This document shows, piece after piece, positions 1 to 64,000 of a stretch of DNA of 64,000 bases (the stretch's first letter is position 1; every line of letters begins with the position of its first letter). The DNA is taken from the NCBI GenBank assembly GCA_049287045.1, contig JBAQFC010000010.1, positions 78,179-142,178 of the forward strand, written 5' to 3'. Source of the DNA: Minisyncoccia bacterium. Its GTDB lineage: Bacteria; Patescibacteriota; Minisyncoccia; Phycocordibacterales; UBA9973. The notes below the pieces were generated by a model. The model made no database searches. It was not told the origin of the DNA and was given only the letters and a program-made list of their open reading frames with translations. The position numbers and the translations under genes were made by a program.

Positions 1-1079
1 AGGCTGCGATATTGGTAGTAGAACAACATAAAATTATAGATATAAAAGAAAATGGTTTTGGTCCTGATGTATTTAAATCAAATTTAAATCTTCAGGCATT
101 AGAAGACATATTGCATCGCTCAAGTGTAGGTGATGTTTTGCTTTTTGAAGAAATAGAAGATGAAAAATTGAAAGAAATTCTTCGCAGAATTGATATTGAA
201 GTTATTTTACCAATTCGTATTGAAAATAGGGAAGTAGCTCTTATGGTATATGGTCAAAAAAGTGCAGGTGATACATATACTATGGGTGACCTAGATGTAT
301 TTAAAATTATTGCCAAAGAGATAGGAGAAAGTATTGAAAGTACAAGAAAATTTAAGATGCTTAAACTTCTTGATATCATACGAAGTGACTTTGTTGAATC
401 AGTATCACATGAATTTCGCACACCACTTACAGAAAGTCGTTGGAAGCTTGAACGTCTTTTGAAAATTGAATATGGAAAGCCTTTTGATTCAGAAATGAAA
501 GGAAATCTTTCAGATATTTATTTTAGTGTCGGGTGGTTAGTAGAATCACTCAATAAACTTATTGTTGCTTCTGATCTTCAGATATCAGCTCCTATTTTAC
601 ATAAAAAAGAAATAAATATACATAAATTATTCAATGAAGAAATCTTTAGTAAGATAAGAGAAATGGGTATTTGGGAAAGAAATAAACTAACATTAGATGT
701 TCAGGATAATTTACCATTAATAAATATAGATGTAGAAAAAATTAAAGATGCTTTTTCTTTTATTTTAGAAAATGCTATAAAATATTCACCAGAAAATAGT
801 GAAATATTAATACATATAACAATACGTGAAGCACCTGAAGGACTTTCGTTTTTGCAGGTTAAAATAATCGATCAAGGTATCGGTATTGATTCAAAAGATA
901 TTCCACACATGTTTTCTAAATTTTATCGTGGATACGATGCACGTATTACTGTACCAAATGGTTTAGGTTTAGGATTATTTATTTCTAAAGCTATTGTAGA
1001 ACTTCACGGAGGTAAAATATCTGTTAAATCAACGAAGGGCAAAGGTGCTACTTTCTTTGTAGAACTGCCATTCTTATAG
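1..1079 (+). CDS. Sensor histidine kinase, C-terminal HisKA + HATPase_c part. The reading frame is open to the window start, so the gene is 5'-partial.
   Basis: H-box 'HEFRTPLT'. G-boxes 'GLGLGLFISKAIVELHGG' and 'GKGATFFVELP'. No stop upstream of the first Met in frame. Confidence 0.85.
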   Translation, partial: AAILVVEQHKIIDIKENGFGPDVFKSNLNLQALEDILHRSSVGDVLLFEEIEDEKLKEILRRIDIEVILPIRIENREVALMVYGQKSAGDTYTMGDLDVFKIIAKEIGESIESTRKFKMLKLLDIIRSDFVESVSHEFRTPLTESRWKLERLLKIEYGKPFDSEMKGNLSDIYFSVGWLVESLNKLIVASDLQISAPILHKKEINIHKLFNEEIFSKIREMGIWERNKLTLDVQDNLPLINIDVEKIKDAFSFILENAIKYSPENSEILIHITIREAPEGLSFLQVKIIDQGIGIDSKDIPHMFSKFYRGYDARITVPNGLGLGLFISKAIVELHGGKISVKSTKGKGATFFVELPFL

Positions 1080-1204
1080 TATCTAATAGATACTATGTCG
1101 CAAAGAACAGTTGTCCGACATTAAATCCCTTGTGAAATAAGGGTAAAATAGAAAAAAAAGGAAAATACTCTTGACATTTTAGAAATACAATGTTTTTTGT
1201 ATTG

Positions 1205-1400
1205 TGCCTGACTACAGAAACTGCCCGCTAAAGCAGTATAGGTCGGGCACAGCGGCCTGTGGAGAGATGGAAAGGATAACAAGTGATCATGTCTATAGAA
1301 CCTTGCAGTGTAGACACACGAGGATGAAATCTTACTCCCCAGACCGCTGTGAATGCGCATTTGCAGTGGGTCGTAATTATAAGGCAAGGATTGTAATTAT
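1205..1400 (+). ncRNA. Candidate structured non-coding RNA or cis-regulatory leader, identity unknown.
   Basis: Local GC about 50% against about 30% around it. Long-range 8-bp pairing CACAGCGG(1249-1256)/CCGCUGUG(1344-1351) encloses a domain. Nested hairpins GCCCG..CGGGC and UGUCUA..UAGACA, plus palindrome AATGCGCATT. A Bacteroidetes-like promoter 'TTGACA..TAttgTG' lies just upstream. The overlapping ORFs on both strands look spurious. Confidence 0.35.
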
Positions 1401-1423
1401 TAATTTAAAGAACATAAAAACAA

Positions 1424-1633
1424 ATGAGACTATTTGATGTGTGTACAAGAAAGTTTTACGAAAAAGAAGGAGAGAAAAAAGCTAAATGGTACAAAGCCGG
1501 AGTGTTGAAAGAAACCGACAAAGGTTCAAGATACCTGCGTCTTTTTCATCAACCTGAAATTGACTTTTTCATTTTTGAAAAAGAAGAACCTCAGGAAACT
1601 ATAAAGCCTTCGGAAATTAAGGAGAATAACTAA
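1424..1633 (+). CDS. Hypothetical small protein (69 aa).
   Basis: ORF follows the structured segment and is co-directional with the replication/Dam module. No recognisable motif. Confidence 0.4.
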   Translation: MRLFDVCTRKFYEKEGEKKAKWYKAGVLKETDKGSRYLRLFHQPEIDFFIFEKEEPQETIKPSEIKENN

Positions 1634-1661
1634 GCTATTATTACGAGCTAATATTAACAAA

Positions 1662-2126
1662 ATGATGCAACCCAGCACCACGCCTGTTCCTAATGTATTT
1701 TTTGATGTTCATTTAAAAGAATTAAAACAAGCGGAATTAAAAGTTCTGTTGGTGGTGATACGCCAAACACTTGGTTGGGCGGACAGGCGGGGAATGCTTG
1801 GTAGAAAAGAAATTGATTGGATTTCAGGAAGCCAGTTACAGCAAAAAACAGGAAACTCCAAACGTGCCATTACCATTGCAACCGATACATTAATCAGAAA
1901 AAAGTTAATTGAAATATTGGATGTAAATGGAAATATTTTAGATAATCCTGAAAAAAGACAAGGTAAAACAAAACTCTTTTACCGTCTTGCAAATCCTGTG
2001 AATACTCCTGTGGAAAAGCCTGTGAATAGCTATACAACTTACGCAAAATTTGCCGAGGACATAAGCAAAAAAGTAACAGCACTTGCGCAAAAAATGCTGA
2101 TAACAAAAGAAACTCTACAAAACTAA
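1662..2126 (+). CDS. Replication initiator-like HTH protein (phage replisome-organizer N-terminal-like).
   Basis: 'ELKVLLVVIRQTLGW...' resembles the phage replisome organizer / RepA N-terminal winged-HTH. Context is a mobile element. Confidence 0.45.
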   Translation: MMQPSTTPVPNVFFDVHLKELKQAELKVLLVVIRQTLGWADRRGMLGRKEIDWISGSQLQQKTGNSKRAITIATDTLIRKKLIEILDVNGNILDNPEKRQGKTKLFYRLANPVNTPVEKPVNSYTTYAKFAEDISKKVTALAQKMLITKETLQN

Positions 2127-2166
2127 ATCCTACAAAAGAATTTAATAATAAAAAAGAAAATTTTAA

Positions 2167-2547
2167 ATGAAAACAAAAAATAAAGAAAAAGAAAAAACAA
2201 TAACCATTGAAGCAGAACTGGCAATACCACTGGGAGAATTAGCAATTTACCTTTTGGTAAGAGGACAGGATGAAGCGGAAGTAAATACTGTGCTTTATCA
2301 AACAGAAGAAAAAGCAAACAAAGAAATCAGAAAAATTGCAAAAGAAGTTCTCATCAAGAAAAAATCAGAAGTGAAACTAAAATACCTAAAGTTTGACTAC
2401 AATGATTCGGACAAAATCTCTCATGGAGTGGCATATTTTAAAGTAAAAATTGAAGGTACAGAAAAAGCACTTAGAAAGATTGCCGGAGAAGATAGAATTT
2501 TTGAATATGATTGGGAAGAACATAACAAAACCAATATTAACAACTAA
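2167..2547 (+). CDS. Hypothetical protein (Lys/Glu-rich).
   Basis: ORF in operon with neighbours. No motif. Confidence 0.4.
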   Translation: MKTKNKEKEKTITIEAELAIPLGELAIYLLVRGQDEAEVNTVLYQTEEKANKEIRKIAKEVLIKKKSEVKLKYLKFDYNDSDKISHGVAYFKVKIEGTEKALRKIAGEDRIFEYDWEEHNKTNINN

Positions 2548-2562
2548 GAACAAAACCAATTA

Positions 2563-2835
2563 ATGCCAACAGAAAAAACTTACCCCTATACATTCGACCA
2601 GTTAAGACAATTCAAAAAAGAAATACAGGAAGCAGGAGGAGTAGATGAACTGATGTTCAGAAAAAGTGCTTTGAAAAGAAGAAACGGAATGATAAACATT
2701 GTTACCTATCCTGATATTGAACGATACAAAGAAAAATATTTAACAGGAGTATATGAATCACTTCGTCCTATTTATACAACAGAAGTACCTTATGTTTTCT
2801 GGAGTAAATTATACGAATTATTAAACAGAATATGA
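2563..2835 (+). CDS. Hypothetical protein.
   Basis: ORF. Its 4-nt overlap with the downstream methylase gene suggests translational coupling. Confidence 0.4.
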   Translation: MPTEKTYPYTFDQLRQFKKEIQEAGGVDELMFRKSALKRRNGMINIVTYPDIERYKEKYLTGVYESLRPIYTTEVPYVFWSKLYELLNRI

Positions 2836-3623
2836 AACCACCTTTAACATACTACGGAGGAAAACAACAGCTCTCTAAACACATTATTTCCCTTATACCT
2901 AAACACAACCTATATTGTGAACCTTTCTTTGGTGGTGGTGCGGTATTCTTCGCTAAAGAACCATCAGCAGTTGAAATAATCAACGATACCAATGGAGAAC
3001 TCATTAATTTTTATAAGGTTATCAAAACAAAATTCAGCCAGCTTGAAAAAGAAATCAGTTTGACACTACACAGCAGGGAATACCATCAGGCAGCAAAGAT
3101 TGCATTAGGTTACCCCCATTTGTTTGATGAAATAAAACGGGCATGGGCTGTTTGGACATCGGCAAACCAAAGCTTTGGTTCCATTCTCGGCGGTAATACC
3201 TGGAGATGCGATTTTAAACAAAATACTTCTGCCAGGCAGTTAAGAAATAAAAGAGAAAACTTCACTAACGAATATGCAAAACGATTAGAACAAACCCAGA
3301 TTGAATGCAGGGATGCTTTAGATGTTATTCGTTTAACAGACAACAAGGATACTTTCTTTTATATTGATCCGCCTTACTATAACTCTAATATGGGGCATTA
3401 TAAGGGATATACAAAAGAGAATTTTGAAAAATTACTTCAAGTGCTTTCCGGAATTAAAGGAAAATTTTTGTTAAGTTCCTACCCCTCTGAAATCCTTGAT
3501 AAGTACATCAAAAAACACAAATGGCAGACTAAAGAGATTGATAAACAGTTGTGTTTATCTGCTTATAAGATTGTGAAAAAGAAAAGAAAAATTGAGGTGC
3601 TGACGGGGAATTATGAGATATAG
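2832..3623 (+). CDS. dam: DNA adenine methyltransferase, Dam/D12 class (N6-adenine). Orphan, with no adjacent restriction enzyme.
   Basis: 'YYGGKQQL', 'EPFFGGGAVFF' (SAM-binding FxGxG) and catalytic 'DPPYY'. Confidence 0.85.
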   Translation: MKPPLTYYGGKQQLSKHIISLIPKHNLYCEPFFGGGAVFFAKEPSAVEIINDTNGELINFYKVIKTKFSQLEKEISLTLHSREYHQAAKIALGYPHLFDEIKRAWAVWTSANQSFGSILGGNTWRCDFKQNTSARQLRNKRENFTNEYAKRLEQTQIECRDALDVIRLTDNKDTFFYIDPPYYNSNMGHYKGYTKENFEKLLQVLSGIKGKFLLSSYPSEILDKYIKKHKWQTKEIDKQLCLSAYKIVKKKRKIEVLTGNYEI

Positions 3624-3632
3624 GTGAAGGAA

Positions 3633-3674
3633 TAAAAAATACAACCCGATTGCTCAGGTTGCATTGATGATATG
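3633..3674 (-). terminator. Hairpin terminator, copy A of a repeated hairpin family.
   Basis: 9-bp stem AATACAACC/GGTTGCATT with loop CGATTGCTCA. A U-tract follows on the minus strand. Near-identical to the hairpin at 4953-4990. Confidence 0.5.
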
Positions 3675-3684
3675 AAGAGGCTAA

Positions 3685-3975
3685 TTACTTCTTTAGAAGA
3701 AGGGAAATAAATTTTTCTTTCACGTTACTTAAAATATTGTAAAAAGTATTCTCATCTTCAAAATTGTAAGATTGTAATTTGTGAAGATGATCAATATCGT
3801 CTTTCCTGAAAAGGAATAGTTCAACAATAATTTTTTGATTTTCAAATTTCTTCCTCTTCTGTCTAGACAGATGTTGTGCCGGTTTGGAATAAACCTCAAT
3901 ATGATTGTTTTTTCTTTCTATGTTGAAGGGCAATTTATCAATTGCCACTTCTTGGGTTAAAGCTTCTTTTGCCAT
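3685..3975 (-). CDS. Hypothetical protein (96 aa), downstream partner of the membrane protein.
   Basis: ORF starts 6 nt after the upstream gene's stop. Confidence 0.4.
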   Translation of the reverse strand: MAKEALTQEVAIDKLPFNIERKNNHIEVYSKPAQHLSRQKRKKFENQKIIVELFLFRKDDIDHLHKLQSYNFEDENTFYNILSNVKEKFISLLLKK

Positions 3976-3980
3976 CGTTT

Positions 3981-4856
3981 TTATTTATTTTTGGATTTAT
4001 GACTATTTCTGATACAAATTATATCATAGATTCCGTCTGCTACACCCTGCAATATGGCTAAATCATATTTCTCGTCAAACATACTTTTTTCAGAACAATC
4101 GACACACAGGAAACCTAATAAGTTATAAACTTTGTCTTGTTCAATATGTAATGGAATTATAGGCACCACAAGTTCACTTTTATATGGCAATATGCCATCT
4201 ATATAGCATTCTTTGCTTGTGTTTTCATAGTCCTTTGAGGAAGGAATATCATTATTAATATAGTAAAGTTTTGATTTCTTGTTTTTAGTTAGATGGGATA
4301 AGATATTATTGAAACATGTATTTGCAAATATTAAATGTTGAGTGTTTTGATAAGTTTTAGTATCACGGTGTAACGAATTTTTATCTCTGCATAGATTTAC
4401 AACTTCGGTATTTGCTGTAATTACAGTCTCGATGGCGACTTTTATAGAAACTGAACATTTTGAATTCGTTTTTTTATCATAAATCAGTTTTAATTGGTGG
4501 CACATAAAAGCCATAGTTGCAATAAATTTATCATCAGGAATTTCATCAAGTTTACGAAGCCAGTGAACCCATGAAAACGCTTCTTTGAGGAAAATTATAG
4601 CATCACCATAAACACTCTCTTTGTATAGATAATACCAATACTTGTATATATGTTTAAAGAAAAAAAGGACAAATCGGAAAAGGTATATTCCCAAAACGCC
4701 TCCTAGTCCAATAACAATAGAATTTTGAGGTTTTTGATCAAAAAAATTCTTTGCAATAAGAAGAATAGCAATAACTGAACCCGCCCCTCCACCAATAAAA
4801 TTCCAAAATTTTTCAGATATAGTATCCTTAAATGATTTATAAAAAACTTCTCTCAT
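3981..4856 (-). CDS. Membrane protein with two N-terminal TM helices and a cytoplasmic C-terminal domain.
   Basis: Hydrophobic segments 'GGGAGSVIAILLIAKNFF' and 'IVIGLGGVLGIYLFRFVLFFF'. No recognisable catalytic motif. Confidence 0.45.
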   Translation of the reverse strand: MREVFYKSFKDTISEKFWNFIGGGAGSVIAILLIAKNFFDQKPQNSIVIGLGGVLGIYLFRFVLFFFKHIYKYWYYLYKESVYGDAIIFLKEAFSWVHWLRKLDEIPDDKFIATMAFMCHQLKLIYDKKTNSKCSVSIKVAIETVITANTEVVNLCRDKNSLHRDTKTYQNTQHLIFANTCFNNILSHLTKNKKSKLYYINNDIPSSKDYENTSKECYIDGILPYKSELVVPIIPLHIEQDKVYNLLGFLCVDCSEKSMFDEKYDLAILQGVADGIYDIICIRNSHKSKNK

Positions 4857-4952
4857 AATCTTATAATCCGCTTTTTTTGCAAGGTTGTAATTTTTTTTTA
4901 TTGATTGACATATTGTTAATAACTCGGCGGGTTATGTTAACATCATATTTAA

Positions 4953-4990
4953 AAAATGCCTCCCGATTTCTCAGGAGGCATTGATGATGC
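4953..4990 (-). terminator. Hairpin terminator, copy B of the repeated hairpin family.
   Basis: Perfect 9-bp stem AATGCCTCC/GGAGGCATT with loop CGATTTCTCA, followed by T6 on the minus strand. Confidence 0.55.
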
Positions 4991-5019
4991 AAACCGCTCA
5001 ACCATGGCAACATTCACTC

Positions 5020-6243
5020 TTACGATTTTGCAATCAACTTTTTAAGCAGATTGATTACTTCATTCAACTTCTCGGCATTATCTATAATAATGGTGCAACT
5101 TGGGCCATTCCAGAATTTCTGAACTTTCTCCGTGAGTGTTTTAATCTCATGGTGCTTAATGTTCTTTCTTGTTTCTGCTTCCGGATTTACAACAACCAGG
5201 GAGATTCTTTTTCTACCGATGCTCATAAACGCAAGATTTTTGTTCTTCCGGATAGAGATATAATACTGCTTTGGGTTAAACTGAACCAATTCATCAGCTT
5301 TCATCAATTCAGTTTTAATCTGGCTATAAATATCAAGGATTACATCGGAAACATCTTTTAAATGGTCTTCCTCTGTGGATTTAAGAACTTTTTCTTTCAC
5401 TTTATCCGTTCCTTTATCAATATCTGCGAAATCAGGGTATATAGTACATAAGGTTTGCCGATTGATTGAGAATTTTCTCAATACTATCGGTTTTATTAGT
5501 CTCCCCCAGGTATCAATATAAACCTGCATAATTTCCGGCAGTTCCTGAATAGTATCATCTGTGATTAATAAAACAGGCGGTTTACCTGTAAGAACACGAT
5601 TGATAAATTCTGGAACCTCTTCTTCTCCAATAAAGGATTTTAACTTCTTTTTGAAATGGTAATTCTTGTTAACTATTTTACAAATAGGTTCAATAAAGGA
5701 AGTCTGTAAGTCTTTGTTACTAATCTGTTTGAAAAATTCAGTCATTCGTGTGAAAAGATGCCCATAGAAATCTTGTTTTGAAAGCATTGTTTCAATTAGG
5801 TAACATTTGGGTTTTCCCATGTCTTTAAAGTCAAACAGGATAGCATCAGGGATATATGTACCTGAAAACTCAATGCCTGTTTTAACTCTTGTTTCAATTA
5901 GAAGGGTAGTATCACCGAAAAGCACTTTTCCATTTTGTAAAATAATTTCTTCAAATTCCTTTTTTGATTTGAATTTCTTCGCAACAGGTGAAGTTTGATT
6001 TTCATCAGCATCAAAAGGTGGTTCAGTTGTTTGTAATTCCAGTGTATCTCCATTAAGGATATACACTTTGCTTAAATCAATTACCGTATCCGGCAATTGA
6101 TTTTTAATCTGTGTTTCTGTTTTTTTCATGGTTAAGGGTTTGGTTATTATTTTTTCAAAGAGCGAACTAGTGGACATCATAGCTCTGAAAAAATAATTGG
6201 CAAGAAGGAAATCAGTAGAATACAGAATGGCGAAAATGTCCAA
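5020..6243 (-). CDS. Hypothetical protein. True start may lie downstream of the annotated Met.
   Basis: Long ORF with its own terminator. Weak PD-(D/E)xK-like pattern '...IPDAILFDFKD...CYLIETMLSK', not secure. Confidence 0.45.
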   Translation of the reverse strand: MDIFAILYSTDFLLANYFFRAMMSTSSLFEKIITKPLTMKKTETQIKNQLPDTVIDLSKVYILNGDTLELQTTEPPFDADENQTSPVAKKFKSKKEFEEIILQNGKVLFGDTTLLIETRVKTGIEFSGTYIPDAILFDFKDMGKPKCYLIETMLSKQDFYGHLFTRMTEFFKQISNKDLQTSFIEPICKIVNKNYHFKKKLKSFIGEEEVPEFINRVLTGKPPVLLITDDTIQELPEIMQVYIDTWGRLIKPIVLRKFSINRQTLCTIYPDFADIDKGTDKVKEKVLKSTEEDHLKDVSDVILDIYSQIKTELMKADELVQFNPKQYYISIRKNKNLAFMSIGRKRISLVVVNPEAETRKNIKHHEIKTLTEKVQKFWNGPSCTIIIDNAEKLNEVINLLKKLIAKS

Positions 6244-6666
6244 TTATAAGGAGGCAAATTAAAGTAGGAACTATACTCTCAAAAATGAAGTTTTAATTTT
6301 TTTAAATCCATGAGGAGCCAATATTAATTATAAAGATTTTTGTTATTTTTAATAAAAAATATTTTAAATTGCATTGGATTAAACTTATTGGCAACTTGTT
6401 GCACAAATTGTTCATTTAATGGTTGCCTACAAAATGAAAATAGAAAAGAAAGAATGATACTTTTCTTTTGGCAATAATAATCTTTTGTAAATCTAATTTG
6501 AGTTTATTTAGCTTTAACTTTCGACTCTTGTTTCTTTGGAACTGAATGGAATTCATGTTTTTTATTCATTCTAAGTACAATAAACATATCTTGAGACTGA
6601 TAATATGACTACCAAATGCTTACACACTAATTTTATTAAATATTATTAAAATAAAAATTCAAAATT

Positions 6667-6939
6667 ATGAAACTTACCAAAATTTACTTTGATGCATTCA
6701 AAAGCCTATTGAACAAAGAACTTGAAATTAAATATGATTGTGTCGGATTTGTTGGAACAAATGAATCAGGAAAATCAAATGTATTATCTGCAATTAATGT
6801 ATTGAGCAGTAATAGAAAATTGACTTCTTTAGACACGCCTAAGATGTCTAAAAGCAGTAATCCATCCTTAAGATTTCAATTTAAACTTGATGAGAATGAA
6901 AATAAAGAAATAACAACACTAGCGTTGCGTTGTTTCTAA
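6667..6939 (+). pseudogene. N-terminal Walker-A fragment of an OLD-family/AAA15-type ABC ATPase. Likely the disrupted 5' part of the downstream nuclease gene.
   Basis: 'VGFVGTNESGKSNVLSAI' is a P-loop. The ORF stops after 90 aa, too short to be an ATPase alone. Downstream 6940-7289 is AT-rich with stops in all frames. Confidence 0.45.
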
Positions 6940-7289
6940 ATTCTTAAAAACCATCAAATTTTTGAAAAATTAATTCTTAAGAATCAAGTACTTGTGAAAT
7001 AATAAAATTAATTATTAAAAATAAAATTTCAAATCGTTGCTGTTAGTAAAACCTGTAAATCTAAGTCATATCAAGCTTTCTAAAGAGTTTGTTATTATAA
7101 CATCGCAATGCTAGTGAAATAACAACATTAATTTCCGAATGGAAAAAAACACACTCACTCCATCCGAAAGCAATATTTTCGACTTTAACAATTATTTACC
7201 ATGTAACATTTGACAAGGAAAAAAAACAAGAGGAACGTTTCTTTTCAATAAATGATTTAAAACTTGAAAGTGATAGTTTAATTTTATTA

Positions 7290-9425
7290 ATGCCAAAAGT
7301 AAATGATTCATATAAAATCAATGTTGGAGCCTCTTTTTTGCCACTTGAGAAAGCAATTATAATTAAAGACTCCAATGTTTTCATTGATAATAAACACCAC
7401 GAAACTTATATTGAAATAGAAAATATTTCTGAACTAATTACAGAAGAAGAAACTGCAATAAAAAGTTTTCAAGAAAAACTATTTAATTTGCCAATTGACT
7501 CTGATACGAATCCTGTTGAAAATAGCTTGACTCCAATTCAAGAAATCAGCCCTGAAACAATTAAATTAGTTGCTCCAAATGATATTCAACCAGGTTTACT
7601 GAAAGAAGAACGAGAATTAATTGCCGCTGAAATTATCAAGAGAAGAGCAAAAATTGAATTATTATTACGAAGTAAAAACAATTTATTTTTAAAAATTAAA
7701 GATTTTGATTCTGCCACCATTATTGATTCTGCCTCTACCACAATTTCAAAGGCAGATTCGGAAATATTAAGACTTGGAACAGAGCTCAAAACGACCGAAG
7801 TAAAACATAATGAATTGAAGGCTTTACCAACTCCCGATGAACTTCAGAAAGTTGAGTTAACGAATTCCACACAAACCATTAATGATATTAAATTAAAAAT
7901 AAAGGATTTTGAGAACAAGAAAGTTGAATCTCAAAAACTTGTTGATGATCTAAAACAGCCTTTAATCGAAAAATATACAAAAGACATTTCTGAACTTCAC
8001 AAACATATATATGGCTTAATTCAAATTCCATTAATGAATTTTTTACCAAAAATTGTTTATTGGGAACATGGTGCAAAATATATATTGCAATCTGAGACAT
8101 TGTTTACGGAACTCCTTAATAAAACAAGCTTAGAAGATATTTCCAGACCACTTGTAAATGTTTTTAGAATCGGGTTGTATATTCATACAATCGAGGAACT
8201 AAAAGAAAAAATCATTGAAATCCAAATCGACCCTGGTGAGCGAAGCAGATATGAAGCTACTTTAAATGAAAAAATTAACAAGTATATTAAAAAAGTCTGG
8301 TGTGATTATGACCAAGATTTAAAAATTTCATTGGAAAAAGACCAAATTCGAATTCAAATTTTTGACCCAAGTAAAAATGGTGCAAGTTTCTATAATATGG
8401 AAGATAGAAGCCAAGGATGTAAAACATTTTTGTCTTTTTTATTAACTATTGGTGTAGAAGCGGAACATGGTGTAATTAAAAACACGATTCTTTTGTTAGA
8501 TGAACCAGAAACACACTTGCATCCTTCGGGAGTGAGATTTATGCTTCAAGAACTAATTAAAATATCAGAAAAGGGTAATTTAGTCATCTACGCAACCCAC
8601 TCGATATTTTTAATTGATAGAAATAAATTTGATAGACATGTTATTCTTAAAAAAGAAAAAGAGAATACTACTATTAAACCATCAAATGTTGGAAGAATTG
8701 GTTATTTCATGCAAGAGGAGGTATTGTATGGCACATTGGATTTCAATTTAAAAAATGATTTTTCATCTACAAATGAATATAATTTTGTATTCGAAGGCGA
8801 TGGGGATGTTATTCTCTTTGAACATTTTTATGACAAAATTCTTTCAAAAGATGCAAATAGACCTTATCAATTAAAATCAACTTCTTTCCATCAAGGAGGC
8901 AAATGTTCTGACATCCAAAAATATTTAACCAATAGACCAATTCAACTCGGAACAAAGTGGGTTTTTATCTTAGATAAAGACAATGCTGGAGATGGTCTTA
9001 AAAAATTCATAGAAGGAAAATATAAAAATTATTTAAATAGTGACATTTTTGTATTTCAATATGACAATAAGGGGAAGAAATCAAAAGAAATAGAGTTAGA
9101 GGATCTTTTTGCCCCACAATTTATAATAGAAACATATTTAGAGACTGCAAAACAGCTTACTTGTTCAATTGATGAAATCGCTTTAAAAAAACTTGTAACT
9201 GAAGATGACAATTATATTACTTACAATGATTCTATCATTTCAGATCATATTATTGGAGAAAGGAAGTCTGAATTTAAAGGAAAATTTAAAGAAATATTTA
9301 ATACAAAAATTAAATTAAGTTGTGAAGGGAATAAAAATGAGGTGAGTTTTAAAAAAATATTTCCGGAATATTACAAATGGGTAACAGAAGTTACTGCGAA
9401 ATTAAATTCCTGCAACAAAGCATGA
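7290..9425 (+). CDS. OLD-family ATP-dependent endonuclease: ABC-ATPase signature, Walker B and H-loop plus C-terminal TOPRIM. No Walker A in this ORF.
   Basis: Signature-like 'RSQGCKTFLSFLL'. Walker B 'LLLDEPETHLHP'. H-loop 'YATHS'. TOPRIM-like 'VFEGDGDV' and 'ILDKDNAGD'. Confidence 0.65.
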   Translation: MPKVNDSYKINVGASFLPLEKAIIIKDSNVFIDNKHHETYIEIENISELITEEETAIKSFQEKLFNLPIDSDTNPVENSLTPIQEISPETIKLVAPNDIQPGLLKEERELIAAEIIKRRAKIELLLRSKNNLFLKIKDFDSATIIDSASTTISKADSEILRLGTELKTTEVKHNELKALPTPDELQKVELTNSTQTINDIKLKIKDFENKKVESQKLVDDLKQPLIEKYTKDISELHKHIYGLIQIPLMNFLPKIVYWEHGAKYILQSETLFTELLNKTSLEDISRPLVNVFRIGLYIHTIEELKEKIIEIQIDPGERSRYEATLNEKINKYIKKVWCDYDQDLKISLEKDQIRIQIFDPSKNGASFYNMEDRSQGCKTFLSFLLTIGVEAEHGVIKNTILLLDEPETHLHPSGVRFMLQELIKISEKGNLVIYATHSIFLIDRNKFDRHVILKKEKENTTIKPSNVGRIGYFMQEEVLYGTLDFNLKNDFSSTNEYNFVFEGDGDVILFEHFYDKILSKDANRPYQLKSTSFHQGGKCSDIQKYLTNRPIQLGTKWVFILDKDNAGDGLKKFIEGKYKNYLNSDIFVFQYDNKGKKSKEIELEDLFAPQFIIETYLETAKQLTCSIDEIALKKLVTEDDNYITYNDSIISDHIIGERKSEFKGKFKEIFNTKIKLSCEGNKNEVSFKKIFPEYYKWVTEVTAKLNSCNKA

Positions 9426-9569
9426 GTCCAAAATTGTATTTCAGAACTATTCGGTGAACCCCAATAAAATGTTCATGATTAAGCAAAATTCAGAAGAGAT
9501 ATTGCAGAAGAGCAAGGATTAATTTTCAAATAGGGTTAGCAAATAGTTTCCAAAAAGAGGTTCCACATT

Positions 9570-11264
9570 TCATTGTAATAAAGATCGCCAATAATAAGGG
9601 AAAACCATTGTCCTATAATGTCGAGATGCAAGGAGCCCCATAAAAGGGAGTCCGTTTTTAAAAATTTCCAGTTCTAATTCAGGGCTTAAATTCTTCATAG
9701 AAATTTCTTGAACCATCTCGTCCTTATAGTCTTCTATGTTGTCATATAGTTCAATACTGTGTTTCGTTTTTCCGTGATTTTGATCTGAATTTTTAATGAA
9801 AAGTGATTTTTCAATTTCAATATCAGGATACCAGAGCTGGAGATTGATTTCAGGAAAATGTAATTTTACCATTCTCCGAATATCACTATATAAATCGGAT
9901 GAATTTAAAATTATACACCATTCAGCTAATACGGTCAATAAAATTGATGATTGAGGTTTTTCGGTTTCACCATAAACCTTTGCTTCAATTAATTTATCAT
10001 GGTTTTCATAAAATAATGGAAAAAAACTTGTTCTTGAATAAGTTATTTCCATTGTAATTATTATTCGCTTAAGCCATATCCTTATTGTATCTAAGCGATC
10101 TGTTTTATATAAAAATAAAAATCCTAAATTGATTTCTATGGAATGTGAATCATAAACTGGATAATTGCAACCAGCGTTGTTATTAATAAATTCGTCGATA
10201 GAATTTGAAAAAACTGAAATCATTGAATTAATACTATCCACATGAAATTTAATTACATCATTATTATCTTGAACTTTTAGGGTTTCCCCCAGGTAATAAT
10301 AATTTAATCCAATCGTTGACATAATACCAATATATTCGTAGCAAACTAAACTATACTCAGTCTGGTTTGCCCTAGACACGCTTGCAAACGAATCTTTAAC
10401 AGCGCAATATTTTATTGTTTTCTCGGCATACGAATGTTGGATATTTATGAGAGTTTCAGTTATCCCAATAAATTGTCGAATAAGTTTATTGTCATTCATA
10501 CCATGTTCCTCTAAAATAAATCTCCAGGCGAGCAAAGTCGCTTTTTCAGCAGTGAGCAAGGCATTCCTAATATTATTTTGTTCTTGCGCCCATACGAAAA
10601 TTATATTTGTACAAACATTGAGCAAACTTAATCTTTTATATTTTTCAGAAGTCTTAGCTTGAACAGATTTGTATTTAAATAAAATGTTATTAAAAAGTTC
10701 AACCACATGAGATAAATCATAATCACTAATGTCAATGAAAGCAAGGGACTTTCTTAGCAAAAGCAAAGAACTATCGGGGAGTAAGGATTCATTAAAAAGA
10801 TATTGTTCGGATAATAATGTTATTTTGTCTACATCCCAATCTACTAAATGGATTTTTTTCGTCGAATTTTTATTTTTATATCCATTCCATGCCGGAATTG
10901 CAGTCTGCTCAATAATTCCATTAAGAGCGAAAATAATTTTGATTGGTAGCTTTTTATATTCTTTTGCAATATTCGAGGGGATATATACATCAAATATATC
11001 ATCTAAGCTTGCTTTAATATCATTTTTACCTGAGTTCCAATTATTCCGGTCTAGATTACCTCTTTTCACTGAAAGTAAAAATATTTTTTTTATACCATCT
11101 TCTGGATCAATTCCAACGGCCATAATATCTACGCCATGTTGGCGGCCCTTTTGAGGGCGTGATTTGGGCTCCATATTCATATGAAACAATAGATTTACTA
11201 GTAGGGTATCTAGCTCACCATCTTCTTTCAAAATTGTTATATAGTCCTTAATAATTGCTTTCAT
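9570..11264 (-). CDS. Hypothetical 564-aa protein, second gene of a two-gene operon. N-terminus has a possible Mrr/PD-(D/E)xK-like fold.
   Basis: 'GRQHGVDIMAVG...KKIFLLSVKRG' resembles the D...(E/Q/S)xK nuclease core. ATGA start/stop overlap with the upstream gene at 11264. Confidence 0.45.
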   Translation of the reverse strand: MKAIIKDYITILKEDGELDTLLVNLLFHMNMEPKSRPQKGRQHGVDIMAVGIDPEDGIKKIFLLSVKRGNLDRNNWNSGKNDIKASLDDIFDVYIPSNIAKEYKKLPIKIIFALNGIIEQTAIPAWNGYKNKNSTKKIHLVDWDVDKITLLSEQYLFNESLLPDSSLLLLRKSLAFIDISDYDLSHVVELFNNILFKYKSVQAKTSEKYKRLSLLNVCTNIIFVWAQEQNNIRNALLTAEKATLLAWRFILEEHGMNDNKLIRQFIGITETLINIQHSYAEKTIKYCAVKDSFASVSRANQTEYSLVCYEYIGIMSTIGLNYYYLGETLKVQDNNDVIKFHVDSINSMISVFSNSIDEFINNNAGCNYPVYDSHSIEINLGFLFLYKTDRLDTIRIWLKRIIITMEITYSRTSFFPLFYENHDKLIEAKVYGETEKPQSSILLTVLAEWCIILNSSDLYSDIRRMVKLHFPEINLQLWYPDIEIEKSLFIKNSDQNHGKTKHSIELYDNIEDYKDEMVQEISMKNLSPELELEIFKNGLPFMGLLASRHYRTMVFPYYWRSLLQ

Positions 11265-13189
11265 TAGTTCAATGATTCGTATCTCATTCTAGAACGGAAT
11301 ATTTCAAAGCCTGCTGGATCAATATATTCAGCCCTTGGCATTTCAAAACTGAAGTTTACCGACCGCATACGGCCTTCATCTGTATAACCTTTGCTATTTT
11401 TTGAAAACCAAATTGGCCCTGATCTCAAAACTATATTTTTTGCTAACTGCTCAAATATATTTTCCTTACGTGCTGTATTCATCCTTTTTGATTGCTGGTT
11501 ATCAAAAGCATTATTAAAACTACGTTTTCTTGTTTCAGAACCATTTAATTCTTTTAAGATTGGTAAATCTTTTAGATCATCATAATACTTATCTACTCTA
11601 TTAACAATTCTTTGTAATAATTTCTTTTTAGTTCCCTTACTAATACTAATTTCTGGTTTGATGAAAACAGTTAATGTAGAAGGATATGTATAGCATATAT
11701 AATCTACGAATAAAGTTTCTAAATTATTTGCTTGCTGTTTTAAATGTTTAGAATCTAATATTGATAGCGTTAAAGATGCTAATGGCTCCTTTGCATATAT
11801 AAATCCCATTATGCTTCCAATAGTCTTTCCAATTTCTAAATCAGAATAGGAGTTAAGAATCACACAATCTAGTTTAAAAATATTCTTACCTTTTCTAGAC
11901 GTAATACTCATTAATGCATTCATTAAGTTTTTATCAGAACGGTTAAACCATGGTGTAATAATTGAGCAGAACCAGGGAAAATAACTCCCTATAAATTTAG
12001 ATATTATAGGTTCCAAGCTATTGATTTCTTGTCCATTTACTAGCCATGATTCTAAAAGTTTTACGACATATTCCTTTTCACCCATTTTAAGGGCATCTGT
12101 CATGTGCCAATTTACAAAATTCATAAGCTTTATATTGTCACATTTATAAGAAGATAAATTAAATGCAAGCTGTTTAATATTTTCAGTGGAGTTTTTATTT
12201 GAAGCTGAACGCCAAACAAATTCTGAGATTGGATACCTATAAGAAATTTCTTCTTTTTTTGAAAGTTCTATCAATTTCCTTTGTGAATCAAGACAAAATT
12301 TTGAAAGTGTTATAAGGCTGTATGTTACCATATATCTAATACTCTCTCTCTCATCATTAATAAAGACAATTATGTTATCGTATAAAGTTTGAGCAGTTTT
12401 AGTATTGTCTTTATAATCTAAACTACTAATCATTTGCAGCCCTGCGATTATATTCTCAATTTTATTGGTCTGTAAAAGATCTAATATTTTATCCTGAAAA
12501 ATTTTTATGTTTTTATATTTATAAAGTCCCTCAACTAAAGCACCTAGATATTTAAGGATAACTTCGTTTTTAGGTAAGAATAAATTTTCATAAAGTGTTT
12601 CAGCAAAACTAAGATTCAAATTAGGTATGTCTTTTAACAAGGTGAAAATCTCGTTTTCGGCTCCATCACCTGTAGTTTTTAAGCTAATAAACTTTAGAAT
12701 TTCACAAAACTCCTCGATTGAAAGATTAAGATAAGGGTAAACATTAATAAAACTATGGTAATTTGCCCAAAAATCATTTTTAGGATCGGTTAGAATATCG
12801 ATTATTTTTTTCTTTTTGACTTTGTTTAAAAGAAAAGTAAAATATTCAACTACATATTCTGGTTTCATTTTAAACCTATTATCGAACTTTAGCTTATTAA
12901 GTTGATTGAAGATTTCGAGATGATTACTTGTTTCAACTTTGGACAAATAATATGCAGCAACGAAAAAATTAATAACAGCTGTATTGCAAAAAATTAATTT
13001 TGAATCTTGTTTTGTGACAAATGGAGGGAAATCCTGAAAGTCTTTACTGTTTTTTTTGATTGAAATAAAAGAATCTCCCTTTTCAAAACATTGCATAGCA
13101 TATTGCCCCAATAATTTTGAATTGTCGGAACATTTTCCAACATAAGAAACTAGAACTTCAAGTTCTGATTTGGTAAAAATTAAAATCAT
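11264..13189 (-). CDS. Hypothetical 641-aa protein, first gene of the two-gene operon. Alpha-helical repeat-like, no P-loop.
   Basis: Long ORF. No Walker A/B, nuclease or other motifs recognised. Confidence 0.45.
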   Translation of the reverse strand: MILIFTKSELEVLVSYVGKCSDNSKLLGQYAMQCFEKGDSFISIKKNSKDFQDFPPFVTKQDSKLIFCNTAVINFFVAAYYLSKVETSNHLEIFNQLNKLKFDNRFKMKPEYVVEYFTFLLNKVKKKKIIDILTDPKNDFWANYHSFINVYPYLNLSIEEFCEILKFISLKTTGDGAENEIFTLLKDIPNLNLSFAETLYENLFLPKNEVILKYLGALVEGLYKYKNIKIFQDKILDLLQTNKIENIIAGLQMISSLDYKDNTKTAQTLYDNIIVFINDERESIRYMVTYSLITLSKFCLDSQRKLIELSKKEEISYRYPISEFVWRSASNKNSTENIKQLAFNLSSYKCDNIKLMNFVNWHMTDALKMGEKEYVVKLLESWLVNGQEINSLEPIISKFIGSYFPWFCSIITPWFNRSDKNLMNALMSITSRKGKNIFKLDCVILNSYSDLEIGKTIGSIMGFIYAKEPLASLTLSILDSKHLKQQANNLETLFVDYICYTYPSTLTVFIKPEISISKGTKKKLLQRIVNRVDKYYDDLKDLPILKELNGSETRKRSFNNAFDNQQSKRMNTARKENIFEQLAKNIVLRSGPIWFSKNSKGYTDEGRMRSVNFSFEMPRAEYIDPAGFEIFRSRMRYESLN

Positions 13190-13220
13190 TCCAATTATAA
13201 TTGAATTACTACAAAACTAA

Positions 13221-13248
13221 TAAAAAACCCCCACATTTTGTGTGGGGG
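13221..13248 (-). terminator. Intrinsic-terminator-like hairpin in the 5' leader of the minus-strand operon (possible attenuator).
   Basis: 8-bp GC stem CCCCCACA/TGTGGGGG with TTTTTTA on the minus strand. It lies 32-60 nt upstream of the 13189 start codon. Confidence 0.35.
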
Positions 13249-13505
13249 CGGTCTTTCAGAGAATTATCCCTGCCCTGATACGATTTCAAATAAATCATAC
13301 CCGGTAAAAGCTATTATAACTCTGGTTTTTAAATTTGCAAGTGAGGAGAAATAACTTTCAAAAAACATTTCTCTAATCTTCCTAAAAGTCATTTAAAATG
13401 ATCTGAATATGTGAAAATAAAAGGTAATTTTGAAGAAGATATTGAAAAATCGATGAGTTCGTTAATCTTTTATAAATAAAATTATTGCAAAAATTACAGC
13501 ATCAA

Positions 13506-13612
13506 AAAAAACCGCACCAAAACCGTCTACGCCAAAACCTATTCCTAATTGGCCTAGCAAAAACCTTGGCAAACCTTCGGGTCAAAGACGAGGCAAGGTA
13601 AATAGAATTTAC
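13506..13612. repeat. Cluster of imperfect direct repeats 'GC(C)AAAACC(T)', iteron- or operator-like.
   Basis: 'accaaaaccg', 'gccaaaacct', 'gcaaaaacct' and 'ggcaaacctt' sit within a locally GC-richer stretch of the divergent intergenic region. Confidence 0.3.
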
Positions 13613-13688
13613 TAATCTTTAAAAGGTCTGATTATTCTGATCTTTTTTATGAATCGGCTATTTTTATCCACAATTAAATTAATCAGTT

Positions 13689-16600
13689 ATGGGAATTATG
13701 ACTACAGATAAATGCTTTATTACTTCTTTGCCTGTTAAAAATATTCCATCCAATATTGATGCTTATGAGTATTTACTAAATTTTAATGACAGAGAATTTA
13801 CTCTTCGATATGATGGGAGAGCAGACTGGAATACAATAATAAAGGGAGATGCAAAGATTGTTCTCCAATCAATGTTATTTAATAACCGATGGCCTATTGA
13901 TACTGATTCTGTTATTACTCCGGAATTGGTTGAAAGAACCCTTCGTATTGTAAAACACCCAAAAGAATTTGAAGATAAAGTATCTTACTATTTAGAATAT
14001 GCATATGAAGCGGGTGGAAAAGAATATAATGCTGTTATTTATAAACTTTCTGATTATGAGATCGCCTACTCAAAAGATGAGAACGAATTTACTAGAATAA
14101 TTCAGGCACTCATCTCAAAACAATTTATTTCTCTTCTTCCTGCACACTCAAGTTCAGTTAAGGCAGAGGGTTCATTTGAATTGTTGGAGCCGGGGAGAGA
14201 TATGGTTAAAAATATTCAATCAAAAAGGCAACCAAAGATTATTACTATAACCCCTACGGGGAAAAAAATCATAAAAAAAATACACCTACCTCTTAACGAA
14301 CGTCCATCTATTCATATATGTTTTGTAGAATCGGATAAACCCATTGCCGAAAAACTCAGAGATCTTTTTTTAGAAAATAGCTTTACTACTTCATTAACAG
14401 AAATAAAAGAGGAAACATTGGCCTACTCAAGTGTATTTAATCTTAGAGATAGTATTGAACAACGAAAATCAAATTATTTTGTTTTTGTTAAAAGTCACTC
14501 GTCTGATATTAATAATGGTATAGGAAGTGCTATTGATATTGCTATTGCAACACATAGAAATTCCCCCGACAAAGCTAGATTTATATACATTGCGAGTGCA
14601 GATGATAGCAAATACAGCACAAGACCGTTATTAGAGGATTATTTAAAACAATTTTTTGATATCAGAATATTGGATGAGAGGGAAAGAATGCTTCTTGACA
14701 TATTCTCTGATTGGAAGACCAGACAGAACAAGATATTACCAGCAGAAAAACTAACTTCAACAGTCTTGCTGCTCAAATGGTTATGGAAAATATTTACTGT
14801 TTCGCAGAAAAATCCAATAACTATTACTTATTCTCAAATAAAAGAATTTATTAGTTCGGAAGAACAATTAAAATCATTCTTATCGGAACTTGAAAATCAA
14901 CAGCTCATCACAATGCAATTGTATGATGGGCTTGACGTTGATCAATATCGGTATGAGATCACACTAATGAATAATATACCTGATTGGCTGAGTAGGGAAA
15001 TTTCAAATATAGAGCAGTCTAATGCTGGGAAACTGAAAAGTATCAACGAAAGCAATAAAGTCTATAACTTTCCGAAAGTTTCACTTACAGACAATGAATT
15101 ATTTTGGTTGAAAATTTCGTATGAGAAATTTCTTAAGAATGAAACATTTAATTTGCATGAAGAACTTGCAAAACACTGGGATAAACTCCCAAAAGATTTT
15201 GACCCATCTCAGATTGACCAACGTCTTTTGATAGGTGGTTATACAATAACATTGCTTGGTATCTGGCACGTAAATCCTTCCTCTGAAATTTTTGGAAATA
15301 CTGACAAAACAATATTTATTATTCGTGAATTGCTTATAGAAAAAAGTAATCGGAATGTTATTACATCTAAAGATATTCAAGCTAAAAATTCTGCCTTAAC
15401 CAATGATGACATATTAAAAAGCATAACAATCCTTTCACAGTTCAGGGGTTTCATGCATCAACATGGACACAATCCAGAAACGTTTGAGTCTAATATATCA
15501 ATACGTGATGGTTCAAGTTATGATAAGTTCAGGCAGTACAATGGAATTGAAGAATTAGTGAATGAATTTTTTAAAAAGAATAAATCACAGTATTCTGATT
15601 CAAATGAAACAAACCAAAGCACAAAAGAATTTAAATTGAAAAATATAGTGGATTCTTTGAATTTAAATGATAGAGCATTTCAAAAAAAATCTCAAGTCAG
15701 TTTACGAGACAAAACACAAATCGATACTATATTAGGAGTCAAAGAAATTGCTAAAGAAATAGCTGAGATAATTGACATAATGCCAAATGAAAAAGGAATG
15801 ATGATGGGTATCTTTGGCAAATGGGGACGTGGTAAAACAGTTTTTATGTCTCAAATATGGGAAAACTTAAAGGAAATAAAGTTAAAAAACGAGGTACAAT
15901 ATGAAAGAGTGGATTTTCATGCATGGCAATATCAAGAAACCCCCGCTTCTTGGGCTTATTTGTATGAGCGTCTGGCAGAAAAATATTATAAAAAACCTGA
16001 AAAAATATTCACAAAAGATTGGTGGGAATATTGGAATAGGATTATAAAGCTAAATATTAAAAGGCAAGGATACACTCCCATTATTAAATCGATTTCTGTC
16101 ATTTTATTTGCTCTCTCTATTACAATTGGAGGAATAGCGCAATGGGAATGGGTATTTGCATTAATTGGTATTCCGATGGTTGGGTCAGCACTGATTGTAA
16201 TACTTTCAAAATTTAAAAAAGAGTATAGCACTAAGGCGTTTGATTTAATTAAAAAATATGGATTAAAGCATAGTTATAAGGATACTATGGGCATCCAAGC
16301 TGAAATTCAGAAAGAGGTTGTTCATTTAGTTAAAACATGGATTCCTGTGGTGAAGGTTGAAAAAGGCAGCTCGGATGAAAAGTATAAAAAAATAATTTTA
16401 TTTGTGGAAGATGTTGATCGTTGTGCTGAGGAAAAAATAATTCAAAACATAGATGCCCTGAGAATAATGTTGGAAGATGAAGAAGTAGCAAAGAGAGTTA
16501 TTGTAATTGCTGCTATTGATGAGCAAGTATTAAAAAGGGCGATCAAGGCAAAATATTTTAAACTTTTGGATTGCGAAAATTATTCTAACGGAGCGGGAAC

Positions 16601-17318
16601 AAATAAATTTGATGAACTTGCCAAGTTAACAAATGAATACTTAGACAAACTTTTTATAACAGGAATAAAACTTGGCACCCTGTCTGCGGAGCAACGGGAC
16701 GAATTTGTTGTTGAATTGACAAAACATGATAGACAAAATCTTTCAGTAAAAAAACTTTATGAAGATGAATTCCCTTCAGCGAGGTCAGAAAATAATGATC
16801 AGTTGGATTTTGCCACCATTGATGGAGATTTGGTATTTAAAGACGGGGATATTGCTCTCGAAAACCAAAAAGGGGAGATTAAAATAATTGAGCAGATACA
16901 AAAAAATAAAACCGTTACGCTTGAAAATTCAACTGAAACTGTAGCTTTTGAGAAACTGACAGATGGAGAAATAAGTATACTTAGAGGTTGTGTTAATGAT
17001 TGGGACGAAGCAACTCCAAGAAAAATTAGAATATTCTATTATCGGTATCTGATAGCAAAAAATTTATTACTAAATCGATACCAAAAACTAAGTTGGAAAA
17101 ATATATGGCTTCATCCGAAATACAGTAGCGTATTTGCCCAGCTTATTATTAAGTATGGTGAGTTATATAACCCTTCTCTAATCACGGAGCATAGATTGAG
17201 GACAAACACTTTGCCACTTAATGAAGTTGTAAAAATTGATATGTTTGGTGACTTTACCGTGAAAAACCAAGATTATATTGAAATGTTGAAAATTTTAGAA
17301 ATGGTAATTGCCTATTGA
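13689..17318 (+). CDS. KAP-family P-loop NTPase (1209 aa) with intra-domain TM helices and a long N-terminal extension containing a possible TIR-like segment.
   Basis: Walker A 'GKWGRGKT'. KAP-type Walker B 'ILFVEDVDRC'. TM insert 'ISVILFALSITIGGIAQWEWVFALIGIPMVGSALIVIL'. N-terminal 'SIHICFVESDKPIAEKL...NYFVFVKS' is flavodoxin/TIR-like (weak). Confidence 0.75.
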   Translation: MGIMTTDKCFITSLPVKNIPSNIDAYEYLLNFNDREFTLRYDGRADWNTIIKGDAKIVLQSMLFNNRWPIDTDSVITPELVERTLRIVKHPKEFEDKVSYYLEYAYEAGGKEYNAVIYKLSDYEIAYSKDENEFTRIIQALISKQFISLLPAHSSSVKAEGSFELLEPGRDMVKNIQSKRQPKIITITPTGKKIIKKIHLPLNERPSIHICFVESDKPIAEKLRDLFLENSFTTSLTEIKEETLAYSSVFNLRDSIEQRKSNYFVFVKSHSSDINNGIGSAIDIAIATHRNSPDKARFIYIASADDSKYSTRPLLEDYLKQFFDIRILDERERMLLDIFSDWKTRQNKILPAEKLTSTVLLLKWLWKIFTVSQKNPITITYSQIKEFISSEEQLKSFLSELENQQLITMQLYDGLDVDQYRYEITLMNNIPDWLSREISNIEQSNAGKLKSINESNKVYNFPKVSLTDNELFWLKISYEKFLKNETFNLHEELAKHWDKLPKDFDPSQIDQRLLIGGYTITLLGIWHVNPSSEIFGNTDKTIFIIRELLIEKSNRNVITSKDIQAKNSALTNDDILKSITILSQFRGFMHQHGHNPETFESNISIRDGSSYDKFRQYNGIEELVNEFFKKNKSQYSDSNETNQSTKEFKLKNIVDSLNLNDRAFQKKSQVSLRDKTQIDTILGVKEIAKEIAEIIDIMPNEKGMMMGIFGKWGRGKTVFMSQIWENLKEIKLKNEVQYERVDFHAWQYQETPASWAYLYERLAEKYYKKPEKIFTKDWWEYWNRIIKLNIKRQGYTPIIKSISVILFALSITIGGIAQWEWVFALIGIPMVGSALIVILSKFKKEYSTKAFDLIKKYGLKHSYKDTMGIQAEIQKEVVHLVKTWIPVVKVEKGSSDEKYKKIILFVEDVDRCAEEKIIQNIDALRIMLEDEEVAKRVIVIAAIDEQVLKRAIKAKYFKLLDCENYSNGAGTNKFDELAKLTNEYLDKLFITGIKLGTLSAEQRDEFVVELTKHDRQNLSVKKLYEDEFPSARSENNDQLDFATIDGDLVFKDGDIALENQKGEIKIIEQIQKNKTVTLENSTETVAFEKLTDGEISILRGCVNDWDEATPRKIRIFYYRYLIAKNLLLNRYQKLSWKNIWLHPKYSSVFAQLIIKYGELYNPSLITEHRLRTNTLPLNEVVKIDMFGDFTVKNQDYIEMLKILEMVIAY

Positions 17319-17988
17319 TTTAAACAAAAAAGTTTTGAATTCTATCTTAAAATTTAAACAAATGAAAGTTTTATTATCCTCATATTATCCATTACGTCAT
17401 ACCGCTGAAGGCAAAAAGGCAGTGCAATTGCATGAGCTAAAACCTTATATTGATGGATCATGTAGAAGAGAACCGGATTTTGAAAGTAAATTGCCAAGTA
17501 TTACTTCTTTATGTAGAAAAGAAAAACTTATTGGAAGATTAGATGAGGGTGATATTGTCATTTATATTACTAATGGTGGAAAGGGTAGGCGAAAATTAGT
17601 TGCTATTCTTGAAGTGTTTAAAATCTTTGATTCTCATATTCAAGCTGCGACATACTTTAATAGCGTTGGTATAGTACTACCAAATAACTGTATTGTTGAC
17701 GGGAATTTATGCAAGCCATATAACCAAACTCATGGTATGGTTAGTTGTTACAATGAATGGGGTAATATGGATATAAACTTGTGGGATGCAGAATATAAAA
17801 AAAGAGCAAGAGACTTAGGAAAATTTGCTATTTGCAAAGTATGGAAAAACGAACTTGAGTTAAATAAGCCGAGAAATATATCAAACAAAGAGTTAACAAA
17901 AATATTTGGAAGAATACCAGGAACCATGAACCCACCTAAACTAACAGATGAAGAATGGGGGAAATTTAAAACGTGGTTAGGTAAATAA
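17308..17988 (+). CDS. PUA-like (EVE/ASCH-like) domain protein, overlapping the KAP NTPase gene by 11 nt.
   Basis: 'GDIVIYITNGGKGRRKLVAILEV' resembles the EVE/PUA beta-core. Overlap suggests translational coupling. Confidence 0.35.
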   Translation: MPIDLNKKVLNSILKFKQMKVLLSSYYPLRHTAEGKKAVQLHELKPYIDGSCRREPDFESKLPSITSLCRKEKLIGRLDEGDIVIYITNGGKGRRKLVAILEVFKIFDSHIQAATYFNSVGIVLPNNCIVDGNLCKPYNQTHGMVSCYNEWGNMDINLWDAEYKKRARDLGKFAICKVWKNELELNKPRNISNKELTKIFGRIPGTMNPPKLTDEEWGKFKTWLGK

Positions 17989-17989
17989 A

Positions 17990-18025
17990 AAAAATCACAC
18001 TCAAAATCACACTCAGGATCACACT
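17990..18025. repeat. Three tandem 12-nt repeats 'AAAATCACACTC' (third copy AGGATCACACTT).
   Basis: Direct reading of the sequence. Related copies lie at 18195-18219 on the other side of the tRNA-like fragment. Confidence 0.7.
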
Positions 18026-18053
18026 TGGAAAATAGAGGTCGGCTAAAAAAATT

Positions 18054-18080
18054 AAAACCCCTTGAAAATCAAGGGGTTTT
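18054..18080. terminator. Bidirectional rho-independent terminator.
   Basis: Stem CCCCTTGA/TCAAGGGG with loop AAA, flanked by AAAA/TTTT. T-runs follow on both strands (stronger on minus). Confidence 0.6.
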
Positions 18081-18082
18081 GT

Positions 18083-18122
18083 GTAGCGAAAAGGGGAGTT
18101 GAACCCCTGACCTCAGGGTTAT
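18083..18122 (-). other. tRNA-like 3' fragment (T-arm plus acceptor 3' half). Candidate attachment-site remnant of the adjacent integrative element.
   Basis: Minus strand reads ...CAGGGGTTCAACTCCCCTTTTCGCTACAC. T-stem GGGG/CCCC with T-loop TTCAACT, then a 7-nt acceptor strand, then the terminator. No complete cloverleaf could be folded upstream. Confidence 0.4.
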
Positions 18123-18194
18123 GAAACGAGCAAGAACCCCTGTATTTGCTGTAAACAGGGATACAAAAGTTGACAAATAGCGACAAAAACGAAC

Positions 18195-18219
18195 AAAATC
18201 ACACTTAAAAATCACACTT
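18195..18219. repeat. Two further copies of the 'AAAATCACACTT' repeat.
   Basis: Direct reading. Same motif and orientation as 17990-18025. Confidence 0.65.
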
Positions 18220-18351
18220 TGTCTTATACTGAAATAACTATATAGGTTTGGGTTAATTACTAAAATAGTGATACACTGTTTTTTATTTTACTGAAATAGC
18301 TATACAGTGTAAAAAAACTTCGCTAAAACTACTATATCTTCTCTCTCTTTG

Positions 18352-19656
18352 CTATTTATAAGGTTCATGAAAATTATTCCATTTAAAATTAGAAGTGTTG
18401 AGTAATGGTTCATTAACTATATCCCATAAGCATTTTACTTGATATAACATACATTCCTTGTTAAAAATTCTCTTCACATCTTTGGAAACCTTATCCATTT
18501 CTAACCAATCTTTTATCTCTGTGAAATCAGGAGGAAGGTGATGGTCTTGCGATACACCAAAAGAATCATTAAAATCAGCTTTTGCGATCTCAGCTTCTTT
18601 AATTAAATTCATTTCTAAACAAAAGTGATACTTAGCTTTATATAATGCTAAAATAGCAGTATTGAACGGTTTATCCTTGAAGCTCCTAAATTCATTAGAG
18701 AGTTCTAATAAATGACTATCCGCAGTATCAGGTCTAGAAAGTAATAGTGTAATTAGGTCATCTAATATACTTTTGGCTTTAGCTGTATCATCGAAATAGT
18801 AATGAATTGCGGCAATAAATCGTTGCGCCGCAATATTGAGTTCAGGAGACATTTTCAGAGATTTATTTATACAAGCTAATGCATCATCTTTTCTTCCTAA
18901 TTTAACGCAAAAAAAAGCTTTCCGAAAACATGTATACTCAAAAATACCATTACCTTTTAATTCATTATCTATAATAATATCTGCATATTTAATGCCCTGT
19001 TCAAAATTTTCTTCCCATTCCTGAATTCTAACAAAATATAAAGCGCTATTTATAATACTTTGTTTTGCTTTATTAAACTCATTAAGAGTTTTTTTTAATT
19101 TTTTATCAAGTAACGAACCGAATGCCTTAAAATTTTGTTTTTTTAGAGCACTTCGTAACTTTTTATCTATTTCATCATTTCCAAGGTTACCCTTTTTTTG
19201 AAAATAAATAGAATTGATTTTTCTGAATTCATCTTGTGATTCTTGAAGTTTTGAAATCATTTCTTTCACTTCTCTCATTTCTTGAGATATGCCTTCTGTT
19301 TGAGGACTTACATCAATCATACCGTATTCAACTTTTTCATCAGTTTGTAAATACTTTAAGTATTCCGGATTCTTTTTTTCCAATTCAAACTCAAATTTTA
19401 AAAAGGATAACGGAATCTTAAAAGACTTTTGTATTTCATCTAAAGTGGAAATTTCCGGAGCTGTCTGAAATTTAAATGCTGTATGAAATGATTTTTCTGA
19501 ATTGTCTGTAAAATGTCTAAAATAAACAGGTCTTTCCTTTAAAGAATCCAATGAAGGGAATCCTTTTTCTTCAAGAATTTGCATATTGTCTTGTAAATAC
19601 GCCAAAACATATTTCATGTAAGCTTTACTCTTTTTTTTAAACTTTTCTCTACTCAT
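18352..19656 (-). CDS. Hypothetical protein with TPR-like C-terminal half.
   Basis: 434-aa ORF. Helical-repeat character (e.g. 'AAIHYYFDDTAKAKSILDDL'). Confidence 0.45.
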   Translation of the reverse strand: MSREKFKKKSKAYMKYVLAYLQDNMQILEEKGFPSLDSLKERPVYFRHFTDNSEKSFHTAFKFQTAPEISTLDEIQKSFKIPLSFLKFEFELEKKNPEYLKYLQTDEKVEYGMIDVSPQTEGISQEMREVKEMISKLQESQDEFRKINSIYFQKKGNLGNDEIDKKLRSALKKQNFKAFGSLLDKKLKKTLNEFNKAKQSIINSALYFVRIQEWEENFEQGIKYADIIIDNELKGNGIFEYTCFRKAFFCVKLGRKDDALACINKSLKMSPELNIAAQRFIAAIHYYFDDTAKAKSILDDLITLLLSRPDTADSHLLELSNEFRSFKDKPFNTAILALYKAKYHFCLEMNLIKEAEIAKADFNDSFGVSQDHHLPPDFTEIKDWLEMDKVSKDVKRIFNKECMLYQVKCLWDIVNEPLLNTSNFKWNNFHEPYK

Positions 19657-19671
19657 AGCCTCTTTTCGGAA

Positions 19672-19692
19672 TGGAATTCGTGGAATTCCATG
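19672..19692. promoter_or_regulatory. Operator-like palindrome ATGGAATTC-gtg-GAATTCCAT just upstream of the minus-strand start codon at 19656.
   Basis: Perfect 9-bp inverted repeat with 3-nt spacer, read directly. Confidence 0.3.
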
Positions 19693-19780
19693 TATTCCTT
19701 GTCTAAGTAAATTGTTGTCTTTATTCTCCCACTATCATTGCATTGTGAAATGTGAATATTAAAATAAAGATACAAAAAAA

Positions 19781-19806
19781 CCTCTTATGTGATCAGACAT
19801 AAGAGG
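19781..19806 (-). terminator. Terminator-like hairpin with GATC in the loop, lying in the leader upstream of the 18352-19656 gene.
   Basis: 10-bp stem CCTCTTATGT/ACATAAGAGG with loop GATCAG. T7 follows on the minus strand. Confidence 0.35.
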
Positions 19807-19966
19807 TTGTCACAATAGATAATATATCCATTGCCGCTTAAAGAATACTTCGGAGGTATTCGATAAACTATTTAATTATGCACGAACTAGGTTATTTTGC
19901 AAGTAAATGAAATAGTTCAACCATTTCCTCCCTATGTTCTTTGGGCGCTAAATAAAACAGCGTCAC

Positions 19967-20533
19967 ATGGAAAATTCACTATTACAACAGCTAGAATTGA
20001 TAATCCGCCAAATGGCGCGTGAAGAATCTATGCTTGTAAATAAGGAGCAATCTGATTTGTCAAATAATAAATTATCCTCTATCAACACTTTATTTGAAAC
20101 ACCACCTACCATTAGCAAAAAGATCATATGCCCTTTAGAATGGAATTTACTACCGGAAGGAGTTGATACTTTTTATAAAGGGTTAATGAATATGGAACAA
20201 GAAACACTTGGCTGTACTTTGGAAAGTTTCAGAGCTGTTTTTTTAACTCCCGAAACTGCTCGCCCTGTGAAATGGTTGGGTAAGCCTGGTGAACTGGCAT
20301 GCCTATTAGGAACACTAAATGCAAAAAATGTTATTTCAACACTTGGAAAATATTGGCCAACAATAACTGAATTTTTTTATTACTCCCAAGGAGCAAAATT
20401 TAGTCACAGCTCTTTAAGTGTTCAATATTCCAGAAACCAAAGCTGTAGAGAGTTTGATGATTCAGTTCAAAAACTCATCAATCAATTAAAAGATGACTGG
20501 AAGCAAAAGTTAACTGGAGTTAATCAAGGTTAA
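19967..20533 (+). CDS. Hypothetical protein.
   Basis: 188-aa ORF. No motif. Confidence 0.4.
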   Translation: MENSLLQQLELIIRQMAREESMLVNKEQSDLSNNKLSSINTLFETPPTISKKIICPLEWNLLPEGVDTFYKGLMNMEQETLGCTLESFRAVFLTPETARPVKWLGKPGELACLLGTLNAKNVISTLGKYWPTITEFFYYSQGAKFSHSSLSVQYSRNQSCREFDDSVQKLINQLKDDWKQKLTGVNQG

Positions 20534-20548
20534 TTCAAAATCCTAACA

Positions 20549-20875
20549 ATGCTCTTAACTGGGATTGTCTGTAACGCAAAGGCATCTTCCGAAATTTGTT
20601 TCATAATTAAAACAATAGAAATGGAAACAACAAACAAAGCATTCTTCGATAAACTTAAAAAAGAACTCGAATATTTAGAGCAAACAGTATCAATTCAATC
20701 TGAGCCATATAGATACAATTGGCAGAGTATACCTATCGAAAATAACATTAATAATATTCTGAAATGGATTAAGAAAAATGCAGAAAATTCAAATCCAGAA
20801 CACCTAAGCATGGCTTTTGAACTTGGTTGTAAACATTTATTGCTATTGGAAAAATATTATAAGAATCATCCGTAA
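20549..20875 (+). CDS. Hypothetical protein.
   Basis: 108-aa ORF. Confidence 0.35.
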   Translation: MLLTGIVCNAKASSEICFIIKTIEMETTNKAFFDKLKKELEYLEQTVSIQSEPYRYNWQSIPIENNINNILKWIKKNAENSNPEHLSMAFELGCKHLLLLEKYYKNHP

Positions 20876-20904
20876 TACAAAGGCAACAAGAAAAAACAAT
20901 AACA

Positions 20905-21183
20905 ATGACAGTCGAACTTATTTCATTAGACCACATCAATGAACAATACTTCCAATATGTTGACAAAAGGAGTTGTAAGAATTGGCTCTTAGCAAAAGGC
21001 TTATCAATAATAAAATTGGGAAAGAAATATTTTGTTAAGGAAGAGCAATTTAATGCAGTTCTAAATAGGATAAGCAACAGTGGTAAAACAATTTCAGCAG
21101 TAAAGTCTAAATCAGTAAAAAATCGATTAACACCATACAATGAAATCTATAATGACTTGCTGAGGAATCTAAACGATGTATAA
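20905..21183 (+). CDS. Excisionase-like HTH DNA-binding protein (Bacteroidetes mobile-element type).
   Basis: Small HTH protein ('NWLLAKGLSIIKLGKKYFV') directly upstream of, and overlapping, the integrase gene. Confidence 0.5.
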   Translation: MTVELISLDHINEQYFQYVDKRSCKNWLLAKGLSIIKLGKKYFVKEEQFNAVLNRISNSGKTISAVKSKSVKNRLTPYNEIYNDLLRNLNDV

Positions 21184-22603
21184 TGCCACACACCAAATGA
21201 GTAAACCGATTAAAATACCACAAAACATAAAAGGATTGAAATTATGGTGTCCGGCATGCAGTGAAGAAATCGGAACGACAAACAGGTGCAAGCAGACGGG
21301 TGGATTAGCGACAAAATGTCCAAATGCGGAACGCCATGTATACAGGGTAGTTGTATATGAACCGGGGAGTGGAAAGCGGAGGGTAAAAATAATTAAGGAA
21401 AAGAAAATGGATTTAGTGATAAAGGCAGCCGTTTTATTCAGGGATGAAATTAAAAACGGGAAATATATAGAGCAAGCTGAAATACCACATAATTATGAAG
21501 AAGAAAAAGGAAGTTTAAAATTAATAGAAGCGATGACTTTGTATAGCGCATTTTTAGATTGTAAGCATGGAGCAGCCCACACATTAAGGTCGAGAACGAT
21601 GGGTCACAAAAAAGAATTAATGCGAAGCATTATACTGTTTGCCAAGGCAATTAAAAAACAGGGAATCGATCCTGAACGGTTAAGAATTGAAAAAATAACA
21701 CAAGAGCATATAGGCTTTTACCACACATATTTATTGAGTGATAAAAAGTATTCCAACTGCACATATAACAATCGTATGAATAATTTGCGAGGATTCATTA
21801 ACTACCTGAACAAGCATGAAGGACTGGATATTAATAATCCCTTTAATACGGTTCAAAAAAAGCCAACCAGTACGATTATTAAAACAATTGAACCGGAAGA
21901 GTTTAATGCCTTACTAAACATCATTACACCTGGACGGGGCATACAAACATTATCAACAGGAGAGAAGAAAAATCATTGGCACCCCTTTCTAAAGGAATCT
22001 TACATATTAGGATTATTAACGGGTTTAAGAAGAGAACAGCTCGTTACCATGCGGTTCAAGGACATTCAGGAAGATGCCCAGGGAGTACCCCTGATTATCG
22101 CATCTAATAACCTAAAGGTAAATAGAATAATGAACGCGGAGGAAACAGGTGATATAAGAATTACCCCAACACCGGTAACGCCACAACTTCGCCAATTTTT
22201 AGAAGATGAATTAAATTATGCGGCGAATCGTGACAGTGATAATTTTCTGATAGCGCCCAATAGTGAACTTAAAAGAAAGACGATAATGGATATTATCAGT
22301 AAAAGTTTTACCCACTACTGGAAACAGCTTGATATGGATGTTTCAAAAGACATCAGTTTTGCAAACTTAAGAAAAACGTATATCACAAAAATGACATTGG
22401 CAGTAGGTGATAACGCTAGGCATCTGACAGGACATGCTAATCAGGAAGTATTAAACAAGCATTATATAAATAAAGAATTAATCGCACGTGTAGCAAGCAA
22501 TCATAACATTTTCCCTGAACTTGATATGGAAGCAATAAAAAGAAAAAACGAAATCGAAAAACTCAGATTACAACAACAACAAAATATTTCAAAAGACAGA
22601 TAA
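21176..22603 (+). CDS. Tyrosine site-specific integrase/recombinase.
   Basis: Box I 'TGLRREQL'. Box II 'LRKTYITKM...LTGHANQEVLNKHYI' supplies the R, H-x-x-R, H and Y catalytic residues. Confidence 0.85.
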   Translation: MYNATHQMSKPIKIPQNIKGLKLWCPACSEEIGTTNRCKQTGGLATKCPNAERHVYRVVVYEPGSGKRRVKIIKEKKMDLVIKAAVLFRDEIKNGKYIEQAEIPHNYEEEKGSLKLIEAMTLYSAFLDCKHGAAHTLRSRTMGHKKELMRSIILFAKAIKKQGIDPERLRIEKITQEHIGFYHTYLLSDKKYSNCTYNNRMNNLRGFINYLNKHEGLDINNPFNTVQKKPTSTIIKTIEPEEFNALLNIITPGRGIQTLSTGEKKNHWHPFLKESYILGLLTGLRREQLVTMRFKDIQEDAQGVPLIIASNNLKVNRIMNAEETGDIRITPTPVTPQLRQFLEDELNYAANRDSDNFLIAPNSELKRKTIMDIISKSFTHYWKQLDMDVSKDISFANLRKTYITKMTLAVGDNARHLTGHANQEVLNKHYINKELIARVASNHNIFPELDMEAIKRKNEIEKLRLQQQQNISKDR

Positions 22604-22638
22604 AATCATTACTAACCCTAAAACAAAAACAAAACAAA

Positions 22639-23028
22639 ATGAAAAAAGACAAAACAGTTTTCATAGAATACAGCAGTACCGCCAAAGGACAGCATTTTAT
22701 GACCGTGATGCAAAATGGTAACGGACAAAGAAAAATCATTGCCCGAGTTTTCCGCGAGTATGATCAGGAAAACAAAAAAACGAAGTATGTAGCAAAAGAC
22801 CATCAGGATAATCAAATATTCGCAGATGTACCTGACCTGATGAGTTTAAAGAAAAAGTTTGTGGAAAATGGGAAACAGATGGCATATGCGATTCCCGATA
22901 ATCCTAACCATCAACACTTAAAAGATATGGATCAGCCCGATACCGAATATCCGGAAAGAGAAGAAGAGCTAAAACAAGTCAGAGCAAAAGATTCAGATAA
23001 GGATAAAGAGAAGGAAATCAACAGATAG
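22639..23028 (+). CDS. Hypothetical protein.
   Basis: 129-aa ORF, charged. Confidence 0.4.
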   Translation: MKKDKTVFIEYSSTAKGQHFMTVMQNGNGQRKIIARVFREYDQENKKTKYVAKDHQDNQIFADVPDLMSLKKKFVENGKQMAYAIPDNPNHQHLKDMDQPDTEYPEREEELKQVRAKDSDKDKEKEINR

Positions 23029-23052
23029 TAATTAATTAGAAATACAAAAAGC

Positions 23053-23376
23053 GTGAAAACAGAAATAGAAGATGAACTGTTTGCAGATTTTAGTAATCCT
23101 GAGAATCTTTTCGACCCTATTACTGTGAGTTGTTGCCAAATGGATGGCAGCACAATGCAAATTGGGCGCATATATCAAGACTTTGGCAATGAGGAAGGGG
23201 AAATAACCTATATCTCCACAAACAATGAAGGAGAAGAGCTGTTTCCCCCAGCAGAAGATTGGGCAACCGTTGAAAACAAGTTTGAAAAATTTGCCAAAAT
23301 GATTTCTGAAAGACAACAAGAAATAAACATGCTACGAGGAATTAAAAATAACCAACAACAAACTATTAATAGATAA
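23053..23376 (+). CDS. Hypothetical protein.
   Basis: 107-aa ORF. Confidence 0.4.
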   Translation: MKTEIEDELFADFSNPENLFDPITVSCCQMDGSTMQIGRIYQDFGNEEGEITYISTNNEGEELFPPAEDWATVENKFEKFAKMISERQQEINMLRGIKNNQQQTINR

Positions 23377-23393
23377 CCTTAAAACCATCAGAA

Positions 23394-24482
23394 ATGAAAA
23401 CACAAGCCCTTACAATTATCTCTGGCAATATCTACGATTCTGCCTTGGAAGAAATGATTCAAAAAAAAGATTCAGAGCTAAAAGAAACCGCACGAAAAGA
23501 TGCCAGGCATCTTGCAAAACAAAATCTTCCTGCAAAGGAAGATGAATCTCTTGTGCCATACATCGATGGTATCAAAGCAGGGTATGAACAGCTTTCCTCA
23601 CAGGTCTTCCAATTCCTACAACCCTCTGCACATTTCCCTGAGGCAAAAATGGATGCTGATTACTTCAAAGAAGCAGACAGTGAATTAAATTTGAAAATAA
23701 AAGGTTTGGAAGATGACAATCGCCACGCAGAATATGAATTAGGTAATTATAGTCCGGGGACTATATATCTACGGATATGGATTACGGCAATTGCCACAGG
23801 TATCATTAGTATAGGAGAGGTGTTTTTCAATACAAAATCCTTTCAGGTCACAGGTGAGAACATGCTGTTTGCGCTAATCCTTTCCATCTCAGTTTCCTTT
23901 GCTGTATTCGCCTTTTCGCATGTTGCCACTTTTCTATACAAAAGCAGGAAAACCGCTTTCCAAAGAAGAGCAGTTGCTTTCACAACATTATTCCTCGTAA
24001 CTGGATTGTTCATTGCATTGGCAATATTCCGTTCCAGCTATTTAGCTAACCATGATGTATTCATTAATCCGTTTTATTTTGTCATCATCAATTTGTTTTT
24101 CTTCATTGTTTCTGTTCTGCTCTCATTCTTTGTTCTTCCATCATGGCAAGAGATTAAAGAAAACGCTTCGAGAATGAAACATGCATATGGAATTGCTAAA
24201 CGCAAGAAGGAAATTGAAAAACTCAAAAAAGAAAAAGATGAAATTCGGAAAGTTATTTTAGAGAGAACTAAAAATCGTATCCGTATCGCACATTATGCAA
24301 ACTATGCAGCAGAGAGAATCAGAAAGCTCTACCTTGAAACGGTGGGAATATTTAAAAGCACTAATCTCACTTTTCGTACCGATAAACAAATGCCTGATTG
24401 TTTTTCTGATAGGGTTCCTGAACCGGATATAAATGATTTTGAAATAGTTTTCAGTACTCCTGCTAATCCTAAAACCAAATGA
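23394..24482 (+). CDS. Integral membrane protein with coiled-coil C-terminus.
   Basis: Four or more hydrophobic helices in the central region. Confidence 0.5.
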   Translation: MKTQALTIISGNIYDSALEEMIQKKDSELKETARKDARHLAKQNLPAKEDESLVPYIDGIKAGYEQLSSQVFQFLQPSAHFPEAKMDADYFKEADSELNLKIKGLEDDNRHAEYELGNYSPGTIYLRIWITAIATGIISIGEVFFNTKSFQVTGENMLFALILSISVSFAVFAFSHVATFLYKSRKTAFQRRAVAFTTLFLVTGLFIALAIFRSSYLANHDVFINPFYFVIINLFFFIVSVLLSFFVLPSWQEIKENASRMKHAYGIAKRKKEIEKLKKEKDEIRKVILERTKNRIRIAHYANYAAERIRKLYLETVGIFKSTNLTFRTDKQMPDCFSDRVPEPDINDFEIVFSTPANPKTK

Positions 24483-25198
24483 AAACGCTCCTCTACATTC
24501 TTGTAACAGTTTCTGTCCTGGTAACTATAGTGGCCTGTACAAGGGCCCCTGAGCCTATTATCACTGAGGTTGTAGTACTTAAAGATATTACGGAGGCCCA
24601 ATCAACAAATTCTGATGCACAAGGTATCTTTTCTCTGTTTGATTTTTCAGGTGATAATAAATGGAATGGAGGGGTATTCCATTATTCTGATTTGAGTGAT
24701 GTCAGCTATAACCGTTTTTCAGAAGTAAAGATAAATCCGGCAGGAATGTGGCTTTCAAACGAATTTGAAAGGGAAAAGGAAATAAAGAATTTCAGGACTG
24801 AAGTTTCAAAGATACTGGAAGAAGGAGGAAAGAGTTCTAAGGGGAAAAGCAATTCCTCGGTTTATCTTCCTATCACGCATGAGCTAAACGAAGTAGGAAA
24901 AAGCAAAGCAAATAGGCGAGTTGTATTGATATACAGCGACCTGATGGAAAATACGGCAGATATTTCTTTCTACAGTAAAAAACAGTTTTTACTGCTAACG
25001 AAAAATCCTGATTCAATACAGAAAAAATTTGAACAAATGCAGGTTTTACAAAACCTGAATGGTGTTGAAGTGAATTTCATTTACCAACCAATTGATTCGA
25101 AAAGTGACAAAGTATTTACGATTGTTTCAACATTCTTTAAGCAATTATTAGAAGCTAAAGGAGCAAAAGTGAACATCTCAGCAAACATCAATCTTTAA
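24479..25198 (+). CDS. Lipoprotein (signal peptide plus lipobox).
   Basis: 'MKTLLYILVTVSVLVTIVAC'. Overlaps upstream gene by 4 nt. Confidence 0.5.
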   Translation: MKTLLYILVTVSVLVTIVACTRAPEPIITEVVVLKDITEAQSTNSDAQGIFSLFDFSGDNKWNGGVFHYSDLSDVSYNRFSEVKINPAGMWLSNEFEREKEIKNFRTEVSKILEEGGKSSKGKSNSSVYLPITHELNEVGKSKANRRVVLIYSDLMENTADISFYSKKQFLLLTKNPDSIQKKFEQMQVLQNLNGVEVNFIYQPIDSKSDKVFTIVSTFFKQLLEAKGAKVNISANINL

Positions 25199-25378
25199 AA
25201 ATTAAAATAAATGAGGGAGGTATTAGAAGTAATCGTTAAAGGAATCGCCAAAGTGATTTGGAAAACTTTTTTAATAATAATCTGGGGTTCCTGTAAATTA
25301 TTAGAAACCATCTTTCATGCAATAAATGAACTGCTGAAAGGTGCCGTTAATAAATAACAACAATAAAAAAACAATAAA

Positions 25379-26833
25379 ATGATAACAAAAATCTTTGATA
25401 TGATTATATCTGTAATCGAAGGCACACTCAAAACTATCTTTGAAGTATTGGAATCAATGGTGAGCAGTCTGTCTTCAAAGCAAAACGAATACAAAGCGGA
25501 TTTTGCATCCCAAGGGACTTTACTTTCAAGCTGGAATAATGGTTTTTGTTTAACTGGAAATAAAAACCTTTCTTTAAAGCATTCTTTCCAAAATGCCCTG
25601 ATTATAGGAGGTACAGGAGCCGGTAAATCCAGTGTTGTATTAATACCTTGTCTTTTCTCAATGAAAGGATCTTTTATCGTCCATGATCCATCCGGTGAGT
25701 TATATACCAAAAGTGCGGGCTACCTAGAACAAAAAGGATACGAAATTAAAATATTGAATTTCGCACATCCTGAAATTTCTTCCAACTATAACCCATTATC
25801 AAGAGCAAAAAACTCTACCGATATACAAAAAGTTGCTTCCATGTTGGTCGAAAATTCATTAGGTGGGGGCAAGAAAGATCCTTTTTGGAATAATCTTGCC
25901 ATTTCATTAATAACCGTGCTGATTCAAATATTAAAGACTCAGCCTGAAGAATATCAGAATCTGTATAACGTGCGAAACCTTTTAAATTCCATGGGAGGCA
26001 ATCCCGAAGCAGTGGATGCGCTCTTTAGTAAGAATGCAAGTGAGAAATTATTTTATGAATATAAATCATTCCTGGCTTATGATGAAAAGGTTACCAGTGG
26101 AGTAATAGCCACATGCAAAGCTTCACTACAAATTTTCAATGATGAAAATATCGGTAAAGTAACATCAGGTGACAACATTCCATTTGAGGAGTTCAGAAAT
26201 AAACCGACTGTACTGTATATTCAAAACAGTGTAGCAGATCAGCGCTATTATAGTACCTTAACCAGTATCTTCTTTGAGCAACTATTTTCTTACACACTTT
26301 CCCGTTTTCCAAAACAAGATGAACAAAATATTTTCTTTCTGATTGATGAATGCAGTTCACTGCATTTACCAACGCTCGCGCTTGCTACGGCAAATGTGAG
26401 AAAACATAGTGCAGGAATAATGCTGATTATACAAGATTTTAATCAGATAGTTCATCATTATGGAAAATATGAAAGTGATGCAATCCGAGCAAATTGTTTC
26501 GCCAAATTATATTTTACCGGACAAAGTTTAGAAACAGCCAAAGAATTAGAACAAATATTAGGCAAATATGAATTCAAGGACAAAGATGAAAGAAAAGTTG
26601 TCCGACCATTGATGACCAATGATGAAATAAGAACAATGAAAGAAACTCGGGCAATTCTTGTCTGCGGACATTATCCACCAATTCTTGCAAAGCTTCATCC
26701 ATATTATAAAAGCATACGATACAGAAAGTACAGTTTAATTCCGCCCCCAACCAGTAAATCAGCAAATGACATTGATATTGTTCCAGTATTGCCATTACCC
26801 ATAACAGCAAAAATCAATGAGCAAAAAAAGTAA
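25379..26833 (+). CDS. Type IV coupling protein, TraG/TraD/VirD4 family (Bacteroides MobC-like).
   Basis: Walker A 'GGTGAGKSS'. Size and family-typical context upstream of the relaxase. Confidence 0.75.
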   Translation: MITKIFDMIISVIEGTLKTIFEVLESMVSSLSSKQNEYKADFASQGTLLSSWNNGFCLTGNKNLSLKHSFQNALIIGGTGAGKSSVVLIPCLFSMKGSFIVHDPSGELYTKSAGYLEQKGYEIKILNFAHPEISSNYNPLSRAKNSTDIQKVASMLVENSLGGGKKDPFWNNLAISLITVLIQILKTQPEEYQNLYNVRNLLNSMGGNPEAVDALFSKNASEKLFYEYKSFLAYDEKVTSGVIATCKASLQIFNDENIGKVTSGDNIPFEEFRNKPTVLYIQNSVADQRYYSTLTSIFFEQLFSYTLSRFPKQDEQNIFFLIDECSSLHLPTLALATANVRKHSAGIMLIIQDFNQIVHHYGKYESDAIRANCFAKLYFTGQSLETAKELEQILGKYEFKDKDERKVVRPLMTNDEIRTMKETRAILVCGHYPPILAKLHPYYKSIRYRKYSLIPPPTSKSANDIDIVPVLPLPITAKINEQKK

Positions 26834-27329
26834 CAGCGGGATGTGGGAGTATTTAGAGTCCTTGGGTATCCTAGAAAAAGGAACTGAAGAGGAAATCAAT
26901 ATTGCTAAAAAAACATATCGTAAAAAATACTTATTGGAGTTCAAACAAAAGCAAAGAATTAAAAAGCCGGAATTCAATATCAACTTTTCAAAAGAAAATG
27001 GAGAGTTCGGCAAAGTTTCAAAAGAAGCAGAAAAACACCATTGTACCATTACAGCCTTTATTCATGATGCGACGCTTGCATATATCAACCAAAGTTATGT
27101 TGTTCCGAATACATTACAAATAGCTCAATTGGAACAAATTCTTTCCGATTGTTTAAATGAAATACAAACAATAGTTCGTTTCAAAGAAAAATACCATTGG
27201 GAGCGCGATCGAAAACTGGAAACCATTGAAAAAAGAATTGAGAAGTTAGAACAACAAATAAACGAGGTATTCCGGCATCCGACTTTGCTTTCAAGCACAT
27301 CGCATGATCATCAAAATCAAGTCACATAA
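26817..27329 (+). CDS. MobA-like mobilization accessory protein.
   Basis: Small charged protein between coupling protein and relaxase, overlapping both. Bacteroides mobA-like position. Confidence 0.45.
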   Translation: MSKKSNSGMWEYLESLGILEKGTEEEINIAKKTYRKKYLLEFKQKQRIKKPEFNINFSKENGEFGKVSKEAEKHHCTITAFIHDATLAYINQSYVVPNTLQIAQLEQILSDCLNEIQTIVRFKEKYHWERDRKLETIEKRIEKLEQQINEVFRHPTLLSSTSHDHQNQVT

Positions 27330-28161
27330 ACGACCATCATTTCAAACCCTTCTGAAATACATGATAAACGATAAAGATCGTTTATATGATAAAGAAGGAA
27401 GAAGTTTTGCCATTACATATAATTTAAAAGGAGACAGTATCACCGCATGGGTAAAGCAATTTCAAGCCAATGAACAAAAACGTCAGCGTAAACGAAGCGA
27501 TAGCGTACATCTCACTCATGAAATTATTTCTTTCCATAATGAAGATGCTAAAAATATTACTCTTGCAAAGATGGAAGCAATGGCAAGGGAATACATCAAA
27601 CTACGCAACCCCAAAGGTTTGTATGTTGCAGTGCCACATTTTGATAAAGAACATTACCATATTCATATTTGCGCATCAGGTGTGGATAAAACGGGAATGT
27701 CATTACGTCTTCCAAAGGTTAACCTTCTCAAATTAAAAAAAGATATTCAGCAATACCAAATTGAGAAATTTCCAGAACTCTCTAAATCTATTGTTAATCA
27801 TGGAAAGGTAAGAGATAAGAACCCAGAACCAAAAGAAGTTACAAGCGACAAAGAATTTCAATTCAAATTAAGAACCGGACGAGATTCAGAAAAAGAATTA
27901 CTTATTGGGATGCTTAAAACCTGCTACAAAATGGCTATTTCAAAAGAAGATTTTTTTCTAAAGTTGAAAGAGTCAGGATTGGAAACTTATGAAAGAAGCG
28001 AAAAAATAACAGGAATTAAAAAAGGGAATTTGAAATTTCGCTTCAATCGTTTGGGCTTTACAGAACAAAGAATAGAGGACTTAAACAAATTCAATGAAAG
28101 GGAAAAAGAATTAAACGAAAGAAGGGCAAGCAAGCAAAAAACAATTAATCATAATAGATAA
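27304..28161 (+). CDS. Relaxase/mobilization nuclease (MobB/BmgA-like).
   Basis: Histidine-triad motif 'HFDKEHYHIHI'. Operon context. Confidence 0.7.
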   Translation: MIIKIKSHKRPSFQTLLKYMINDKDRLYDKEGRSFAITYNLKGDSITAWVKQFQANEQKRQRKRSDSVHLTHEIISFHNEDAKNITLAKMEAMAREYIKLRNPKGLYVAVPHFDKEHYHIHICASGVDKTGMSLRLPKVNLLKLKKDIQQYQIEKFPELSKSIVNHGKVRDKNPEPKEVTSDKEFQFKLRTGRDSEKELLIGMLKTCYKMAISKEDFFLKLKESGLETYERSEKITGIKKGNLKFRFNRLGFTEQRIEDLNKFNEREKELNERRASKQKTINHNR

Positions 28162-28193
28162 AATTTAAAAGAAATTAAAATCAAAAAAACACA

Positions 28194-29165
28194 ATGAAAA
28201 ACACAAATCCCTCAAATAACAAAACCAACAATGTTTATGAAATAGTAAACAATCGTATTATCGAATATCTTGAAAAAGGCGTTGTGCCTTGGCAGCAGCC
28301 CTGGGCGAAAGCCGGACATCCAAAGAATCTGATTTCCGGTAGAAACTATCGCGGAATCAATGTTTGGCTTTTAAATTCATTGGGATATTCCCAAAATAAT
28401 TTTCTCAGCTTTAAACAGGTTAAGGAACTTGGAGGCTCGGTAAAAAAAGATGAACATGGGAACATTATTGTTTTCTGGAAATGGATAGAAAAAGAAAATA
28501 AAGAAACAAAGGAAAAAGAAAAAACTCCTCTGCTCAGGTATTACAGAGTTTTTAACGTTGAACAATGTATAGATATACCCAAAGAGAAACTTCCTCCTGT
28601 TGTAGAACTAAAAAATAACCCAATACAAACCTGTGAAGAGATTATTCATCAGATGCCTAAACATCCTGATATCAGGCATAACGAGAATAGAGCCTATTAT
28701 CACAAAGTGGATGATTATATTAATGTGCCCAAAATTGAAAGTTTTAAAGACAGTCAAAGTTATTACGGTACGCTCTTTCATGAAGTGGTACACAGCACAG
28801 GGCATAAAGAACGATTAGACAGAAGAGAAGTCACACAAAGTAATGCATTTGGCTCAAAAGATTATTCTGTTGAAGAGCTGACTGCTGAAATGGGTGCGTC
28901 CTATCTTAAATCCTATGCAGGTATTCCAATAGAGAAATTGGAGAACAATGCAGCCTATATTCAGCATTGGTTGGAGAAGCTTAAAAAAGACCAAAAATGT
29001 ATTGTCTATGCCAGCGCTCAGGCACAAAAAGCTACTGATTTTATTCTTAATATCAAAAATGAAGAAAAGGAAATTGAAGTGAAAGAGCCAGTTAAATCAA
29101 CTGAAAGAGAAAAAGAATTACAGGAAATGAGAGCAAAAGAAACAGGAATTAGTATTGAGCGTTAA
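28194..29165 (+). CDS. ArdC-like antirestriction protein: N-terminal ssDNA-binding domain plus C-terminal zincin-like metalloprotease.
   Basis: N-terminal 'VPWQQPW'. 'HEVVHSTGH' HExxH motif. Confidence 0.75.
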   Translation: MKNTNPSNNKTNNVYEIVNNRIIEYLEKGVVPWQQPWAKAGHPKNLISGRNYRGINVWLLNSLGYSQNNFLSFKQVKELGGSVKKDEHGNIIVFWKWIEKENKETKEKEKTPLLRYYRVFNVEQCIDIPKEKLPPVVELKNNPIQTCEEIIHQMPKHPDIRHNENRAYYHKVDDYINVPKIESFKDSQSYYGTLFHEVVHSTGHKERLDRREVTQSNAFGSKDYSVEELTAEMGASYLKSYAGIPIEKLENNAAYIQHWLEKLKKDQKCIVYASAQAQKATDFILNIKNEEKEIEVKEPVKSTEREKELQEMRAKETGISIER

Positions 29166-29176
29166 TGAAAAACAAA

Positions 29177-29521
29177 TCAGGCAACATTGGCAATACCAAA
29201 CCCTCGGGTCAACTTTTCATTATTAAGTCCGTACTTCATATTTAAGAAAATAAAAAAATCTTTAAGGATTTCTTTTAATGTTTCCTTTGTAATACTTTCT
29301 TTATTTTTTCGTGTATAAAAAGCATAAAATTTTGAATTTGCCATACTCACCGTAATTTGCTCAATTCCGGCGACAAGGTGATAATTATAAATATAGTTAA
29401 TGAATTCGTGAATTATAGAGCAATGTGATACTAAATTTTCATTGGATTTTACCAATAGGAGATACATTTGGTATTCATCCAAGTATTCGACCATTTTATT
29501 ATGAAATGCTCTATCGGTCAT
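29177..29521 (-). CDS. Hypothetical protein, downstream partner of the XRE regulator.
   Basis: ORF overlapping the HTH gene by 4 nt. Confidence 0.4.
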   Translation of the reverse strand: MTDRAFHNKMVEYLDEYQMYLLLVKSNENLVSHCSIIHEFINYIYNYHLVAGIEQITVSMANSKFYAFYTRKNKESITKETLKEILKDFFIFLNMKYGLNNEKLTRGFGIANVA

Positions 29522-29883
29522 TTTATTTTTTTCTTTTTCTTCTTTTCTTCTACAATATCAAATCCCTCTGAAAAGAATTCTTCAATGGTCAAATTAAAAC
29601 CAAATTTAATAATTCGAACCAAATTTGCAAAGGAAATGTTTCGTTCCTTTCGTTCGTAACCACGCATTAAGGAACGGGCAATTTCACTTTCAATTGCTAA
29701 TTTTTCCTGACTAATACCTCGCTCTTTCCGTAAACTAACAATTCTATCTGTAAGTTTCCCGAGGTATTTCTTTTCAATTTCTTTTAGCTCAGATTTCATG
29801 TAACAAATCTCCCAAAATTGACTATTTTTAATAACTCTATTAATAGACCCTCTATTAATAGAATTATTTTTGTATATTAGCAC
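29518..29883 (-). CDS. XRE-family HTH transcriptional regulator.
   Basis: 'LRKERGISQEKLAIESEIARSLMRGYERKERNISFANLVRI' is a typical Cro/C1-type HTH. Confidence 0.7.
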   Translation of the reverse strand: MLIYKNNSINRGSINRVIKNSQFWEICYMKSELKEIEKKYLGKLTDRIVSLRKERGISQEKLAIESEIARSLMRGYERKERNISFANLVRIIKFGFNLTIEEFFSEGFDIVEEKKKKKKIK

Positions 29884-29939
29884 CCTATTTTATAACAAAG
29901 CGACACTGAAAATTCATACAACTAAAAAAAATAAACAAA

Positions 29940-32768
29940 ATGAAAAAATCAATTCTTCGTCTAGCTACGATCCTTTTACTAACTGTAAACTGTTTGTTGC
30001 CCAACTTTTCTTTCGGACAATACACCAAGTTACACGATTTTAACGGTACAACTGGAAACCAACCTTTTGGCTCTCTTATCTCTGACGGAACATTTCTCTA
30101 TGGAATGACAGAATACGGCGGAACAAATAGTGCGGGAGCCATCTTTAAAATAAAGCCAAATGGAACAGGGTATTCAAAACTGCTCAATTTTTATAGCACA
30201 AATGGAAGTTATCCTTCGGGAGATCTTATTTCTGACGGAACATTTCTATTTGGAATGACGGAGTACGGTGGAGCGAATAATTTTGGAACCATTTTTAAAA
30301 TAATGCCTGATGGAAGTGGATATACTAATCTACTTGATTTTGATGGCACCACAAACGGGAAATATCCGACCAGTTCTCTTATTTCTGATGGAACCTTTCT
30401 ATATGGAATGACAGGAAAAGGCGGAATAAATGGCAAGGGAGTGGTATTTAAAATAAAACCTGACGGAACTGGGTATTCAAAACTGCTCGATTTTTCTGGT
30501 ACAGCGAATGGAAGTTCTCCTCTTGGCTCTCTAATTTCAGATGGAGTCTTTCTCTATGGAATGACACATGATGGCGGCTCTAGTGATTATGGAGTACTTT
30601 TTAAAATTGATTCCAATGGAACAGGATTTACTAAACTACTTGATTTCACAAACACAAATGGAATGTATCCATATGGTTCGCTTATCTCGGACGGTGTCTT
30701 TCTCTATGGAATGACTTCTGTTGGAGGTGCAAACAGCATGGGCGTGATATTTAAAATAAAGCTTGATGGAACAGGATATTCAAAACTATTTGATTTCTCC
30801 GGTGGTGCAAGTGGAAAAGTTCCAAATAGTTCCCTAATTTCTGATGGCACCTTTTTGTATGGAATGACACAATACGGTGGTACATCTGACAATGGTGTAA
30901 TTTTTAAAATAAAACAGGATGGAACCGGATTCTCAAAGCTACTTAATTTTGCAGGTGCTACAAACGGGCAGTATCCCACTGGCTCATTTGTTAAGAATGG
31001 AACCTTTCTATATGGAATGACAGGCCAGGGCGGTACAAACAATAAAGGAATAATATTTAAGTATAATCCATATTGTACAGCTATTATATTCAATCAAACA
31101 AATGTAATCGCAGGGGATAGCAGTTTAACCGTTGGCACACATACTTATACCACGAGTGGAACATATACCGATGTATTTAGAGCAGTCAGCACATGCGATA
31201 GCATAGTAACAACTATATTAAACGTATTAGCAACCACTCAATCAACTACTATCTGTTCTGGACAAAGCTTAACCATTGGAACTCACACTTACACAACAAG
31301 TGGAACGTATCACGATACTCTAACTTCTTTTGTATATGGTCTAGATAGCACAGTAACAACTCATTTAAGTGTACTGGCAATTACTCAATCGCGCACTATC
31401 TGCCCGGGACTTAACATAACTGTTGGAAACCATATTTACAACACAACTGGCACTTATCAAGATACTCTAACTTCTATAGTCTATGGCTGCGATAGCACAG
31501 TTACAACTCATTTAACTGTTTTATCTGATTCCGTTTCGTCTTCTTCACAAACAGTCACAATCTGTTCAGGTCAATCGCTAACTATAGGAACAGCAACTTA
31601 TACAACAACTGGCACTTATACTTACCATTTCACGGGCGGTGCTTGCGATAGTGCGGTAATAACTAATTTAACGGTATTGCCAGCCAATAACTCAATTCAA
31701 TGGCCTTCTATCTGCTATGGGCAAAGTGTGGCCGTAGGAAGCCATATATACGTCACGACCGGAACTTATTACGATACCTTAACATCCTTTTATGGCTGTG
31801 ATAGTTTAGTTACCACACATCTAACTGTATTATCCGGCTCAGTTGCATCTACCACACAAACCTTTGCCTTATGTGCAGGTGAATCTGTAACCGTTGGTAC
31901 AGCTACCTATTCAACAAGTGGTACTTTTACTTATCATTTTATTGGCGGTGGTTGTGACAGTGCGGTTATAACTCAATTAACGATATTTCCTGCGTCTAGT
32001 TCATTAACCCAAAATCCAACTGTTTGCTTCGGGCAAAGCTTAATTGTAGGAAATCATACTTACACCACAACTGGAACTTATCTGGATACTTTAACTTCCT
32101 TTCATGGTTGCGATAGTATCGTAGCCACTCATTTAACTGTTTTATCAGATTCCGTTTCTTCATCCTCTCAAACACTCACAATATGTTCGGGTCAATCAGT
32201 AAGCGTTGGAACAGCTACATACACAACAAGCGGAACATATACTTACCATTTTATAGGTGGAGGATGTGACAGTGTGGTTACTACATATTTAACGGTAAAT
32301 AATATATCTGTTTCAGTTTCAGGAGGAATATTCACTGCCAGTGCTTCACCTGCAACTTATCAATGGATAAGTTGTAGCAATGGAAATACACCACTTGAGC
32401 AACAATCCGGGCAAAGTTTTACAGCCAATACCAATGGTAACTATGCTGTTATTATAATTCAAAATGGTTTAGCTTGTACTTCAACCTGTCATAATATAAC
32501 TAATGTAGGTATTGCTGAAAATAGTTTAACAGCTGATGTAAATATTTATCCTAACCCCTTTACCTCTCAAACTACTATTGCATTTGCACAAGAGCAAAAA
32601 AACACATTTATAAAAATAATGGATGTGTTGGGTAAAGAAGTGAAAACGATAAACTTCTCCGGAAAGGAATTAATAATCGAAAAAGAGGGGATGCAGGAAG
32701 GAATTTATTTTCTGCAAATAATTGATGTAAATAAAAAAGTGCTGAATAAAAAAGTCATCATACAATAA
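29940..32768 (+). CDS. T9SS-secreted repeat protein: signal peptide, about 8 beta-propeller-like repeats of 47 aa, about 10 Cys-containing repeats of 45 aa, and a T9SS C-terminal sorting domain.
   Basis: Repeats 'GTGYSKLLDF..LISDGTFLYGMT..GG..G.IFKI.PDG'. Repeats 'C.GQS..VG..TYT.SGTY.DTLTS..GCDS.VTTHLTVL'. CTD 'NIYPNPFTSQTTIAF...GIYFLQI'. Confidence 0.8.
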   Translation: MKKSILRLATILLLTVNCLLPNFSFGQYTKLHDFNGTTGNQPFGSLISDGTFLYGMTEYGGTNSAGAIFKIKPNGTGYSKLLNFYSTNGSYPSGDLISDGTFLFGMTEYGGANNFGTIFKIMPDGSGYTNLLDFDGTTNGKYPTSSLISDGTFLYGMTGKGGINGKGVVFKIKPDGTGYSKLLDFSGTANGSSPLGSLISDGVFLYGMTHDGGSSDYGVLFKIDSNGTGFTKLLDFTNTNGMYPYGSLISDGVFLYGMTSVGGANSMGVIFKIKLDGTGYSKLFDFSGGASGKVPNSSLISDGTFLYGMTQYGGTSDNGVIFKIKQDGTGFSKLLNFAGATNGQYPTGSFVKNGTFLYGMTGQGGTNNKGIIFKYNPYCTAIIFNQTNVIAGDSSLTVGTHTYTTSGTYTDVFRAVSTCDSIVTTILNVLATTQSTTICSGQSLTIGTHTYTTSGTYHDTLTSFVYGLDSTVTTHLSVLAITQSRTICPGLNITVGNHIYNTTGTYQDTLTSIVYGCDSTVTTHLTVLSDSVSSSSQTVTICSGQSLTIGTATYTTTGTYTYHFTGGACDSAVITNLTVLPANNSIQWPSICYGQSVAVGSHIYVTTGTYYDTLTSFYGCDSLVTTHLTVLSGSVASTTQTFALCAGESVTVGTATYSTSGTFTYHFIGGGCDSAVITQLTIFPASSSLTQNPTVCFGQSLIVGNHTYTTTGTYLDTLTSFHGCDSIVATHLTVLSDSVSSSSQTLTICSGQSVSVGTATYTTSGTYTYHFIGGGCDSVVTTYLTVNNISVSVSGGIFTASASPATYQWISCSNGNTPLEQQSGQSFTANTNGNYAVIIIQNGLACTSTCHNITNVGIAENSLTADVNIYPNPFTSQTTIAFAQEQKNTFIKIMDVLGKEVKTINFSGKELIIEKEGMQEGIYFLQIIDVNKKVLNKKVIIQ

Positions 32769-32849
32769 CAGAAAATTTAAGTGGAGCCCAGATCCCACTT
32801 TAATAAACGGATTATAAACAAACAAATGTGGCATTTAAGCAAAAACAAA

Positions 32850-33590
32850 ATGAAAAAACAATTACTATTTTATGCAATTATTTTAATCACAATTATTAGT
32901 TCTTGTGGAATTAAAAGAGGCTATTTACAATTTAAATCAAAGAATGATGAATTAATAGCGACAGACAAGATTAAAGTTTTTATGAAAAAAAACCCCAACC
33001 CTTCCATTGTATTGCGTGTTCCGCAAGCTTCAAATGGAGCTACGCAGTCAGACCAAAACAGCTATGTGTATAGTGCAATAGAAAAAGAATTAGTTATTGC
33101 AGGATTCAAATTAAAAGATAGAGGGCTACTCAACCAAGTAGTAAATAGCCAAAGTGTTCTAGATTATCAAAAACTGAGTGAGTATACTGATTTAATTTTA
33201 GAATTAGTAAAAGTAGATACCAAAGTTCCTTTTAACACAAACGTAGCTTACACAAGAGATGGTACGGAAAGAGTATTGAAAAATATTAATTACACAAGAT
33301 CAGGTGCTTCAATAGAATTCAAAATAATTTTAGTAAAAAACAATGAATACGGTGGAAGTTATTCTTTTTTTTATGCACCGTGCCCTACATTAAACGACAA
33401 TTGCTATTGTAAAGTACCTTATAAATACGTTAAAAAGTTTTACCCTGATCGTGTTGTAAATTTTTGCGGAATTGATAAAAGAAAGGCAGCCAGAGATGAA
33501 CCAAGTGCTTATGAAACCGTGCCACAAGATGAATTTGAAATATTTGTAAGAAAAGGAGTTAAGAAAGTAATTGACTTAATAAAACAATAG
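32850..33590 (+). CDS. Lipoprotein. Start taken at the internal Met that yields a signal peptide.
   Basis: 'MKKQLLFYAIILITIISSCG' has a lipobox. The track ORF begins earlier at 32781. Confidence 0.5.
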   Translation: MKKQLLFYAIILITIISSCGIKRGYLQFKSKNDELIATDKIKVFMKKNPNPSIVLRVPQASNGATQSDQNSYVYSAIEKELVIAGFKLKDRGLLNQVVNSQSVLDYQKLSEYTDLILELVKVDTKVPFNTNVAYTRDGTERVLKNINYTRSGASIEFKIILVKNNEYGGSYSFFYAPCPTLNDNCYCKVPYKYVKKFYPDRVVNFCGIDKRKAARDEPSAYETVPQDEFEIFVRKGVKKVIDLIKQ

Positions 33591-33786
33591 ATAGTAGAAG
33601 AAAAAATATATCAATCTGAAATCAGTAGTTCACAAATAGAAATAGATTTATCGGCACAACCCAAAGGAGTTTATTTTATGGAAGTAACGACAAGTTAAAA
33701 GAATTATAACAAAGAATTTCTTACTGAATAAGCTCACGCACACTTTCTGGCACATTTGAAATTGGAAAGCAATAATAATAACGGAA

Positions 33787-34890
33787 ATGAAAAAAATAAA
33801 TAGAATTCTGAAAATAACTGCCTTTATACTTACAGTTAGTATATTCTCAAATTGCAATCAAATTACTATGACTAATCAAGAAGCGCAAGCTCTTATTGTA
33901 AACACCTTAAGTCTTCCACAAGGGTATAGAGAAGATATCGAAGGAAATAGTGGTGACCCTTTATTTAAAGGAGCAAGATGCGAAAAACTGCGTGCAGAAG
34001 GTTTTATTGTAATGCATGGGAGCTATATAGGCGGGTACAAGATAAATATAACAGATAAAGGCAAACCCTTTTTTTTAGGTAAAGGTGGGAAAGATATGTA
34101 TAGTGAGGATATACTTAAGTTTAAAACATATGATATTGATTTTGATAAAATCACAGGAATTTCAATTAATAAAGAACAACAAACGGCAACTATAAGGTTT
34201 TCTTTAAAAGCGATTCATATTACTCCTATAGGAAGGGCTATGCGCAATGATTTAGATAATCTTTTTAACGGGGAGTTAAATTTCAAAAAATTTGATAATG
34301 GTTGGCAATTAGAGTATGACCAAAATAAGTCAGCTACAGAATTAGTTAGTCAAATTACAAAGGAGGGACAAGGTGTGACTAATCAAAACGTGCCAGAGGA
34401 AAGAGAAAAATTAGCAAATGGAATTGAGAAACAAGTAAATGATCAATCCTTAGCCAAAAGGCACAAAATGGCAGAAGATGAAGCAAAAAGAAAAATGGAT
34501 TCTTTATTTTATGTAGCAAGTCAAAGTATGACCACTGTTGTCGATCAAGTTGATAATGCACATGCCTCAAACGAAACAAATTTCAATAACATTCAATCTT
34601 TCTTTAGTTTTTTTAAACAAGCGGTAGCGGATAATGATAAAGAAAAATTATATAAATATTTAGACCATTCTTCATCTTGGACTAAAAGTAAATTTATAAA
34701 AGAATACCAATTTTCGAGTTTTGTAAGAAAATTAATAATAGGGACTTCATTACCGGTATACTCTAATGAAAATCAATCTTATTCGATTCAAGGTAATGAC
34801 AACGAAACAGGTGAAGCGATGCTTTTTTCAATTGTTTTCAAGAAAGGAGAAAAGGTTGATTGGACTTGGGATATGATTTATTTCGACTAA
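33787..34890 (+). CDS. Lipoprotein, function unknown.
   Basis: 'MKKINRILKITAFILTVSIFSNC' has a lipobox. Confidence 0.5.
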   Translation: MKKINRILKITAFILTVSIFSNCNQITMTNQEAQALIVNTLSLPQGYREDIEGNSGDPLFKGARCEKLRAEGFIVMHGSYIGGYKINITDKGKPFFLGKGGKDMYSEDILKFKTYDIDFDKITGISINKEQQTATIRFSLKAIHITPIGRAMRNDLDNLFNGELNFKKFDNGWQLEYDQNKSATELVSQITKEGQGVTNQNVPEEREKLANGIEKQVNDQSLAKRHKMAEDEAKRKMDSLFYVASQSMTTVVDQVDNAHASNETNFNNIQSFFSFFKQAVADNDKEKLYKYLDHSSSWTKSKFIKEYQFSSFVRKLIIGTSLPVYSNENQSYSIQGNDNETGEAMLFSIVFKKGEKVDWTWDMIYFD

Positions 34891-34987
34891 GAATAATAAA
34901 TAATTATTTTAAGAATAAAGCAAAACAAAACTTTAGAATAGTCTTTTTTACACACCAGAAAAAAATAATTAAATAAACAAAAACAAC

Positions 34988-37546
34988 ATGAAAAAACTTT
35001 ACACATTATTATCGCTCTCCTTTATTATTATCGGATTAGGATTAAATGCCCAAAACTCTTGGTCCCCAAAAGCCCAATTCGGCGGCACAGGAAGAAGTGG
35101 TGCTGTGGCATTTTCCATTGGCGAAAAAGGCTATATTGGAACAGGAACTGATGGTTCTGCTAAACAGGATTTCTGGGAATGGGATGCAAATACAAATGTT
35201 TGGACTCAGAAAGCAAACTTTGGTGGAACTGCAAGATTTGGTGCGGTTGGCTTTTCAATTAATTCAAAAGGATATATAGGTACGGGCACAGATGGTGGAT
35301 ATTTTTACCAAGATTTTTGGGAATGGGATCAAAGCACAAACATATGGACACAGAAAGCAAACTTTTCCGGAGGCATCAGGAAAGAAGCGGTTGGGTTTTC
35401 CATTGGTGATAAAGGTTATATTGGTACAGGGAAAAAAAGTAGTATGACTTACGGAAAGGACTTTTATGAATATGATCCCTCCACAGATTCATGGACACAA
35501 AAAGCCGATTTTGGCGGAACTGCTAGAAATGGGGCAGTAGGATTTTTTATTAAAAATAAAGGCTATATTGGAACTGGTCATGATGTAAGTGGCCTTTTTC
35601 AAAAAGATTTTTGGGAATATGATCCCACAACAGATTCATGGACTCAAAAAACAAACTTTGGAGGAACTGAAAGGTATTTAGCGGTTGGGTTTTCCATTGG
35701 TAATAAAGGATATATCGGAACAGGATGGAGTTTTAATGCTTACAAACAGGATTTTTGGGAATATAATTCAAGTTCAGATGTTTGGATACAAAAAACAAAT
35801 TATTTATCAAATGTCCAAAGCCCTGTTGGCTTTGCTACGTGTACAAAAGGATATATCGGAACAGGAAGCGATAATTCTAATTCGTATAAAAGTTTTGCAG
35901 AATATACTCCAAGTATTCCAATAGCAGCGGCATTTACTCCAAGTCAAACAAGTTTCTGTGAAGCTGGTTGTATAAATTTTACTGATAACAGTACATGCGC
36001 CCCAACAAGCTGGAACTGGACATTTCCAGGAGGTACACCTAGCTCTTCATCAGTTCAAAATCCAAATAATGTTTGTTTTAATAATGCAGGAACCTATACT
36101 GTAACTTTGATAGCATCCACAGGAAACTGCTCATTTACAGCAACACAAGTAATAACAGTTAATTCATTGCCAATAATAACAGTTACTGGAATTGACACAA
36201 TTTGTATTGGTAATAATACTGCTCTCACCGCGTCAGGCGCAACAAATTATAGTTGGTCTCCTACTACTGGTTTAAGTAATGCAAATATTTCAAATCCTGT
36301 AGCTTCGCCAATAATAAATACTACATATACAGTTTCCGGAACAAATTCCAATGGATGTATTAATACAACCACAGAAAGCATTACAGTAAATGCATTGCCC
36401 ATAATTATTGCAAGCGGAACGAACACGATTTGTTTTGGAGACAGTGCAACGATCTCCGCATCAGCAGCCATAACATATAGTTGGGCACCTGGGGGGCAAA
36501 CTGACTCAAATAATTCGGTAAGCCCAATAACAACAACAACCTACACAGTTACGGGGACAGATGCTAATAGCTGTGCAAATACAGCGACGGTTGCAATCAC
36601 TGTAAACCAGCCTCCTAACCTTTCCCTTTCATCCAACAGCCCGCAATGCCCCGGTTCAAATTTGAATCTTTCTTCAAATCTGGTTTCAGGTGCTTCATAC
36701 AGCTGGACTGGTCCAAATAGCTTTTCTTCGGCTTATCAAAATCCTCTTACAATAATAGCCACAGTTGCAGATTCAGGATATTATTATTGCACTATAACAG
36801 GAACCAATGGATGTAGTTGGATGGACTCCCTTCTGGTTATAGTGAGTACAACGCCTCATGCCACTGTTACTGCCAGCGGTTCAACTACATTTTGTCAAGG
36901 AGACAGCGTGATTTTAACGGCAACCGCAGGAAATAGTTATGTATGGAGTACAAGTGATACGATACAAGCAATCACCGTAACTTCTGCCGGAAATTATTCT
37001 TGTACAGTTACTTCGCCAAATGGCTGTATTGGTGATGCCACAACAACTGCGGTTAATGTAGCGATTAATCCATTACCATCGGTACCGGCAATAACACAAA
37101 ATGGTTTTACACTTTCAAGTTCAGTTTCAGGAACAACATATAAATGGTATATGAATGGAATTTTACAAACATCCTACACAACTCAGTTTATAACAATTAC
37201 TTCAGCTGAAAATGGTAGTTGGTGGGTAGTAATAACAAACTCTTTCGGTTGTTCTTCAACTTCTCCATGGTTTAATTCAACTGTTGGAATAAATGAAATG
37301 ATGAATGTTTCGGGAATAACAATTTCACCAAACCCTTTCACTTCTCAAACTATAATTTCATTTAAACAAGAACAAAAAAACACTATTGTAAAAATAGCAG
37401 ATGTATTGGGTAAAGAAATAAAATCAATAATTTTTTCAGGTAAAGAATTGATTATAGAAAAAGGGGAGATGCCGGTAGGAATTTATTTTCTCGAAATAAC
37501 TGATGAAAATAAAAATGTGATTAATAGAAAAATTGTGGTGCAATAA
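34988..37546 (+). CDS. T9SS-secreted protein: signal peptide, about 6 beta-propeller-like repeats, Ig/PKD-like domains and a T9SS CTD. Paralogue of 29940-32768.
   Basis: Repeats 'WTQKA.FGGT.R..AVGFSI..KGYIGTG'. Repeated 'Y.WSP..G...TVN.LP' modules. CTD 'ISPNPFTSQTIISFKQEQKNT...GIYFLEI' nearly identical to the first protein's. Confidence 0.8.
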   Translation: MKKLYTLLSLSFIIIGLGLNAQNSWSPKAQFGGTGRSGAVAFSIGEKGYIGTGTDGSAKQDFWEWDANTNVWTQKANFGGTARFGAVGFSINSKGYIGTGTDGGYFYQDFWEWDQSTNIWTQKANFSGGIRKEAVGFSIGDKGYIGTGKKSSMTYGKDFYEYDPSTDSWTQKADFGGTARNGAVGFFIKNKGYIGTGHDVSGLFQKDFWEYDPTTDSWTQKTNFGGTERYLAVGFSIGNKGYIGTGWSFNAYKQDFWEYNSSSDVWIQKTNYLSNVQSPVGFATCTKGYIGTGSDNSNSYKSFAEYTPSIPIAAAFTPSQTSFCEAGCINFTDNSTCAPTSWNWTFPGGTPSSSSVQNPNNVCFNNAGTYTVTLIASTGNCSFTATQVITVNSLPIITVTGIDTICIGNNTALTASGATNYSWSPTTGLSNANISNPVASPIINTTYTVSGTNSNGCINTTTESITVNALPIIIASGTNTICFGDSATISASAAITYSWAPGGQTDSNNSVSPITTTTYTVTGTDANSCANTATVAITVNQPPNLSLSSNSPQCPGSNLNLSSNLVSGASYSWTGPNSFSSAYQNPLTIIATVADSGYYYCTITGTNGCSWMDSLLVIVSTTPHATVTASGSTTFCQGDSVILTATAGNSYVWSTSDTIQAITVTSAGNYSCTVTSPNGCIGDATTTAVNVAINPLPSVPAITQNGFTLSSSVSGTTYKWYMNGILQTSYTTQFITITSAENGSWWVVITNSFGCSSTSPWFNSTVGINEMMNVSGITISPNPFTSQTIISFKQEQKNTIVKIADVLGKEIKSIIFSGKELIIEKGEMPVGIYFLEITDENKNVINRKIVVQ

Positions 37547-37898
37547 TTTATAACCAAAATTGCTTTTTAAAGAACGAGAAGTAGACTTAAAATTTTTCTC
37601 TTTTTAAAATCTTTAATTTTTTTGTTTTCTTTTTATCCTGTTGTTTATCCTTTTGTTTTATGGCATCAATCCTTAGTTTGATGCCATTTATTGCATCAAT
37701 GAGGTCTATTTGTTTTTTAGAATTCATGTAAATACAGTAATGAAATTTTGTTTGGACAAATATATAAATTTCCCTAATTTTATAAATATTTGTAAAAACC
37801 AAAAGTCTGATTCGTTTCAGTCTTTTCTATTCATGTTTTATGTGGAAAATATTGGTCAATTAAATGGATTTTAGAGTAGTTGAAAGTTGTTATTATAA

Positions 37899-40511
37899 TT
37901 ATTCCACAATTGACTGAATAAATTTTTCAGTTTCCTTAATTTCTCTACGCATACCAAGTCGACGATATAAATCAAGGGACTCTCTAGCATATACGACAGA
38001 TTGTTTTAATCTTTCTGTATGAAGGCAAACAATCGCTATGTTAAATTTATCATTAGCGATATATCTGAGTTCTTTTCTTTCAGTGTCTAGTTCTAATGAT
38101 TTCAAAATATATTGTTCAGCCTCAATAAATTCATTTTGCTCTATTAAGATTGCACTGCGGCGATGTAAGACATGGGCCATCATTCGATTAGATTTTAATT
38201 TCTTCGCCCATTTTTCAGCTAAATCAAGCCATTTCCAAGCTTCATCGAAATTTTGGTTAGCAAATTCGACTTCAGAAAAGCGATATGTCCCCCAAAAATT
38301 TGATAATATATTATTAGAATCTTCACCTTTTTTTATGAGTATTTTTGCTAATTCTTCTGATTCGATTAATTTATCTTGCTTGAAGTAAATATGGGATAAG
38401 GTATACCAAGTTGTTACTAGGTCTTTATCATTATTACAATCAATGAATATTTTCTCTGCCGCTTTTAATCTTTTTATTAGTGATTCTTCATCATGACCAT
38501 GCTGTACTAAATAAAGTCTAGCCAATTGCAAGTGTACTTGACTTTGGCGAACTTCGTCATTAAGAGCGTGTGCCGCGGACATTGCCAAATTCAAAATTTC
38601 TAAAAATTCATGAAAAAGACTTTTCGTATACGCAAAGCTCCAAATTCCCTCTGCAATAAGAAATAAATTTTCCCATTCTTGCTGTCTGTTGCACCACCGG
38701 ATTGCTTCCAATAAGTGCGGATATTCATTTTCAATGTCTTCTTGATTTTTGGAATATAATTCTAAATCTGCACCCTTGTCATATGCAAAACGTACTAGCC
38801 ATTCAAGCCATTTATCAATAATTTGCTTACTATTAGTACCCTCAAATTGAGCACTTGAATATCTTTGCACAATAGGTAACACCCAGAACCGATCATGTTC
38901 ATTACGGTTTACGATGAATAGCCTTTGGAGTTGAGATAAACCTGCATCTCTATCTGCAATTGAAAGATTGGTTATATACCCCAAGGCATCCCTTGATGCA
39001 CCTGCATTTTGTTCAAAAAGGGAGCATCCCAACAACAGTATCAATGAATTTTGATCACGTTCTTGAACTAATTCAATTTGACCTTTAATACAGTATTCAG
39101 GTAAATCACCTATTGAGTTTCCTAACCACCTTTCAACTGAGTCAAAATTCTCTCCACTTGCCATCCGTGCAATACTTAACCTTATTGGTAAAGGTAGGCC
39201 TGCTGTCAATTCAAAAATTCTTTGACGCTGATTTATATCCAAGTTGATGTTTCGCGTATTCATGTCTTCAATAATAAGATTATCCGCTTCTGTTGAAGAA
39301 AGCCCCTTAAGGTTCAAAATATCTGCTACATCAAGCCATTCGCGTGATGTGATTATCGCTTTTGTTGGGGAAGGTAATTTTCTGAGGAAGGGCTTTATTC
39401 GTTTGTCTTTTACACTTTCTAAATTATCCATAACTAATAGTGTTCTTTTTTCTTTGAGTGCTTTTTCTACAAGGTTTTCTTGTTCTTCTGGTATTGCTCT
39501 AGTTATATACTCTTTTTCCATTACCCGCGCAATGACCGTATAGACATCTTCAAGAGTACGTAATATCAACTGAGGTAATGAAGCCATTTCTCTTCCTTGG
39601 GCAGTAAGAACTTCTTCTTTTGCTGAAATCCAAATTATATAATCAAATCTTTCCGATTCTGGCAACTCTTCATATTTTTCAATAAATTCACGTGCTATAG
39701 CCAAGGCTAAAGCACTTTTTCCAATCCCTCCGATTCCAGTTATGGCAATTTGCCATGAACGGTCAAAGGGTAATAAGCGATGTCTAAGCCAACTCAACTC
39801 TCGCTCGCGACCAATAAAATTTGTGTAATCAGGCTGAGGAAGATTGTGATACGGTTTAGGATGAGGAAGAGTCAAGGCTATGGGGGACGCATTTAGAAGG
39901 TTTGTGCCGAGAGTAGTAGTAAGCTGAATTAAAGCCTGCCGTATTTCAAAATTTATTTGTGTCATTGATTCTATGTGAATTTTTGCTAGCTCCACATGCT
40001 CTAATACTGCTTCTGTAGAAATTTTCTGAAATTGCAAAGCATAAATTTCACGAATTTCTTTTGTTCCAGGCAGAGTCCATAATTCTTCAACTATACATCG
40101 AAGTAAAAAGTCAACAGCTTTCTTTACTCTTTCTTTATTTACTCGATGAGGTAAAACATCTTCGAAATAATGATCCAAATTATTGCGTTCTTCAGGTTGC
40201 CATGCTCCAGGTCTCCTAATTAATCGAACCAATTCAATTTGGATACTTTCGGATTTTAAAAATTCTTCATCTTGGATAATGGATTCAACCAAATCTTCAT
40301 CTTGTAATGTATATTGAGAAACGAATCTTTCTAAACCTTTATTTATTGCTTTTTCAACTGAGTTATAAAATTCTCCTTCCGAAGATAGTTTTTTTATTTT
40401 TCCAGCAATTTGTTCATCGGCAAATTTTACTGCAAAATCGGCTAAAAGATTAACCAAAAAATCAGTTACATTTATCTTTAACTGGTCCGGAATAAAAAAT
40501 GATATGCCCAT
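37899..40511 (-). CDS. STAND NTPase (NB-ARC-like) with C-terminal TPR repeats and an uncharacterized helical N-terminal domain of about 200 aa.
   Basis: Walker A 'GIGGIGKSALALAIA'. Walker B 'LLVMDNLES'. TPR-like C-terminal third. Confidence 0.75.
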   Translation of the reverse strand: MGISFFIPDQLKINVTDFLVNLLADFAVKFADEQIAGKIKKLSSEGEFYNSVEKAINKGLERFVSQYTLQDEDLVESIIQDEEFLKSESIQIELVRLIRRPGAWQPEERNNLDHYFEDVLPHRVNKERVKKAVDFLLRCIVEELWTLPGTKEIREIYALQFQKISTEAVLEHVELAKIHIESMTQINFEIRQALIQLTTTLGTNLLNASPIALTLPHPKPYHNLPQPDYTNFIGRERELSWLRHRLLPFDRSWQIAITGIGGIGKSALALAIAREFIEKYEELPESERFDYIIWISAKEEVLTAQGREMASLPQLILRTLEDVYTVIARVMEKEYITRAIPEEQENLVEKALKEKRTLLVMDNLESVKDKRIKPFLRKLPSPTKAIITSREWLDVADILNLKGLSSTEADNLIIEDMNTRNINLDINQRQRIFELTAGLPLPIRLSIARMASGENFDSVERWLGNSIGDLPEYCIKGQIELVQERDQNSLILLLGCSLFEQNAGASRDALGYITNLSIADRDAGLSQLQRLFIVNRNEHDRFWVLPIVQRYSSAQFEGTNSKQIIDKWLEWLVRFAYDKGADLELYSKNQEDIENEYPHLLEAIRWCNRQQEWENLFLIAEGIWSFAYTKSLFHEFLEILNLAMSAAHALNDEVRQSQVHLQLARLYLVQHGHDEESLIKRLKAAEKIFIDCNNDKDLVTTWYTLSHIYFKQDKLIESEELAKILIKKGEDSNNILSNFWGTYRFSEVEFANQNFDEAWKWLDLAEKWAKKLKSNRMMAHVLHRRSAILIEQNEFIEAEQYILKSLELDTERKELRYIANDKFNIAIVCLHTERLKQSVVYARESLDLYRRLGMRREIKETEKFIQSIVE

Positions 40512-40541
40512 TTTTGTATTTTATTTATTTATCATTCATCA

Positions 40542-41450
40542 TTATTCACTTATTAAAGAGGCCACGCCTAAAATTCCCGCTTTGGTACCCAAAAATGATT
40601 TTTTTAAATTGAGTATCTTTGGAAGTTTGGTGGAATAAAATCCAAGGGATTCCAGGGTTTTGGTTTCAATTTGATTTATAATTTTTTCTTGATTGTTTAC
40701 CACCCCACCCCCCAATATTACTATTTCAGGATCAATAATAACTTGAATAAGTGCAATAATGAACCCAATTTGGTTTAACATTTTCTCTTTGATAAAACCT
40801 GCTTTTTCGTCACCACAATCTGCACGTTTTAGAATATCAGCAGTAGTTAGATTAGTACCAAACATATTAGAGGCATTATTGGATACACCACCTCCACTCA
40901 TTGAATCATTTAATGTTTCTGAATCTGCATTATGATTAATAATATGTGCTATTTGACCTGCCAAACCATGACTTCCCCTATAAACTTTATTATTTAGAAT
41001 TAAACCCAAACCTGTGGCTGTGCCAATAGATAAAAAGGCAATTGTTTCTTGTTTCTGATTAAGCCCGAATAAATATTCACCTATAGTTGCAGATACAATA
41101 TCATTTTCAATTTTAACAGGAATATTGTATTTTGCTTGCAAGATTTTTCTGAGTGGAATATTAGCGTAATTCTTCAGGATTCTACTTCCAATTACAATGT
41201 CTTGTTTATAGTCAATAAGACCAAAAGTACCCACCCCAATAGCATATATTGAGTAACCTTTTCCCATCATTTTATCAATGATTGAAATTATTTGGTTAAT
41301 TATTTTTTTTCCAGATTCACTTATATCTGTTGGCTCTTCTGCAAACAAAATAATTTCCCCTTTAGAAGAAATAATTCCCGATGCTATTTTTGTTTTTCCA
41401 ACGTCAATGCCTATAATAAAAGAGCTATCATTTAGGTACATCTCTAACAA
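40542..41450 (-). CDS. ROK-family sugar kinase.
   Basis: N-terminal 'IGIDVGKTKIASGI' (actin-fold ATP site) and ROK-typical glycine-rich segments. Confidence 0.7.
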   Translation of the reverse strand: MLEMYLNDSSFIIGIDVGKTKIASGIISSKGEIILFAEEPTDISESGKKIINQIISIIDKMMGKGYSIYAIGVGTFGLIDYKQDIVIGSRILKNYANIPLRKILQAKYNIPVKIENDIVSATIGEYLFGLNQKQETIAFLSIGTATGLGLILNNKVYRGSHGLAGQIAHIINHNADSETLNDSMSGGGVSNNASNMFGTNLTTADILKRADCGDEKAGFIKEKMLNQIGFIIALIQVIIDPEIVILGGGVVNNQEKIINQIETKTLESLGFYSTKLPKILNLKKSFLGTKAGILGVASLISE

Positions 41451-42249
41451 TGTTCATTATTTTATCGTGTAGTATTCCATTTGAAGCAATAAGGCTTTGT
41501 GCATTATTTCCAAATTCATTTCCGAAAATATCCGTAATGTGACCTCCTGCTTCTCTAAGTAATAAAACACCAGCTGCTGCACTAAATCCTCTAGATTTTA
41601 TACATATGTGTCCATCTAATTTCCCTGTGGCAATATATGCGAGTTCTAACGCCTGGCTTACAAATAGCCGCAGACCTCTGACATGGGGAGATACTTTATC
41701 TATTAATCCGATTATTTTTTTCCTATGTTCATCTGAGTAATGCGAAGTCATCATAAAAGAAAAAACACTATCTTTTAGTTCTGCTCTTGAGGATACGTGC
41801 AAAGGAGTTCCATTTAAAAAAGCGCCTTTATTTTTTACCACTGTATAAAGTTCATTAAATTCATTACTGAAAATTACCCCTAATATTGTTTCTCCATTTT
41901 TTTGCAAGGCCAACGACACTGAATAAAATGGCATTAGAGAAGAATAATTAATTGTACCATCAAGTGGGTCAATTACCCATATATATTCTTTTAAGCTATT
42001 TATTTCCGTTACTGTTTCCTCAGATTTAAATCCATGTCCAGGAAAACGAGAAGTAATTTCCGACATTATAGCTTTTTCACAAAGTAAATCAACTTCTGTA
42101 ACAATATCATTCAGATCCTTTCGCCTGGTTGAATAATCCTCATATTTATATGAATGTTGTATCTTGCCAGCCTTTCTAGCGGCTTGAATTGCAGTTTCCA
42201 AAAACTGATCTGTTTCTTGGTCAAAATTTGAATTTGTTTTTTTATTCAT
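41428..42249 (-). CDS. Inositol monophosphatase family protein.
   Basis: 'WVIDPLDGTINY' IMPase motif and 'GAFLNGTP'. Confidence 0.8.
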   Translation of the reverse strand: MNKKTNSNFDQETDQFLETAIQAARKAGKIQHSYKYEDYSTRRKDLNDIVTEVDLLCEKAIMSEITSRFPGHGFKSEETVTEINSLKEYIWVIDPLDGTINYSSLMPFYSVSLALQKNGETILGVIFSNEFNELYTVVKNKGAFLNGTPLHVSSRAELKDSVFSFMMTSHYSDEHRKKIIGLIDKVSPHVRGLRLFVSQALELAYIATGKLDGHICIKSRGFSAAAGVLLLREAGGHITDIFGNEFGNNAQSLIASNGILHDKIMNIVRDVPK

Positions 42250-42254
42250 AATTT

Positions 42255-42848
42255 TTATCCTTTTGACGAATTATTAAATGGTGTATTTTCATTAAATGCA
42301 TAAAGCTTGAGTCTTGTAAAGGGGGGTAAAGTAATTTGTCCGCTGAAATATAATTCATAGAGTTGAGAAAATGATTTTTCACACAAAACTATTTGTTGTA
42401 CGACTGCTGAAATAGCCTCATGAATTGAAACTCCGTTTGAGTAATTTATAATACCAGATTTTAACATTTTTCGCAAATGAAATTTACGAATATAAAATAC
42501 CGACAAAATATCAATTATTTGTCCAAGTGTTTCGTGATAAACTACTTGAATCCTAGAATTTGAAACTTTTATTATTTCTTTTTTTAAATAATTTTTATCA
42601 ATCATTTCGATTAGCTGATTTCTTTCGGAATTAGATGATTGAATTTTTCTAATTAAAATTAAAGCATCCTCATGAGATATTGACTTATCGCGGATGGCAT
42701 CTTCAAAATTCCACTGACGAAAATTGACGAAACATAACCTATCAATCAATTCAGCAATATTAGAATCAGAGGTAATTATTATTTCATAACCATTTTCACA
42801 GCTCTTGATAACTTGCTCCATTCCTAAACCAGGTAATAATAATTTCAC
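42255..42848 (-). CDS. Hypothetical protein, possibly nucleotidyltransferase-like.
   Basis: N-terminal 'MKLLLPGLGME' weakly recalls sugar-nucleotidyltransferase G-loops. Not secure. Confidence 0.3.
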   Translation of the reverse strand: MKLLLPGLGMEQVIKSCENGYEIIITSDSNIAELIDRLCFVNFRQWNFEDAIRDKSISHEDALILIRKIQSSNSERNQLIEMIDKNYLKKEIIKVSNSRIQVVYHETLGQIIDILSVFYIRKFHLRKMLKSGIINYSNGVSIHEAISAVVQQIVLCEKSFSQLYELYFSGQITLPPFTRLKLYAFNENTPFNNSSKG

Positions 42849-42869
42849 TTCGTTTTCCTCCTTTCCTGT

Positions 42870-43511
42870 TCACGTAAAATGTTTAATAAGATATGGCGAA
42901 TTTATCATTATTCTTTTAACCCCCAAACTTAAAACTCGATTAATTTGCTCACCATGGCTAACATCGCTTATAATTATTTTTTCAGCAGATACATTATAAG
43001 TGTTTTCATACAAATTATATGGAATTACATAAAAATCATTATCAACATTGGGAAAGTTTTTAAAATTCATGTATGCAAAAGATAATCCTACTTTTTGAAT
43101 AATTGGTTTTATTATCTCAATATCGAATGATAAAATAAAAAACTTGTTCTGGTCAAGCTTAGCGAAAGTTTCAAGCCAATATTTAAATGGACGTTTCCAC
43201 ATTAGGGGGTATTTAATATCTAAATATATTCGAACTTCCTTATCAGAAGCCCAATTAACTACATTGCTTAAGGTAGAAAATTCTTTCTTTTTTTCAGAAT
43301 GATTAGGATGCTGAACTTGAATTTCCAAACCATCAGCATCGTATAAGTCTATTTCAAAAGATTTATAACCCATTTCGTATCCTCTGTTAAATGATGAGGA
43401 AAGATTTTGTCTGCTGAAAATGTTTTGTGTTCGATGTAAAATTATTTCTTCAATCATATTTAAAAAGATCGTTTCTATTATTAAAATATAAAGATAATTT
43501 AAAAAGTGCAA
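42870..43511 (-). CDS. Glycerophosphodiester phosphodiesterase (GDPD)-like protein.
   Basis: 'HRTQNIF...GYEMGYKSFEIDLYDADGLEIQVQH' fits the GDPD 'HRG..EN..AF..A...G.D..E.DV..T.DG..VV.HD' pattern loosely. Confidence 0.45.
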   Translation of the reverse strand: MHFLNYLYILIIETIFLNMIEEIILHRTQNIFSRQNLSSSFNRGYEMGYKSFEIDLYDADGLEIQVQHPNHSEKKKEFSTLSNVVNWASDKEVRIYLDIKYPLMWKRPFKYWLETFAKLDQNKFFILSFDIEIIKPIIQKVGLSFAYMNFKNFPNVDNDFYVIPYNLYENTYNVSAEKIIISDVSHGEQINRVLSLGVKRIMINSPYLIKHFT

Positions 43512-43544
43512 ATGATTTCGGTCATATATTTATATTTGCCTTTT

Positions 43545-43740
43545 TTTAGGACTAGTTTGTGTGTAGTCTTTAAGGAAAGGGGTCGGGGAAATTCTTTCCC
43601 CGCAAGATAGCGTGTGGCGGTGTTTACCGTCCACACGCTATCTTGCTATGCAAGCTATGGGGCAAGAATAGGGCAGGGAAGAGCAGTGAAAGGCACTCAT
43701 AAACTATGCTCTTGCGGACACCGCACCTGACCAATTTTCA
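43545..43740 (-). promoter_or_regulatory. GC-rich structured element in the 5' region of the minus-strand operon. Candidate riboswitch/leader, or an intergenic repeat element.
   Basis: Perfect 16-bp hairpin GCAAGATAGCGTGTGG/CCACACGCTATCTTGC (43599-43646). Additional hairpins GGGGAAATTCTTTCCCC and GCGG..CCGC. GC well above the flanks. Confidence 0.3.
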
Positions 43741-43918
43741 TCCTAAAAAAAAGAAAAAAGTTTAAAGGACATGATCCATTTAGGCTATAAAATTGGAAAC
43801 TCCCTCACCCGGAATCTCTCTGTTTTAATATTGTTGACGGTCAACAAATAAAAAAAATTTCTAAAAGAAAAACCGATTTTTCACCTTAACTTGTTTAAAT
43901 TTCACTTTAATTATCTTC

Positions 43919-44803
43919 TTAAAAATATTTATTTAGCCAAGCAGTTATTTTTAAGGCTAATTCTTCTTCTTTAAAATGATAACTATGGTTTGCATCATTA
44001 ATTATTTCAAGACTAAAAAGACTAGAGTCCTTGATAGAATCAATAATCGCATCAGTGCATTTTTCCAAAGAATCAACTACGGCTTCTCCTTTTGTTGCAA
44101 AAGTTACAAGCAAGGGGCAATTAACGAACTCCATCCCTGCATGCTTCATTAACTGTATATCCGAATAAGTAAACATTCCTGTGTCTTTTGGGATGGACAA
44201 TAGGTTCAAAAATGATTTTGCAGTAATTAGATCATAATAGGAACCCTCTGGCATTAAATGGTTCTCATCGGCTGATAATAATTGTTTTGCTATTTCAAGG
44301 TCACTTGCAAAACGATTTCCAAATTCAGCATAATGTAATCCAAAATGGTCAGGTGGAGATATGAGTATTATACCATTAACTGATATTTGACTACGTGAAT
44401 AATAATAGATAACTTTCATCGCTCCTAAACTGTGTCCTTGCAATATAATCTTTGAATATCCCAATGACTTTACGTAGGATACCCAACTTTTTATATCTAT
44501 TTCACATTGTTGAAATATTTCTCTTATTCCTCCTATTCTTACCGATTCATATTTGTTTTCTTTTCTTATTTTAAAATCTGAGTAATAATCGCGTCCTCGT
44601 GTTCCAACAGATAAAAATGAAAACCCGTTTTTTGTAAACTGTTTTGACATTTCTGTCAAAAAGAAATTTTCATAAAAATTTCCATAAGATCCATGAATGT
44701 GTATAATACAAGCCTTTGAAGTAGATTTATCTATGGTGGAGCAATAAAATCCTTGAAGAATTAGTTGATCCTCTGTAGTTATTTGAATTAATTCGCCTTT
44801 CAT
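43919..44803 (-). CDS. Alpha/beta hydrolase (serine esterase/lipase-like).
   Basis: Nucleophile elbow 'GHSLGA'. Size and pattern of the alpha/beta-hydrolase fold. Confidence 0.7.
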   Translation of the reverse strand: MKGELIQITTEDQLILQGFYCSTIDKSTSKACIIHIHGSYGNFYENFFLTEMSKQFTKNGFSFLSVGTRGRDYYSDFKIRKENKYESVRIGGIREIFQQCEIDIKSWVSYVKSLGYSKIILQGHSLGAMKVIYYYSRSQISVNGIILISPPDHFGLHYAEFGNRFASDLEIAKQLLSADENHLMPEGSYYDLITAKSFLNLLSIPKDTGMFTYSDIQLMKHAGMEFVNCPLLVTFATKGEAVVDSLEKCTDAIIDSIKDSSLFSLEIINDANHSYHFKEEELALKITAWLNKYF

Positions 44804-44815
44804 TTTTTAAAATAT

Positions 44816-45919
44816 TTATACTTTGTTTATAAAGGAATATGCTTTTTTAAGAATTGATGAGGAAAACCTTGATCGTGATATTTTTTCTGCTTCTTCCTGA
44901 AGTTCATTAATATTATTGCTGTTTACACCTTCAAATGTTTTTATGTATTTTGCTTCGGCTGCAAGTATATTGGTAAAAATATTCTCAAATTTAATAACAC
45001 CTTGTCCTCCATTAATATAAACGGAAAATACATCCATATTTCTCATTAAATTATTGTCTGAGAAATCAATTATAGCAAATTTACCTTTTACAATCAAGAA
45101 ATCTACAAAAACTGTAAGTGGCGATGCTAATATGTATCCTAAGGAATAGGATTTAATATCTTTTACAATTTGCAATCTTTTTTGAAGATCAGATATATCT
45201 TGATCACTATTAATTAGTACTATGTGATTAATAATTAACTGTTTTTCTTTAACTGTTTCAAACCATTTTTTCATAAAATCAGCTTCATAATAATAGACAT
45301 GGTCTTCTTGTGAGTTCATAGGATTATTTGGCTCTTCAAAAGAAGTAACATAAATAGTACTCTCGGGCTCAATATTATCTAATATTTCAGAAATAAATTT
45401 ATGGTTTTCTGCCCTGTTCTGAATACTAATTAATCCATCGTTATGAATTATTTCTTGAATTATTTTTAAATCATCATTTGTTCGCTCAAGAACACGAGGA
45501 GCGTAATGGCCAGACAAAAGAAACAATGTAATATAGGATGTCATCTCGCCCACATTATCAAAGGAACCATGCATGAAACCTAATAAATGAAGAACAGTAA
45601 CTATTACTAAAGGAAATAATATAAGAACATAAAATATCCACCAAAGAATTTTTAATATCTTGACAGATTTAGATTGTATAAATTTTAAAAAGAGAAAATT
45701 TTGTACTCGATATTTTTTTAACGATGAATCAATAAGTTCAAATATTATTACCACACAAACTGTAAAAAGTGTAATGTATTTTATTTGTTCAGAGGTAATC
45801 TTTAGCCAAGATAAAATAGGGGTATCTAGACTAATTGTATGTAGAATAAAATATATAGAATAGCATCCAAAAAACAGAGCTATTCCAAACATAATATATT
45901 CGTGAATTTTAATTTTCAT
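44816..45919 (-). CDS. Membrane protein with N-terminal TM helices.
   Basis: Hydrophobic N-terminal third ('MFGIALFFGCYSIYFILH', 'IFYVLILFPLVIVTVLHLLGF'). Confidence 0.5.
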   Translation of the reverse strand: MKIKIHEYIMFGIALFFGCYSIYFILHTISLDTPILSWLKITSEQIKYITLFTVCVVIIFELIDSSLKKYRVQNFLFLKFIQSKSVKILKILWWIFYVLILFPLVIVTVLHLLGFMHGSFDNVGEMTSYITLFLLSGHYAPRVLERTNDDLKIIQEIIHNDGLISIQNRAENHKFISEILDNIEPESTIYVTSFEEPNNPMNSQEDHVYYYEADFMKKWFETVKEKQLIINHIVLINSDQDISDLQKRLQIVKDIKSYSLGYILASPLTVFVDFLIVKGKFAIIDFSDNNLMRNMDVFSVYINGGQGVIKFENIFTNILAAEAKYIKTFEGVNSNNINELQEEAEKISRSRFSSSILKKAYSFINKV

Positions 45920-46746
45920 TTAATTGCTCTGTATACATTTATTTTTGTGTGTCCATCAAAAGTATAGAATGGGAAAGGTTCACTCACGACTGAATCAATA
46001 TTGTTGCGGATATAAAATGGAGCGAACCCTGCACCTGTTTGGGCAAATAGAATAATTTTTGTTTTATTTTTTCTCGCCACAGATACTAATTCTGATAATG
46101 TTCCTGTAGAAAGTGCCATTCCCGTAATAATTGCAATATCAGAGTTTGAAATAATGTCTAAAGATTTAGTAGCTGATTCTACTATCACTTTATTAAAAAG
46201 TTTTTTTCCAATTAAATTCTTCTCCCTATCACATGCTGAAACAATAAACCCTGACTGTAATAATTTTTCAACTATTAAGGAAACCACACCTATAATACAT
46301 ACTTTTACTTTTCTATTTTTTTTATTTCGAATGTTGTTTGAAATGCGAAGAGCTTCATCAACAATAATATCTGCTCGCGTTAGTGCTTTATGAGAACGAA
46401 GACCTGGTAATTCAATAGAAAAATCCGGTACAGAATTAAAAGAAATCGCTAAAGAATCTAATAATGCAATATCAATGTTCTCATTGCCAGTTGGATAACC
46501 CTTATATTCTTGACCAATCATTGATTCTAAAATTTTATCTGAAAGTTCAGGCTTTTCATAATAGCATGCACCCTGTCCAAGAGTTTGCGCCACAAGTATG
46601 TGATAGTTAAAAAATCTTTCATGTTTAGTGGGCTGAAATAAACATCTAATACGCCATAACCCATTTATGATAACTACACCATTGCTTTTATTACGAATGG
46701 ATTTATTTATTACCCAATTTCTTATATTTTCAAGTGATATATCCAT
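45916..46746 (-). CDS. Rossmann-like protein (DUF4213/DUF364-like).
   Basis: Glycine-rich 'CIIGVVSLIVEKLLQSGF' and 'IAIITGMALSTGT'. Weak family recall. Confidence 0.35.
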   Translation of the reverse strand: MDISLENIRNWVINKSIRNKSNGVVIINGLWRIRCLFQPTKHERFFNYHILVAQTLGQGACYYEKPELSDKILESMIGQEYKGYPTGNENIDIALLDSLAISFNSVPDFSIELPGLRSHKALTRADIIVDEALRISNNIRNKKNRKVKVCIIGVVSLIVEKLLQSGFIVSACDREKNLIGKKLFNKVIVESATKSLDIISNSDIAIITGMALSTGTLSELVSVARKNKTKIILFAQTGAGFAPFYIRNNIDSVVSEPFPFYTFDGHTKINVYRAIK

Positions 46747-46895
46747 TATTTGGTTTTTTTATCTTTGCTGCCGCAAGTGTTATCCATTTGAGTGCAAAAC
46801 AATTTTAACTTTTGAAGCATTGGGTTTTAAAACTTTAGCTTTGAAAAATATGAGTCAAGCATAACCTGAATCTTTATATCCCAATATATAATTTG

Positions 46896-47294
46896 TTATT
46901 CCCTTTTCGGTTTATCATCACTCTTATCTTCTCCAAACTTTTGAAATGCTTTGCTCCCAAAGGCCAACCCGAGAATGTAAACCCAAGTACGGTCAATTGT
47001 AAACTGTTCAAATGTTCCCGCATTCCATCCAATCTTTACATAGATTGATGCAAAGACTAGCGTAATGATAAAAACCACAATACGCATGGTTGAAAGTTGT
47101 CCTGGACTTTCTTCAAGCAATGAAGGAAACTGAAAAGCAATCCCAATCATACTAATTAAAAAAGAAACCGCGGGAAGCGCACCATGATCGACTCCTGCAT
47201 AAGAAGTGAAACTAATAACTACAGAGGCAAGAAACCCCGCAATACCGATAATAATCATCCATTTTCCAAAATAGTCTGTAATGAAATTTTTCAT
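46896..47294 (-). CDS. Small membrane protein.
   Basis: Three hydrophobic helices. Confidence 0.5.
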   Translation of the reverse strand: MKNFITDYFGKWMIIIGIAGFLASVVISFTSYAGVDHGALPAVSFLISMIGIAFQFPSLLEESPGQLSTMRIVVFIITLVFASIYVKIGWNAGTFEQFTIDRTWVYILGLAFGSKAFQKFGEDKSDDKPKRE

Positions 47295-47305
47295 GTTAAA
47301 TAATT

Positions 47306-47962
47306 TTAATAGTTAAACTTTTTACCAATTTTTTCCAGCCCAATGATTGGATGCAATTCGATATTGTTCTCTGCACTTCCTGTTGGAGGTTTGGTGTGTT
47401 GTTTGTCAATAAAAAGAATCCCTGTGATATTCCACCGATAATTTTGATAATAGTTTTGGCTTTCAAGAAAAACTCTGCGTGCAGTTTGAATATCTTCATA
47501 AAATTCCGACTTTTTCACTTCGGGACAATTTGGATCAGGAATTTCGACGATCATAGTACGTTTGTTACCATCTTCAATGACTAAGTGTAGATCATTGTCA
47601 CTTTCAAGAATTGCTTTTGTGATAAAACAATTTTTAATGGTATATACTTGTTTTTCTATATCTTGCCTTTCCGTTTTTCCTTTGATGTCATAGCCATCGG
47701 TGTTTATCGAATTCATTTCTCCTATTGTAGTGGTTTTGAATTTTGTTTTGATGTCTTTTGTCGCATCATCAGTAACTACTTTTATGTTCCAGCGTTCAAT
47801 ACCCCCGCATTTTGTATCTTGGTCACGGTCAATGATTCCACCACCTGCTTCGGCAAAAAGTAAAGTGTACATCACTGTACCGATTGCAATATGTAAGGGT
47901 TTCGTATTCGCCATTATTTTTAATTTTTTACCTAGTAATTTACATAATGAGTAAACCAACAC
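47306..47962 (-). CDS. Secreted hypothetical protein.
   Basis: Signal-peptide-like 'MANTKPLHIAIGTVMYTLLFAEA'. Confidence 0.45.
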   Translation of the reverse strand: MLVYSLCKLLGKKLKIMANTKPLHIAIGTVMYTLLFAEAGGGIIDRDQDTKCGGIERWNIKVVTDDATKDIKTKFKTTTIGEMNSINTDGYDIKGKTERQDIEKQVYTIKNCFITKAILESDNDLHLVIEDGNKRTMIVEIPDPNCPEVKKSEFYEDIQTARRVFLESQNYYQNYRWNITGILFIDKQHTKPPTGSAENNIELHPIIGLEKIGKKFNY

Positions 47963-47999
47963 ACTATTTAAATATATAGCAGTAACTTTGCATTATTAG

Positions 48000-48233
48000 T
48001 TAAGAATCCACTTTTTTATTTTCTAAAATTGATTTATTAATGCTTGTCAGCATTTTATTAATGCTCTCTTTTTCAAAATCTGTTATACCTTCTTCAAATT
48101 CACATTCTTCAAATTTATTTTTTTTGAGTAAAGATTTAATCATTTCAACATATGAGAATTTATCTTCTGCAACTCCGTTGCGGATTAAAATCTCAATGTT
48201 TTGCTCTTTGTCTTTTCTGAAAATTAATTTCAT
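48000..48233 (-). CDS. Small hypothetical protein, overlapping the PHP-ATPase gene stop (ATGA).
   Basis: 77-aa ORF with overlap suggesting coupling. Confidence 0.4.
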   Translation of the reverse strand: MKLIFRKDKEQNIEILIRNGVAEDKFSYVEMIKSLLKKNKFEECEFEEGITDFEKESINKMLTSINKSILENKKVDS

Positions 48234-50548
48234 TTTGTTTCTTCTTTAAATTTTTTAAGGTTATATTTTTTTACTCTTTTTTTAATTGAACTCTTCCCTC
48301 CATCGGTTATTTCTGCAACAAAATCAACAATACTTTTGTTATCAATTTTCCCTTCTAAACTTGCTGAACGAATTTTTATTTTATTATCTTCATTTCTACA
48401 TAAAATAATATTTTGAGCATCTCCAAGCATTGGTATCGTAGCATTATGAGAAACGATAATTATTTGTTTTTTTATTTTTATTTTTTTGACAGATTTTATT
48501 AATCCCTCGTTGATATATGCGGTTGCCAAGTTATCTTCCGGCTGATCAATAATTAATGGAGCTAAATCATCTTCGTACCCTAAAATTATATCAAGTATTA
48601 TAGATGTTTTCAAACCTGGACTTAAATTTTCAAATTTTCTGCCTTCATTATCAATAATTTTATAGGTTTGTTTGTTTAGCTCTTGAAACTTGACATAAAT
48701 TTTATTTTCAAAATCATCATAATCTCTTACTTTAGGACTTTGCTTATGGTTTGAATCGAATAGATATTCTGGAGTAATTTCATCAAAAGCATCAATTTTA
48801 GTTTTAATGTAATGACAAATTACTTCTTTGAATTTTTCCTTATTTAATGCAAATTCATTTTCGATAAATAATCTATGACCCATAGATTCAACTTCTTCTG
48901 ATCCAACTTTGAAAGCGTAGGATGATATATCTTTTATAGTTTTTTGAAAATCAATAAGTGCAGTTGAATAAGATGTAATTATTTGAAGTAGTTTTTCAAA
49001 ATCCTGACTTTTTGTTTGTTGTTCATTACTCTCTGTTTTTAAATTATTATCAACTTCCTTTTTTTCATTTTTAATAATAGTCCTTATAACTTTTTCAAAC
49101 TCATTTGCCACAAAAGCATTTGTCAATTCTTCTTTTAAATCGACAACTAATTTCGAATTATGATTTTCAACAAAAGGATTTTCGAATAAAAATGTTTCTA
49201 TTTTGTCTAATGCTAGTTTGTCTTCACTGTATGATGTTTCATCATATTCAAATTTATCGACAAGAAGTTTGTGTGGAATAAAACCTTTTAATACATTTCT
49301 TTTAATATCCTCAGAAGTAATTAGCTTTGAGAAAATTGGAATTGTATCCAATCTTTTTTTATCTTCTTGAATTTGTTTGACTGAAATAATTAGTTTCTTT
49401 AAGTCCTCTTTCAATTTCTTTAATTCAGCATCAATCTTGTTTCTAATAGTTGCATCACCAGGAAATACCTTTTTTACTATTTCAATTTGATCAATCCTAT
49501 TTTCTTCACTGTTTGCAAGTATCTTTGTAATGTAATTTTGATAAATGTAATGAGGTTTTTTCCCCGAAGGATTATATACTACAATGTCTTCAACTTTAAA
49601 TTTTGAATATTCAGTAACAGAAAAATCATCATTGGTTTTTTTATACAATGAGTCAACAAACAATGTTTTTCCACTTGAAGAGCCTCCAATAACAACATTT
49701 AATCCAGAGGTTAATTCTACATCAATGTCAATCAGAGAATTATTCAGATTAACTTTCTGAATATGTTCTGACCAACTATCTGGTTTATTGCCATAAACCA
49801 ATCTTGATTTTTCTGATAAGGAAAGACGAAGCCCATCAAATGTTGGCATTGCCAACATCCAAGTAGGTACAAAATCAGCTGCTTCTTTTGCTTTCGGATT
49901 TGGGTAATTTGAAGGGGAATAATTATCCGTACAAGTAATTAAATTAATAAATTCATTAATACCAAGTTTCTTAAAATAGCTTTCCGTTTTCTCTAATCCA
50001 GTATTACTGCGAGCAGTAAAACCATCAAATAAGTTGTAATAAATATTTCTCATTAAAGTATCATCAAAAGTGATGTCTTCTTTTGGAATGGATTTATTAA
50101 AAGTTGAGTGATTTTGGCCTCCATGTGGAAGCAAAATGAAGTCATAGTTATCAAATTGTTTAATAATTGCTTCGAGTTTAGGAATATTGTTATCGGTATT
50201 TTTTACAACCTTATTGGGATATAGTATATTTAATTTTTCGTTAATGTCATCAATAATTGTTTCAGTTATTTCTTCAAGGTTAAAATAGATGTGACAATGA
50301 TAAAATGGAGCAATATCAAAATTTCGTATGTGCAATTCAACCCCCAATAATAAATTTTCAATTTTATTTTTTGCTTCCAAATAAATCTTTTTATTGACTA
50401 CATTATGGTCTGTAATTGAAATTAAGGATTTCGAATCTTTGTTATATTCACCAATCTTTTTAATCAATGTATCCAAATCGTAATTTTCATTAAGACAATT
50501 AGGATCTTCTGAAGTGTGAATGTGGGTATCTAAATATATTGGGTTCAT
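48230..50548 (-). CDS. PHP-domain phosphoesterase fused to an SMC/ABC-like ATPase (Ppl-like single-gene defence architecture).
   Basis: N-terminal 'LDTHIHTSEDP' (PHP His cluster) and 'LPHGGQNHS'. Walker A 'GGSSSGKT'. Signature-like 'LSPGLKTS'. Walker B 'LIIDQPEDNL'. H-loop 'VSHNA'. Coiled-coil insert between the Walker motifs. Confidence 0.7.
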   Translation of the reverse strand: MNPIYLDTHIHTSEDPNCLNENYDLDTLIKKIGEYNKDSKSLISITDHNVVNKKIYLEAKNKIENLLLGVELHIRNFDIAPFYHCHIYFNLEEITETIIDDINEKLNILYPNKVVKNTDNNIPKLEAIIKQFDNYDFILLPHGGQNHSTFNKSIPKEDITFDDTLMRNIYYNLFDGFTARSNTGLEKTESYFKKLGINEFINLITCTDNYSPSNYPNPKAKEAADFVPTWMLAMPTFDGLRLSLSEKSRLVYGNKPDSWSEHIQKVNLNNSLIDIDVELTSGLNVVIGGSSSGKTLFVDSLYKKTNDDFSVTEYSKFKVEDIVVYNPSGKKPHYIYQNYITKILANSEENRIDQIEIVKKVFPGDATIRNKIDAELKKLKEDLKKLIISVKQIQEDKKRLDTIPIFSKLITSEDIKRNVLKGFIPHKLLVDKFEYDETSYSEDKLALDKIETFLFENPFVENHNSKLVVDLKEELTNAFVANEFEKVIRTIIKNEKKEVDNNLKTESNEQQTKSQDFEKLLQIITSYSTALIDFQKTIKDISSYAFKVGSEEVESMGHRLFIENEFALNKEKFKEVICHYIKTKIDAFDEITPEYLFDSNHKQSPKVRDYDDFENKIYVKFQELNKQTYKIIDNEGRKFENLSPGLKTSIILDIILGYEDDLAPLIIDQPEDNLATAYINEGLIKSVKKIKIKKQIIIVSHNATIPMLGDAQNIILCRNEDNKIKIRSASLEGKIDNKSIVDFVAEITDGGKSSIKKRVKKYNLKKFKEETK

Positions 50549-50775
50549 TAGTTATTCTTGTTAGTTATGATTACTGGTGATTTTAAAACTACACAACAAA
50601 ATTTTTCTAATATAAGCAAAGAATTGTTTGCATTTATGACTCATATTGAGAATCATTCTATCATTTTTACTGTTACCTGTCAACAAAGAGTGACAGTTTA
50701 GAATAATTTTCAAAAGAAAGAAAAATGCAAAAGTGTAAAGTTGAAATACTAATCAGACTTTAAAAATTGTTTCAT

Positions 50776-51765
50776 TTAATTATTCTGCTTAATTCTTTTT
50801 TCAATTTTAATTGTATAAAAAACCTTGCGTTTACTTATCGCGATTAAAAGAATAGTTATTTTATAATTATTGTTTAGTACTGTAAATACGCTTTCTTCTC
50901 CGATTTTTTGAATTTTGGTTGATAGAGTTTCTTTATCCCATTTGAGGTCGTATTTAACTTTATTTTCGCTTAGACTAACTTCATTCATATGAATTGAAAA
51001 ATTTTCAATGATTTCACTAAACCAACCGGGGCCTGTATATCTGTTTTCTTCATAAATTACATTATAACTGGAGGGATTCGATGATACAGGAATATCAAGG
51101 TCACTGATATTTTCTAATTTTTCTTTTGCAAATGTTATTGCTTCATTTTTCTTGGCATTATACGCCTCCGCTTGTGTTTGAAGTACTATAATTTGATTTT
51201 TTATTTTAACAGTATCCAGCTTAGATTTGGTTATACCTTGACTATGTATTTCTGATGTCAAAGAATCTATATGATTTACAATACTTTTCAAACTGTCACT
51301 ATTCAAAACAACCCCTTCCTTCGCTTTATCAATTTTATTTTGATACAAGTTGCGCAATGTTGTAAATCCTGTTTTTAAACTATCTTCTATTATTGTATAA
51401 CTTAAAAACTCGCACATTGCATGCACCCTTGTGTACTTATATGAATCTTGTTCCATCAGGTCGATAAATTGCTTTACATAAGGTGCAATTGTTTCAGAGT
51501 CTTGTTTTCTAGTTTGAAGCTTTAATTCGTAATCCTTAAATATAAATGTTGTATAAGCAGTAAACCCCCCAATGATGATAGAACCGAAGAAATACTTCAT
51601 AAACTCAAACCTAAAAGTAGCGCGTTTTTCTTTGTCAGCAAGACCCGTCTCAAGGGTCTTTTGTTCTTCTTGGAACCATTGTTTTCTGTATTCTTCATAT
51701 TGCTTGAATAAGTCAGCATCTTTTGACTCTGTCGCTATTTTTTTATATTCTTCAAAATTCATCAT
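50776..51765 (-). CDS. Hypothetical protein with one TM helix.
   Basis: TM segment 'FFGSIIIGGFTAYTTFIF'. No motif. Confidence 0.45.
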   Translation of the reverse strand: MMNFEEYKKIATESKDADLFKQYEEYRKQWFQEEQKTLETGLADKEKRATFRFEFMKYFFGSIIIGGFTAYTTFIFKDYELKLQTRKQDSETIAPYVKQFIDLMEQDSYKYTRVHAMCEFLSYTIIEDSLKTGFTTLRNLYQNKIDKAKEGVVLNSDSLKSIVNHIDSLTSEIHSQGITKSKLDTVKIKNQIIVLQTQAEAYNAKKNEAITFAKEKLENISDLDIPVSSNPSSYNVIYEENRYTGPGWFSEIIENFSIHMNEVSLSENKVKYDLKWDKETLSTKIQKIGEESVFTVLNNNYKITILLIAISKRKVFYTIKIEKRIKQNN

Positions 51766-51925
51766 ATTAGTTTGATTTTTTAAAAAATTAACTTAAACAT
51801 CTACTAATAGAGGGTTTTAAAAATCTAACAAACCACTGGCAATGAGAAATACTAGTAAAATTGACCCGTTTAATTTTTAAAAACGAGTTTTCCAACGTAC
51901 TCAATGGACATGAACCAACTTACAA

Positions 51926-53047
51926 CTATTTTAGAATATCCTTTGCAAGAGCCCAACTTATTGAAACAGCAGGATAGAAACTCATTAGATTAAAATCTTT
52001 GTCGAGTTTTCTTCGTAATCCAATTTCAATGATTTTTTTATTGTCTATCTTATAATTAGCTCCAAAAGCAAATGTGTTAGAGACTATATTAGAATTGTCT
52101 TCATAAATATATTCTGCAAACGCATTTACTTTTGATGTTCCATATCGCACATTGATTCCACCATACATATCATCTTTTTTATTTATTTGAACCCATTTGA
52201 AAAGTGCAGCAATCTGAATTTTATTAGATTCCCCTTCATCTATATTTGAAAGACTAAAACCCTTTGCTGGATTAATCCAAACTCCAAAACCATTGGTAGA
52301 AAGGTTGATACTGTCAATATTGGGGGAGTTGTAATTGTAAATTTGCCCCACTCCAACGTCCATTACAAAATCCGTCCAATGCTTTTCGATATAATCTGCT
52401 GCCAATTTCTTTTTTACAACAATAACTGTTTCTTCAACTTTTTTGTCAAATTCTGAAAATGCTTTTGTTTTTAGATCCAATAGATTTTTCAATGAATCTT
52501 TTTTTGCTGAATTTTTTTCTGAATTCATTTTATCTTCAATTTTGTTTATTTCCACACCCATTGCAATTTTTGTGTCGTTAAATCCTATAGCATCAGTCAT
52601 TTTCTCAATATCATCAATATATTTCGAATCCATCATTGGATCCTTTTGAAAAGTAAATTTTCCTGAATAAGCAAATTGCCTTATATCGTCTTTCTTTGTA
52701 GTGCCTGATGAAATATTTACTTTGCTCAAAGCGCGCATAAAACAAGTCTGTTTTTTATAGTTTTGATAATTTTTATTTTTAAATAATAAGATCCAAAAGG
52801 GCTGAGCATCTATAGCAATATTATCCAGTAATTTTCCGTCGTTAATAAAATTGCCAAAGCTGAAATCTTTTGTATAACCGGGTCTGCTCACTATAGTGGA
52901 ACTATTACCCATTAAATTAAATGCACCTGAAGACGGAACAGTAAACTCTGTTGCCTTTACAATATCATCATTCGTAGAATTAACTTGTGAATAATTATCT
53001 TGACTCAAAATAATACAAAAACCAATTATAAAAAATTTCTTTTTCAT
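51926..53047 (-). CDS. Secreted / outer-membrane-like protein.
   Basis: Signal peptide 'MKKKFFIIGFCIILSQDNYSQ'. Beta-rich alternating pattern at the C-terminus. Confidence 0.5.
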   Translation of the reverse strand: MKKKFFIIGFCIILSQDNYSQVNSTNDDIVKATEFTVPSSGAFNLMGNSSTIVSRPGYTKDFSFGNFINDGKLLDNIAIDAQPFWILLFKNKNYQNYKKQTCFMRALSKVNISSGTTKKDDIRQFAYSGKFTFQKDPMMDSKYIDDIEKMTDAIGFNDTKIAMGVEINKIEDKMNSEKNSAKKDSLKNLLDLKTKAFSEFDKKVEETVIVVKKKLAADYIEKHWTDFVMDVGVGQIYNYNSPNIDSINLSTNGFGVWINPAKGFSLSNIDEGESNKIQIAALFKWVQINKKDDMYGGINVRYGTSKVNAFAEYIYEDNSNIVSNTFAFGANYKIDNKKIIEIGLRRKLDKDFNLMSFYPAVSISWALAKDILK

Positions 53048-53418
53048 GCTGTTTTAAATTTTATTGAATGAGTTGCGCTTAATGCAGATTGATTTTTTTC
53101 AATAATGATTGGGTTATCGCCTGCAGTTTCGTTCCCATCTTGTGAAAAATGATATTCTACATCTATTTCATTATGACCTGGGGCAGAAACATAAGTACCT
53201 GCAATATAAACCCTGCAATTAGTTAAATCACCAATAGAAACTGGTAAAATGTATATATCGGGAATTGCATCACTCAATTTCCCATCACCCAATTTTGTTG
53301 TTACATCCCCGAGTAAATATGCAATACTATAACTACCTAATGTTGCGTATTTCGCTTTGATCTCAATGGTGATAGGACCTCCATTGTATTTGTAAATAAT
53401 AATTTTATTCTCAAACAT
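53044..53418 (-). CDS. Hypothetical protein, upstream and overlapping partner of the secreted protein.
   Basis: 4-nt overlap. Confidence 0.4.
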   Translation of the reverse strand: MFENKIIIYKYNGGPITIEIKAKYATLGSYSIAYLLGDVTTKLGDGKLSDAIPDIYILPVSIGDLTNCRVYIAGTYVSAPGHNEIDVEYHFSQDGNETAGDNPIIIEKNQSALSATHSIKFKTA

Positions 53419-54298
53419 ATTATTAATTTTTCTGCCTACTCTTTGTTCGGATTTTCGGTTTGCTCCAGTTATTATTTGTTATCCATTAGGTGTCTTTGTT
53501 GCATCTGCAATACTGTTCACCTCGTAAGGAACTATTCCTAATCCCATAATTACTTTAAACAAAAACAATAGTTTTTTAATGCTAAATAAATGGTATTGAA
53601 GATTAGTATTCATTTAGTTCTTTTCTTTATTCTCACCTAATTATTTTCCATTAAAACATCAGTTATTTATTCCAATTAACTTTTTTGTTAAAAATAACAT
53701 CTTTCCCATAAACTATTTAGCAATTTTTGTCAATGGATGGTCTAAATTCAGTTTTCTTTTTTTTATACCTCTACAAATGTATTTTCATTATAAAATAAAA
53801 AAATATAATTGGGAGTTAAGAAATATTTGTAGTTAATATTCTGTGGCTAAGTAACAATTATTTTTTCACTCAGGACAATTAATGTTTTTTATTTTTGTAA
53901 AAATTAAAAACATAATCTTCTGAATCGCTTTAATAGACTGGGTATTACTGTGTCGAAGTTTTTTTAAAATATTTTTATATTTTTTATTTGCTAAAAAAAG
54001 TTATCATGAGCATTCATCTGCAATAAATATTCACTGGTTCATTTTACGGCTACGTTTGATAAAAATATCATGACGTCTGTTCATTTCAGCAATCATATTT
54101 TGAAAAATTACATTAAGTTTATCAAAAAACAGATGTGGGTAATTTTTCATTGAAGATTTATTCTATATGATAAAAAGAAGACGTATTTAAAATGAGATTT
54201 ATTAGAGTTTGTCAAAGAAAATTAATTTGACAAGGATTGCATTATAACCGAGTAGCCGAAAACGGTATCAATAGTAGGCATTAAAATAATTAGTAACT

Positions 54299-54652
54299 AT
54301 GGCCACAAAACAACAATTAGAATTAAGTGCAGACAATATTATTGCCTCAGTCGATTTGGAAAAAGATCCTAAAGAACAATTTAAGATTGTATGGTTAGGA
54401 ACTGTCAAACCCATTTTAGAACTAGTGAAATCATTCACTGGTGCAAAAATTGATGAACAAATTGCGAGACTTGAAATTGCAGCTGATAGAGTGTGTGATG
54501 AAAAAAATGTCGATGTAACTAATTATTGTCAGATTTGGAACTCATTTCATCTTAAAAGTTTATTGAAGTTTGTTCAAACTTTTACTGGTCCAAAAGTAGA
54601 TAAAGCAATCAATAAATTCATTGAGATTTCAGATAGTTTCTGCCTGAATTAG
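54299..54652 (+). CDS. Hypothetical protein with an internal tandem duplication of about 45 aa.
   Basis: 'ILELVKSFTGAKIDEQIARLEIAADRVCDE' and 'LLKFVQTFTGPKVDKAINKFIEISDSFC'. Confidence 0.4.
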   Translation: MATKQQLELSADNIIASVDLEKDPKEQFKIVWLGTVKPILELVKSFTGAKIDEQIARLEIAADRVCDEKNVDVTNYCQIWNSFHLKSLLKFVQTFTGPKVDKAINKFIEISDSFCLN

Positions 54653-54706
54653 AATTTTTAATTTACTAAATATTAAACTTGAGTATTTAATTTTTAAAAC
54701 GATATC

Positions 54707-54985
54707 ATGAGCTATATTATGGTTTCCGGGGATTTCCCTGATATTAATTCAGAACAGAGAAAAAAAATTTACGAATGTTTGAAATTGAAGAATTGGAAGA
54801 AAGTTACCGAGCCAGGGAGAGATATTGATACTGTTTGGTACGGATCTTTTGTTGAAAGTGTTTCTGAGGTCGATGCAAAGAGAATAACAAAATCGGATTT
54901 CGAGACCTGCTCGAGCCCTTATTGCATGCCTAAGCTTGTCGTTCATTGGGGACCAGAGAAACCTTCATTTTATAATTTGGTTTAA
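54707..54985 (+). CDS. Hypothetical protein.
   Basis: 92-aa ORF. Confidence 0.35.
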   Translation: MSYIMVSGDFPDINSEQRKKIYECLKLKNWKKVTEPGRDIDTVWYGSFVESVSEVDAKRITKSDFETCSSPYCMPKLVVHWGPEKPSFYNLV

Positions 54986-55148
54986 TATTTCTGAACCTAG
55001 TTTCTTAATATGATGAAGCTCCCTATACTTGAAATTTTAATAACGACATACAATGTTTTAATATTAGTATACTTAGAAATAGGGTAATAAATTTTCAAAA
55101 TTAAGATTTGGATTTTCTATTAAAATAACAGTATTTATATTCTAGAGG

Positions 55149-55379
55149 ATGAAAAATTCAGAAAGCTATTTATCTGAAATAGCCGAAACAAAAACTGAAA
55201 ATGACTTTGAAATCAAAGGCAATATTAATATTTTAGAAAAGAGAGAATTAAAACGTTGGAGTGAGTTATTATGTTGCAAAGAAGAAGATCTAATACAATC
55301 AGTTTTAGTGATTGGTAATAATGCAAAAATTGTTGACACTTATCTCTACTTGAATCGAAAAAAAGTAATCAAAAACTAA
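55149..55379 (+). CDS. Hypothetical protein.
   Basis: 76-aa ORF. Confidence 0.35.
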   Translation: MKNSESYLSEIAETKTENDFEIKGNINILEKRELKRWSELLCCKEEDLIQSVLVIGNNAKIVDTYLYLNRKKVIKN

Positions 55380-55752
55380 AATGTTATATAGAAAAAATAT
55401 TTCAAAAAATATTTCCTTATAACTTGAACCTAATAGAGGTTGCTCAATTAGATCAGGTTGCGGTCTCAACCACAATAATAAATTCTTAAATCAATAAAAT
55501 AATTTATCTAAAAATTAACAACATACCACCAAATTCATTTTTAAATGAAGACTGGTCAGAATATGACAACAGAAAAATAAGAGACAATCGAGATGGGAAA
55601 TTTTTTGCCTGTACGGAATCTTGGGAAAAAGATTATCTAAAAAGAAAAATTCGAAACAGGTTTCCTTCCTTCTCTGAGATTATCATTAGCAATGCAATTG
55701 AACAATGTTGCAAAACCATTGGGTCTCCTCATCCAAGAAGAGTTTTTGTTGA

Positions 55753-56079
55753 ATGCGTTTTAAAAAGATTAGGAATCATTTAAAAATATATGAGATGGAA
55801 TTATACAATAAATCCAATATGCTTTATAACGATTATAATTGGAAAGCAAAATATGAACATGATGACCCTAAAATCACTGGAGAGCCTGACAGTTCATTGC
55901 TCAGTAGACATGAAGGGTATGAGATGCTATATTTTATAAATAAGTTCGCGGAGATCCATTCGCTAAAACAAGTGAATACCTGCCAGAGAATTGAAGAATT
56001 AATTAGAAAAAAACTCCCATCTGATATCAGAAGCCAAATAAAAGTTAAAGAATGGCTTGAAACAAATTGGGATAAATAA
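55753..56079 (+). CDS. Hypothetical protein overlapping the CD-NTase gene start by 23 nt. Possible accessory.
   Basis: 108-aa ORF. Overlap suggests co-transcription. Confidence 0.4.
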   Translation: MRFKKIRNHLKIYEMELYNKSNMLYNDYNWKAKYEHDDPKITGEPDSSLLSRHEGYEMLYFINKFAEIHSLKQVNTCQRIEELIRKKLPSDIRSQIKVKEWLETNWDK

Positions 56080-57121
56080 ACTGAATATGATAAAAAATTA
56101 TACGCAAAGACTTGATAAACTTAAAAAGAGAAGAACAGATGATATCCTGCAAAAGGCTTACCTTTCTGAATCTTTCGGCAAGTCCGAATTTAAGGAAAGT
56201 GTAAAATATACACTTGAATCAATGAAAGCAATTGAAGCAAGCTATACGAAAAATACATTTTTAGCTTCAGAGAAAGTGCAAACCAATTTGTCCAAAGGGT
56301 TTACTGAAAAAAATATTAAAGTGACATACCGTCATCAAGGATCGGTTGAAACCAATACTAGTATTAAGCTGCATAGCGATATTGATTTATTAGTAATTAC
56401 TGGTAAATACTTTTCATTGGAACCTCCTCAGATTCCAGCAAATCCGTACACAGGTGATCCTTTGGATGACTTAAAAGAATTAAGAACAGTCTCTTTTTCA
56501 CTTTTGACTGGTATTTACAAAAAAGTAAATGATTCAAAGCCCAAAGCAATTCAGGTATTTCCAACAGAACCTGATAGAAAAGTAGATGTTGTTGTTGCTA
56601 ATTGGTATCATTCCCTGGAGTACTACGCTAACGGAAGTACCGACAGATTTATTGGAATTCATATTTATGATAAAAATCAACATTCAAGGAAAGCAGATTT
56701 TCCTTTTTTGCATATTTCAAAACTAAATGAAAAGGATATCCTAGCAAAAGGGGGATTGAAAAAGCTCATACGGTTATTGAAGACTTTAAAAGTGGATGCA
56801 GATTCTGAGATTAATTTATCGAGTTTTGAAATAACGAGCATGATGTTTGAGATGTCATTAGTGTCTCTTATAAAATCTGAATCACAGTCTTTGCTTCTGT
56901 TACCTGAAGCCAGCAAACAATTGGATAAAATTATTACGGATAAGGTTTATAGGGAAAACCTATACTCTCCAAATGGCAAAGAATTAGTTTTCGGAATAAA
57001 CACAGAGAAGATTGTTGAAATAAAAAAATTAAAACTGGAACTGGATGAATTAATCCAGGATATTACCGAAGACTTATCTAAGTCATTCAGAAAAATTGAT
57101 GCCCAATTTATTTATTCTTAA
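56057..57121 (+). CDS. SMODS/CD-NTase-like nucleotidyltransferase (CBASS-like cyclic-oligonucleotide synthase candidate).
   Basis: Pol-beta-type NTase core 'HQGSVETNTSIKLHSDIDLLVI' (GS...DxD) with third acidic residue in 'VDVVVANW'. Adjacent overlapping effector gene. Confidence 0.65.
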   Translation: MKQIGINKLNMIKNYTQRLDKLKKRRTDDILQKAYLSESFGKSEFKESVKYTLESMKAIEASYTKNTFLASEKVQTNLSKGFTEKNIKVTYRHQGSVETNTSIKLHSDIDLLVITGKYFSLEPPQIPANPYTGDPLDDLKELRTVSFSLLTGIYKKVNDSKPKAIQVFPTEPDRKVDVVVANWYHSLEYYANGSTDRFIGIHIYDKNQHSRKADFPFLHISKLNEKDILAKGGLKKLIRLLKTLKVDADSEINLSSFEITSMMFEMSLVSLIKSESQSLLLLPEASKQLDKIITDKVYRENLYSPNGKELVFGINTEKIVEIKKLKLELDELIQDITEDLSKSFRKIDAQFIYS

Positions 57122-58058
57122 TGTTATGAAACCAAGAATTTTTATCGGCTCCTCAGGAGAAGGGATAGATATCGCTAACTATGTAAAATCTTTATTGCAA
57201 ATTGATTTTGAGGTATATTTATGGACGGATGATATTTTTAAAGCTAATAAAAGTTTTTTAGATACCTTATTGAAGGAAGCCGGGTATTTTGATTTTGGAA
57301 TATTAATAGCCACAAAAGATGATTATACTAAATCAAGGGATAAGTCATTTGATGTTCCTCGTGACAATGTAATTTTTGAATTCGGGCTTTTCCTTGGACG
57401 ATTGGGGCCATCAAGAGCTTTTATTATCCAAGAAGAAGATGCAAAGCTTCCTTCTGATTTATTTGGAATTACAATTCCTCGCTTTAAGAAAATGCTTGAT
57501 ATTTCTAATTCAGATAGCTTGAACAAAGAGATTGAAAAAATTAAACAAACAATTCAAGAAAAATTTACATTGGGTGAATTAGGATTACTACCATCTACAG
57601 CGCTTGCAATTGGATATTATTATAATTTTATTTCAACTGTTTGTGAAACACTTCAGGCAAAAAAGGAAATTGAAGTTGGAGGCAAAAGATTCCTGCAATT
57701 TGAAATAAATGTTGTTTTACCTAAAGCACTGGACTCTGATATAAAAAAGAGGGCGACTATTTATTTTAGAAGGAATGAATTAACTCAAATTCAGTTTGAT
57801 TCATCAGGCAGAAGTTTTCCGGTGTTCGTAACATATGATAATGAAGCAAATGGAGTGTTAAAACTATATGATATGCCAACTACTTTGAATGGAATTGACA
57901 AAGCAATTGAAATGTACATGCAAAAAGGACATGTTGGTAAATCATCGCAACAAAAATTACTAGAGGAAAGAGAGTTAAGAAATTTTCAGCAAACATTACA
58001 AAATTTAATCAATAATGACGCTTTTACAAAAGATAATGTTAAAATAATTTTGGAATAA
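57096..58058 (+). CDS. TIR-like (pfam10137-type) N-terminal effector domain plus C-terminal candidate nucleotide-sensor domain (STING-like size).
   Basis: N-terminal 'KPRIFIGSSGEGIDIANYV' resembles the TIR-like 'KVFIVHG' start. 26-nt overlap with the CD-NTase gene. C-terminal domain is about 160 aa. Confidence 0.5.
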   Translation: MMPNLFILNVMKPRIFIGSSGEGIDIANYVKSLLQIDFEVYLWTDDIFKANKSFLDTLLKEAGYFDFGILIATKDDYTKSRDKSFDVPRDNVIFEFGLFLGRLGPSRAFIIQEEDAKLPSDLFGITIPRFKKMLDISNSDSLNKEIEKIKQTIQEKFTLGELGLLPSTALAIGYYYNFISTVCETLQAKKEIEVGGKRFLQFEINVVLPKALDSDIKKRATIYFRRNELTQIQFDSSGRSFPVFVTYDNEANGVLKLYDMPTTLNGIDKAIEMYMQKGHVGKSSQQKLLEERELRNFQQTLQNLINNDAFTKDNVKIILE

Positions 58059-58238
58059 TTTTAATTTTTTGTCGATTCAAACGTGAGTTTCGATCGATAA
58101 AAAAAGTTGTTAACATGACCAGAAAATAAAACAAATTCTATAAAAAATGAGAACGATAGAAAATTGTTTATTAATGTTCATTTTTGTGCAGATATCATAG
58201 ACTCTCATTATCTCGGTTAACTCGGTAAATTAATTCTT

Positions 58239-58439
58239 ATGGAAAAAAAGAAATCTCCTTTTAAAGAAAGCTTTACTCAAGGTATGGGAAGCGAAATTGG
58301 TAAAAGGACAGCAACAATTATTATTAGTATAATACTCGTCCTTATTCTTTCTTTTTGGGGGTTATTTCGAAGCGAAACATCATCTTCAGAAAATCAAGCG
58401 CCAATTAAAGTTGCTGGGAAAAATGGAAATACTGATTAA
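58239..58439 (+). CDS. Small membrane protein.
   Basis: TM 'TATIIISIILVLILSFWGLF'. Confidence 0.35.
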   Translation: MEKKKSPFKESFTQGMGSEIGKRTATIIISIILVLILSFWGLFRSETSSSENQAPIKVAGKNGNTD

Positions 58440-58464
58440 ATCATTGAACAAATAAAAATAAAAG

Positions 58465-58962
58465 ATGAAAGCAAGTCTACATTTAGTAATTATTTTATTC
58501 AGCATGTTAGTATTATTGAATGGGTGTAAAAAAGAAGGTCCGGAGGGGCCTGCTGGAAAAGATGGAAATGCAAATGTTCAATCAAGTACAATTACCTTCT
58601 CAACTTGGCTATGGGACGGAACAAATAATTATGATTATTCTGATTTTACATGGGCTGCAATAACATCATCAATTGTTGATAAAGGTGCAGTCCTTGTTTA
58701 TGTTAATACTCCAGGCGGTTGGGCTCCTCTTCCTCGAACAATTTACCCATCAGCTACATATTCAGAAAGTCAAAGATTTATATATAATGTAGGAACTTTC
58801 AGGATAATTGTTCAAGATTCGGATTTGACCCAACCAAGTCCAGCTCTCGGATCATGGACTATAAAAATATTGACTATTGAAAGTAAAACAATGGTAGCAA
58901 ACTCAAATTTAGATTGGAGTAATTATAATGCTGTAAAAATAAGATTCGAATTAACGGATTAA
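58465..58962 (+). CDS. Lipoprotein with a short collagen-like G-x-x stretch.
   Basis: 'MKASLHLVIILFSMLVLLNGC' lipobox, then 'GPEGPAGKDGNAN'. Confidence 0.5.
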   Translation: MKASLHLVIILFSMLVLLNGCKKEGPEGPAGKDGNANVQSSTITFSTWLWDGTNNYDYSDFTWAAITSSIVDKGAVLVYVNTPGGWAPLPRTIYPSATYSESQRFIYNVGTFRIIVQDSDLTQPSPALGSWTIKILTIESKTMVANSNLDWSNYNAVKIRFELTD

Positions 58963-59098
58963 TTTATAACCACTTTTATTCAAAAAAAATTCCTTCATAG
59001 ATTTAATCACCAATCGAAATAAAAGGAATTATCTGATAATGGCAGAAAATGCTATTAGTTAAACGCAACCAAATTTCCTTTTATGTTGCTAAAATTGA

Positions 59099-60877
59099 TT
59101 GAAAAATTTAAATTTGTTTATGACTTTATACAGAACAATTTTAGTTAAGTTACTTATTATTTCTTTTGTTGTTTTATCAGAAAATCTTTGGTGCCAATCA
59201 AATTCTAAAAAACAACAGCTCCCCGCGGATTCAGATCACGAATTTGACAATGGTTCTCAAATTGTGAATATTCCTCTAACTCCAGAAAAAATTGAAGATT
59301 TAATGTTGCTTGGAAAACTTTGGGGCTTCCTTAAATACTATCACCCGGCAATAGCTGAAGGGAGATATAACTGGGATTATGAACTCTTTCGCATATTACC
59401 CCAAATTATGGATAGTAAAAGCCTCGAAGAAAGAAACCATATTCTCTTAACCTGGGTTGATAAATTAGGTAAAGTTGAAAAAGGACACCAAGAAAAGCTC
59501 GATAGTTCAAGAATTAAACTCTATCCTGATATAGGATGGATAACAGCCGAGAGTTTTTTAGGAAAAGAACTTTCTACTAAATTAGAGAAAATTAATTCTG
59601 CTGAAAGAAAGGAGGAAAATTGCTATGTTTCCCTAATCCCACATGTACAAAATCCAGATTTTTCAAATGAAAAACCATACAGCAAAATATTATTTCCAGA
59701 CTTAGGTTTTCGTTTACTTGCTTTATATAGGTATTGGAATATTATTGAATATTATAATCCCAACAGACATCTTATTGGAAAAAACTGGGATTCTGTTCTT
59801 TACGAATTTATTCCGAAATTTATTAATGTCTCAAACACTCTAGAATATAAGTTATGTGTCTTAAATTTAATATCACGTATTAATGATACTCATGCTGATT
59901 TATATGGCGATCCCGATATAGAAAAGTTCAAAGGATTATATACTGTGCCATATATCGTCTCTTTTATTGAAAATAAGCCTGTAATAATTGATTATGTTCG
60001 TAATAATGGCATTTTAGATTCTACTTTACGAAAAGGGGACGTAATCCTTGATATTAATTCCGTAGACATAGCAACCATTATTAAACAAAGATTATCTTAC
60101 ACTTCGGGTTCAAATTATGCCGTGCAATTGCGTAAAATTTCATCTGATCTTTTAAGAATAAATGATTCTACTCTTAATATAACTTATCAAAGAGATAGTA
60201 TAATAAAGAATGTTACTATCTCAACAATAACAAAAAGAATTGCTAACAACTATCATCAAATTAAACAGAGTGATTCCTGTTACAAAATTATTACTCCTCA
60301 CATTGGTTATATATATCCCGGGAATATAAAAAAAATATATTTCGATTCTATTATGGATAAGTTTGCTAATACAAAAGGGATTATTATTGATTTACGATAC
60401 TATCCACAAGAATCAATTATACATGAATTGGACAAATATTTGTTTCCAAAACCGGTAGCTTTTGAAATATCATCTACAGGAAGTATAAGCACACCAGGCC
60501 TATTTATGTTACGGAAACAACCCAATCTTGTTGGGGGCAACAAGCCAGGAGCCCTGTATAAAGGAAAAATTATTCTGTTAGTAAATGAAAATACCCAGAG
60601 CCATGCCGAGTTTACAGCCATGGCATTTAGTCAATATGACAAAACTATGGTAATTGGCAGCACCACAGCAGGGGCAGACGGAAATATTTCATGGTTTTAT
60701 TTACCTGGTGGAATACGTACACTTATTAGTGGAATTGGTATTTATTATCCGGATGGAAAAGAAACTCAAAGAATTGGTATTCTTGCCAATCTAAATGTTA
60801 AGCCAACAATAAAGGGAATAAAAGAAGGACGCGATGAATTACTAGAAAAAGCTGTGGAGATCCTAAACGCAAAATGA
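59099..60877 (+). CDS. S41-family (C-terminal processing / tail-specific-like) serine peptidase.
   Basis: N-terminal signal/TM. C-terminal 'ILLVNENTQSHAEFTAMAF...GSTTAGADG' fits the S41 Ser/Lys dyad region. Confidence 0.6.
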   Translation: MKNLNLFMTLYRTILVKLLIISFVVLSENLWCQSNSKKQQLPADSDHEFDNGSQIVNIPLTPEKIEDLMLLGKLWGFLKYYHPAIAEGRYNWDYELFRILPQIMDSKSLEERNHILLTWVDKLGKVEKGHQEKLDSSRIKLYPDIGWITAESFLGKELSTKLEKINSAERKEENCYVSLIPHVQNPDFSNEKPYSKILFPDLGFRLLALYRYWNIIEYYNPNRHLIGKNWDSVLYEFIPKFINVSNTLEYKLCVLNLISRINDTHADLYGDPDIEKFKGLYTVPYIVSFIENKPVIIDYVRNNGILDSTLRKGDVILDINSVDIATIIKQRLSYTSGSNYAVQLRKISSDLLRINDSTLNITYQRDSIIKNVTISTITKRIANNYHQIKQSDSCYKIITPHIGYIYPGNIKKIYFDSIMDKFANTKGIIIDLRYYPQESIIHELDKYLFPKPVAFEISSTGSISTPGLFMLRKQPNLVGGNKPGALYKGKIILLVNENTQSHAEFTAMAFSQYDKTMVIGSTTAGADGNISWFYLPGGIRTLISGIGIYYPDGKETQRIGILANLNVKPTIKGIKEGRDELLEKAVEILNAK

Positions 60878-63612
60878 CAATGAAGTTATTTCCTTATCCA
60901 TTAATACGAGTGGCTGGTCTTCCATTTGATTTAATTAATATTAAAAGTGCTACAAGAGTTGAATTAAATAAATTAATAGATGATTATCAAAATAGTAATT
61001 CTGAACAGGAGGAAAAGAAAAAAGAATTAGATAATTCTCTTTACGAATTAATTAATAAGGAAAAAGATGTAAAAATTCGAAAAGAAATTTTGAATATTAA
61101 AAGAGATATATTTAATGATAGATTTATAATAGGGCGACATTCATTGGAAGTTGTAAATGAAGAACTAAATAATTCTCTGTATTTATTTTCCTTTAAACAA
61201 AATAAATATGAAAAAGATATTGAAAAAGGCAAAATTTGTTACAATAGAATTCTTGATGAAGAAAGATTAAACCTTAAATATATATTTGAGCAATTTGAGT
61301 TAAAAAATGCATTATTGCTCTCAAGTAGTGATTTGTTGAATAATATTAATAAATACGATCCTTATATCAAAATAAAAAATAAAAAATTTCATCAACTTGA
61401 AGCAAGTATGTATAAATATGCTACAAGAATTTGTTCCAAGACTTCTCCGTTCAGTACATTTACATCCGTTGGATTAGCAAACTTTTCAGATGTGCCAAAC
61501 CATAATCTTATTGTTGCAGGCACCTCACAACGATCAATTTCGCTTATTAGATTTAATTCATTAATATTCAGACAAATTATCATTTGTCTTAAAGCAAATA
61601 AATTTTACAGACAATTTTTTTTTATTACGTTAAATTCTTCAATAACTTTAAAAGGCGATCATTATTTATTCCTTATAAACCGGTATAATAAGGAAACTTT
61701 TCAAAGATTAAGTTATAATAGGATTCTTAAAGTCATACACAAAAAATTATCAATTAAAAAAAAACTCACATTTAATGATATTAAAAAATATATCAAAAAC
61801 AAAGTAGAGGAGGACGAAGGGGAGATAGAGAATTATTTGTTAGAATTAATTAATTATGGTTTTTTGGAAATACAAATTGGAATTTCAGAAATAGATTCTT
61901 CTTGGGATACAAAATTAATGGACTTTCTGAAAAAGTGTGATATTAAAGACAATTTGCTCGGATCCAAATTATTATCATTAATTAAATGGAAGGAGAAATA
62001 TATTAATACTGAAAATTATACGGAGAGGAGAAGTATATTACTGGATCTTCATAAATCATACAAAGAAATATTATATATAACCCTTATTGATAGTGATTAT
62101 TTTATTAAGAGTAATAATAATATTTATTATTTTTATAGACGCCCACTTGATCAAAACAATATTCTAGATTTTACATTCAAAGAAATTGCGCTTGAAAATA
62201 TAATATTTGAAGATGTAAGAAAGGACATTGGTCTTGATATTTCTTTTAAAAAAGTTGAAGAAATTGCCCAAAAATTTAATCGACTTACGAATGAAACAAA
62301 ACTATTCAAAATTTATAATTTAGAATCTTTTAATGCATTTAATTATTATAAAACCACCTATAAGGAAACAAATATTGATTTACTTACATTTTACGAAGAT
62401 TACTTTAGAAATAAATACGAAAAACAATTTATTATTAATTCGGATCTTGGTAATAATATTCCAAACAAAAAGAATGTTGAAATTCCTCAACAGATTAAAG
62501 TTATAAATAATAATAAAATAAAATGGAAAAAGAGTTTTGAAAGTGGTGCAAAACAAATTGATAATAATTTTCAGTTTCATTTCAATGAAATATATTTAAA
62601 TGAGATTAATAAAAAAAGTGACACTCTATGTTTTAATAGTAAGTCAAAAAACTCATTCAGTTCTTTTGTTCAGTTTTATTATTCTGGCGATCATAAAAAT
62701 GGAAAACAATTAATGGCTGTATTTAGTCCTGCAACATACGGCTATGGTAAATTATATAGCCGATTTTTAAATTTATTTCCAAAAGAAGTATTACAAGAAA
62801 TGAAAAATTGGAATAATAAATTACTCAGTGAAACTGAAATATTTGTTGAGAACTCTGATTCAACTGTTTTTAACGCCAACCTTCACCCTCCAATTATGGA
62901 TTATGAAATAAATATTCCAGGTGGAAATAATTTATTTATGAAAAATCATCAAATCCGAGTGTCAGATATAACTATAAAAATTAATGATAAAACGCAAAAA
63001 TTAGAACTTTCTCATAAATTATCCGGTAAATCTATAACAATTTTTGATTTATGTCTACAAGGAAATAAAGGGCGTTCCAATTTATTTCAGTTATTAGAAA
63101 TATTTTCCAGAGCTGAACACTTAGGTAATTTTTATTTAGCAATTTTCAATGAAACTTTTGGAGTTGATTTAGAGGTGAAGAATTATTTTGGAAAAAAAAT
63201 TAAACATTATCCTAGGATAATATTCGATGAGTGTATTGTTGTTCAAAGGAAATATTGGATCATTCCGAGGGAATGTATACCAAGCGTTCAAAAAGATTCC
63301 AATTTTAATTCCTTTTTTGTATTTAATGGTTGGAGAAAAGAGTTAGGATTGCCTAATGAAGTCTTTGTTCGTATAAATAGAAGACCTGACTATTCAAAAA
63401 TCCCTGCTGAAAAAAAACGCAAACAAGATGATTATAAACCACAATACATTAATTTTATGAGTCCACTGTCTGTTATTTATTTTGAAAAACTTATTCGTAA
63501 GGTTAACAATGAATTTACGATAGAAGAAATGCTACCTAACTCCGAACAGTTGTTTACTATTAATAATAGGAAAACAGTTACAGAATTTCTAATTCAATGG
63601 AATAACCAATGA
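60874..63612 (+). CDS. Lanthipeptide/thiopeptide-type dehydratase, LanB N-terminal (glutamylation) domain. Split-LanB large subunit.
   Basis: N-terminal 'LFPYPLIRVAGLPFDL' and 'YKYATRICSKTSPFSTFTSVGLANF', comparable to NisB 'FLVRNTIL' and 'RSTPFGLF'. 912 aa. ATGA overlap with the next gene. Confidence 0.7.
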   Translation: MTMKLFPYPLIRVAGLPFDLINIKSATRVELNKLIDDYQNSNSEQEEKKKELDNSLYELINKEKDVKIRKEILNIKRDIFNDRFIIGRHSLEVVNEELNNSLYLFSFKQNKYEKDIEKGKICYNRILDEERLNLKYIFEQFELKNALLLSSSDLLNNINKYDPYIKIKNKKFHQLEASMYKYATRICSKTSPFSTFTSVGLANFSDVPNHNLIVAGTSQRSISLIRFNSLIFRQIIICLKANKFYRQFFFITLNSSITLKGDHYLFLINRYNKETFQRLSYNRILKVIHKKLSIKKKLTFNDIKKYIKNKVEEDEGEIENYLLELINYGFLEIQIGISEIDSSWDTKLMDFLKKCDIKDNLLGSKLLSLIKWKEKYINTENYTERRSILLDLHKSYKEILYITLIDSDYFIKSNNNIYYFYRRPLDQNNILDFTFKEIALENIIFEDVRKDIGLDISFKKVEEIAQKFNRLTNETKLFKIYNLESFNAFNYYKTTYKETNIDLLTFYEDYFRNKYEKQFIINSDLGNNIPNKKNVEIPQQIKVINNNKIKWKKSFESGAKQIDNNFQFHFNEIYLNEINKKSDTLCFNSKSKNSFSSFVQFYYSGDHKNGKQLMAVFSPATYGYGKLYSRFLNLFPKEVLQEMKNWNNKLLSETEIFVENSDSTVFNANLHPPIMDYEINIPGGNNLFMKNHQIRVSDITIKINDKTQKLELSHKLSGKSITIFDLCLQGNKGRSNLFQLLEIFSRAEHLGNFYLAIFNETFGVDLEVKNYFGKKIKHYPRIIFDECIVVQRKYWIIPRECIPSVQKDSNFNSFFVFNGWRKELGLPNEVFVRINRRPDYSKIPAEKKRKQDDYKPQYINFMSPLSVIYFEKLIRKVNNEFTIEEMLPNSEQLFTINNRKTVTEFLIQWNNQ

Positions 63613-64000
63613 ACTCAGATTATAAGGATAATTGGCTATGTTTATTTATTTTCGTAAAGCCTCCTTTTGAGAAGATCCTTACAGAGTGTCTGTACCCAAT
63701 TATTTGGAATCTTTCAAGTAAACATTTTATTGATAAGTTTTTTTTTATCCGATATGGCGAAGGAGGGGCTCATATAAGGTTTAGAATTTTGTTTAAAAAT
63801 TTCAAATATTTATCTCTATCAAATGCACGAATCACGGATAACATTCTTAGATATATTACTTTGAATAATTTGGAATGCAGTTCTGCAAGTAGTAAATATA
63901 TTACCGTTAATATTTATGAGCCAGAATTCGATAGATATGGCGGAAGAGATGGTATTGAGATTGCTGAAAAAATATTCAATAAATCTTCAGACACAGTTCT
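63609..64000 (+). CDS. LanB C-terminal (SpaB_C / thiopeptide-type elimination) domain protein. 3'-partial at window end and absent from the ORF track.
   Basis: Translation from ATG 63609 gives 'MNSDYKDNWLCLFIFVKPPFEK...FFFIRYGEGGAHIRFRILFKN', matching the 'FF.RY....HIRLR' motif of LanB elimination domains. No stop before the window end. Confidence 0.65.
   Translation, partial: MNSDYKDNWLCLFIFVKPPFEKILTECLYPIIWNLSSKHFIDKFFFIRYGEGGAHIRFRILFKNFKYLSLSNARITDNILRYITLNNLECSSASSKYITVNIYEPEFDRYGGRDGIEIAEKIFNKSSDTV

What the first reader, a model, noticed from the sequence alone, without database searches (positions are those of the whole stretch)
48000..50548. PHP-phosphoesterase fused to SMC/ABC-like ATPase (Ppl-like single-gene anti-phage architecture) with overlapping small partner
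The N-terminal PHP domain (DTHIHTS, HGGQNH) is followed by Walker A (GGSSSGKT), a long coiled-coil insert, an ABC signature-like LSPGLKTS, Walker B LIIDQPEDNL and H-loop VSHNA. This amounts to a nuclease/phosphoesterase fused to a Rad50/SbcC-like ATPase. The PHP-plus-ATPase single-protein layout matches what has been reported for the 'Ppl' antiviral gene. Here a 77-aa ORF overlaps its stop (ATGA), which suggests a two-component variant. The neighbours (secreted and membrane proteins) are not defence-like, so the gene sits somewhat isolated.
Basis: partly seen in the sequence, partly recalled or inferred. Interest (0 to 1): 0.55.

Follow-up and report, generated by a model that had tools for sequence, protein, structure and literature searches.

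The report
PHP-nuclease/ABC-ATPase with obligate small partner
This is a real, widely transferred two-gene module: a PHP phosphoesterase fused to an SMC/Rad50-like ATPase, always followed by a small, usually acidic protein. It is a distant, unnamed relative of the anti-phage gene Ppl, sits in a defence-rich region, and is most likely an uncharacterised anti-phage nuclease system.

Summary
A 772-aa ORF (48230..50548, -) encodes an N-terminal PHP domain and an ABC ATPase head split by a ~180-aa coiled coil. A 77-aa ORF (48000..48233, -) overlaps its stop codon (ATGA).

The partner is real. A homolog lies directly downstream in 83 of 83 informative loci from more than 12 phyla. The two proteins are co-inherited (mirror-tree r = 0.88).

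The protein is not Ppl. It scores 76 bits against a Ppl cutoff of 1000, and is also below the TrlF and Spaf_1101 cutoffs. It belongs to an unnamed clade (>=587 species) of the same superfamily.

Across that superfamily, short forms (~770-835 aa) carry a small acidic partner. Long forms (>=840 aa, TrlF/Ppl-sized) are solo.

All 68 full-length superfamily members examined have Walker B D-Q-P-E-D, with Gln at the usual catalytic Glu position.

The gene is not isolated. The window also holds Olokun, an OLD-like ATPase, a KAP NTPase, a STAND NTPase and a CBASS TIR-STING pair.

Best reading: a nucleotide-gated, DNA-sensing PHP nuclease defence system with a small regulatory subunit. Function is inferred, not tested. 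I rate it a new variant of a known kind, of moderate interest.

The parts
48230..50548 (-). Large subunit gene (772 aa): PHP phosphoesterase fused to an SMC/Rad50-like ABC ATPase
   Evidence: ORF. More than 1345 homologs of ~770 aa. Deposited as MFZ2205535.1 'MAG: ATPase'.
49784..50548 (-). PHP domain (aa ~1-255). Putative metal ligands H9, H11, D47/H48, E71, H73, H84, H86, H142, D208. The last motif is D-N-Y instead of D-x-H.
   Evidence: Top 22 Foldseek hits are all PHP domains. Residues invariant. Comparison with sister clades.
49457..49765 (-). ABC ATPase head, N-terminal lobe, with Walker A GGSSSGKT (49664..49687) and Q-loop Q337
48914..49456 (-). Coiled-coil insertion (~180 aa, long helices aa 365-542) splitting the ATPase head. 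No CxxC hook.
   Evidence: AF2 secondary structure. SMC/Rad50/RecN-type matches.
48233..48913 (-). ABC ATPase head, C-terminal lobe: signature LSPGLKTS (48602..48625), Walker B LIIDQPEDNL (48527..48556, Gln669 at the catalytic-Glu position), H-loop VSHNA (48440..48454)
   Evidence: This is the region that matches the Ppl, TrlF and Spaf_1101 HMMs.
48000..48233 (-). Small partner gene (77 aa), start codon overlapping the large gene's stop (ATGA). Conserved ~65-aa core with a variable, usually acidic tail.
   Evidence: Homolog directly downstream in 83 of 85 loci; the 2 misses are contig ends. Gaps of -23 to +11 nt and median pI 4.3. No Pfam, PADLOC or PDB relative.
50655..50683 (-). Promoter-like site TTGACA-17-TAGAAT with extended -10 TG, ~107 nt upstream of the large gene's ATG (consensus match only)
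   Evidence: The total number of such sites in the region is not above shuffled expectation, and Bacteroidota-type promoters are not covered by this scan.

Best explanation
This is a horizontally mobile two-gene anti-phage/anti-MGE module.

The large protein is probably both sensor and effector. By analogy with Rad50, RecN and AriA, its ABC heads dimerise around bound nucleotide, and the heads and short coiled coil engage DNA. The fused PHP domain then degrades nucleic acid, most likely 3'->5' from free DNA ends as reported for the relative Ppl.

The Walker B Asp is followed by an invariant Gln instead of the catalytic Glu. The ATPase site therefore probably works mainly as a slow or regulatory nucleotide-binding switch, for example reading NTP levels, rather than as a motor.

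The translationally coupled small protein (acidic across the family) is an obligate regulatory subunit. Most likely it acts as an inhibitor or DNA mimic that keeps the nuclease off until infection. Less likely, it is an adaptor.

Shown here by computation: the domain architecture, conservation of active-site residues, the obligate gene pairing, the patchy cross-phylum distribution, and the defence/MGE context.

Inferred: the defence function, the DNA substrate, nucleotide gating and the partner's role.
For: Architecture: PHP fold, SMC/Rad50-like head plus coiled coil, catalytic motifs invariant. Kinship to a validated defence gene: Ppl, TrlF and Spaf_1101 HMMs all hit. Ppl is described as a single-gene PHP+ATPase anti-phage system (PMC11482910) and as an ssDNA 3'-5' exonuclease inhibited by NTPs and activated by 3'-OH ends (PMC12904381). 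Obligate pairing: 83 of 83 informative loci, tight coupling, co-inheritance r=0.88 with Mantel p=0.001. Mobility: at least 587 species in more than 12 phyla at 45-62% identity, with variable flanks rich in integrases (9 of 147), T4SS coupling proteins, HD-CE/MADS, AriA/OLD-like genes and R-M. The window itself carries Olokun, CBASS TIR-STING, STAND, OLD-like and KAP NTPase genes. D-Q-P-E-D Walker B in 68 of 68 relatives.
Against: No experiment exists for this clade. There is no member on PLSDB plasmids, INPHARED phages or IMG/VR contigs. It is below every curated defence-family cutoff. Defence-island enrichment was shown qualitatively, not against a background. The window's own partner is only weakly acidic (charge -1.5, against a family median of -11). 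The last PHP ligand His is replaced by Tyr in this clade, so activity could be altered. Some PHP relatives are RNases (RNase AM), so the substrate could be RNA. The AF2 models are of moderate quality (pLDDT 66-70), and no model of the complex was possible.
Confidence: 0.6

Rival explanations
1. It is a toxin-antitoxin or addiction module. The PHP-ATPase is a nuclease toxin, and the small acidic protein is its antitoxin. The pair stabilises integrative elements rather than primarily blocking phages.
For: Tightly coupled big/small gene pair. Frequent integrase and TA-gene neighbours. The partner evolves faster than the enzyme (32% against 50% mean identity). A weak RnlB-antitoxin hit, E=0.0085, which is not significant.
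Against: Absent from 72,556 plasmids. A toxin-first order with a 772-aa toxin is atypical. It overlaps mechanistically with abortive-infection defence, so it is not cleanly separable from the best explanation.
Confidence: 0.15
2. It is a housekeeping DNA-repair complex analogous to SbcCD/Mre11-Rad50, with PHP replacing the Mre11 phosphoesterase and the small protein acting as an accessory factor.
For: Rad50, RecN and SMC heads are the best structural matches. PHP domains act as proofreading exonucleases in Pol III, PolC and PolX (10.1101/2025.09.30.679545).
Against: Patchy presence (~0.3% of species) across unrelated phyla at high identity. No conserved synteny with repair genes. The flanks are integrases and defence genes. 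The coiled coil is short, without a zinc hook.
Confidence: 0.07
3. It targets RNA rather than DNA, as an RNase AM-like PHP exoribonuclease gated by the ATPase. It would shut down translation or degrade phage transcripts or tRNA, as the PARIS effector AriB degrades tRNA.
For: RNase AM PHP domains are among the top structural matches (7ug9, 9etk). ABC-ATPase defence systems with RNA targets exist (PARIS titles/abstracts).
Against: The closest characterised relative, Ppl, is reported as a ssDNA exonuclease. SMC/Rad50-type heads are typically DNA binders.
Confidence: 0.1
4. It is a metabolic PHP enzyme of the histidinol-phosphatase type.
For: Some database records label relatives 'histidinol-phosphatase' (H13 and H18).
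Against: No his-operon or other conserved metabolic synteny in any of 85 loci. It is fused to an SMC-like ATPase. The structural neighbours act on nucleic acids or nucleotides.
Confidence: 0.01

Closest known systems
Ppl (Gao_Ppl; NCBIfam NF042955, PADLOC PDLC02208)
   Same: One polypeptide with an N-terminal PHP domain and a C-terminal ABC-type ATPase. Homologous C-terminal ATPase lobe (E 2e-17 and 1.6e-21). Found in defence contexts.
   Different: The HMMs align only aa 629-760, scoring 76 bits against a cutoff of 1000. The protein is 772 aa, against a model length of ~882. It has an obligate small partner, whereas Ppl is described as a single-gene system. The last PHP motif is D-N-Y.
TrlF family AAA-like ATPase (NF045780)
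   Same: Best-scoring named family (4.8e-52). Shares the PHP N-terminus, coiled-coil ABC head and D-Q-P-E-D Walker B.
   Different: Scores 178 bits against a cutoff of 350. True TrlF proteins are 926-948 aa, with longer inserts around the coiled coil. They have no small partner. They occur solo or inside type I R-M operons on conjugative plasmids. No literature was found for TrlF.
Sister clades of short PHP-ABC ATPases (unnamed; e.g. P0186, P0190, P0199, P0204)
   Same: Collinear over the full length at ~27% identity, 788-835 aa. Each has a 96-102-aa acidic ORF overlapping the stop codon.
   Different: Their partners are not detectably homologous by HMM. Their PHP domains keep the canonical D-x-H.
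ABC-ATPase + nuclease defence systems (PARIS AriA/AriB, Gabija GajA, OLD, Septu PtuA/B, Lamassu, Wadjet)
   Same: The logic of an SMC/ABC head with a coiled coil controlling a nuclease. AriA and JetC are among the structural matches.
   Different: The nuclease here is PHP rather than TOPRIM, HNH or Cap4, and it is fused in cis. The partner is a ~80-aa, usually acidic protein, not a nuclease or kleisin. HMM hits are weak (GajA 1.7e-5, partial).
Mre11-Rad50 / SbcCD
   Same: A Rad50-like head plus coiled coil, coupled to a metallophosphoesterase nuclease.
   Different: A different nuclease fold (PHP against calcineurin-like). It is fused, has a short coiled coil without a zinc hook, and is mobile with a patchy distribution.

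Membership tests
Ppl (NF042955 / PDLC02208) | Full-length match above the curated HMM cutoff | tested here: not met
   NCBIfam 76 bits against a cutoff of 1000. Both HMMs align only aa 629-760, which is 14% of the model.
Ppl (NF042955 / PDLC02208) | PHP domain and ATPase domain in one protein | tested here: met
   Foldseek: PHP and SMC/Rad50-type head.
Ppl (NF042955 / PDLC02208) | Single-gene system | tested here: not met
   A conserved partner is present in 83 of 83 informative loci. Ppl is described as a single gene (PMC11482910).
Ppl (NF042955 / PDLC02208) | Protects against phage; ssDNA 3'-5' exonuclease gated by NTPs | not testable with these tools
   Needs phage challenge and biochemistry. 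The property is known for E. coli Ppl only from the review PMC12904381.
TrlF family (NF045780) | Score at or above the curated cutoff of 350 bits | tested here: not met
   177.8 bits. Clade members score 206-214 bits, and true TrlF proteins 436-617 bits.
Spaf_1101 family (NF045781) | Score at or above the curated cutoff of 475 bits | tested here: not met
   79 bits.
PHP superfamily (PF02811) | Sequence match to the Pfam model | tested here: inconclusive
   The window protein has no hit at E<1. Of 36 clade N-termini, 12 hit, best 4.1e-5. Precomputed weak PHP hits exist in sister clades.
PHP superfamily (PF02811) | PHP fold | tested here: met
   The top 22 Foldseek PDB hits are PHP domains (prob 0.96-1.0, E from 1.2e-4 to 0.044; only the first 8 are below 1e-3). 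The C-terminal third of the domain model has low confidence.
PHP superfamily (PF02811) | Metal-ligand motifs (HxH, H, E, H, H, DxH) | tested here: met
   H9/H11, D47-H48, E71, H84, H142 and D208 are invariant. The final His is Tyr210 in this clade, with clade-specific H73 and H86 as possible substitutes.
SMC/Rad50-like ABC ATPases | Walker A, Q-loop, signature, Walker B Asp and H-loop, with a coiled coil inserted between the lobes | tested here: met
SMC/Rad50-like ABC ATPases | Catalytic Glu immediately after the Walker B Asp | tested here: not met
   Gln669, invariant in 68 of 68 superfamily members. Glu671 lies two residues later.
PADLOC candidate PDC-M49A | HMM match | tested here: inconclusive
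   Two weak collinear hits (1e-4 for aa 6-144; 7e-4 for aa 262-729).

The most novel reading that the evidence does not exclude
The small partner may be a nucleic-acid or SSB-tail mimic that gates a Rad50-like PHP nuclease. In many lineages its acidic tail ends in an SSB-C-terminus-like tip (...DDLPF, ...EEIPF). The system would then be held off, or positioned, through the SSB-tail interaction network and released when phage replication perturbs it. More broadly, short PHP-ABC enzymes with trans-acting acidic partners would form a distinct, unrecognised class of defence system, parallel to solo Ppl and TrlF.
Probability: 0.15. Interest if true: 0.7.

Novelty: new variant of a known kind. Interest (0 to 1): 0.5.

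Why it matters
Ppl is one of the less understood single-gene defence systems. This work shows that it belongs to a much larger PHP-ABC ATPase superfamily (2087 cluster representatives at E<=1e-10). That superfamily contains a large clade (at least 587 species) annotated only as 'ATPase' plus 'hypothetical protein', and this clade is strictly two-component. The split between short forms with a partner and long solo forms, together with the invariant D-Q-P-E-D Walker B, gives concrete, testable handles on how nucleotide sensing and nuclease activation are coupled in this superfamily. If validated, the clade would add a widespread defence system that current PADLOC (v2.0.0) and NCBIfam models do not call.

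Tried and rejected
- Literature on 'TrlF': only unrelated acronym hits.
- The primary Ppl mechanism paper and the ABC-ATPase classification paper (Krishnan et al. 2020, recalled from memory) are not in the library. No paper describing a PHP-ABC protein plus small-partner system was found.
- Sequence searches against the PDB gave nothing significant: full protein, N-terminal profile, partner profile.
- Hypothesis that the long solo forms contain a fused partner: the partner HMM finds nothing significant in them, and their extra length lies in and around the coiled coil. Not supported.
- Hypothesis that the sister-clade partners are homologous to this one: HMM E of 0.01-0.2 against only 5 sequences, not significant. 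They are analogous in size, charge and position only.
- A third conserved gene: none found among 147 flanking genes.
- The weak RnlB_antitoxin hit of the partner (E=0.0085) was rejected as noise.
- My first script estimating large-protein lengths for some loci used out-of-frame end coordinates. Those rows (negative or implausibly small lengths) were ignored. I relied on the gene calls for those loci.
Full report
**1. Observation**

One is 48230..50548 (772 aa) and the other 48000..48233 (77 aa). The small gene's ATG overlaps the large gene's TGA, as ATGA.

All quoted motifs are present at these positions:
- DTHIHTS, aa 7-13
- LPHGGQNH, aa 140-147
- Walker A GGSSSGKT, aa 288-295
- signature LSPGLKTS, aa 642-649
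- Walker B LIIDQPEDNL, aa 665-674
- H-loop VSHNA, aa 699-703

These residues are invariant in 28 homologs and in 36 N-termini from many phyla.

**2. What the large protein is**

Pfam alone is nearly blind to it. It gives only sub-threshold AAA_21 and SMC_N hits and no PHP hit.

An AF2 model from a 28-sequence alignment (mean pLDDT 70) matches SMC, cohesin, condensin, RecN, Rad50, Wadjet JetC and PARIS AriA heads (E from 6e-8 to 1e-4). Long helices at aa 365-542 form the coiled-coil insertion.

The PHP assignment needed a separate test. A profile of the N-terminus found nothing in PDB sequences, and only 12 of 36 clade members touch PF02811 (best 4e-5). However, the N-terminal model (pTM 0.73) gave 22 consecutive top Foldseek hits that are all PHP domains. 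These include the BAD_1165 phosphoesterase, the Pol III alpha and PolC PHP domains, RNase AM and Cv1693. After those hits the probabilities collapse.

The expected metal ligands are invariant: H9/H11, D47-H48, E71, H84, H142 and D208. This clade has Tyr210 where sister clades keep the canonical D-x-H, and it has additional invariant H73 and H86. So it is a PHP phosphoesterase of the kind that acts on nucleic acids or nucleotides. It is not a histidinol phosphatase.

**3. The partner is real and obligate**

In four independent genomes a 75-90-aa ORF follows the large gene while everything else differs. These small proteins are 33-43% identical to the window's.

I fetched 80 loci from the following groups, at 45-62% identity over the full length:
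- Bacteroidota, Bacillota, Patescibacteria, Cloacimonadota and Planctomycetota
- Actinobacteria, Alpha- and Gammaproteobacteria, Campylobacterota and Desulfobacterota
- Fusobacteria, Chloroflexi, Tenericutes and one Thorarchaeota MAG

An HMM of the partner hits an ORF directly downstream on the same strand in 83 of 85 loci. The two misses are contigs that end at the large gene.

Gaps between the genes run from -23 to +11 nt. Partners are 72-110 aa, with median pI 4.3 and net charge -11. The window's copy is an outlier at -1.5.

Pairwise identities of the two proteins correlate (r = 0.88, Mantel p = 0.001), and the partner diverges faster (32% against 50% mean identity).

The partner has no Pfam, PADLOC or PDB relative, and is only ever named 'hypothetical protein'.

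**4. Family placement**

PADLOC's Ppl model (2e-17) and NCBIfam's Ppl model (76 bits, cutoff 1000) align only to aa 629-760. NCBIfam TrlF is the best hit (178 bits, cutoff 350), followed by Spaf_1101 (79 bits, cutoff 475).

An exhaustive phmmer search against 1.84 billion representatives shows a sharply bounded clade. About 15 full-length representatives have E<1e-150. Then there is a gap to collinear relatives at ~27% identity (775-835 aa), and beyond those lie 840-950-aa proteins. In total, 2087 representatives have E<=1e-10.

True TrlF proteins (P0234 at 617 bits, P0258 at 436 bits) pass their cutoff, but the window's clade does not. It is therefore an unnamed clade of a PHP-ABC ATPase superfamily that contains Ppl, TrlF and Spaf_1101.

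**5. Two architectural classes**

Every short-form sister clade sampled has a 76-111-aa acidic ORF (pI 4.05-4.45) overlapping the stop codon. These partners are not detectably homologous to the window's.

Long forms (840 aa and above) behave differently. This group includes TrlF on an IncC plasmid, where it sits inside a type I R-M operon, TrlF on a S. aureus plasmid, two metagenomic TrlF proteins, and about 25 IMG/VR loci. They lack a small partner, and some have an unrelated 360-400-aa neighbour.

The extra length of the long forms lies in and around the coiled coil and does not resemble the partner.

All 68 full-length relatives share the Walker B motif D-Q-P-E-D. Gln therefore occupies the position of the catalytic Glu. 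In other ABC ATPases this same substitution is made artificially to trap the ATP-bound state; the PDB entry 'AriA (E393Q)' is an example. From this I infer a slow or regulatory nucleotide site. That fits the report that NTPs bound to Ppl's PHP and NTPase domains are inhibitory (PMC12904381).

**6. Context**

The window is defence-rich, not defence-poor:

| Feature | Coordinates | Evidence |
|---|---|---|
| OLD/AriA-like ATPase | 7290..9425 | PADLOC Old 1e-16; Pfam AAA_21 |
| Olokun OloB | 9570..11264 | PADLOC 1e-139 |
| Olokun OloA | 11264..13189 | PADLOC 3e-54 |
| KAP NTPase | 13689..17318 | Pfam KAP_NTPase 1e-14 |
| NB-ARC/TPR STAND NTPase | 37899..40511 | Pfam NB-ARC 1.2e-8 |
| CBASS CD-NTase | 56057..57121 | PADLOC 5e-105 |
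| CBASS TIR-STING effector | 57096..58058 | prok_STING 1e-36 |

Across other genomes, 147 flanking genes include 9 integrases, T4SS coupling proteins, HD-CE/MADS genes, AriA/OLD/GajA-like ATPases, methylases and transposases. There is no third conserved gene.

No clade member occurs in PLSDB, INPHARED or IMG/VR.

**7. Mechanism (inferred)**

I propose a nucleotide-gated, DNA-engaging ABC head that controls a cis-fused PHP exonuclease. The small partner would act as an obligate regulator, most likely an inhibitor or DNA mimic.

Among 80 unique partners, 13 end in Phe (background Phe frequency 4.9%), and 6 from unrelated phyla end in [LIVM]PF after an acidic run. This resembles the SSB C-terminal tip ...DDDIPF, which I cite from my own knowledge. 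It is a lead, not a finding, and the window's copy lacks it.

**8. Verdict**

The feature is real. The domain calls and the two-component idea are correct. 'Ppl-like' holds at superfamily level, but the protein is not a Ppl member. 'Isolated' is wrong. I rate it a new variant of a known kind, of moderate interest. The function is untested.

Noticed in passing
window 9570..13189 (-): A complete Olokun system: OloB (564 aa, PADLOC 1e-139, full length) and OloA (641 aa, 3e-54), adjacent and abutting.
   Followed up: partly
window 56057..58058 (+): A CBASS operon: a CD-NTase (PADLOC 5e-105) overlapping a TIR-STING effector (Pfam prok_STING 1e-36 plus TIR 3e-31). A 108-aa ORF (55753..56079) overlaps the cyclase start.
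   Followed up: partly
window 7290..9425 (+), 13689..17988 (+), 5020..6243 (-), 37899..40511 (-): Further defence-like genes: an OLD/AriA/NsnB-like AAA_21 ATPase (711 aa); a 1209-aa KAP-family NTPase (weak PifA/QatA hits) with an overlapping 226-aa ORF; a DUF5655/PDC-S18-like protein; and an 870-aa NB-ARC + TPR STAND NTPase.
   Followed up: no
Partner homologs in L020, L021, L033, L044, L063, L074 and others: A subset of the acidic partner tails end in an SSB-C-terminus-like tip (...DDLPF...EDLPF...EEIPF...ENLPF). Thirteen of 80 unique partners end in Phe, against a 4.9% Phe background. The window's copy lacks this tip.
   Followed up: partly
window 48527..48556 (-) and 68 superfamily members: The Walker B motif is invariantly D-Q-P-E-D, with Gln at the catalytic Glu position, across the whole PHP-ABC superfamily including TrlF.
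   Followed up: partly
window 29940..32768, 34988..37546 (+), compared with the record name: The window encodes proteins with T9SS Por_Secre_tail sorting domains, a Bacteroidota hallmark. Yet the identical proteins are deposited from a 165-kb contig of a MAG labelled Minisyncoccia / Candidatus Magasanikiibacteriota. The contig may be mis-binned or misclassified.
   Followed up: no
L086 (NC_019045.2, IncC plasmid pNDM102337) 1..9393: TrlF sits inside a type I R-M operon: hsdR - TrlF - 387-aa 'RNA-binding domain' protein - hsdS - AAA ATPase - hsdM. The same 360-400-aa neighbour type recurs next to long forms on viral contigs (L118).
   Followed up: no
L074:5001-5780: The large gene of this Bacteroidetes MAG has an in-frame stop within its first 260 codons. 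It could be a pseudogene or a sequencing error.
   Followed up: no
window 59099..63612 (+): An S41 peptidase-like protein (592 aa) is followed by a lantibiotic-dehydratase-N-domain protein (912 aa). An S41 peptidase also sits just upstream of the module in Serpentinicella (L001). This is probably coincidence.
   Followed up: no

What the first reader, a model, noticed from the sequence alone, without database searches (positions are those of the whole stretch)
55753..58058. Minimal CBASS-like operon: SMODS/CD-NTase-like nucleotidyltransferase plus TIR-like effector with a STING-sized C-terminal domain, and an overlapping 108-aa upstream ORF
The 354-aa protein carries the Pol-beta NTase signature (GS-x10-HSDIDLLV, downstream VDVVV) typical of SMODS/cGAS-DncV-like cyclases. 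It overlaps by 26 nt a 320-aa protein whose N-terminus (KPRIFIGSSGEG...) resembles the TIR-like pfam10137 fold. The C-terminal half of that protein, about 160 aa, is the right size for a bacterial STING-type cyclic-dinucleotide sensor. Cyclase plus TIR-STING operons have been described in Bacteroidetes with c-di-GMP signalling. A 108-aa ORF overlaps the cyclase start by 23 nt, which is unusual for a type I CBASS. It may be an uncharacterized accessory or regulator, or a spurious call.
Basis: partly seen in the sequence, partly recalled or inferred. Interest (0 to 1): 0.6.

Follow-up and report, generated by a model that had tools for sequence, protein, structure and literature searches.

The report
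Known CBASS operon: CdnE plus TIR-STING
This is an ordinary two-gene bacterial anti-phage CBASS system (a c-di-GMP-type cyclase plus a TIR-STING NAD-destroying effector), preceded by a small conserved gene of unknown function that also sits next to many unrelated defence systems in other bacteria.

Summary
The 320-aa ORF is a Cap12 TIR-STING effector. It passes the NCBIfam equivalog cutoff (483 vs 450 bits), carries Pfam TIR and prok_STING domains, and is 61% identical over its full length to the solved, biochemically characterised Epilithonimonas lactis TIR-STING. All catalytic and c-di-GMP-contact residues are conserved. The 354-aa ORF is a CBASS cyclase of the STING-associated CdnE type (PADLOC 5e-105; PDB 6wt8/6wt9 about 5e-40) with an intact GS / DxD / D active site.

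Both reported overlaps come from longest-ORF calling. Homology and an independent gene call put the starts at ATG 55795, 56087 and 57126, giving proteins of 94, 344 and 310 aa separated by 7 and 4 nt.

The small ORF is a real gene. Its family has about 700 clusters, a confident predicted fold, and no Pfam or structural match. It is not CBASS-specific and is absent from most CdnE-Cap12 operons. Elsewhere it lies just upstream of a HindIII-type restriction enzyme, Avs1, PD-Lambda-5, Dsr1, an Old/Gabija-like ATPase, Thoeris ThsB and PDC-S06, on plasmids, prophages and conjugative elements. Its function is unknown.

Overall this is a new member of a known kind, with a modestly interesting side lead.

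The parts
57126..58058 (+). cap12: TIR-STING effector, 310 aa from the ATG at 57126 (the maximal ORF starts at TTG 57096).
   Evidence: NCBIfam equivalog NF050172, 483.1 bits against a cutoff of 450. PADLOC CBASS TIR effector PDLC00729, 3e-125. PDB 9lmq Cap12 4.5e-120 over the full length and 7un8 SfSTING 3e-65. The same 310-aa gene call appears on the identical contig L173.
57135..57488 (+). TIR (NADase) domain of Cap12, residues 4-121, with catalytic E85, BB-loop W33/F38, and S10, R79, N81 and D111.
   Evidence: Pfam PF10137, 2.6e-31. Residues were mapped onto ElSTING E86/W34/F39 and SfSTING F6/S10/W33/F37/L47/R78/N80/E84/D110, and all are conserved (residue roles from PMC12421889 and PMC9402430).
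57591..58001 (+). Prokaryotic STING cyclic-dinucleotide-binding domain of Cap12, residues 156-292, with R229, F231 and F168 at the ligand site and D258/E262 at the Ca site.
   Evidence: Pfam PF20300, 1.2e-36, covering the whole profile 1-137. The ElSTING c-di-GMP contacts R230, F232 and F169 and the Ca site D260/E264 are conserved.
56087..57121 (+). cdnE: CBASS CD-NTase, 344 aa from the ATG at 56087 (the maximal ORF starts at TTG 56057). The active site is G85-S86, D98-x-D100 and D167.
   Evidence: PADLOC oligonucleotide cyclase PDLC00807, 5.3e-105, full length from ORF residue 11. PDB 6wt8 'STING-associated CdnE c-di-GMP synthase' 5.3e-40 and 6wt9 3.4e-39, with the DxD and third Asp aligned.
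55795..56079 (+). Its function is unknown. Its stop lies 7 nt before the cdnE ATG.
   Evidence: 20 homologs at 46-70% identity, all starting at this Met, with 18 invariant columns. 695 cluster representatives in a profile search. AF2 mean pLDDT 84.2. phrog_33929, 1.1e-15. The same 94-aa call appears on L173.
55149..55379 (+). 76-aa DUF3606-like ORF, conserved at the left end of the same block in the closest relatives.
   Evidence: Pfam DUF3606 1.6e-4, below the gathering score. 62% identical to the 67-aa gene at the same relative position in L058-L060, and 67% identical to one in L070.
55490..55783 (+). Variable slot: a 97-codon open frame with no ATG/GTG/TTG start. The same position holds an unrelated 115-aa HNH-like gene in L058 and L001.
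   Evidence: Three-frame translation. No similarity in any fetched locus. No significant PHROG hit. Status as gene or relic is unresolved.

Best explanation
The locus is a type I (two-gene) CBASS anti-phage system of the CdnE / TIR-STING class.

Inferred mechanism, by homology to characterised relatives. The 344-aa CD-NTase CdnE stays inactive until phage infection; the trigger is unknown even for the model systems. It then cyclises GTP into 3'3'-c-di-GMP. The signal binds in the pocket between two STING domains of the Cap12 homodimer, at R229/F231/F168. This drives head-to-head filament or bundle assembly, which brings the N-terminal TIR domains together and completes the NADase site (E85, W33, F38, and D111 from the partner). 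NAD+ is then depleted and the infected cell arrests or dies before the phage can spread.

Shown here: domain architecture, family membership, conserved catalytic and ligand residues, and gene order and spacing. Inferred: the product, the filamentation and the phenotype.

The 94-aa gene 7 nt upstream is almost certainly co-transcribed, but it is not a core CBASS part. It belongs to a phylum-spanning family resident in defence islands and mobile elements. It recurs immediately upstream of many unrelated defence cargos, and those cargos are exchanged downstream of it. My best guess, at roughly 0.35, is a portable leader or regulatory gene for toxic defence cargo. This is an inference from context only.
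For: Cap12:
- NCBIfam equivalog above cutoff.
- Pfam TIR and prok_STING domains.
- 61% identity to ElSTING and 44% to SfSTING, with all functional residues conserved.
- ElCdnE makes only c-di-GMP, and ElSTING E86 is required for NADase activity and defence (PMC12421889). The SfSTING mechanism is in PMC9402430.

CdnE:
- PADLOC cyclase, 5e-105.
- 6wt8/6wt9 at about 5e-40, with the catalytic triad aligned.

Operon:
- CdnE immediately precedes Cap12 in about 20 of the 29 full-length Cap12 loci from other genomes.
- No Cap2/Cap3/HORMA-type hits in the flanking ORFs.

Small gene:
- Conserved, with a confident predicted fold.
- Directly upstream of CdnE-Cap12 in the window, L001, L058-60 and L173, and in the deeply divergent L155, where a 161-aa gene lies between them.
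- Absent upstream of CdnE in L003-L008.
- Elsewhere upstream of a HindIII-family REase, Avs1a/b, PD-Lambda-5, PDC-S06, Dsr1, an Old/GajA-like ATPase and ThsB.
- A cargo swap occurs downstream of a 98%-identical copy in E. coli plasmids.
Against: - No biochemical or phage data exist for this locus.
- No NCBIfam cyclase model reaches its cutoff, and Pfam NTP_transf_2 is sub-threshold, so the CdnE assignment rests on PADLOC models and PDB homologs at moderate identity.
- Three ElSTING fibre-bundle contact residues (E25, K26, F128) are not conserved (Q25, gap, S127), so higher-order assembly may differ in detail.
- For the small gene, no DNA-binding or other known domain or fold was found.
- The family's pI ranges from 4.6 to 9.0.
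- No shared operator motif was found.
- Defence genes are about as frequent just upstream of the small gene as downstream. This fits a defence-island resident as well as it fits the leader of the downstream operon.
Confidence: 0.85

Rival explanations
1. The 94-aa protein is a dedicated CBASS accessory. For example, it could sense a phage cue or restrain CdnE, which would make this a new CBASS subtype rather than type I.
For: The stop-to-ATG gap of 7 nt is conserved (6-8 nt) in the window, L001 and L058. A second, very divergent CdnE-TIR-STING operon (L155, about 34% identity) also has a family member upstream. The activating cue of CdnE is unknown (PMC9402430).
Against: It is missing from L003-L008, the next-closest CdnE-Cap12 operons with ample upstream flank. 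Most family members sit next to non-CBASS genes. Downstream partners are mutually unrelated. ElCdnE and ElSTING work in vitro without such a partner (PMC12421889).
Confidence: 0.08
2. The small gene has no functional link to the CBASS genes. It is a mobile-element or defence-island passenger, or the flank of a hotspot, and happens to lie beside whatever cargo is inserted downstream.
For: It occurs in P2-like prophages between the replication gene and the portal gene, on conjugative elements beside TraG, on ColE1-type plasmids and on megaplasmids. The cargo downstream is swapped while the gene is retained. Defence hits are similarly frequent among the upstream neighbours. It matches phage families phrog_33929 and phrog_32103.
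Against: The host elements share no common backbone, so the gene itself must move with or next to defence cargo. It is consistently on the same strand with short gaps (7-80 nt) to several defence genes. On 4.3-kb plasmids the only cargo is the R-M system plus this gene.
Confidence: 0.35
3. The small gene is an anti-defence (counter-immunity) gene that mobile elements carry in the same variable regions as defence genes.
For: It is small, has no known domain, is present in phage protein families and on conjugative or mobilisable elements, and has ParB_N, RadC and Lin1244_N neighbours in some loci.
Against: It is co-oriented with and tightly coupled to the host element's own defence operons, including a restriction enzyme on a 4.3-kb plasmid. 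It has no similarity to any known anti-defence protein in the PDB or BFVD.
Confidence: 0.1
4. One reading: the nucleotidyltransferase is a minimal MNT-type antitoxin or other non-signalling NTase, and the pair is a toxin-antitoxin or Pycsar-like module rather than CBASS.
For: Pfam detects only a weak NTP_transf_2 match (0.033). The PF10137 TIR domain is shared with Pycsar effectors (PycTIR, 1.7e-28).
Against: The protein is 344 aa and has full-length matches to CBASS cyclase models (5e-105) and to the CdnE structures 6wt8/6wt9. The partner carries a complete STING domain and passes the Cap12 equivalog cutoff. No HEPN domain or pyrimidine cyclase is present.
Confidence: 0.01

Closest known systems
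Epilithonimonas lactis ElCdnE / ElSTING CBASS (PDB 9lmq/9lmr; PMC12421889)
   Same: Same two-gene order, cyclase then TIR-STING. Cap12 is 61% identical over the full length. Catalytic E86 (here E85), BB-loop W34/F39, c-di-GMP contacts R230/F232/F169 and the Ca site D260/E264 are all conserved.
   Different: The fibre-bundle TIR contact residues E25/K26/F128 are not conserved (Q25/gap/S127). The paper describes no upstream small gene, whereas here a 94-aa gene precedes cdnE by 7 nt. The organism differs: the nearest relatives are Flavobacterium and Saprospiraceae MAGs.
Sphingobacterium faecium TIR-STING (SfSTING, PDB 7un8) and the Flavobacteriaceae / Capnocytophaga STING-associated CdnE enzymes (PDB 6wt8, 6wt9)
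   Same: Same architecture and active-site residues: SfSTING F6, S10, W33, F37, L47, R78, N80, E84 and D110 are all conserved here. The CdnE GS / DxD / D triad aligns.
   Different: Lower identity: 44% to SfSTING, and CdnE matches in two stretches at E of about 5e-40.
Controller (C) proteins of type II R-M systems, and CapW/BrxR-type regulators shared among defence systems
   Same: This comparison concerns only the 94-aa gene. It is small, sits just upstream of and co-oriented with toxic defence genes, including a HindIII-family restriction enzyme, and is reused across unrelated systems.
   Different: No HTH or WYL domain and no sequence or fold similarity to these regulators. No conserved operator was found. 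The resemblance is positional only.

Membership tests
Cap12 TIR-STING effector (NCBIfam NF050172, CDNTAsCap12CFB2) | Whole-protein score above the curated equivalog cutoff | tested here: met
   483.1 bits against a cutoff of 450, with full-length alignment 11-318 of the ORF to profile positions 1-312.
Cap12 TIR-STING effector | N-terminal TIR domain with the catalytic Glu and NAD-site residues | tested here: met
   PF10137, 2.6e-31. E85, W33, F38, F6, S10, L48, R79, N81 and D111 are conserved against ElSTING and SfSTING.
Cap12 TIR-STING effector | C-terminal prokaryotic STING domain with the c-di-GMP contact residues | tested here: met
   PF20300, 1.2e-36, covering the complete profile. R229, F231 and F168 are conserved.
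Cap12 TIR-STING effector | c-di-GMP-induced filament formation that activates NAD+ hydrolysis | not testable with these tools
   Requires purified protein. Inferred from 61% identity to ElSTING.
CBASS CD-NTase, STING-associated CdnE type | cGAS/DncV-like fold with a GS ... [DE]xD ... D active site | tested here: met
   G85-S86, D98-I-D100 and D167, aligned to 6wt8/6wt9. PADLOC cyclase PDLC00807, 5.3e-105.
CBASS CD-NTase, STING-associated CdnE type | Passing a curated family cutoff (NCBIfam CBASS cyclase or Pfam) | tested here: not met
   The best NCBIfam hits are far below cutoff: NF053871 at 40 against 350 bits and NF041117 at 23.6 against 200. Pfam NTP_transf_2 scores 15 against 21. These models cover other clades, so the assignment rests on PADLOC and PDB homologs.
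CBASS CD-NTase, STING-associated CdnE type | Synthesis of 3'3'-c-di-GMP | not testable with these tools
   Inferred from the 6wt8 annotation, ElCdnE biochemistry (PMC12421889) and the conserved STING ligand residues.
Type I CBASS (cyclase plus effector only) | Cyclase adjacent to a sensor-effector protein, with no Cap2/Cap3 (E1/E2/JAB) or HORMA/TRIP13 genes | tested here: met
   A 4-nt gap separates cdnE and cap12. The flanking ORFs 54299-55379 have no PADLOC, Pfam or NCBIfam accessory hits. The two downstream ORFs (58239-58962) were scanned with Pfam only.
Type I CBASS | Protection against phage by abortive infection | not testable with these tools
   Needs phage challenge assays.
   The NTase is 344 aa with full-length cyclase matches. 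Its partner is TIR-STING, with no HEPN domain.
Known defence regulators (C proteins, CapW/BrxR, CapH/CapP), considered for the 94-aa protein | Recognisable HTH, WYL or related DNA-binding domain or fold | tested here: not met
   No Pfam, NCBIfam or PADLOC hit. Foldseek against PDB and BFVD gives best E values of at least 0.8. The PDB profile search gives a best E of 0.13.

The most novel reading that the evidence does not exclude
The 94-aa protein defines an undescribed family with a new fold, about 700 clusters from Bacteroidota to Proteobacteria, also present on plasmids, prophages and conjugative elements. In this reading it acts as a portable leader or controller placed directly upstream of toxic effectors of many unrelated defence systems (CBASS TIR-STING, HindIII/EcoVIII-type R-M, Avs1, PD-Lambda-5, Dsr1, Old/Gabija-like, Thoeris ThsB). 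It would gate their expression or activity when the cargo enters a new host. That role is like a C protein or CapW, with no detectable homology to either.
Probability: 0.25. Interest if true: 0.65.

Novelty: new member of a known kind. Interest (0 to 1): 0.33.

Why it matters
The CBASS pair adds one more well-conserved example to a class whose signal, structures and mechanism are already established, so it changes nothing conceptually.

The useful by-product is the small upstream gene. It is real, widespread and unannotated. It lies beside at least eight different known defence systems in unrelated mobile elements, and cargo is exchanged immediately downstream of it. If it proves to be a shared regulator or accessory, it would be a new common component of defence islands. 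It could be tested cheaply on the 4.3-kb EcoVIII-type E. coli plasmids, whose R-M regulation is still only partly explained.

Tried and rejected
1. Real gene overlaps: rejected. All homology starts at residue 11 of both large ORFs and at residue 15 of the small one, and the independent call on L173 agrees.
2. MNT antitoxin or Pycsar readings: rejected.
3. Small ORF as a spurious call: rejected.
4. Small ORF as a CBASS-specific accessory: not supported.
6. PDB profile search: only a sub-threshold Skp1 C-terminal resemblance (E=0.13). Foldseek does not support it, so I treat it as noise.
7. Pfam scan of all 20 family members: no recurrent family.
8. A fixed second partner gene downstream: none found. 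The downstream proteins are mutually unrelated.
9. A shared operator or palindrome upstream of the small genes: none. A CTGAA-N-TTCAG hairpin occurs in 4 of 90 regions against 0.6% of control windows, and these look like terminators of the preceding genes.
10. Domain fusions: uninformative. One is a tandem duplication with Ala/Lys-rich linkers, one is a probable integrase run-on, and the rest are over-extended starts.
11. tblastn against annotated phage genomes: no hit.
12. The sigma-70 promoter and terminator scan: not informative, with fewer hits than in shuffled sequence, and it is the wrong promoter type for Bacteroidota.
13. The EcoVIII/pEC156 literature: no mention of the ORF.
14. The startless frame at 55490-55783: no homolog in any fetched locus.
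Full report
**Observation**

The quoted motifs are present, although the spacing is GS-x9-HSDIDLLV rather than x10.

The overlaps of 23 and 26 nt exist only because the list uses the first ATG/GTG/TTG after a stop.
- Every profile and structure match to the two large proteins starts at ORF residue 11. That residue is an in-frame ATG in both cases, at 56087 and 57126.
- All 19 homologs of the small ORF start at its residue 15, ATG 55795.
- An independent gene call on an identical metagenome contig gives 94, 344 and 310 aa (L173).

With these starts the genes are packed head to tail, with gaps of 7 and 4 nt and no overlap.

**The effector**

The 310-aa protein has a complete CAP12/Pycsar-type TIR domain (PF10137, 2.6e-31) followed by a complete prokaryotic STING domain (PF20300, 1.2e-36, profile positions 1-137). 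It exceeds the curated NCBIfam equivalog cutoff for the CBASS NAD+ hydrolase Cap12 (NF050172, 483.1 vs 450 bits). It also matches the PADLOC CBASS TIR effector model end to end (3e-125).

Against solved structures it aligns over its full length with 9lmq (4.5e-120) and 7un8 (SfSTING, 3e-65). The residue numbers published for Epilithonimonas lactis TIR-STING (S9, E25, K26, W34, F39, E86, F128, F169, R230, F232, D260, E264; PMC12421889) fit the 9lmq sequence, so 9lmq is ElSTING. Global alignment gives 61% identity to ElSTING and 44% to SfSTING.

| Role | Reference residues | Window Cap12 |
|---|---|---|
| Catalytic Glu | ElSTING E86 / SfSTING E84 | E85 |
| BB loop | ElSTING W34, F39 | W33, F38 |
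| Rest of SfSTING NAD site (PMC9402430) | F6, S10, L47, R78, N80, D110 | F6, S10, L48, R79, N81, D111 |
| c-di-GMP contacts | ElSTING R230, F232, F169 | R229, F231, F168 |
| Ca site | ElSTING D260, E264 | D258, E262 |
| Fibre-bundle TIR contacts | ElSTING E25, K26, F128 | Q25, gap, S127 (not conserved) |

Every catalytic and ligand residue is conserved. Only the three fibre-bundle contacts differ, so the details of higher-order packing may differ.

**The cyclase**

Pfam sees only a sub-threshold NTP_transf_2 match, and no NCBIfam cyclase model reaches its cutoff. PADLOC CBASS cyclase models match at full length (PDLC00807, 5.3e-105). The best solved relatives are the two STING-associated CdnE enzymes 6wt8, deposited as 'STING-associated CdnE c-di-GMP synthase', and 6wt9, at about 5e-40, with the catalytic residues aligned. 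These residues are G85-S86, D98-x-D100 and D167.

**Conservation of the pair**

A genome scan with Cap12 returned 57 loci. Twenty-nine of them encode full-length TIR-STING, mostly in Bacteroidota: Flavobacterium, Chryseobacterium, Chitinophaga, Hymenobacter, Pedobacter and Saprospiraceae. A few are in other phyla. In about 20 of these a CdnE homolog lies immediately upstream of Cap12.

The flanking ORFs in the window carry no Cap2/Cap3/HORMA-type domains, so the architecture is type I CBASS. The window has about 30% G+C, and the nearest relatives are a Flavobacterium MAG (Cap12 87% identical) and a Saprospiraceae MAG (79%).

**Mechanism**

By homology to ElCdnE/ElSTING and SfSTING:
1. CdnE is switched on by an unidentified phage cue.
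2. It makes 3'3'-c-di-GMP.
3. The STING dimer binds the signal and polymerises.
4. The TIR domains are brought together to form a composite NADase site.
5. NAD+ depletion aborts the infection (PMC12421889, PMC9402430).

Architecture, residues and gene order are shown here. The product, the filamentation and the phenotype are inferred.

**The small ORF is a real gene**

A word-indexed search found 20 homologs of 86-106 aa at 46-100% identity. An alignment of the window protein with 19 of them has 18 invariant columns. A full HMM search of 1.84 billion cluster representatives found 695 members at E of 0.001 or below, 388 of them at 1e-10 or below, and nearly all are standalone proteins of 90-100 aa.

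AlphaFold2 gives a confident model (mean pLDDT 84.2, pTM 0.76): an extended N-terminal segment packed on three C-terminal helices. The protein has no Pfam, NCBIfam or PADLOC match. It has no significant structural neighbour in the PDB or BFVD and no PDB sequence relative (best E 0.13). It does match two phage protein families of unknown function, phrog_33929 (1.1e-15) and phrog_32103.

**Is it part of the CBASS?**

It sits 6-8 nt upstream of cdnE in the window, in L001 and in L058-L060. A family member also lies upstream of a deeply divergent CdnE-TIR-STING operon, L155 (about 34% identity), separated from it by a 161-aa gene.

It is absent from the next-closest operons, L003-L008, which have kilobases of upstream flank. 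Its more distant relatives lie in quite different settings.

In the close relatives the conserved block reads: DUF3606-like gene, variable slot, small gene, cdnE, cap12. The slot holds a 115-aa HNH-like gene in L058 and L001. In the window it holds an unrelated 97-codon frame without a start codon. In L070 the DUF3606-like gene and the small gene are kept, but the downstream gene is an unrelated 338-aa protein.

**Systematic context**

I collected 95 more loci from metagenome and viral contigs. With the earlier loci this gave 117 loci carrying a family member. I extracted the same-strand downstream genes within 300 nt, which gave 66 non-redundant proteins from 47 loci, and 39 upstream neighbours as a control. 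I scanned both sets against PADLOC.

Downstream of the small gene:

| Locus | Downstream defence gene(s) | Arrangement |
|---|---|---|
| window | CBASS CdnE + Cap12 | 7-nt gap |
| L155 | CBASS CdnE + Cap12 | after a 161-aa gene |
| L077 (Cupriavidus pHG1) | Avs1a/Avs1b | 139-nt gap |
| L075 (E. coli plasmid) | HindIII-family REase | 65-nt gap |
| L096 | PD-Lambda-5 A and B | 41-nt gap |
| L114 | PDC-S06 | 79-nt gap |
| L131 | Dsr1 | after a 169-aa gene |
| L151 | Old/GajA-like ATPase | 8-nt gap |
| L106 | Thoeris ThsB | 47-nt gap |

That gives 9 to 12 of 47 loci (19-26%). From general knowledge, not measured here, defence genes make up about 1% or less of a typical genome. Annotated plasmids add a hypothetical gene followed by an AAA ATPase and a DUF4435 protein in Pseudoalteromonas.

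The upstream neighbours are also rich in defence genes: PDC-S60, GajB, a DRT, PDC-S48, and pAgo and SIR2 hits. The family is therefore best described as a resident of defence islands. The downstream genes are almost all unrelated to one another, so there is no fixed partner.

The host elements include P2-like prophages (the gene lies between the replication gene and the portal gene), conjugative elements, ColE1-type plasmids and a megaplasmid. In E. coli the gene is found only on small plasmids, in 10 of 5426 genomes. There it precedes a HindIII-family enzyme with a convergent methyltransferase. A 3855-bp relative keeps a 98%-identical but degraded copy followed by two unrelated hypothetical genes, which is a cargo swap.

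**What the small protein does is not established**

Its position (small, co-oriented, just upstream of toxic effectors, reused across systems) recalls C proteins and CapW/BrxR. However, there is no domain or fold similarity to them. The family pI ranges from 4.6 to 9.0, and I found no shared operator.

I rate the readings as follows:

| Reading | Probability |
|---|---|
| Portable leader or regulator | about 0.35 (0.25 for the fuller version stated as the novel case) |
| Functionally unlinked island or mobile-element passenger | about 0.35 |
| Anti-defence gene | about 0.1 |
| CBASS-specific accessory | about 0.08 |

The EcoVIII/pEC156 papers I could read do not mention the ORF. A keyword search found no description of such a family. 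That search is not exhaustive.

**Verdict**

The finding is a correct identification of a known kind of system, type I CBASS with CdnE and Cap12 TIR-STING, and a new member of it. The gene starts need correcting, and the overlaps are not real. The side observation about the 94-aa family is the only part with potential novelty.

Noticed in passing
window 55490-55783 (+): A 97-codon open frame with no ATG/GTG/TTG start fills the slot between the DUF3606-like gene and the small gene. Its stop lies 11 nt before ATG 55795. An unrelated 115-aa HNH-like gene occupies the same slot in L058 and L001. It has no homolog in any fetched locus, so it may be a relic or may use an unusual start codon.
   Followed up: partly
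L155:6001-9176 (metagenome contig Ga0209125_1000006): A second, deeply divergent CdnE-TIR-STING operon (about 34% identity to the window's proteins) also has a small-family member upstream, with a 161-aa gene of unknown function between them.
   Followed up: partly
L174 (E. coli plasmid NZ_AP022102.1, 3855 bp) compared with L075, L175 and L176: The same ColE1-type backbone and a 98%-identical (apparently degraded) small gene are present, but the HindIII-family R-M pair is replaced by two hypothetical genes of 172 and 184 aa. The recombination junction for this cargo swap lies just downstream of the small gene.
   Followed up: partly
L077 (Cupriavidus necator H16 pHG1, NC_005241.1 171204-181461): The small gene lies between an AAA ATPase plus a GajB-like helicase (Gabija-like) and Avs1a/Avs1b, inside a compact defence island on the megaplasmid.
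   Followed up: partly
window 37899-40511 (-): An 870-aa protein with NB-ARC/AAA_16 NTPase and TPR domains (a STAND-type NTPase) lies about 15 kb upstream of the CBASS. It could be an Avs-like defence gene.
   Followed up: no
window 59099-63612 (+): An S41 peptidase gene (592 aa) overlaps by 4 nt the start of a 912-aa protein with a lantibiotic dehydratase N-terminal domain. This suggests a lanthipeptide-type gene cluster just downstream of the CBASS.
   Followed up: no
window 53419-54298: An 880-nt AT-rich stretch (G+C about 0.23) with no ORF marks a strand switch. Seven co-oriented small and medium genes, ending with cap12, follow it on the + strand. It is possibly the promoter region of the whole unit.
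   Followed up: no
upstream 200 nt of the small genes in L066, L095, L113 and L168 (related repeats in L093 and L160): A CTGAA-N(0-12)-TTCAG inverted repeat occurs in 4 of 90 upstream regions against 0.6% of control windows. L093 and L095 carry several copies of a GGCTTTCAG / CTGAAAC repeat. These may be terminators of the preceding genes, or a local regulatory site.
   Followed up: partly
P0001: A truncated 86-aa call that is 100% identical to the small protein is deposited under a 'Candidatus Magasanikiibacteriota' MAG, on a 2972-bp contig. All close relatives of the operon are from Bacteroidota, so that contig is probably mis-binned.
   Followed up: no
P0023 (313 aa): A high-G+C family member carries two tandem copies of the small-protein domain joined by Ala/Lys-rich, histone-tail-like linkers. 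This is a weak hint of nucleic-acid association.
   Followed up: no
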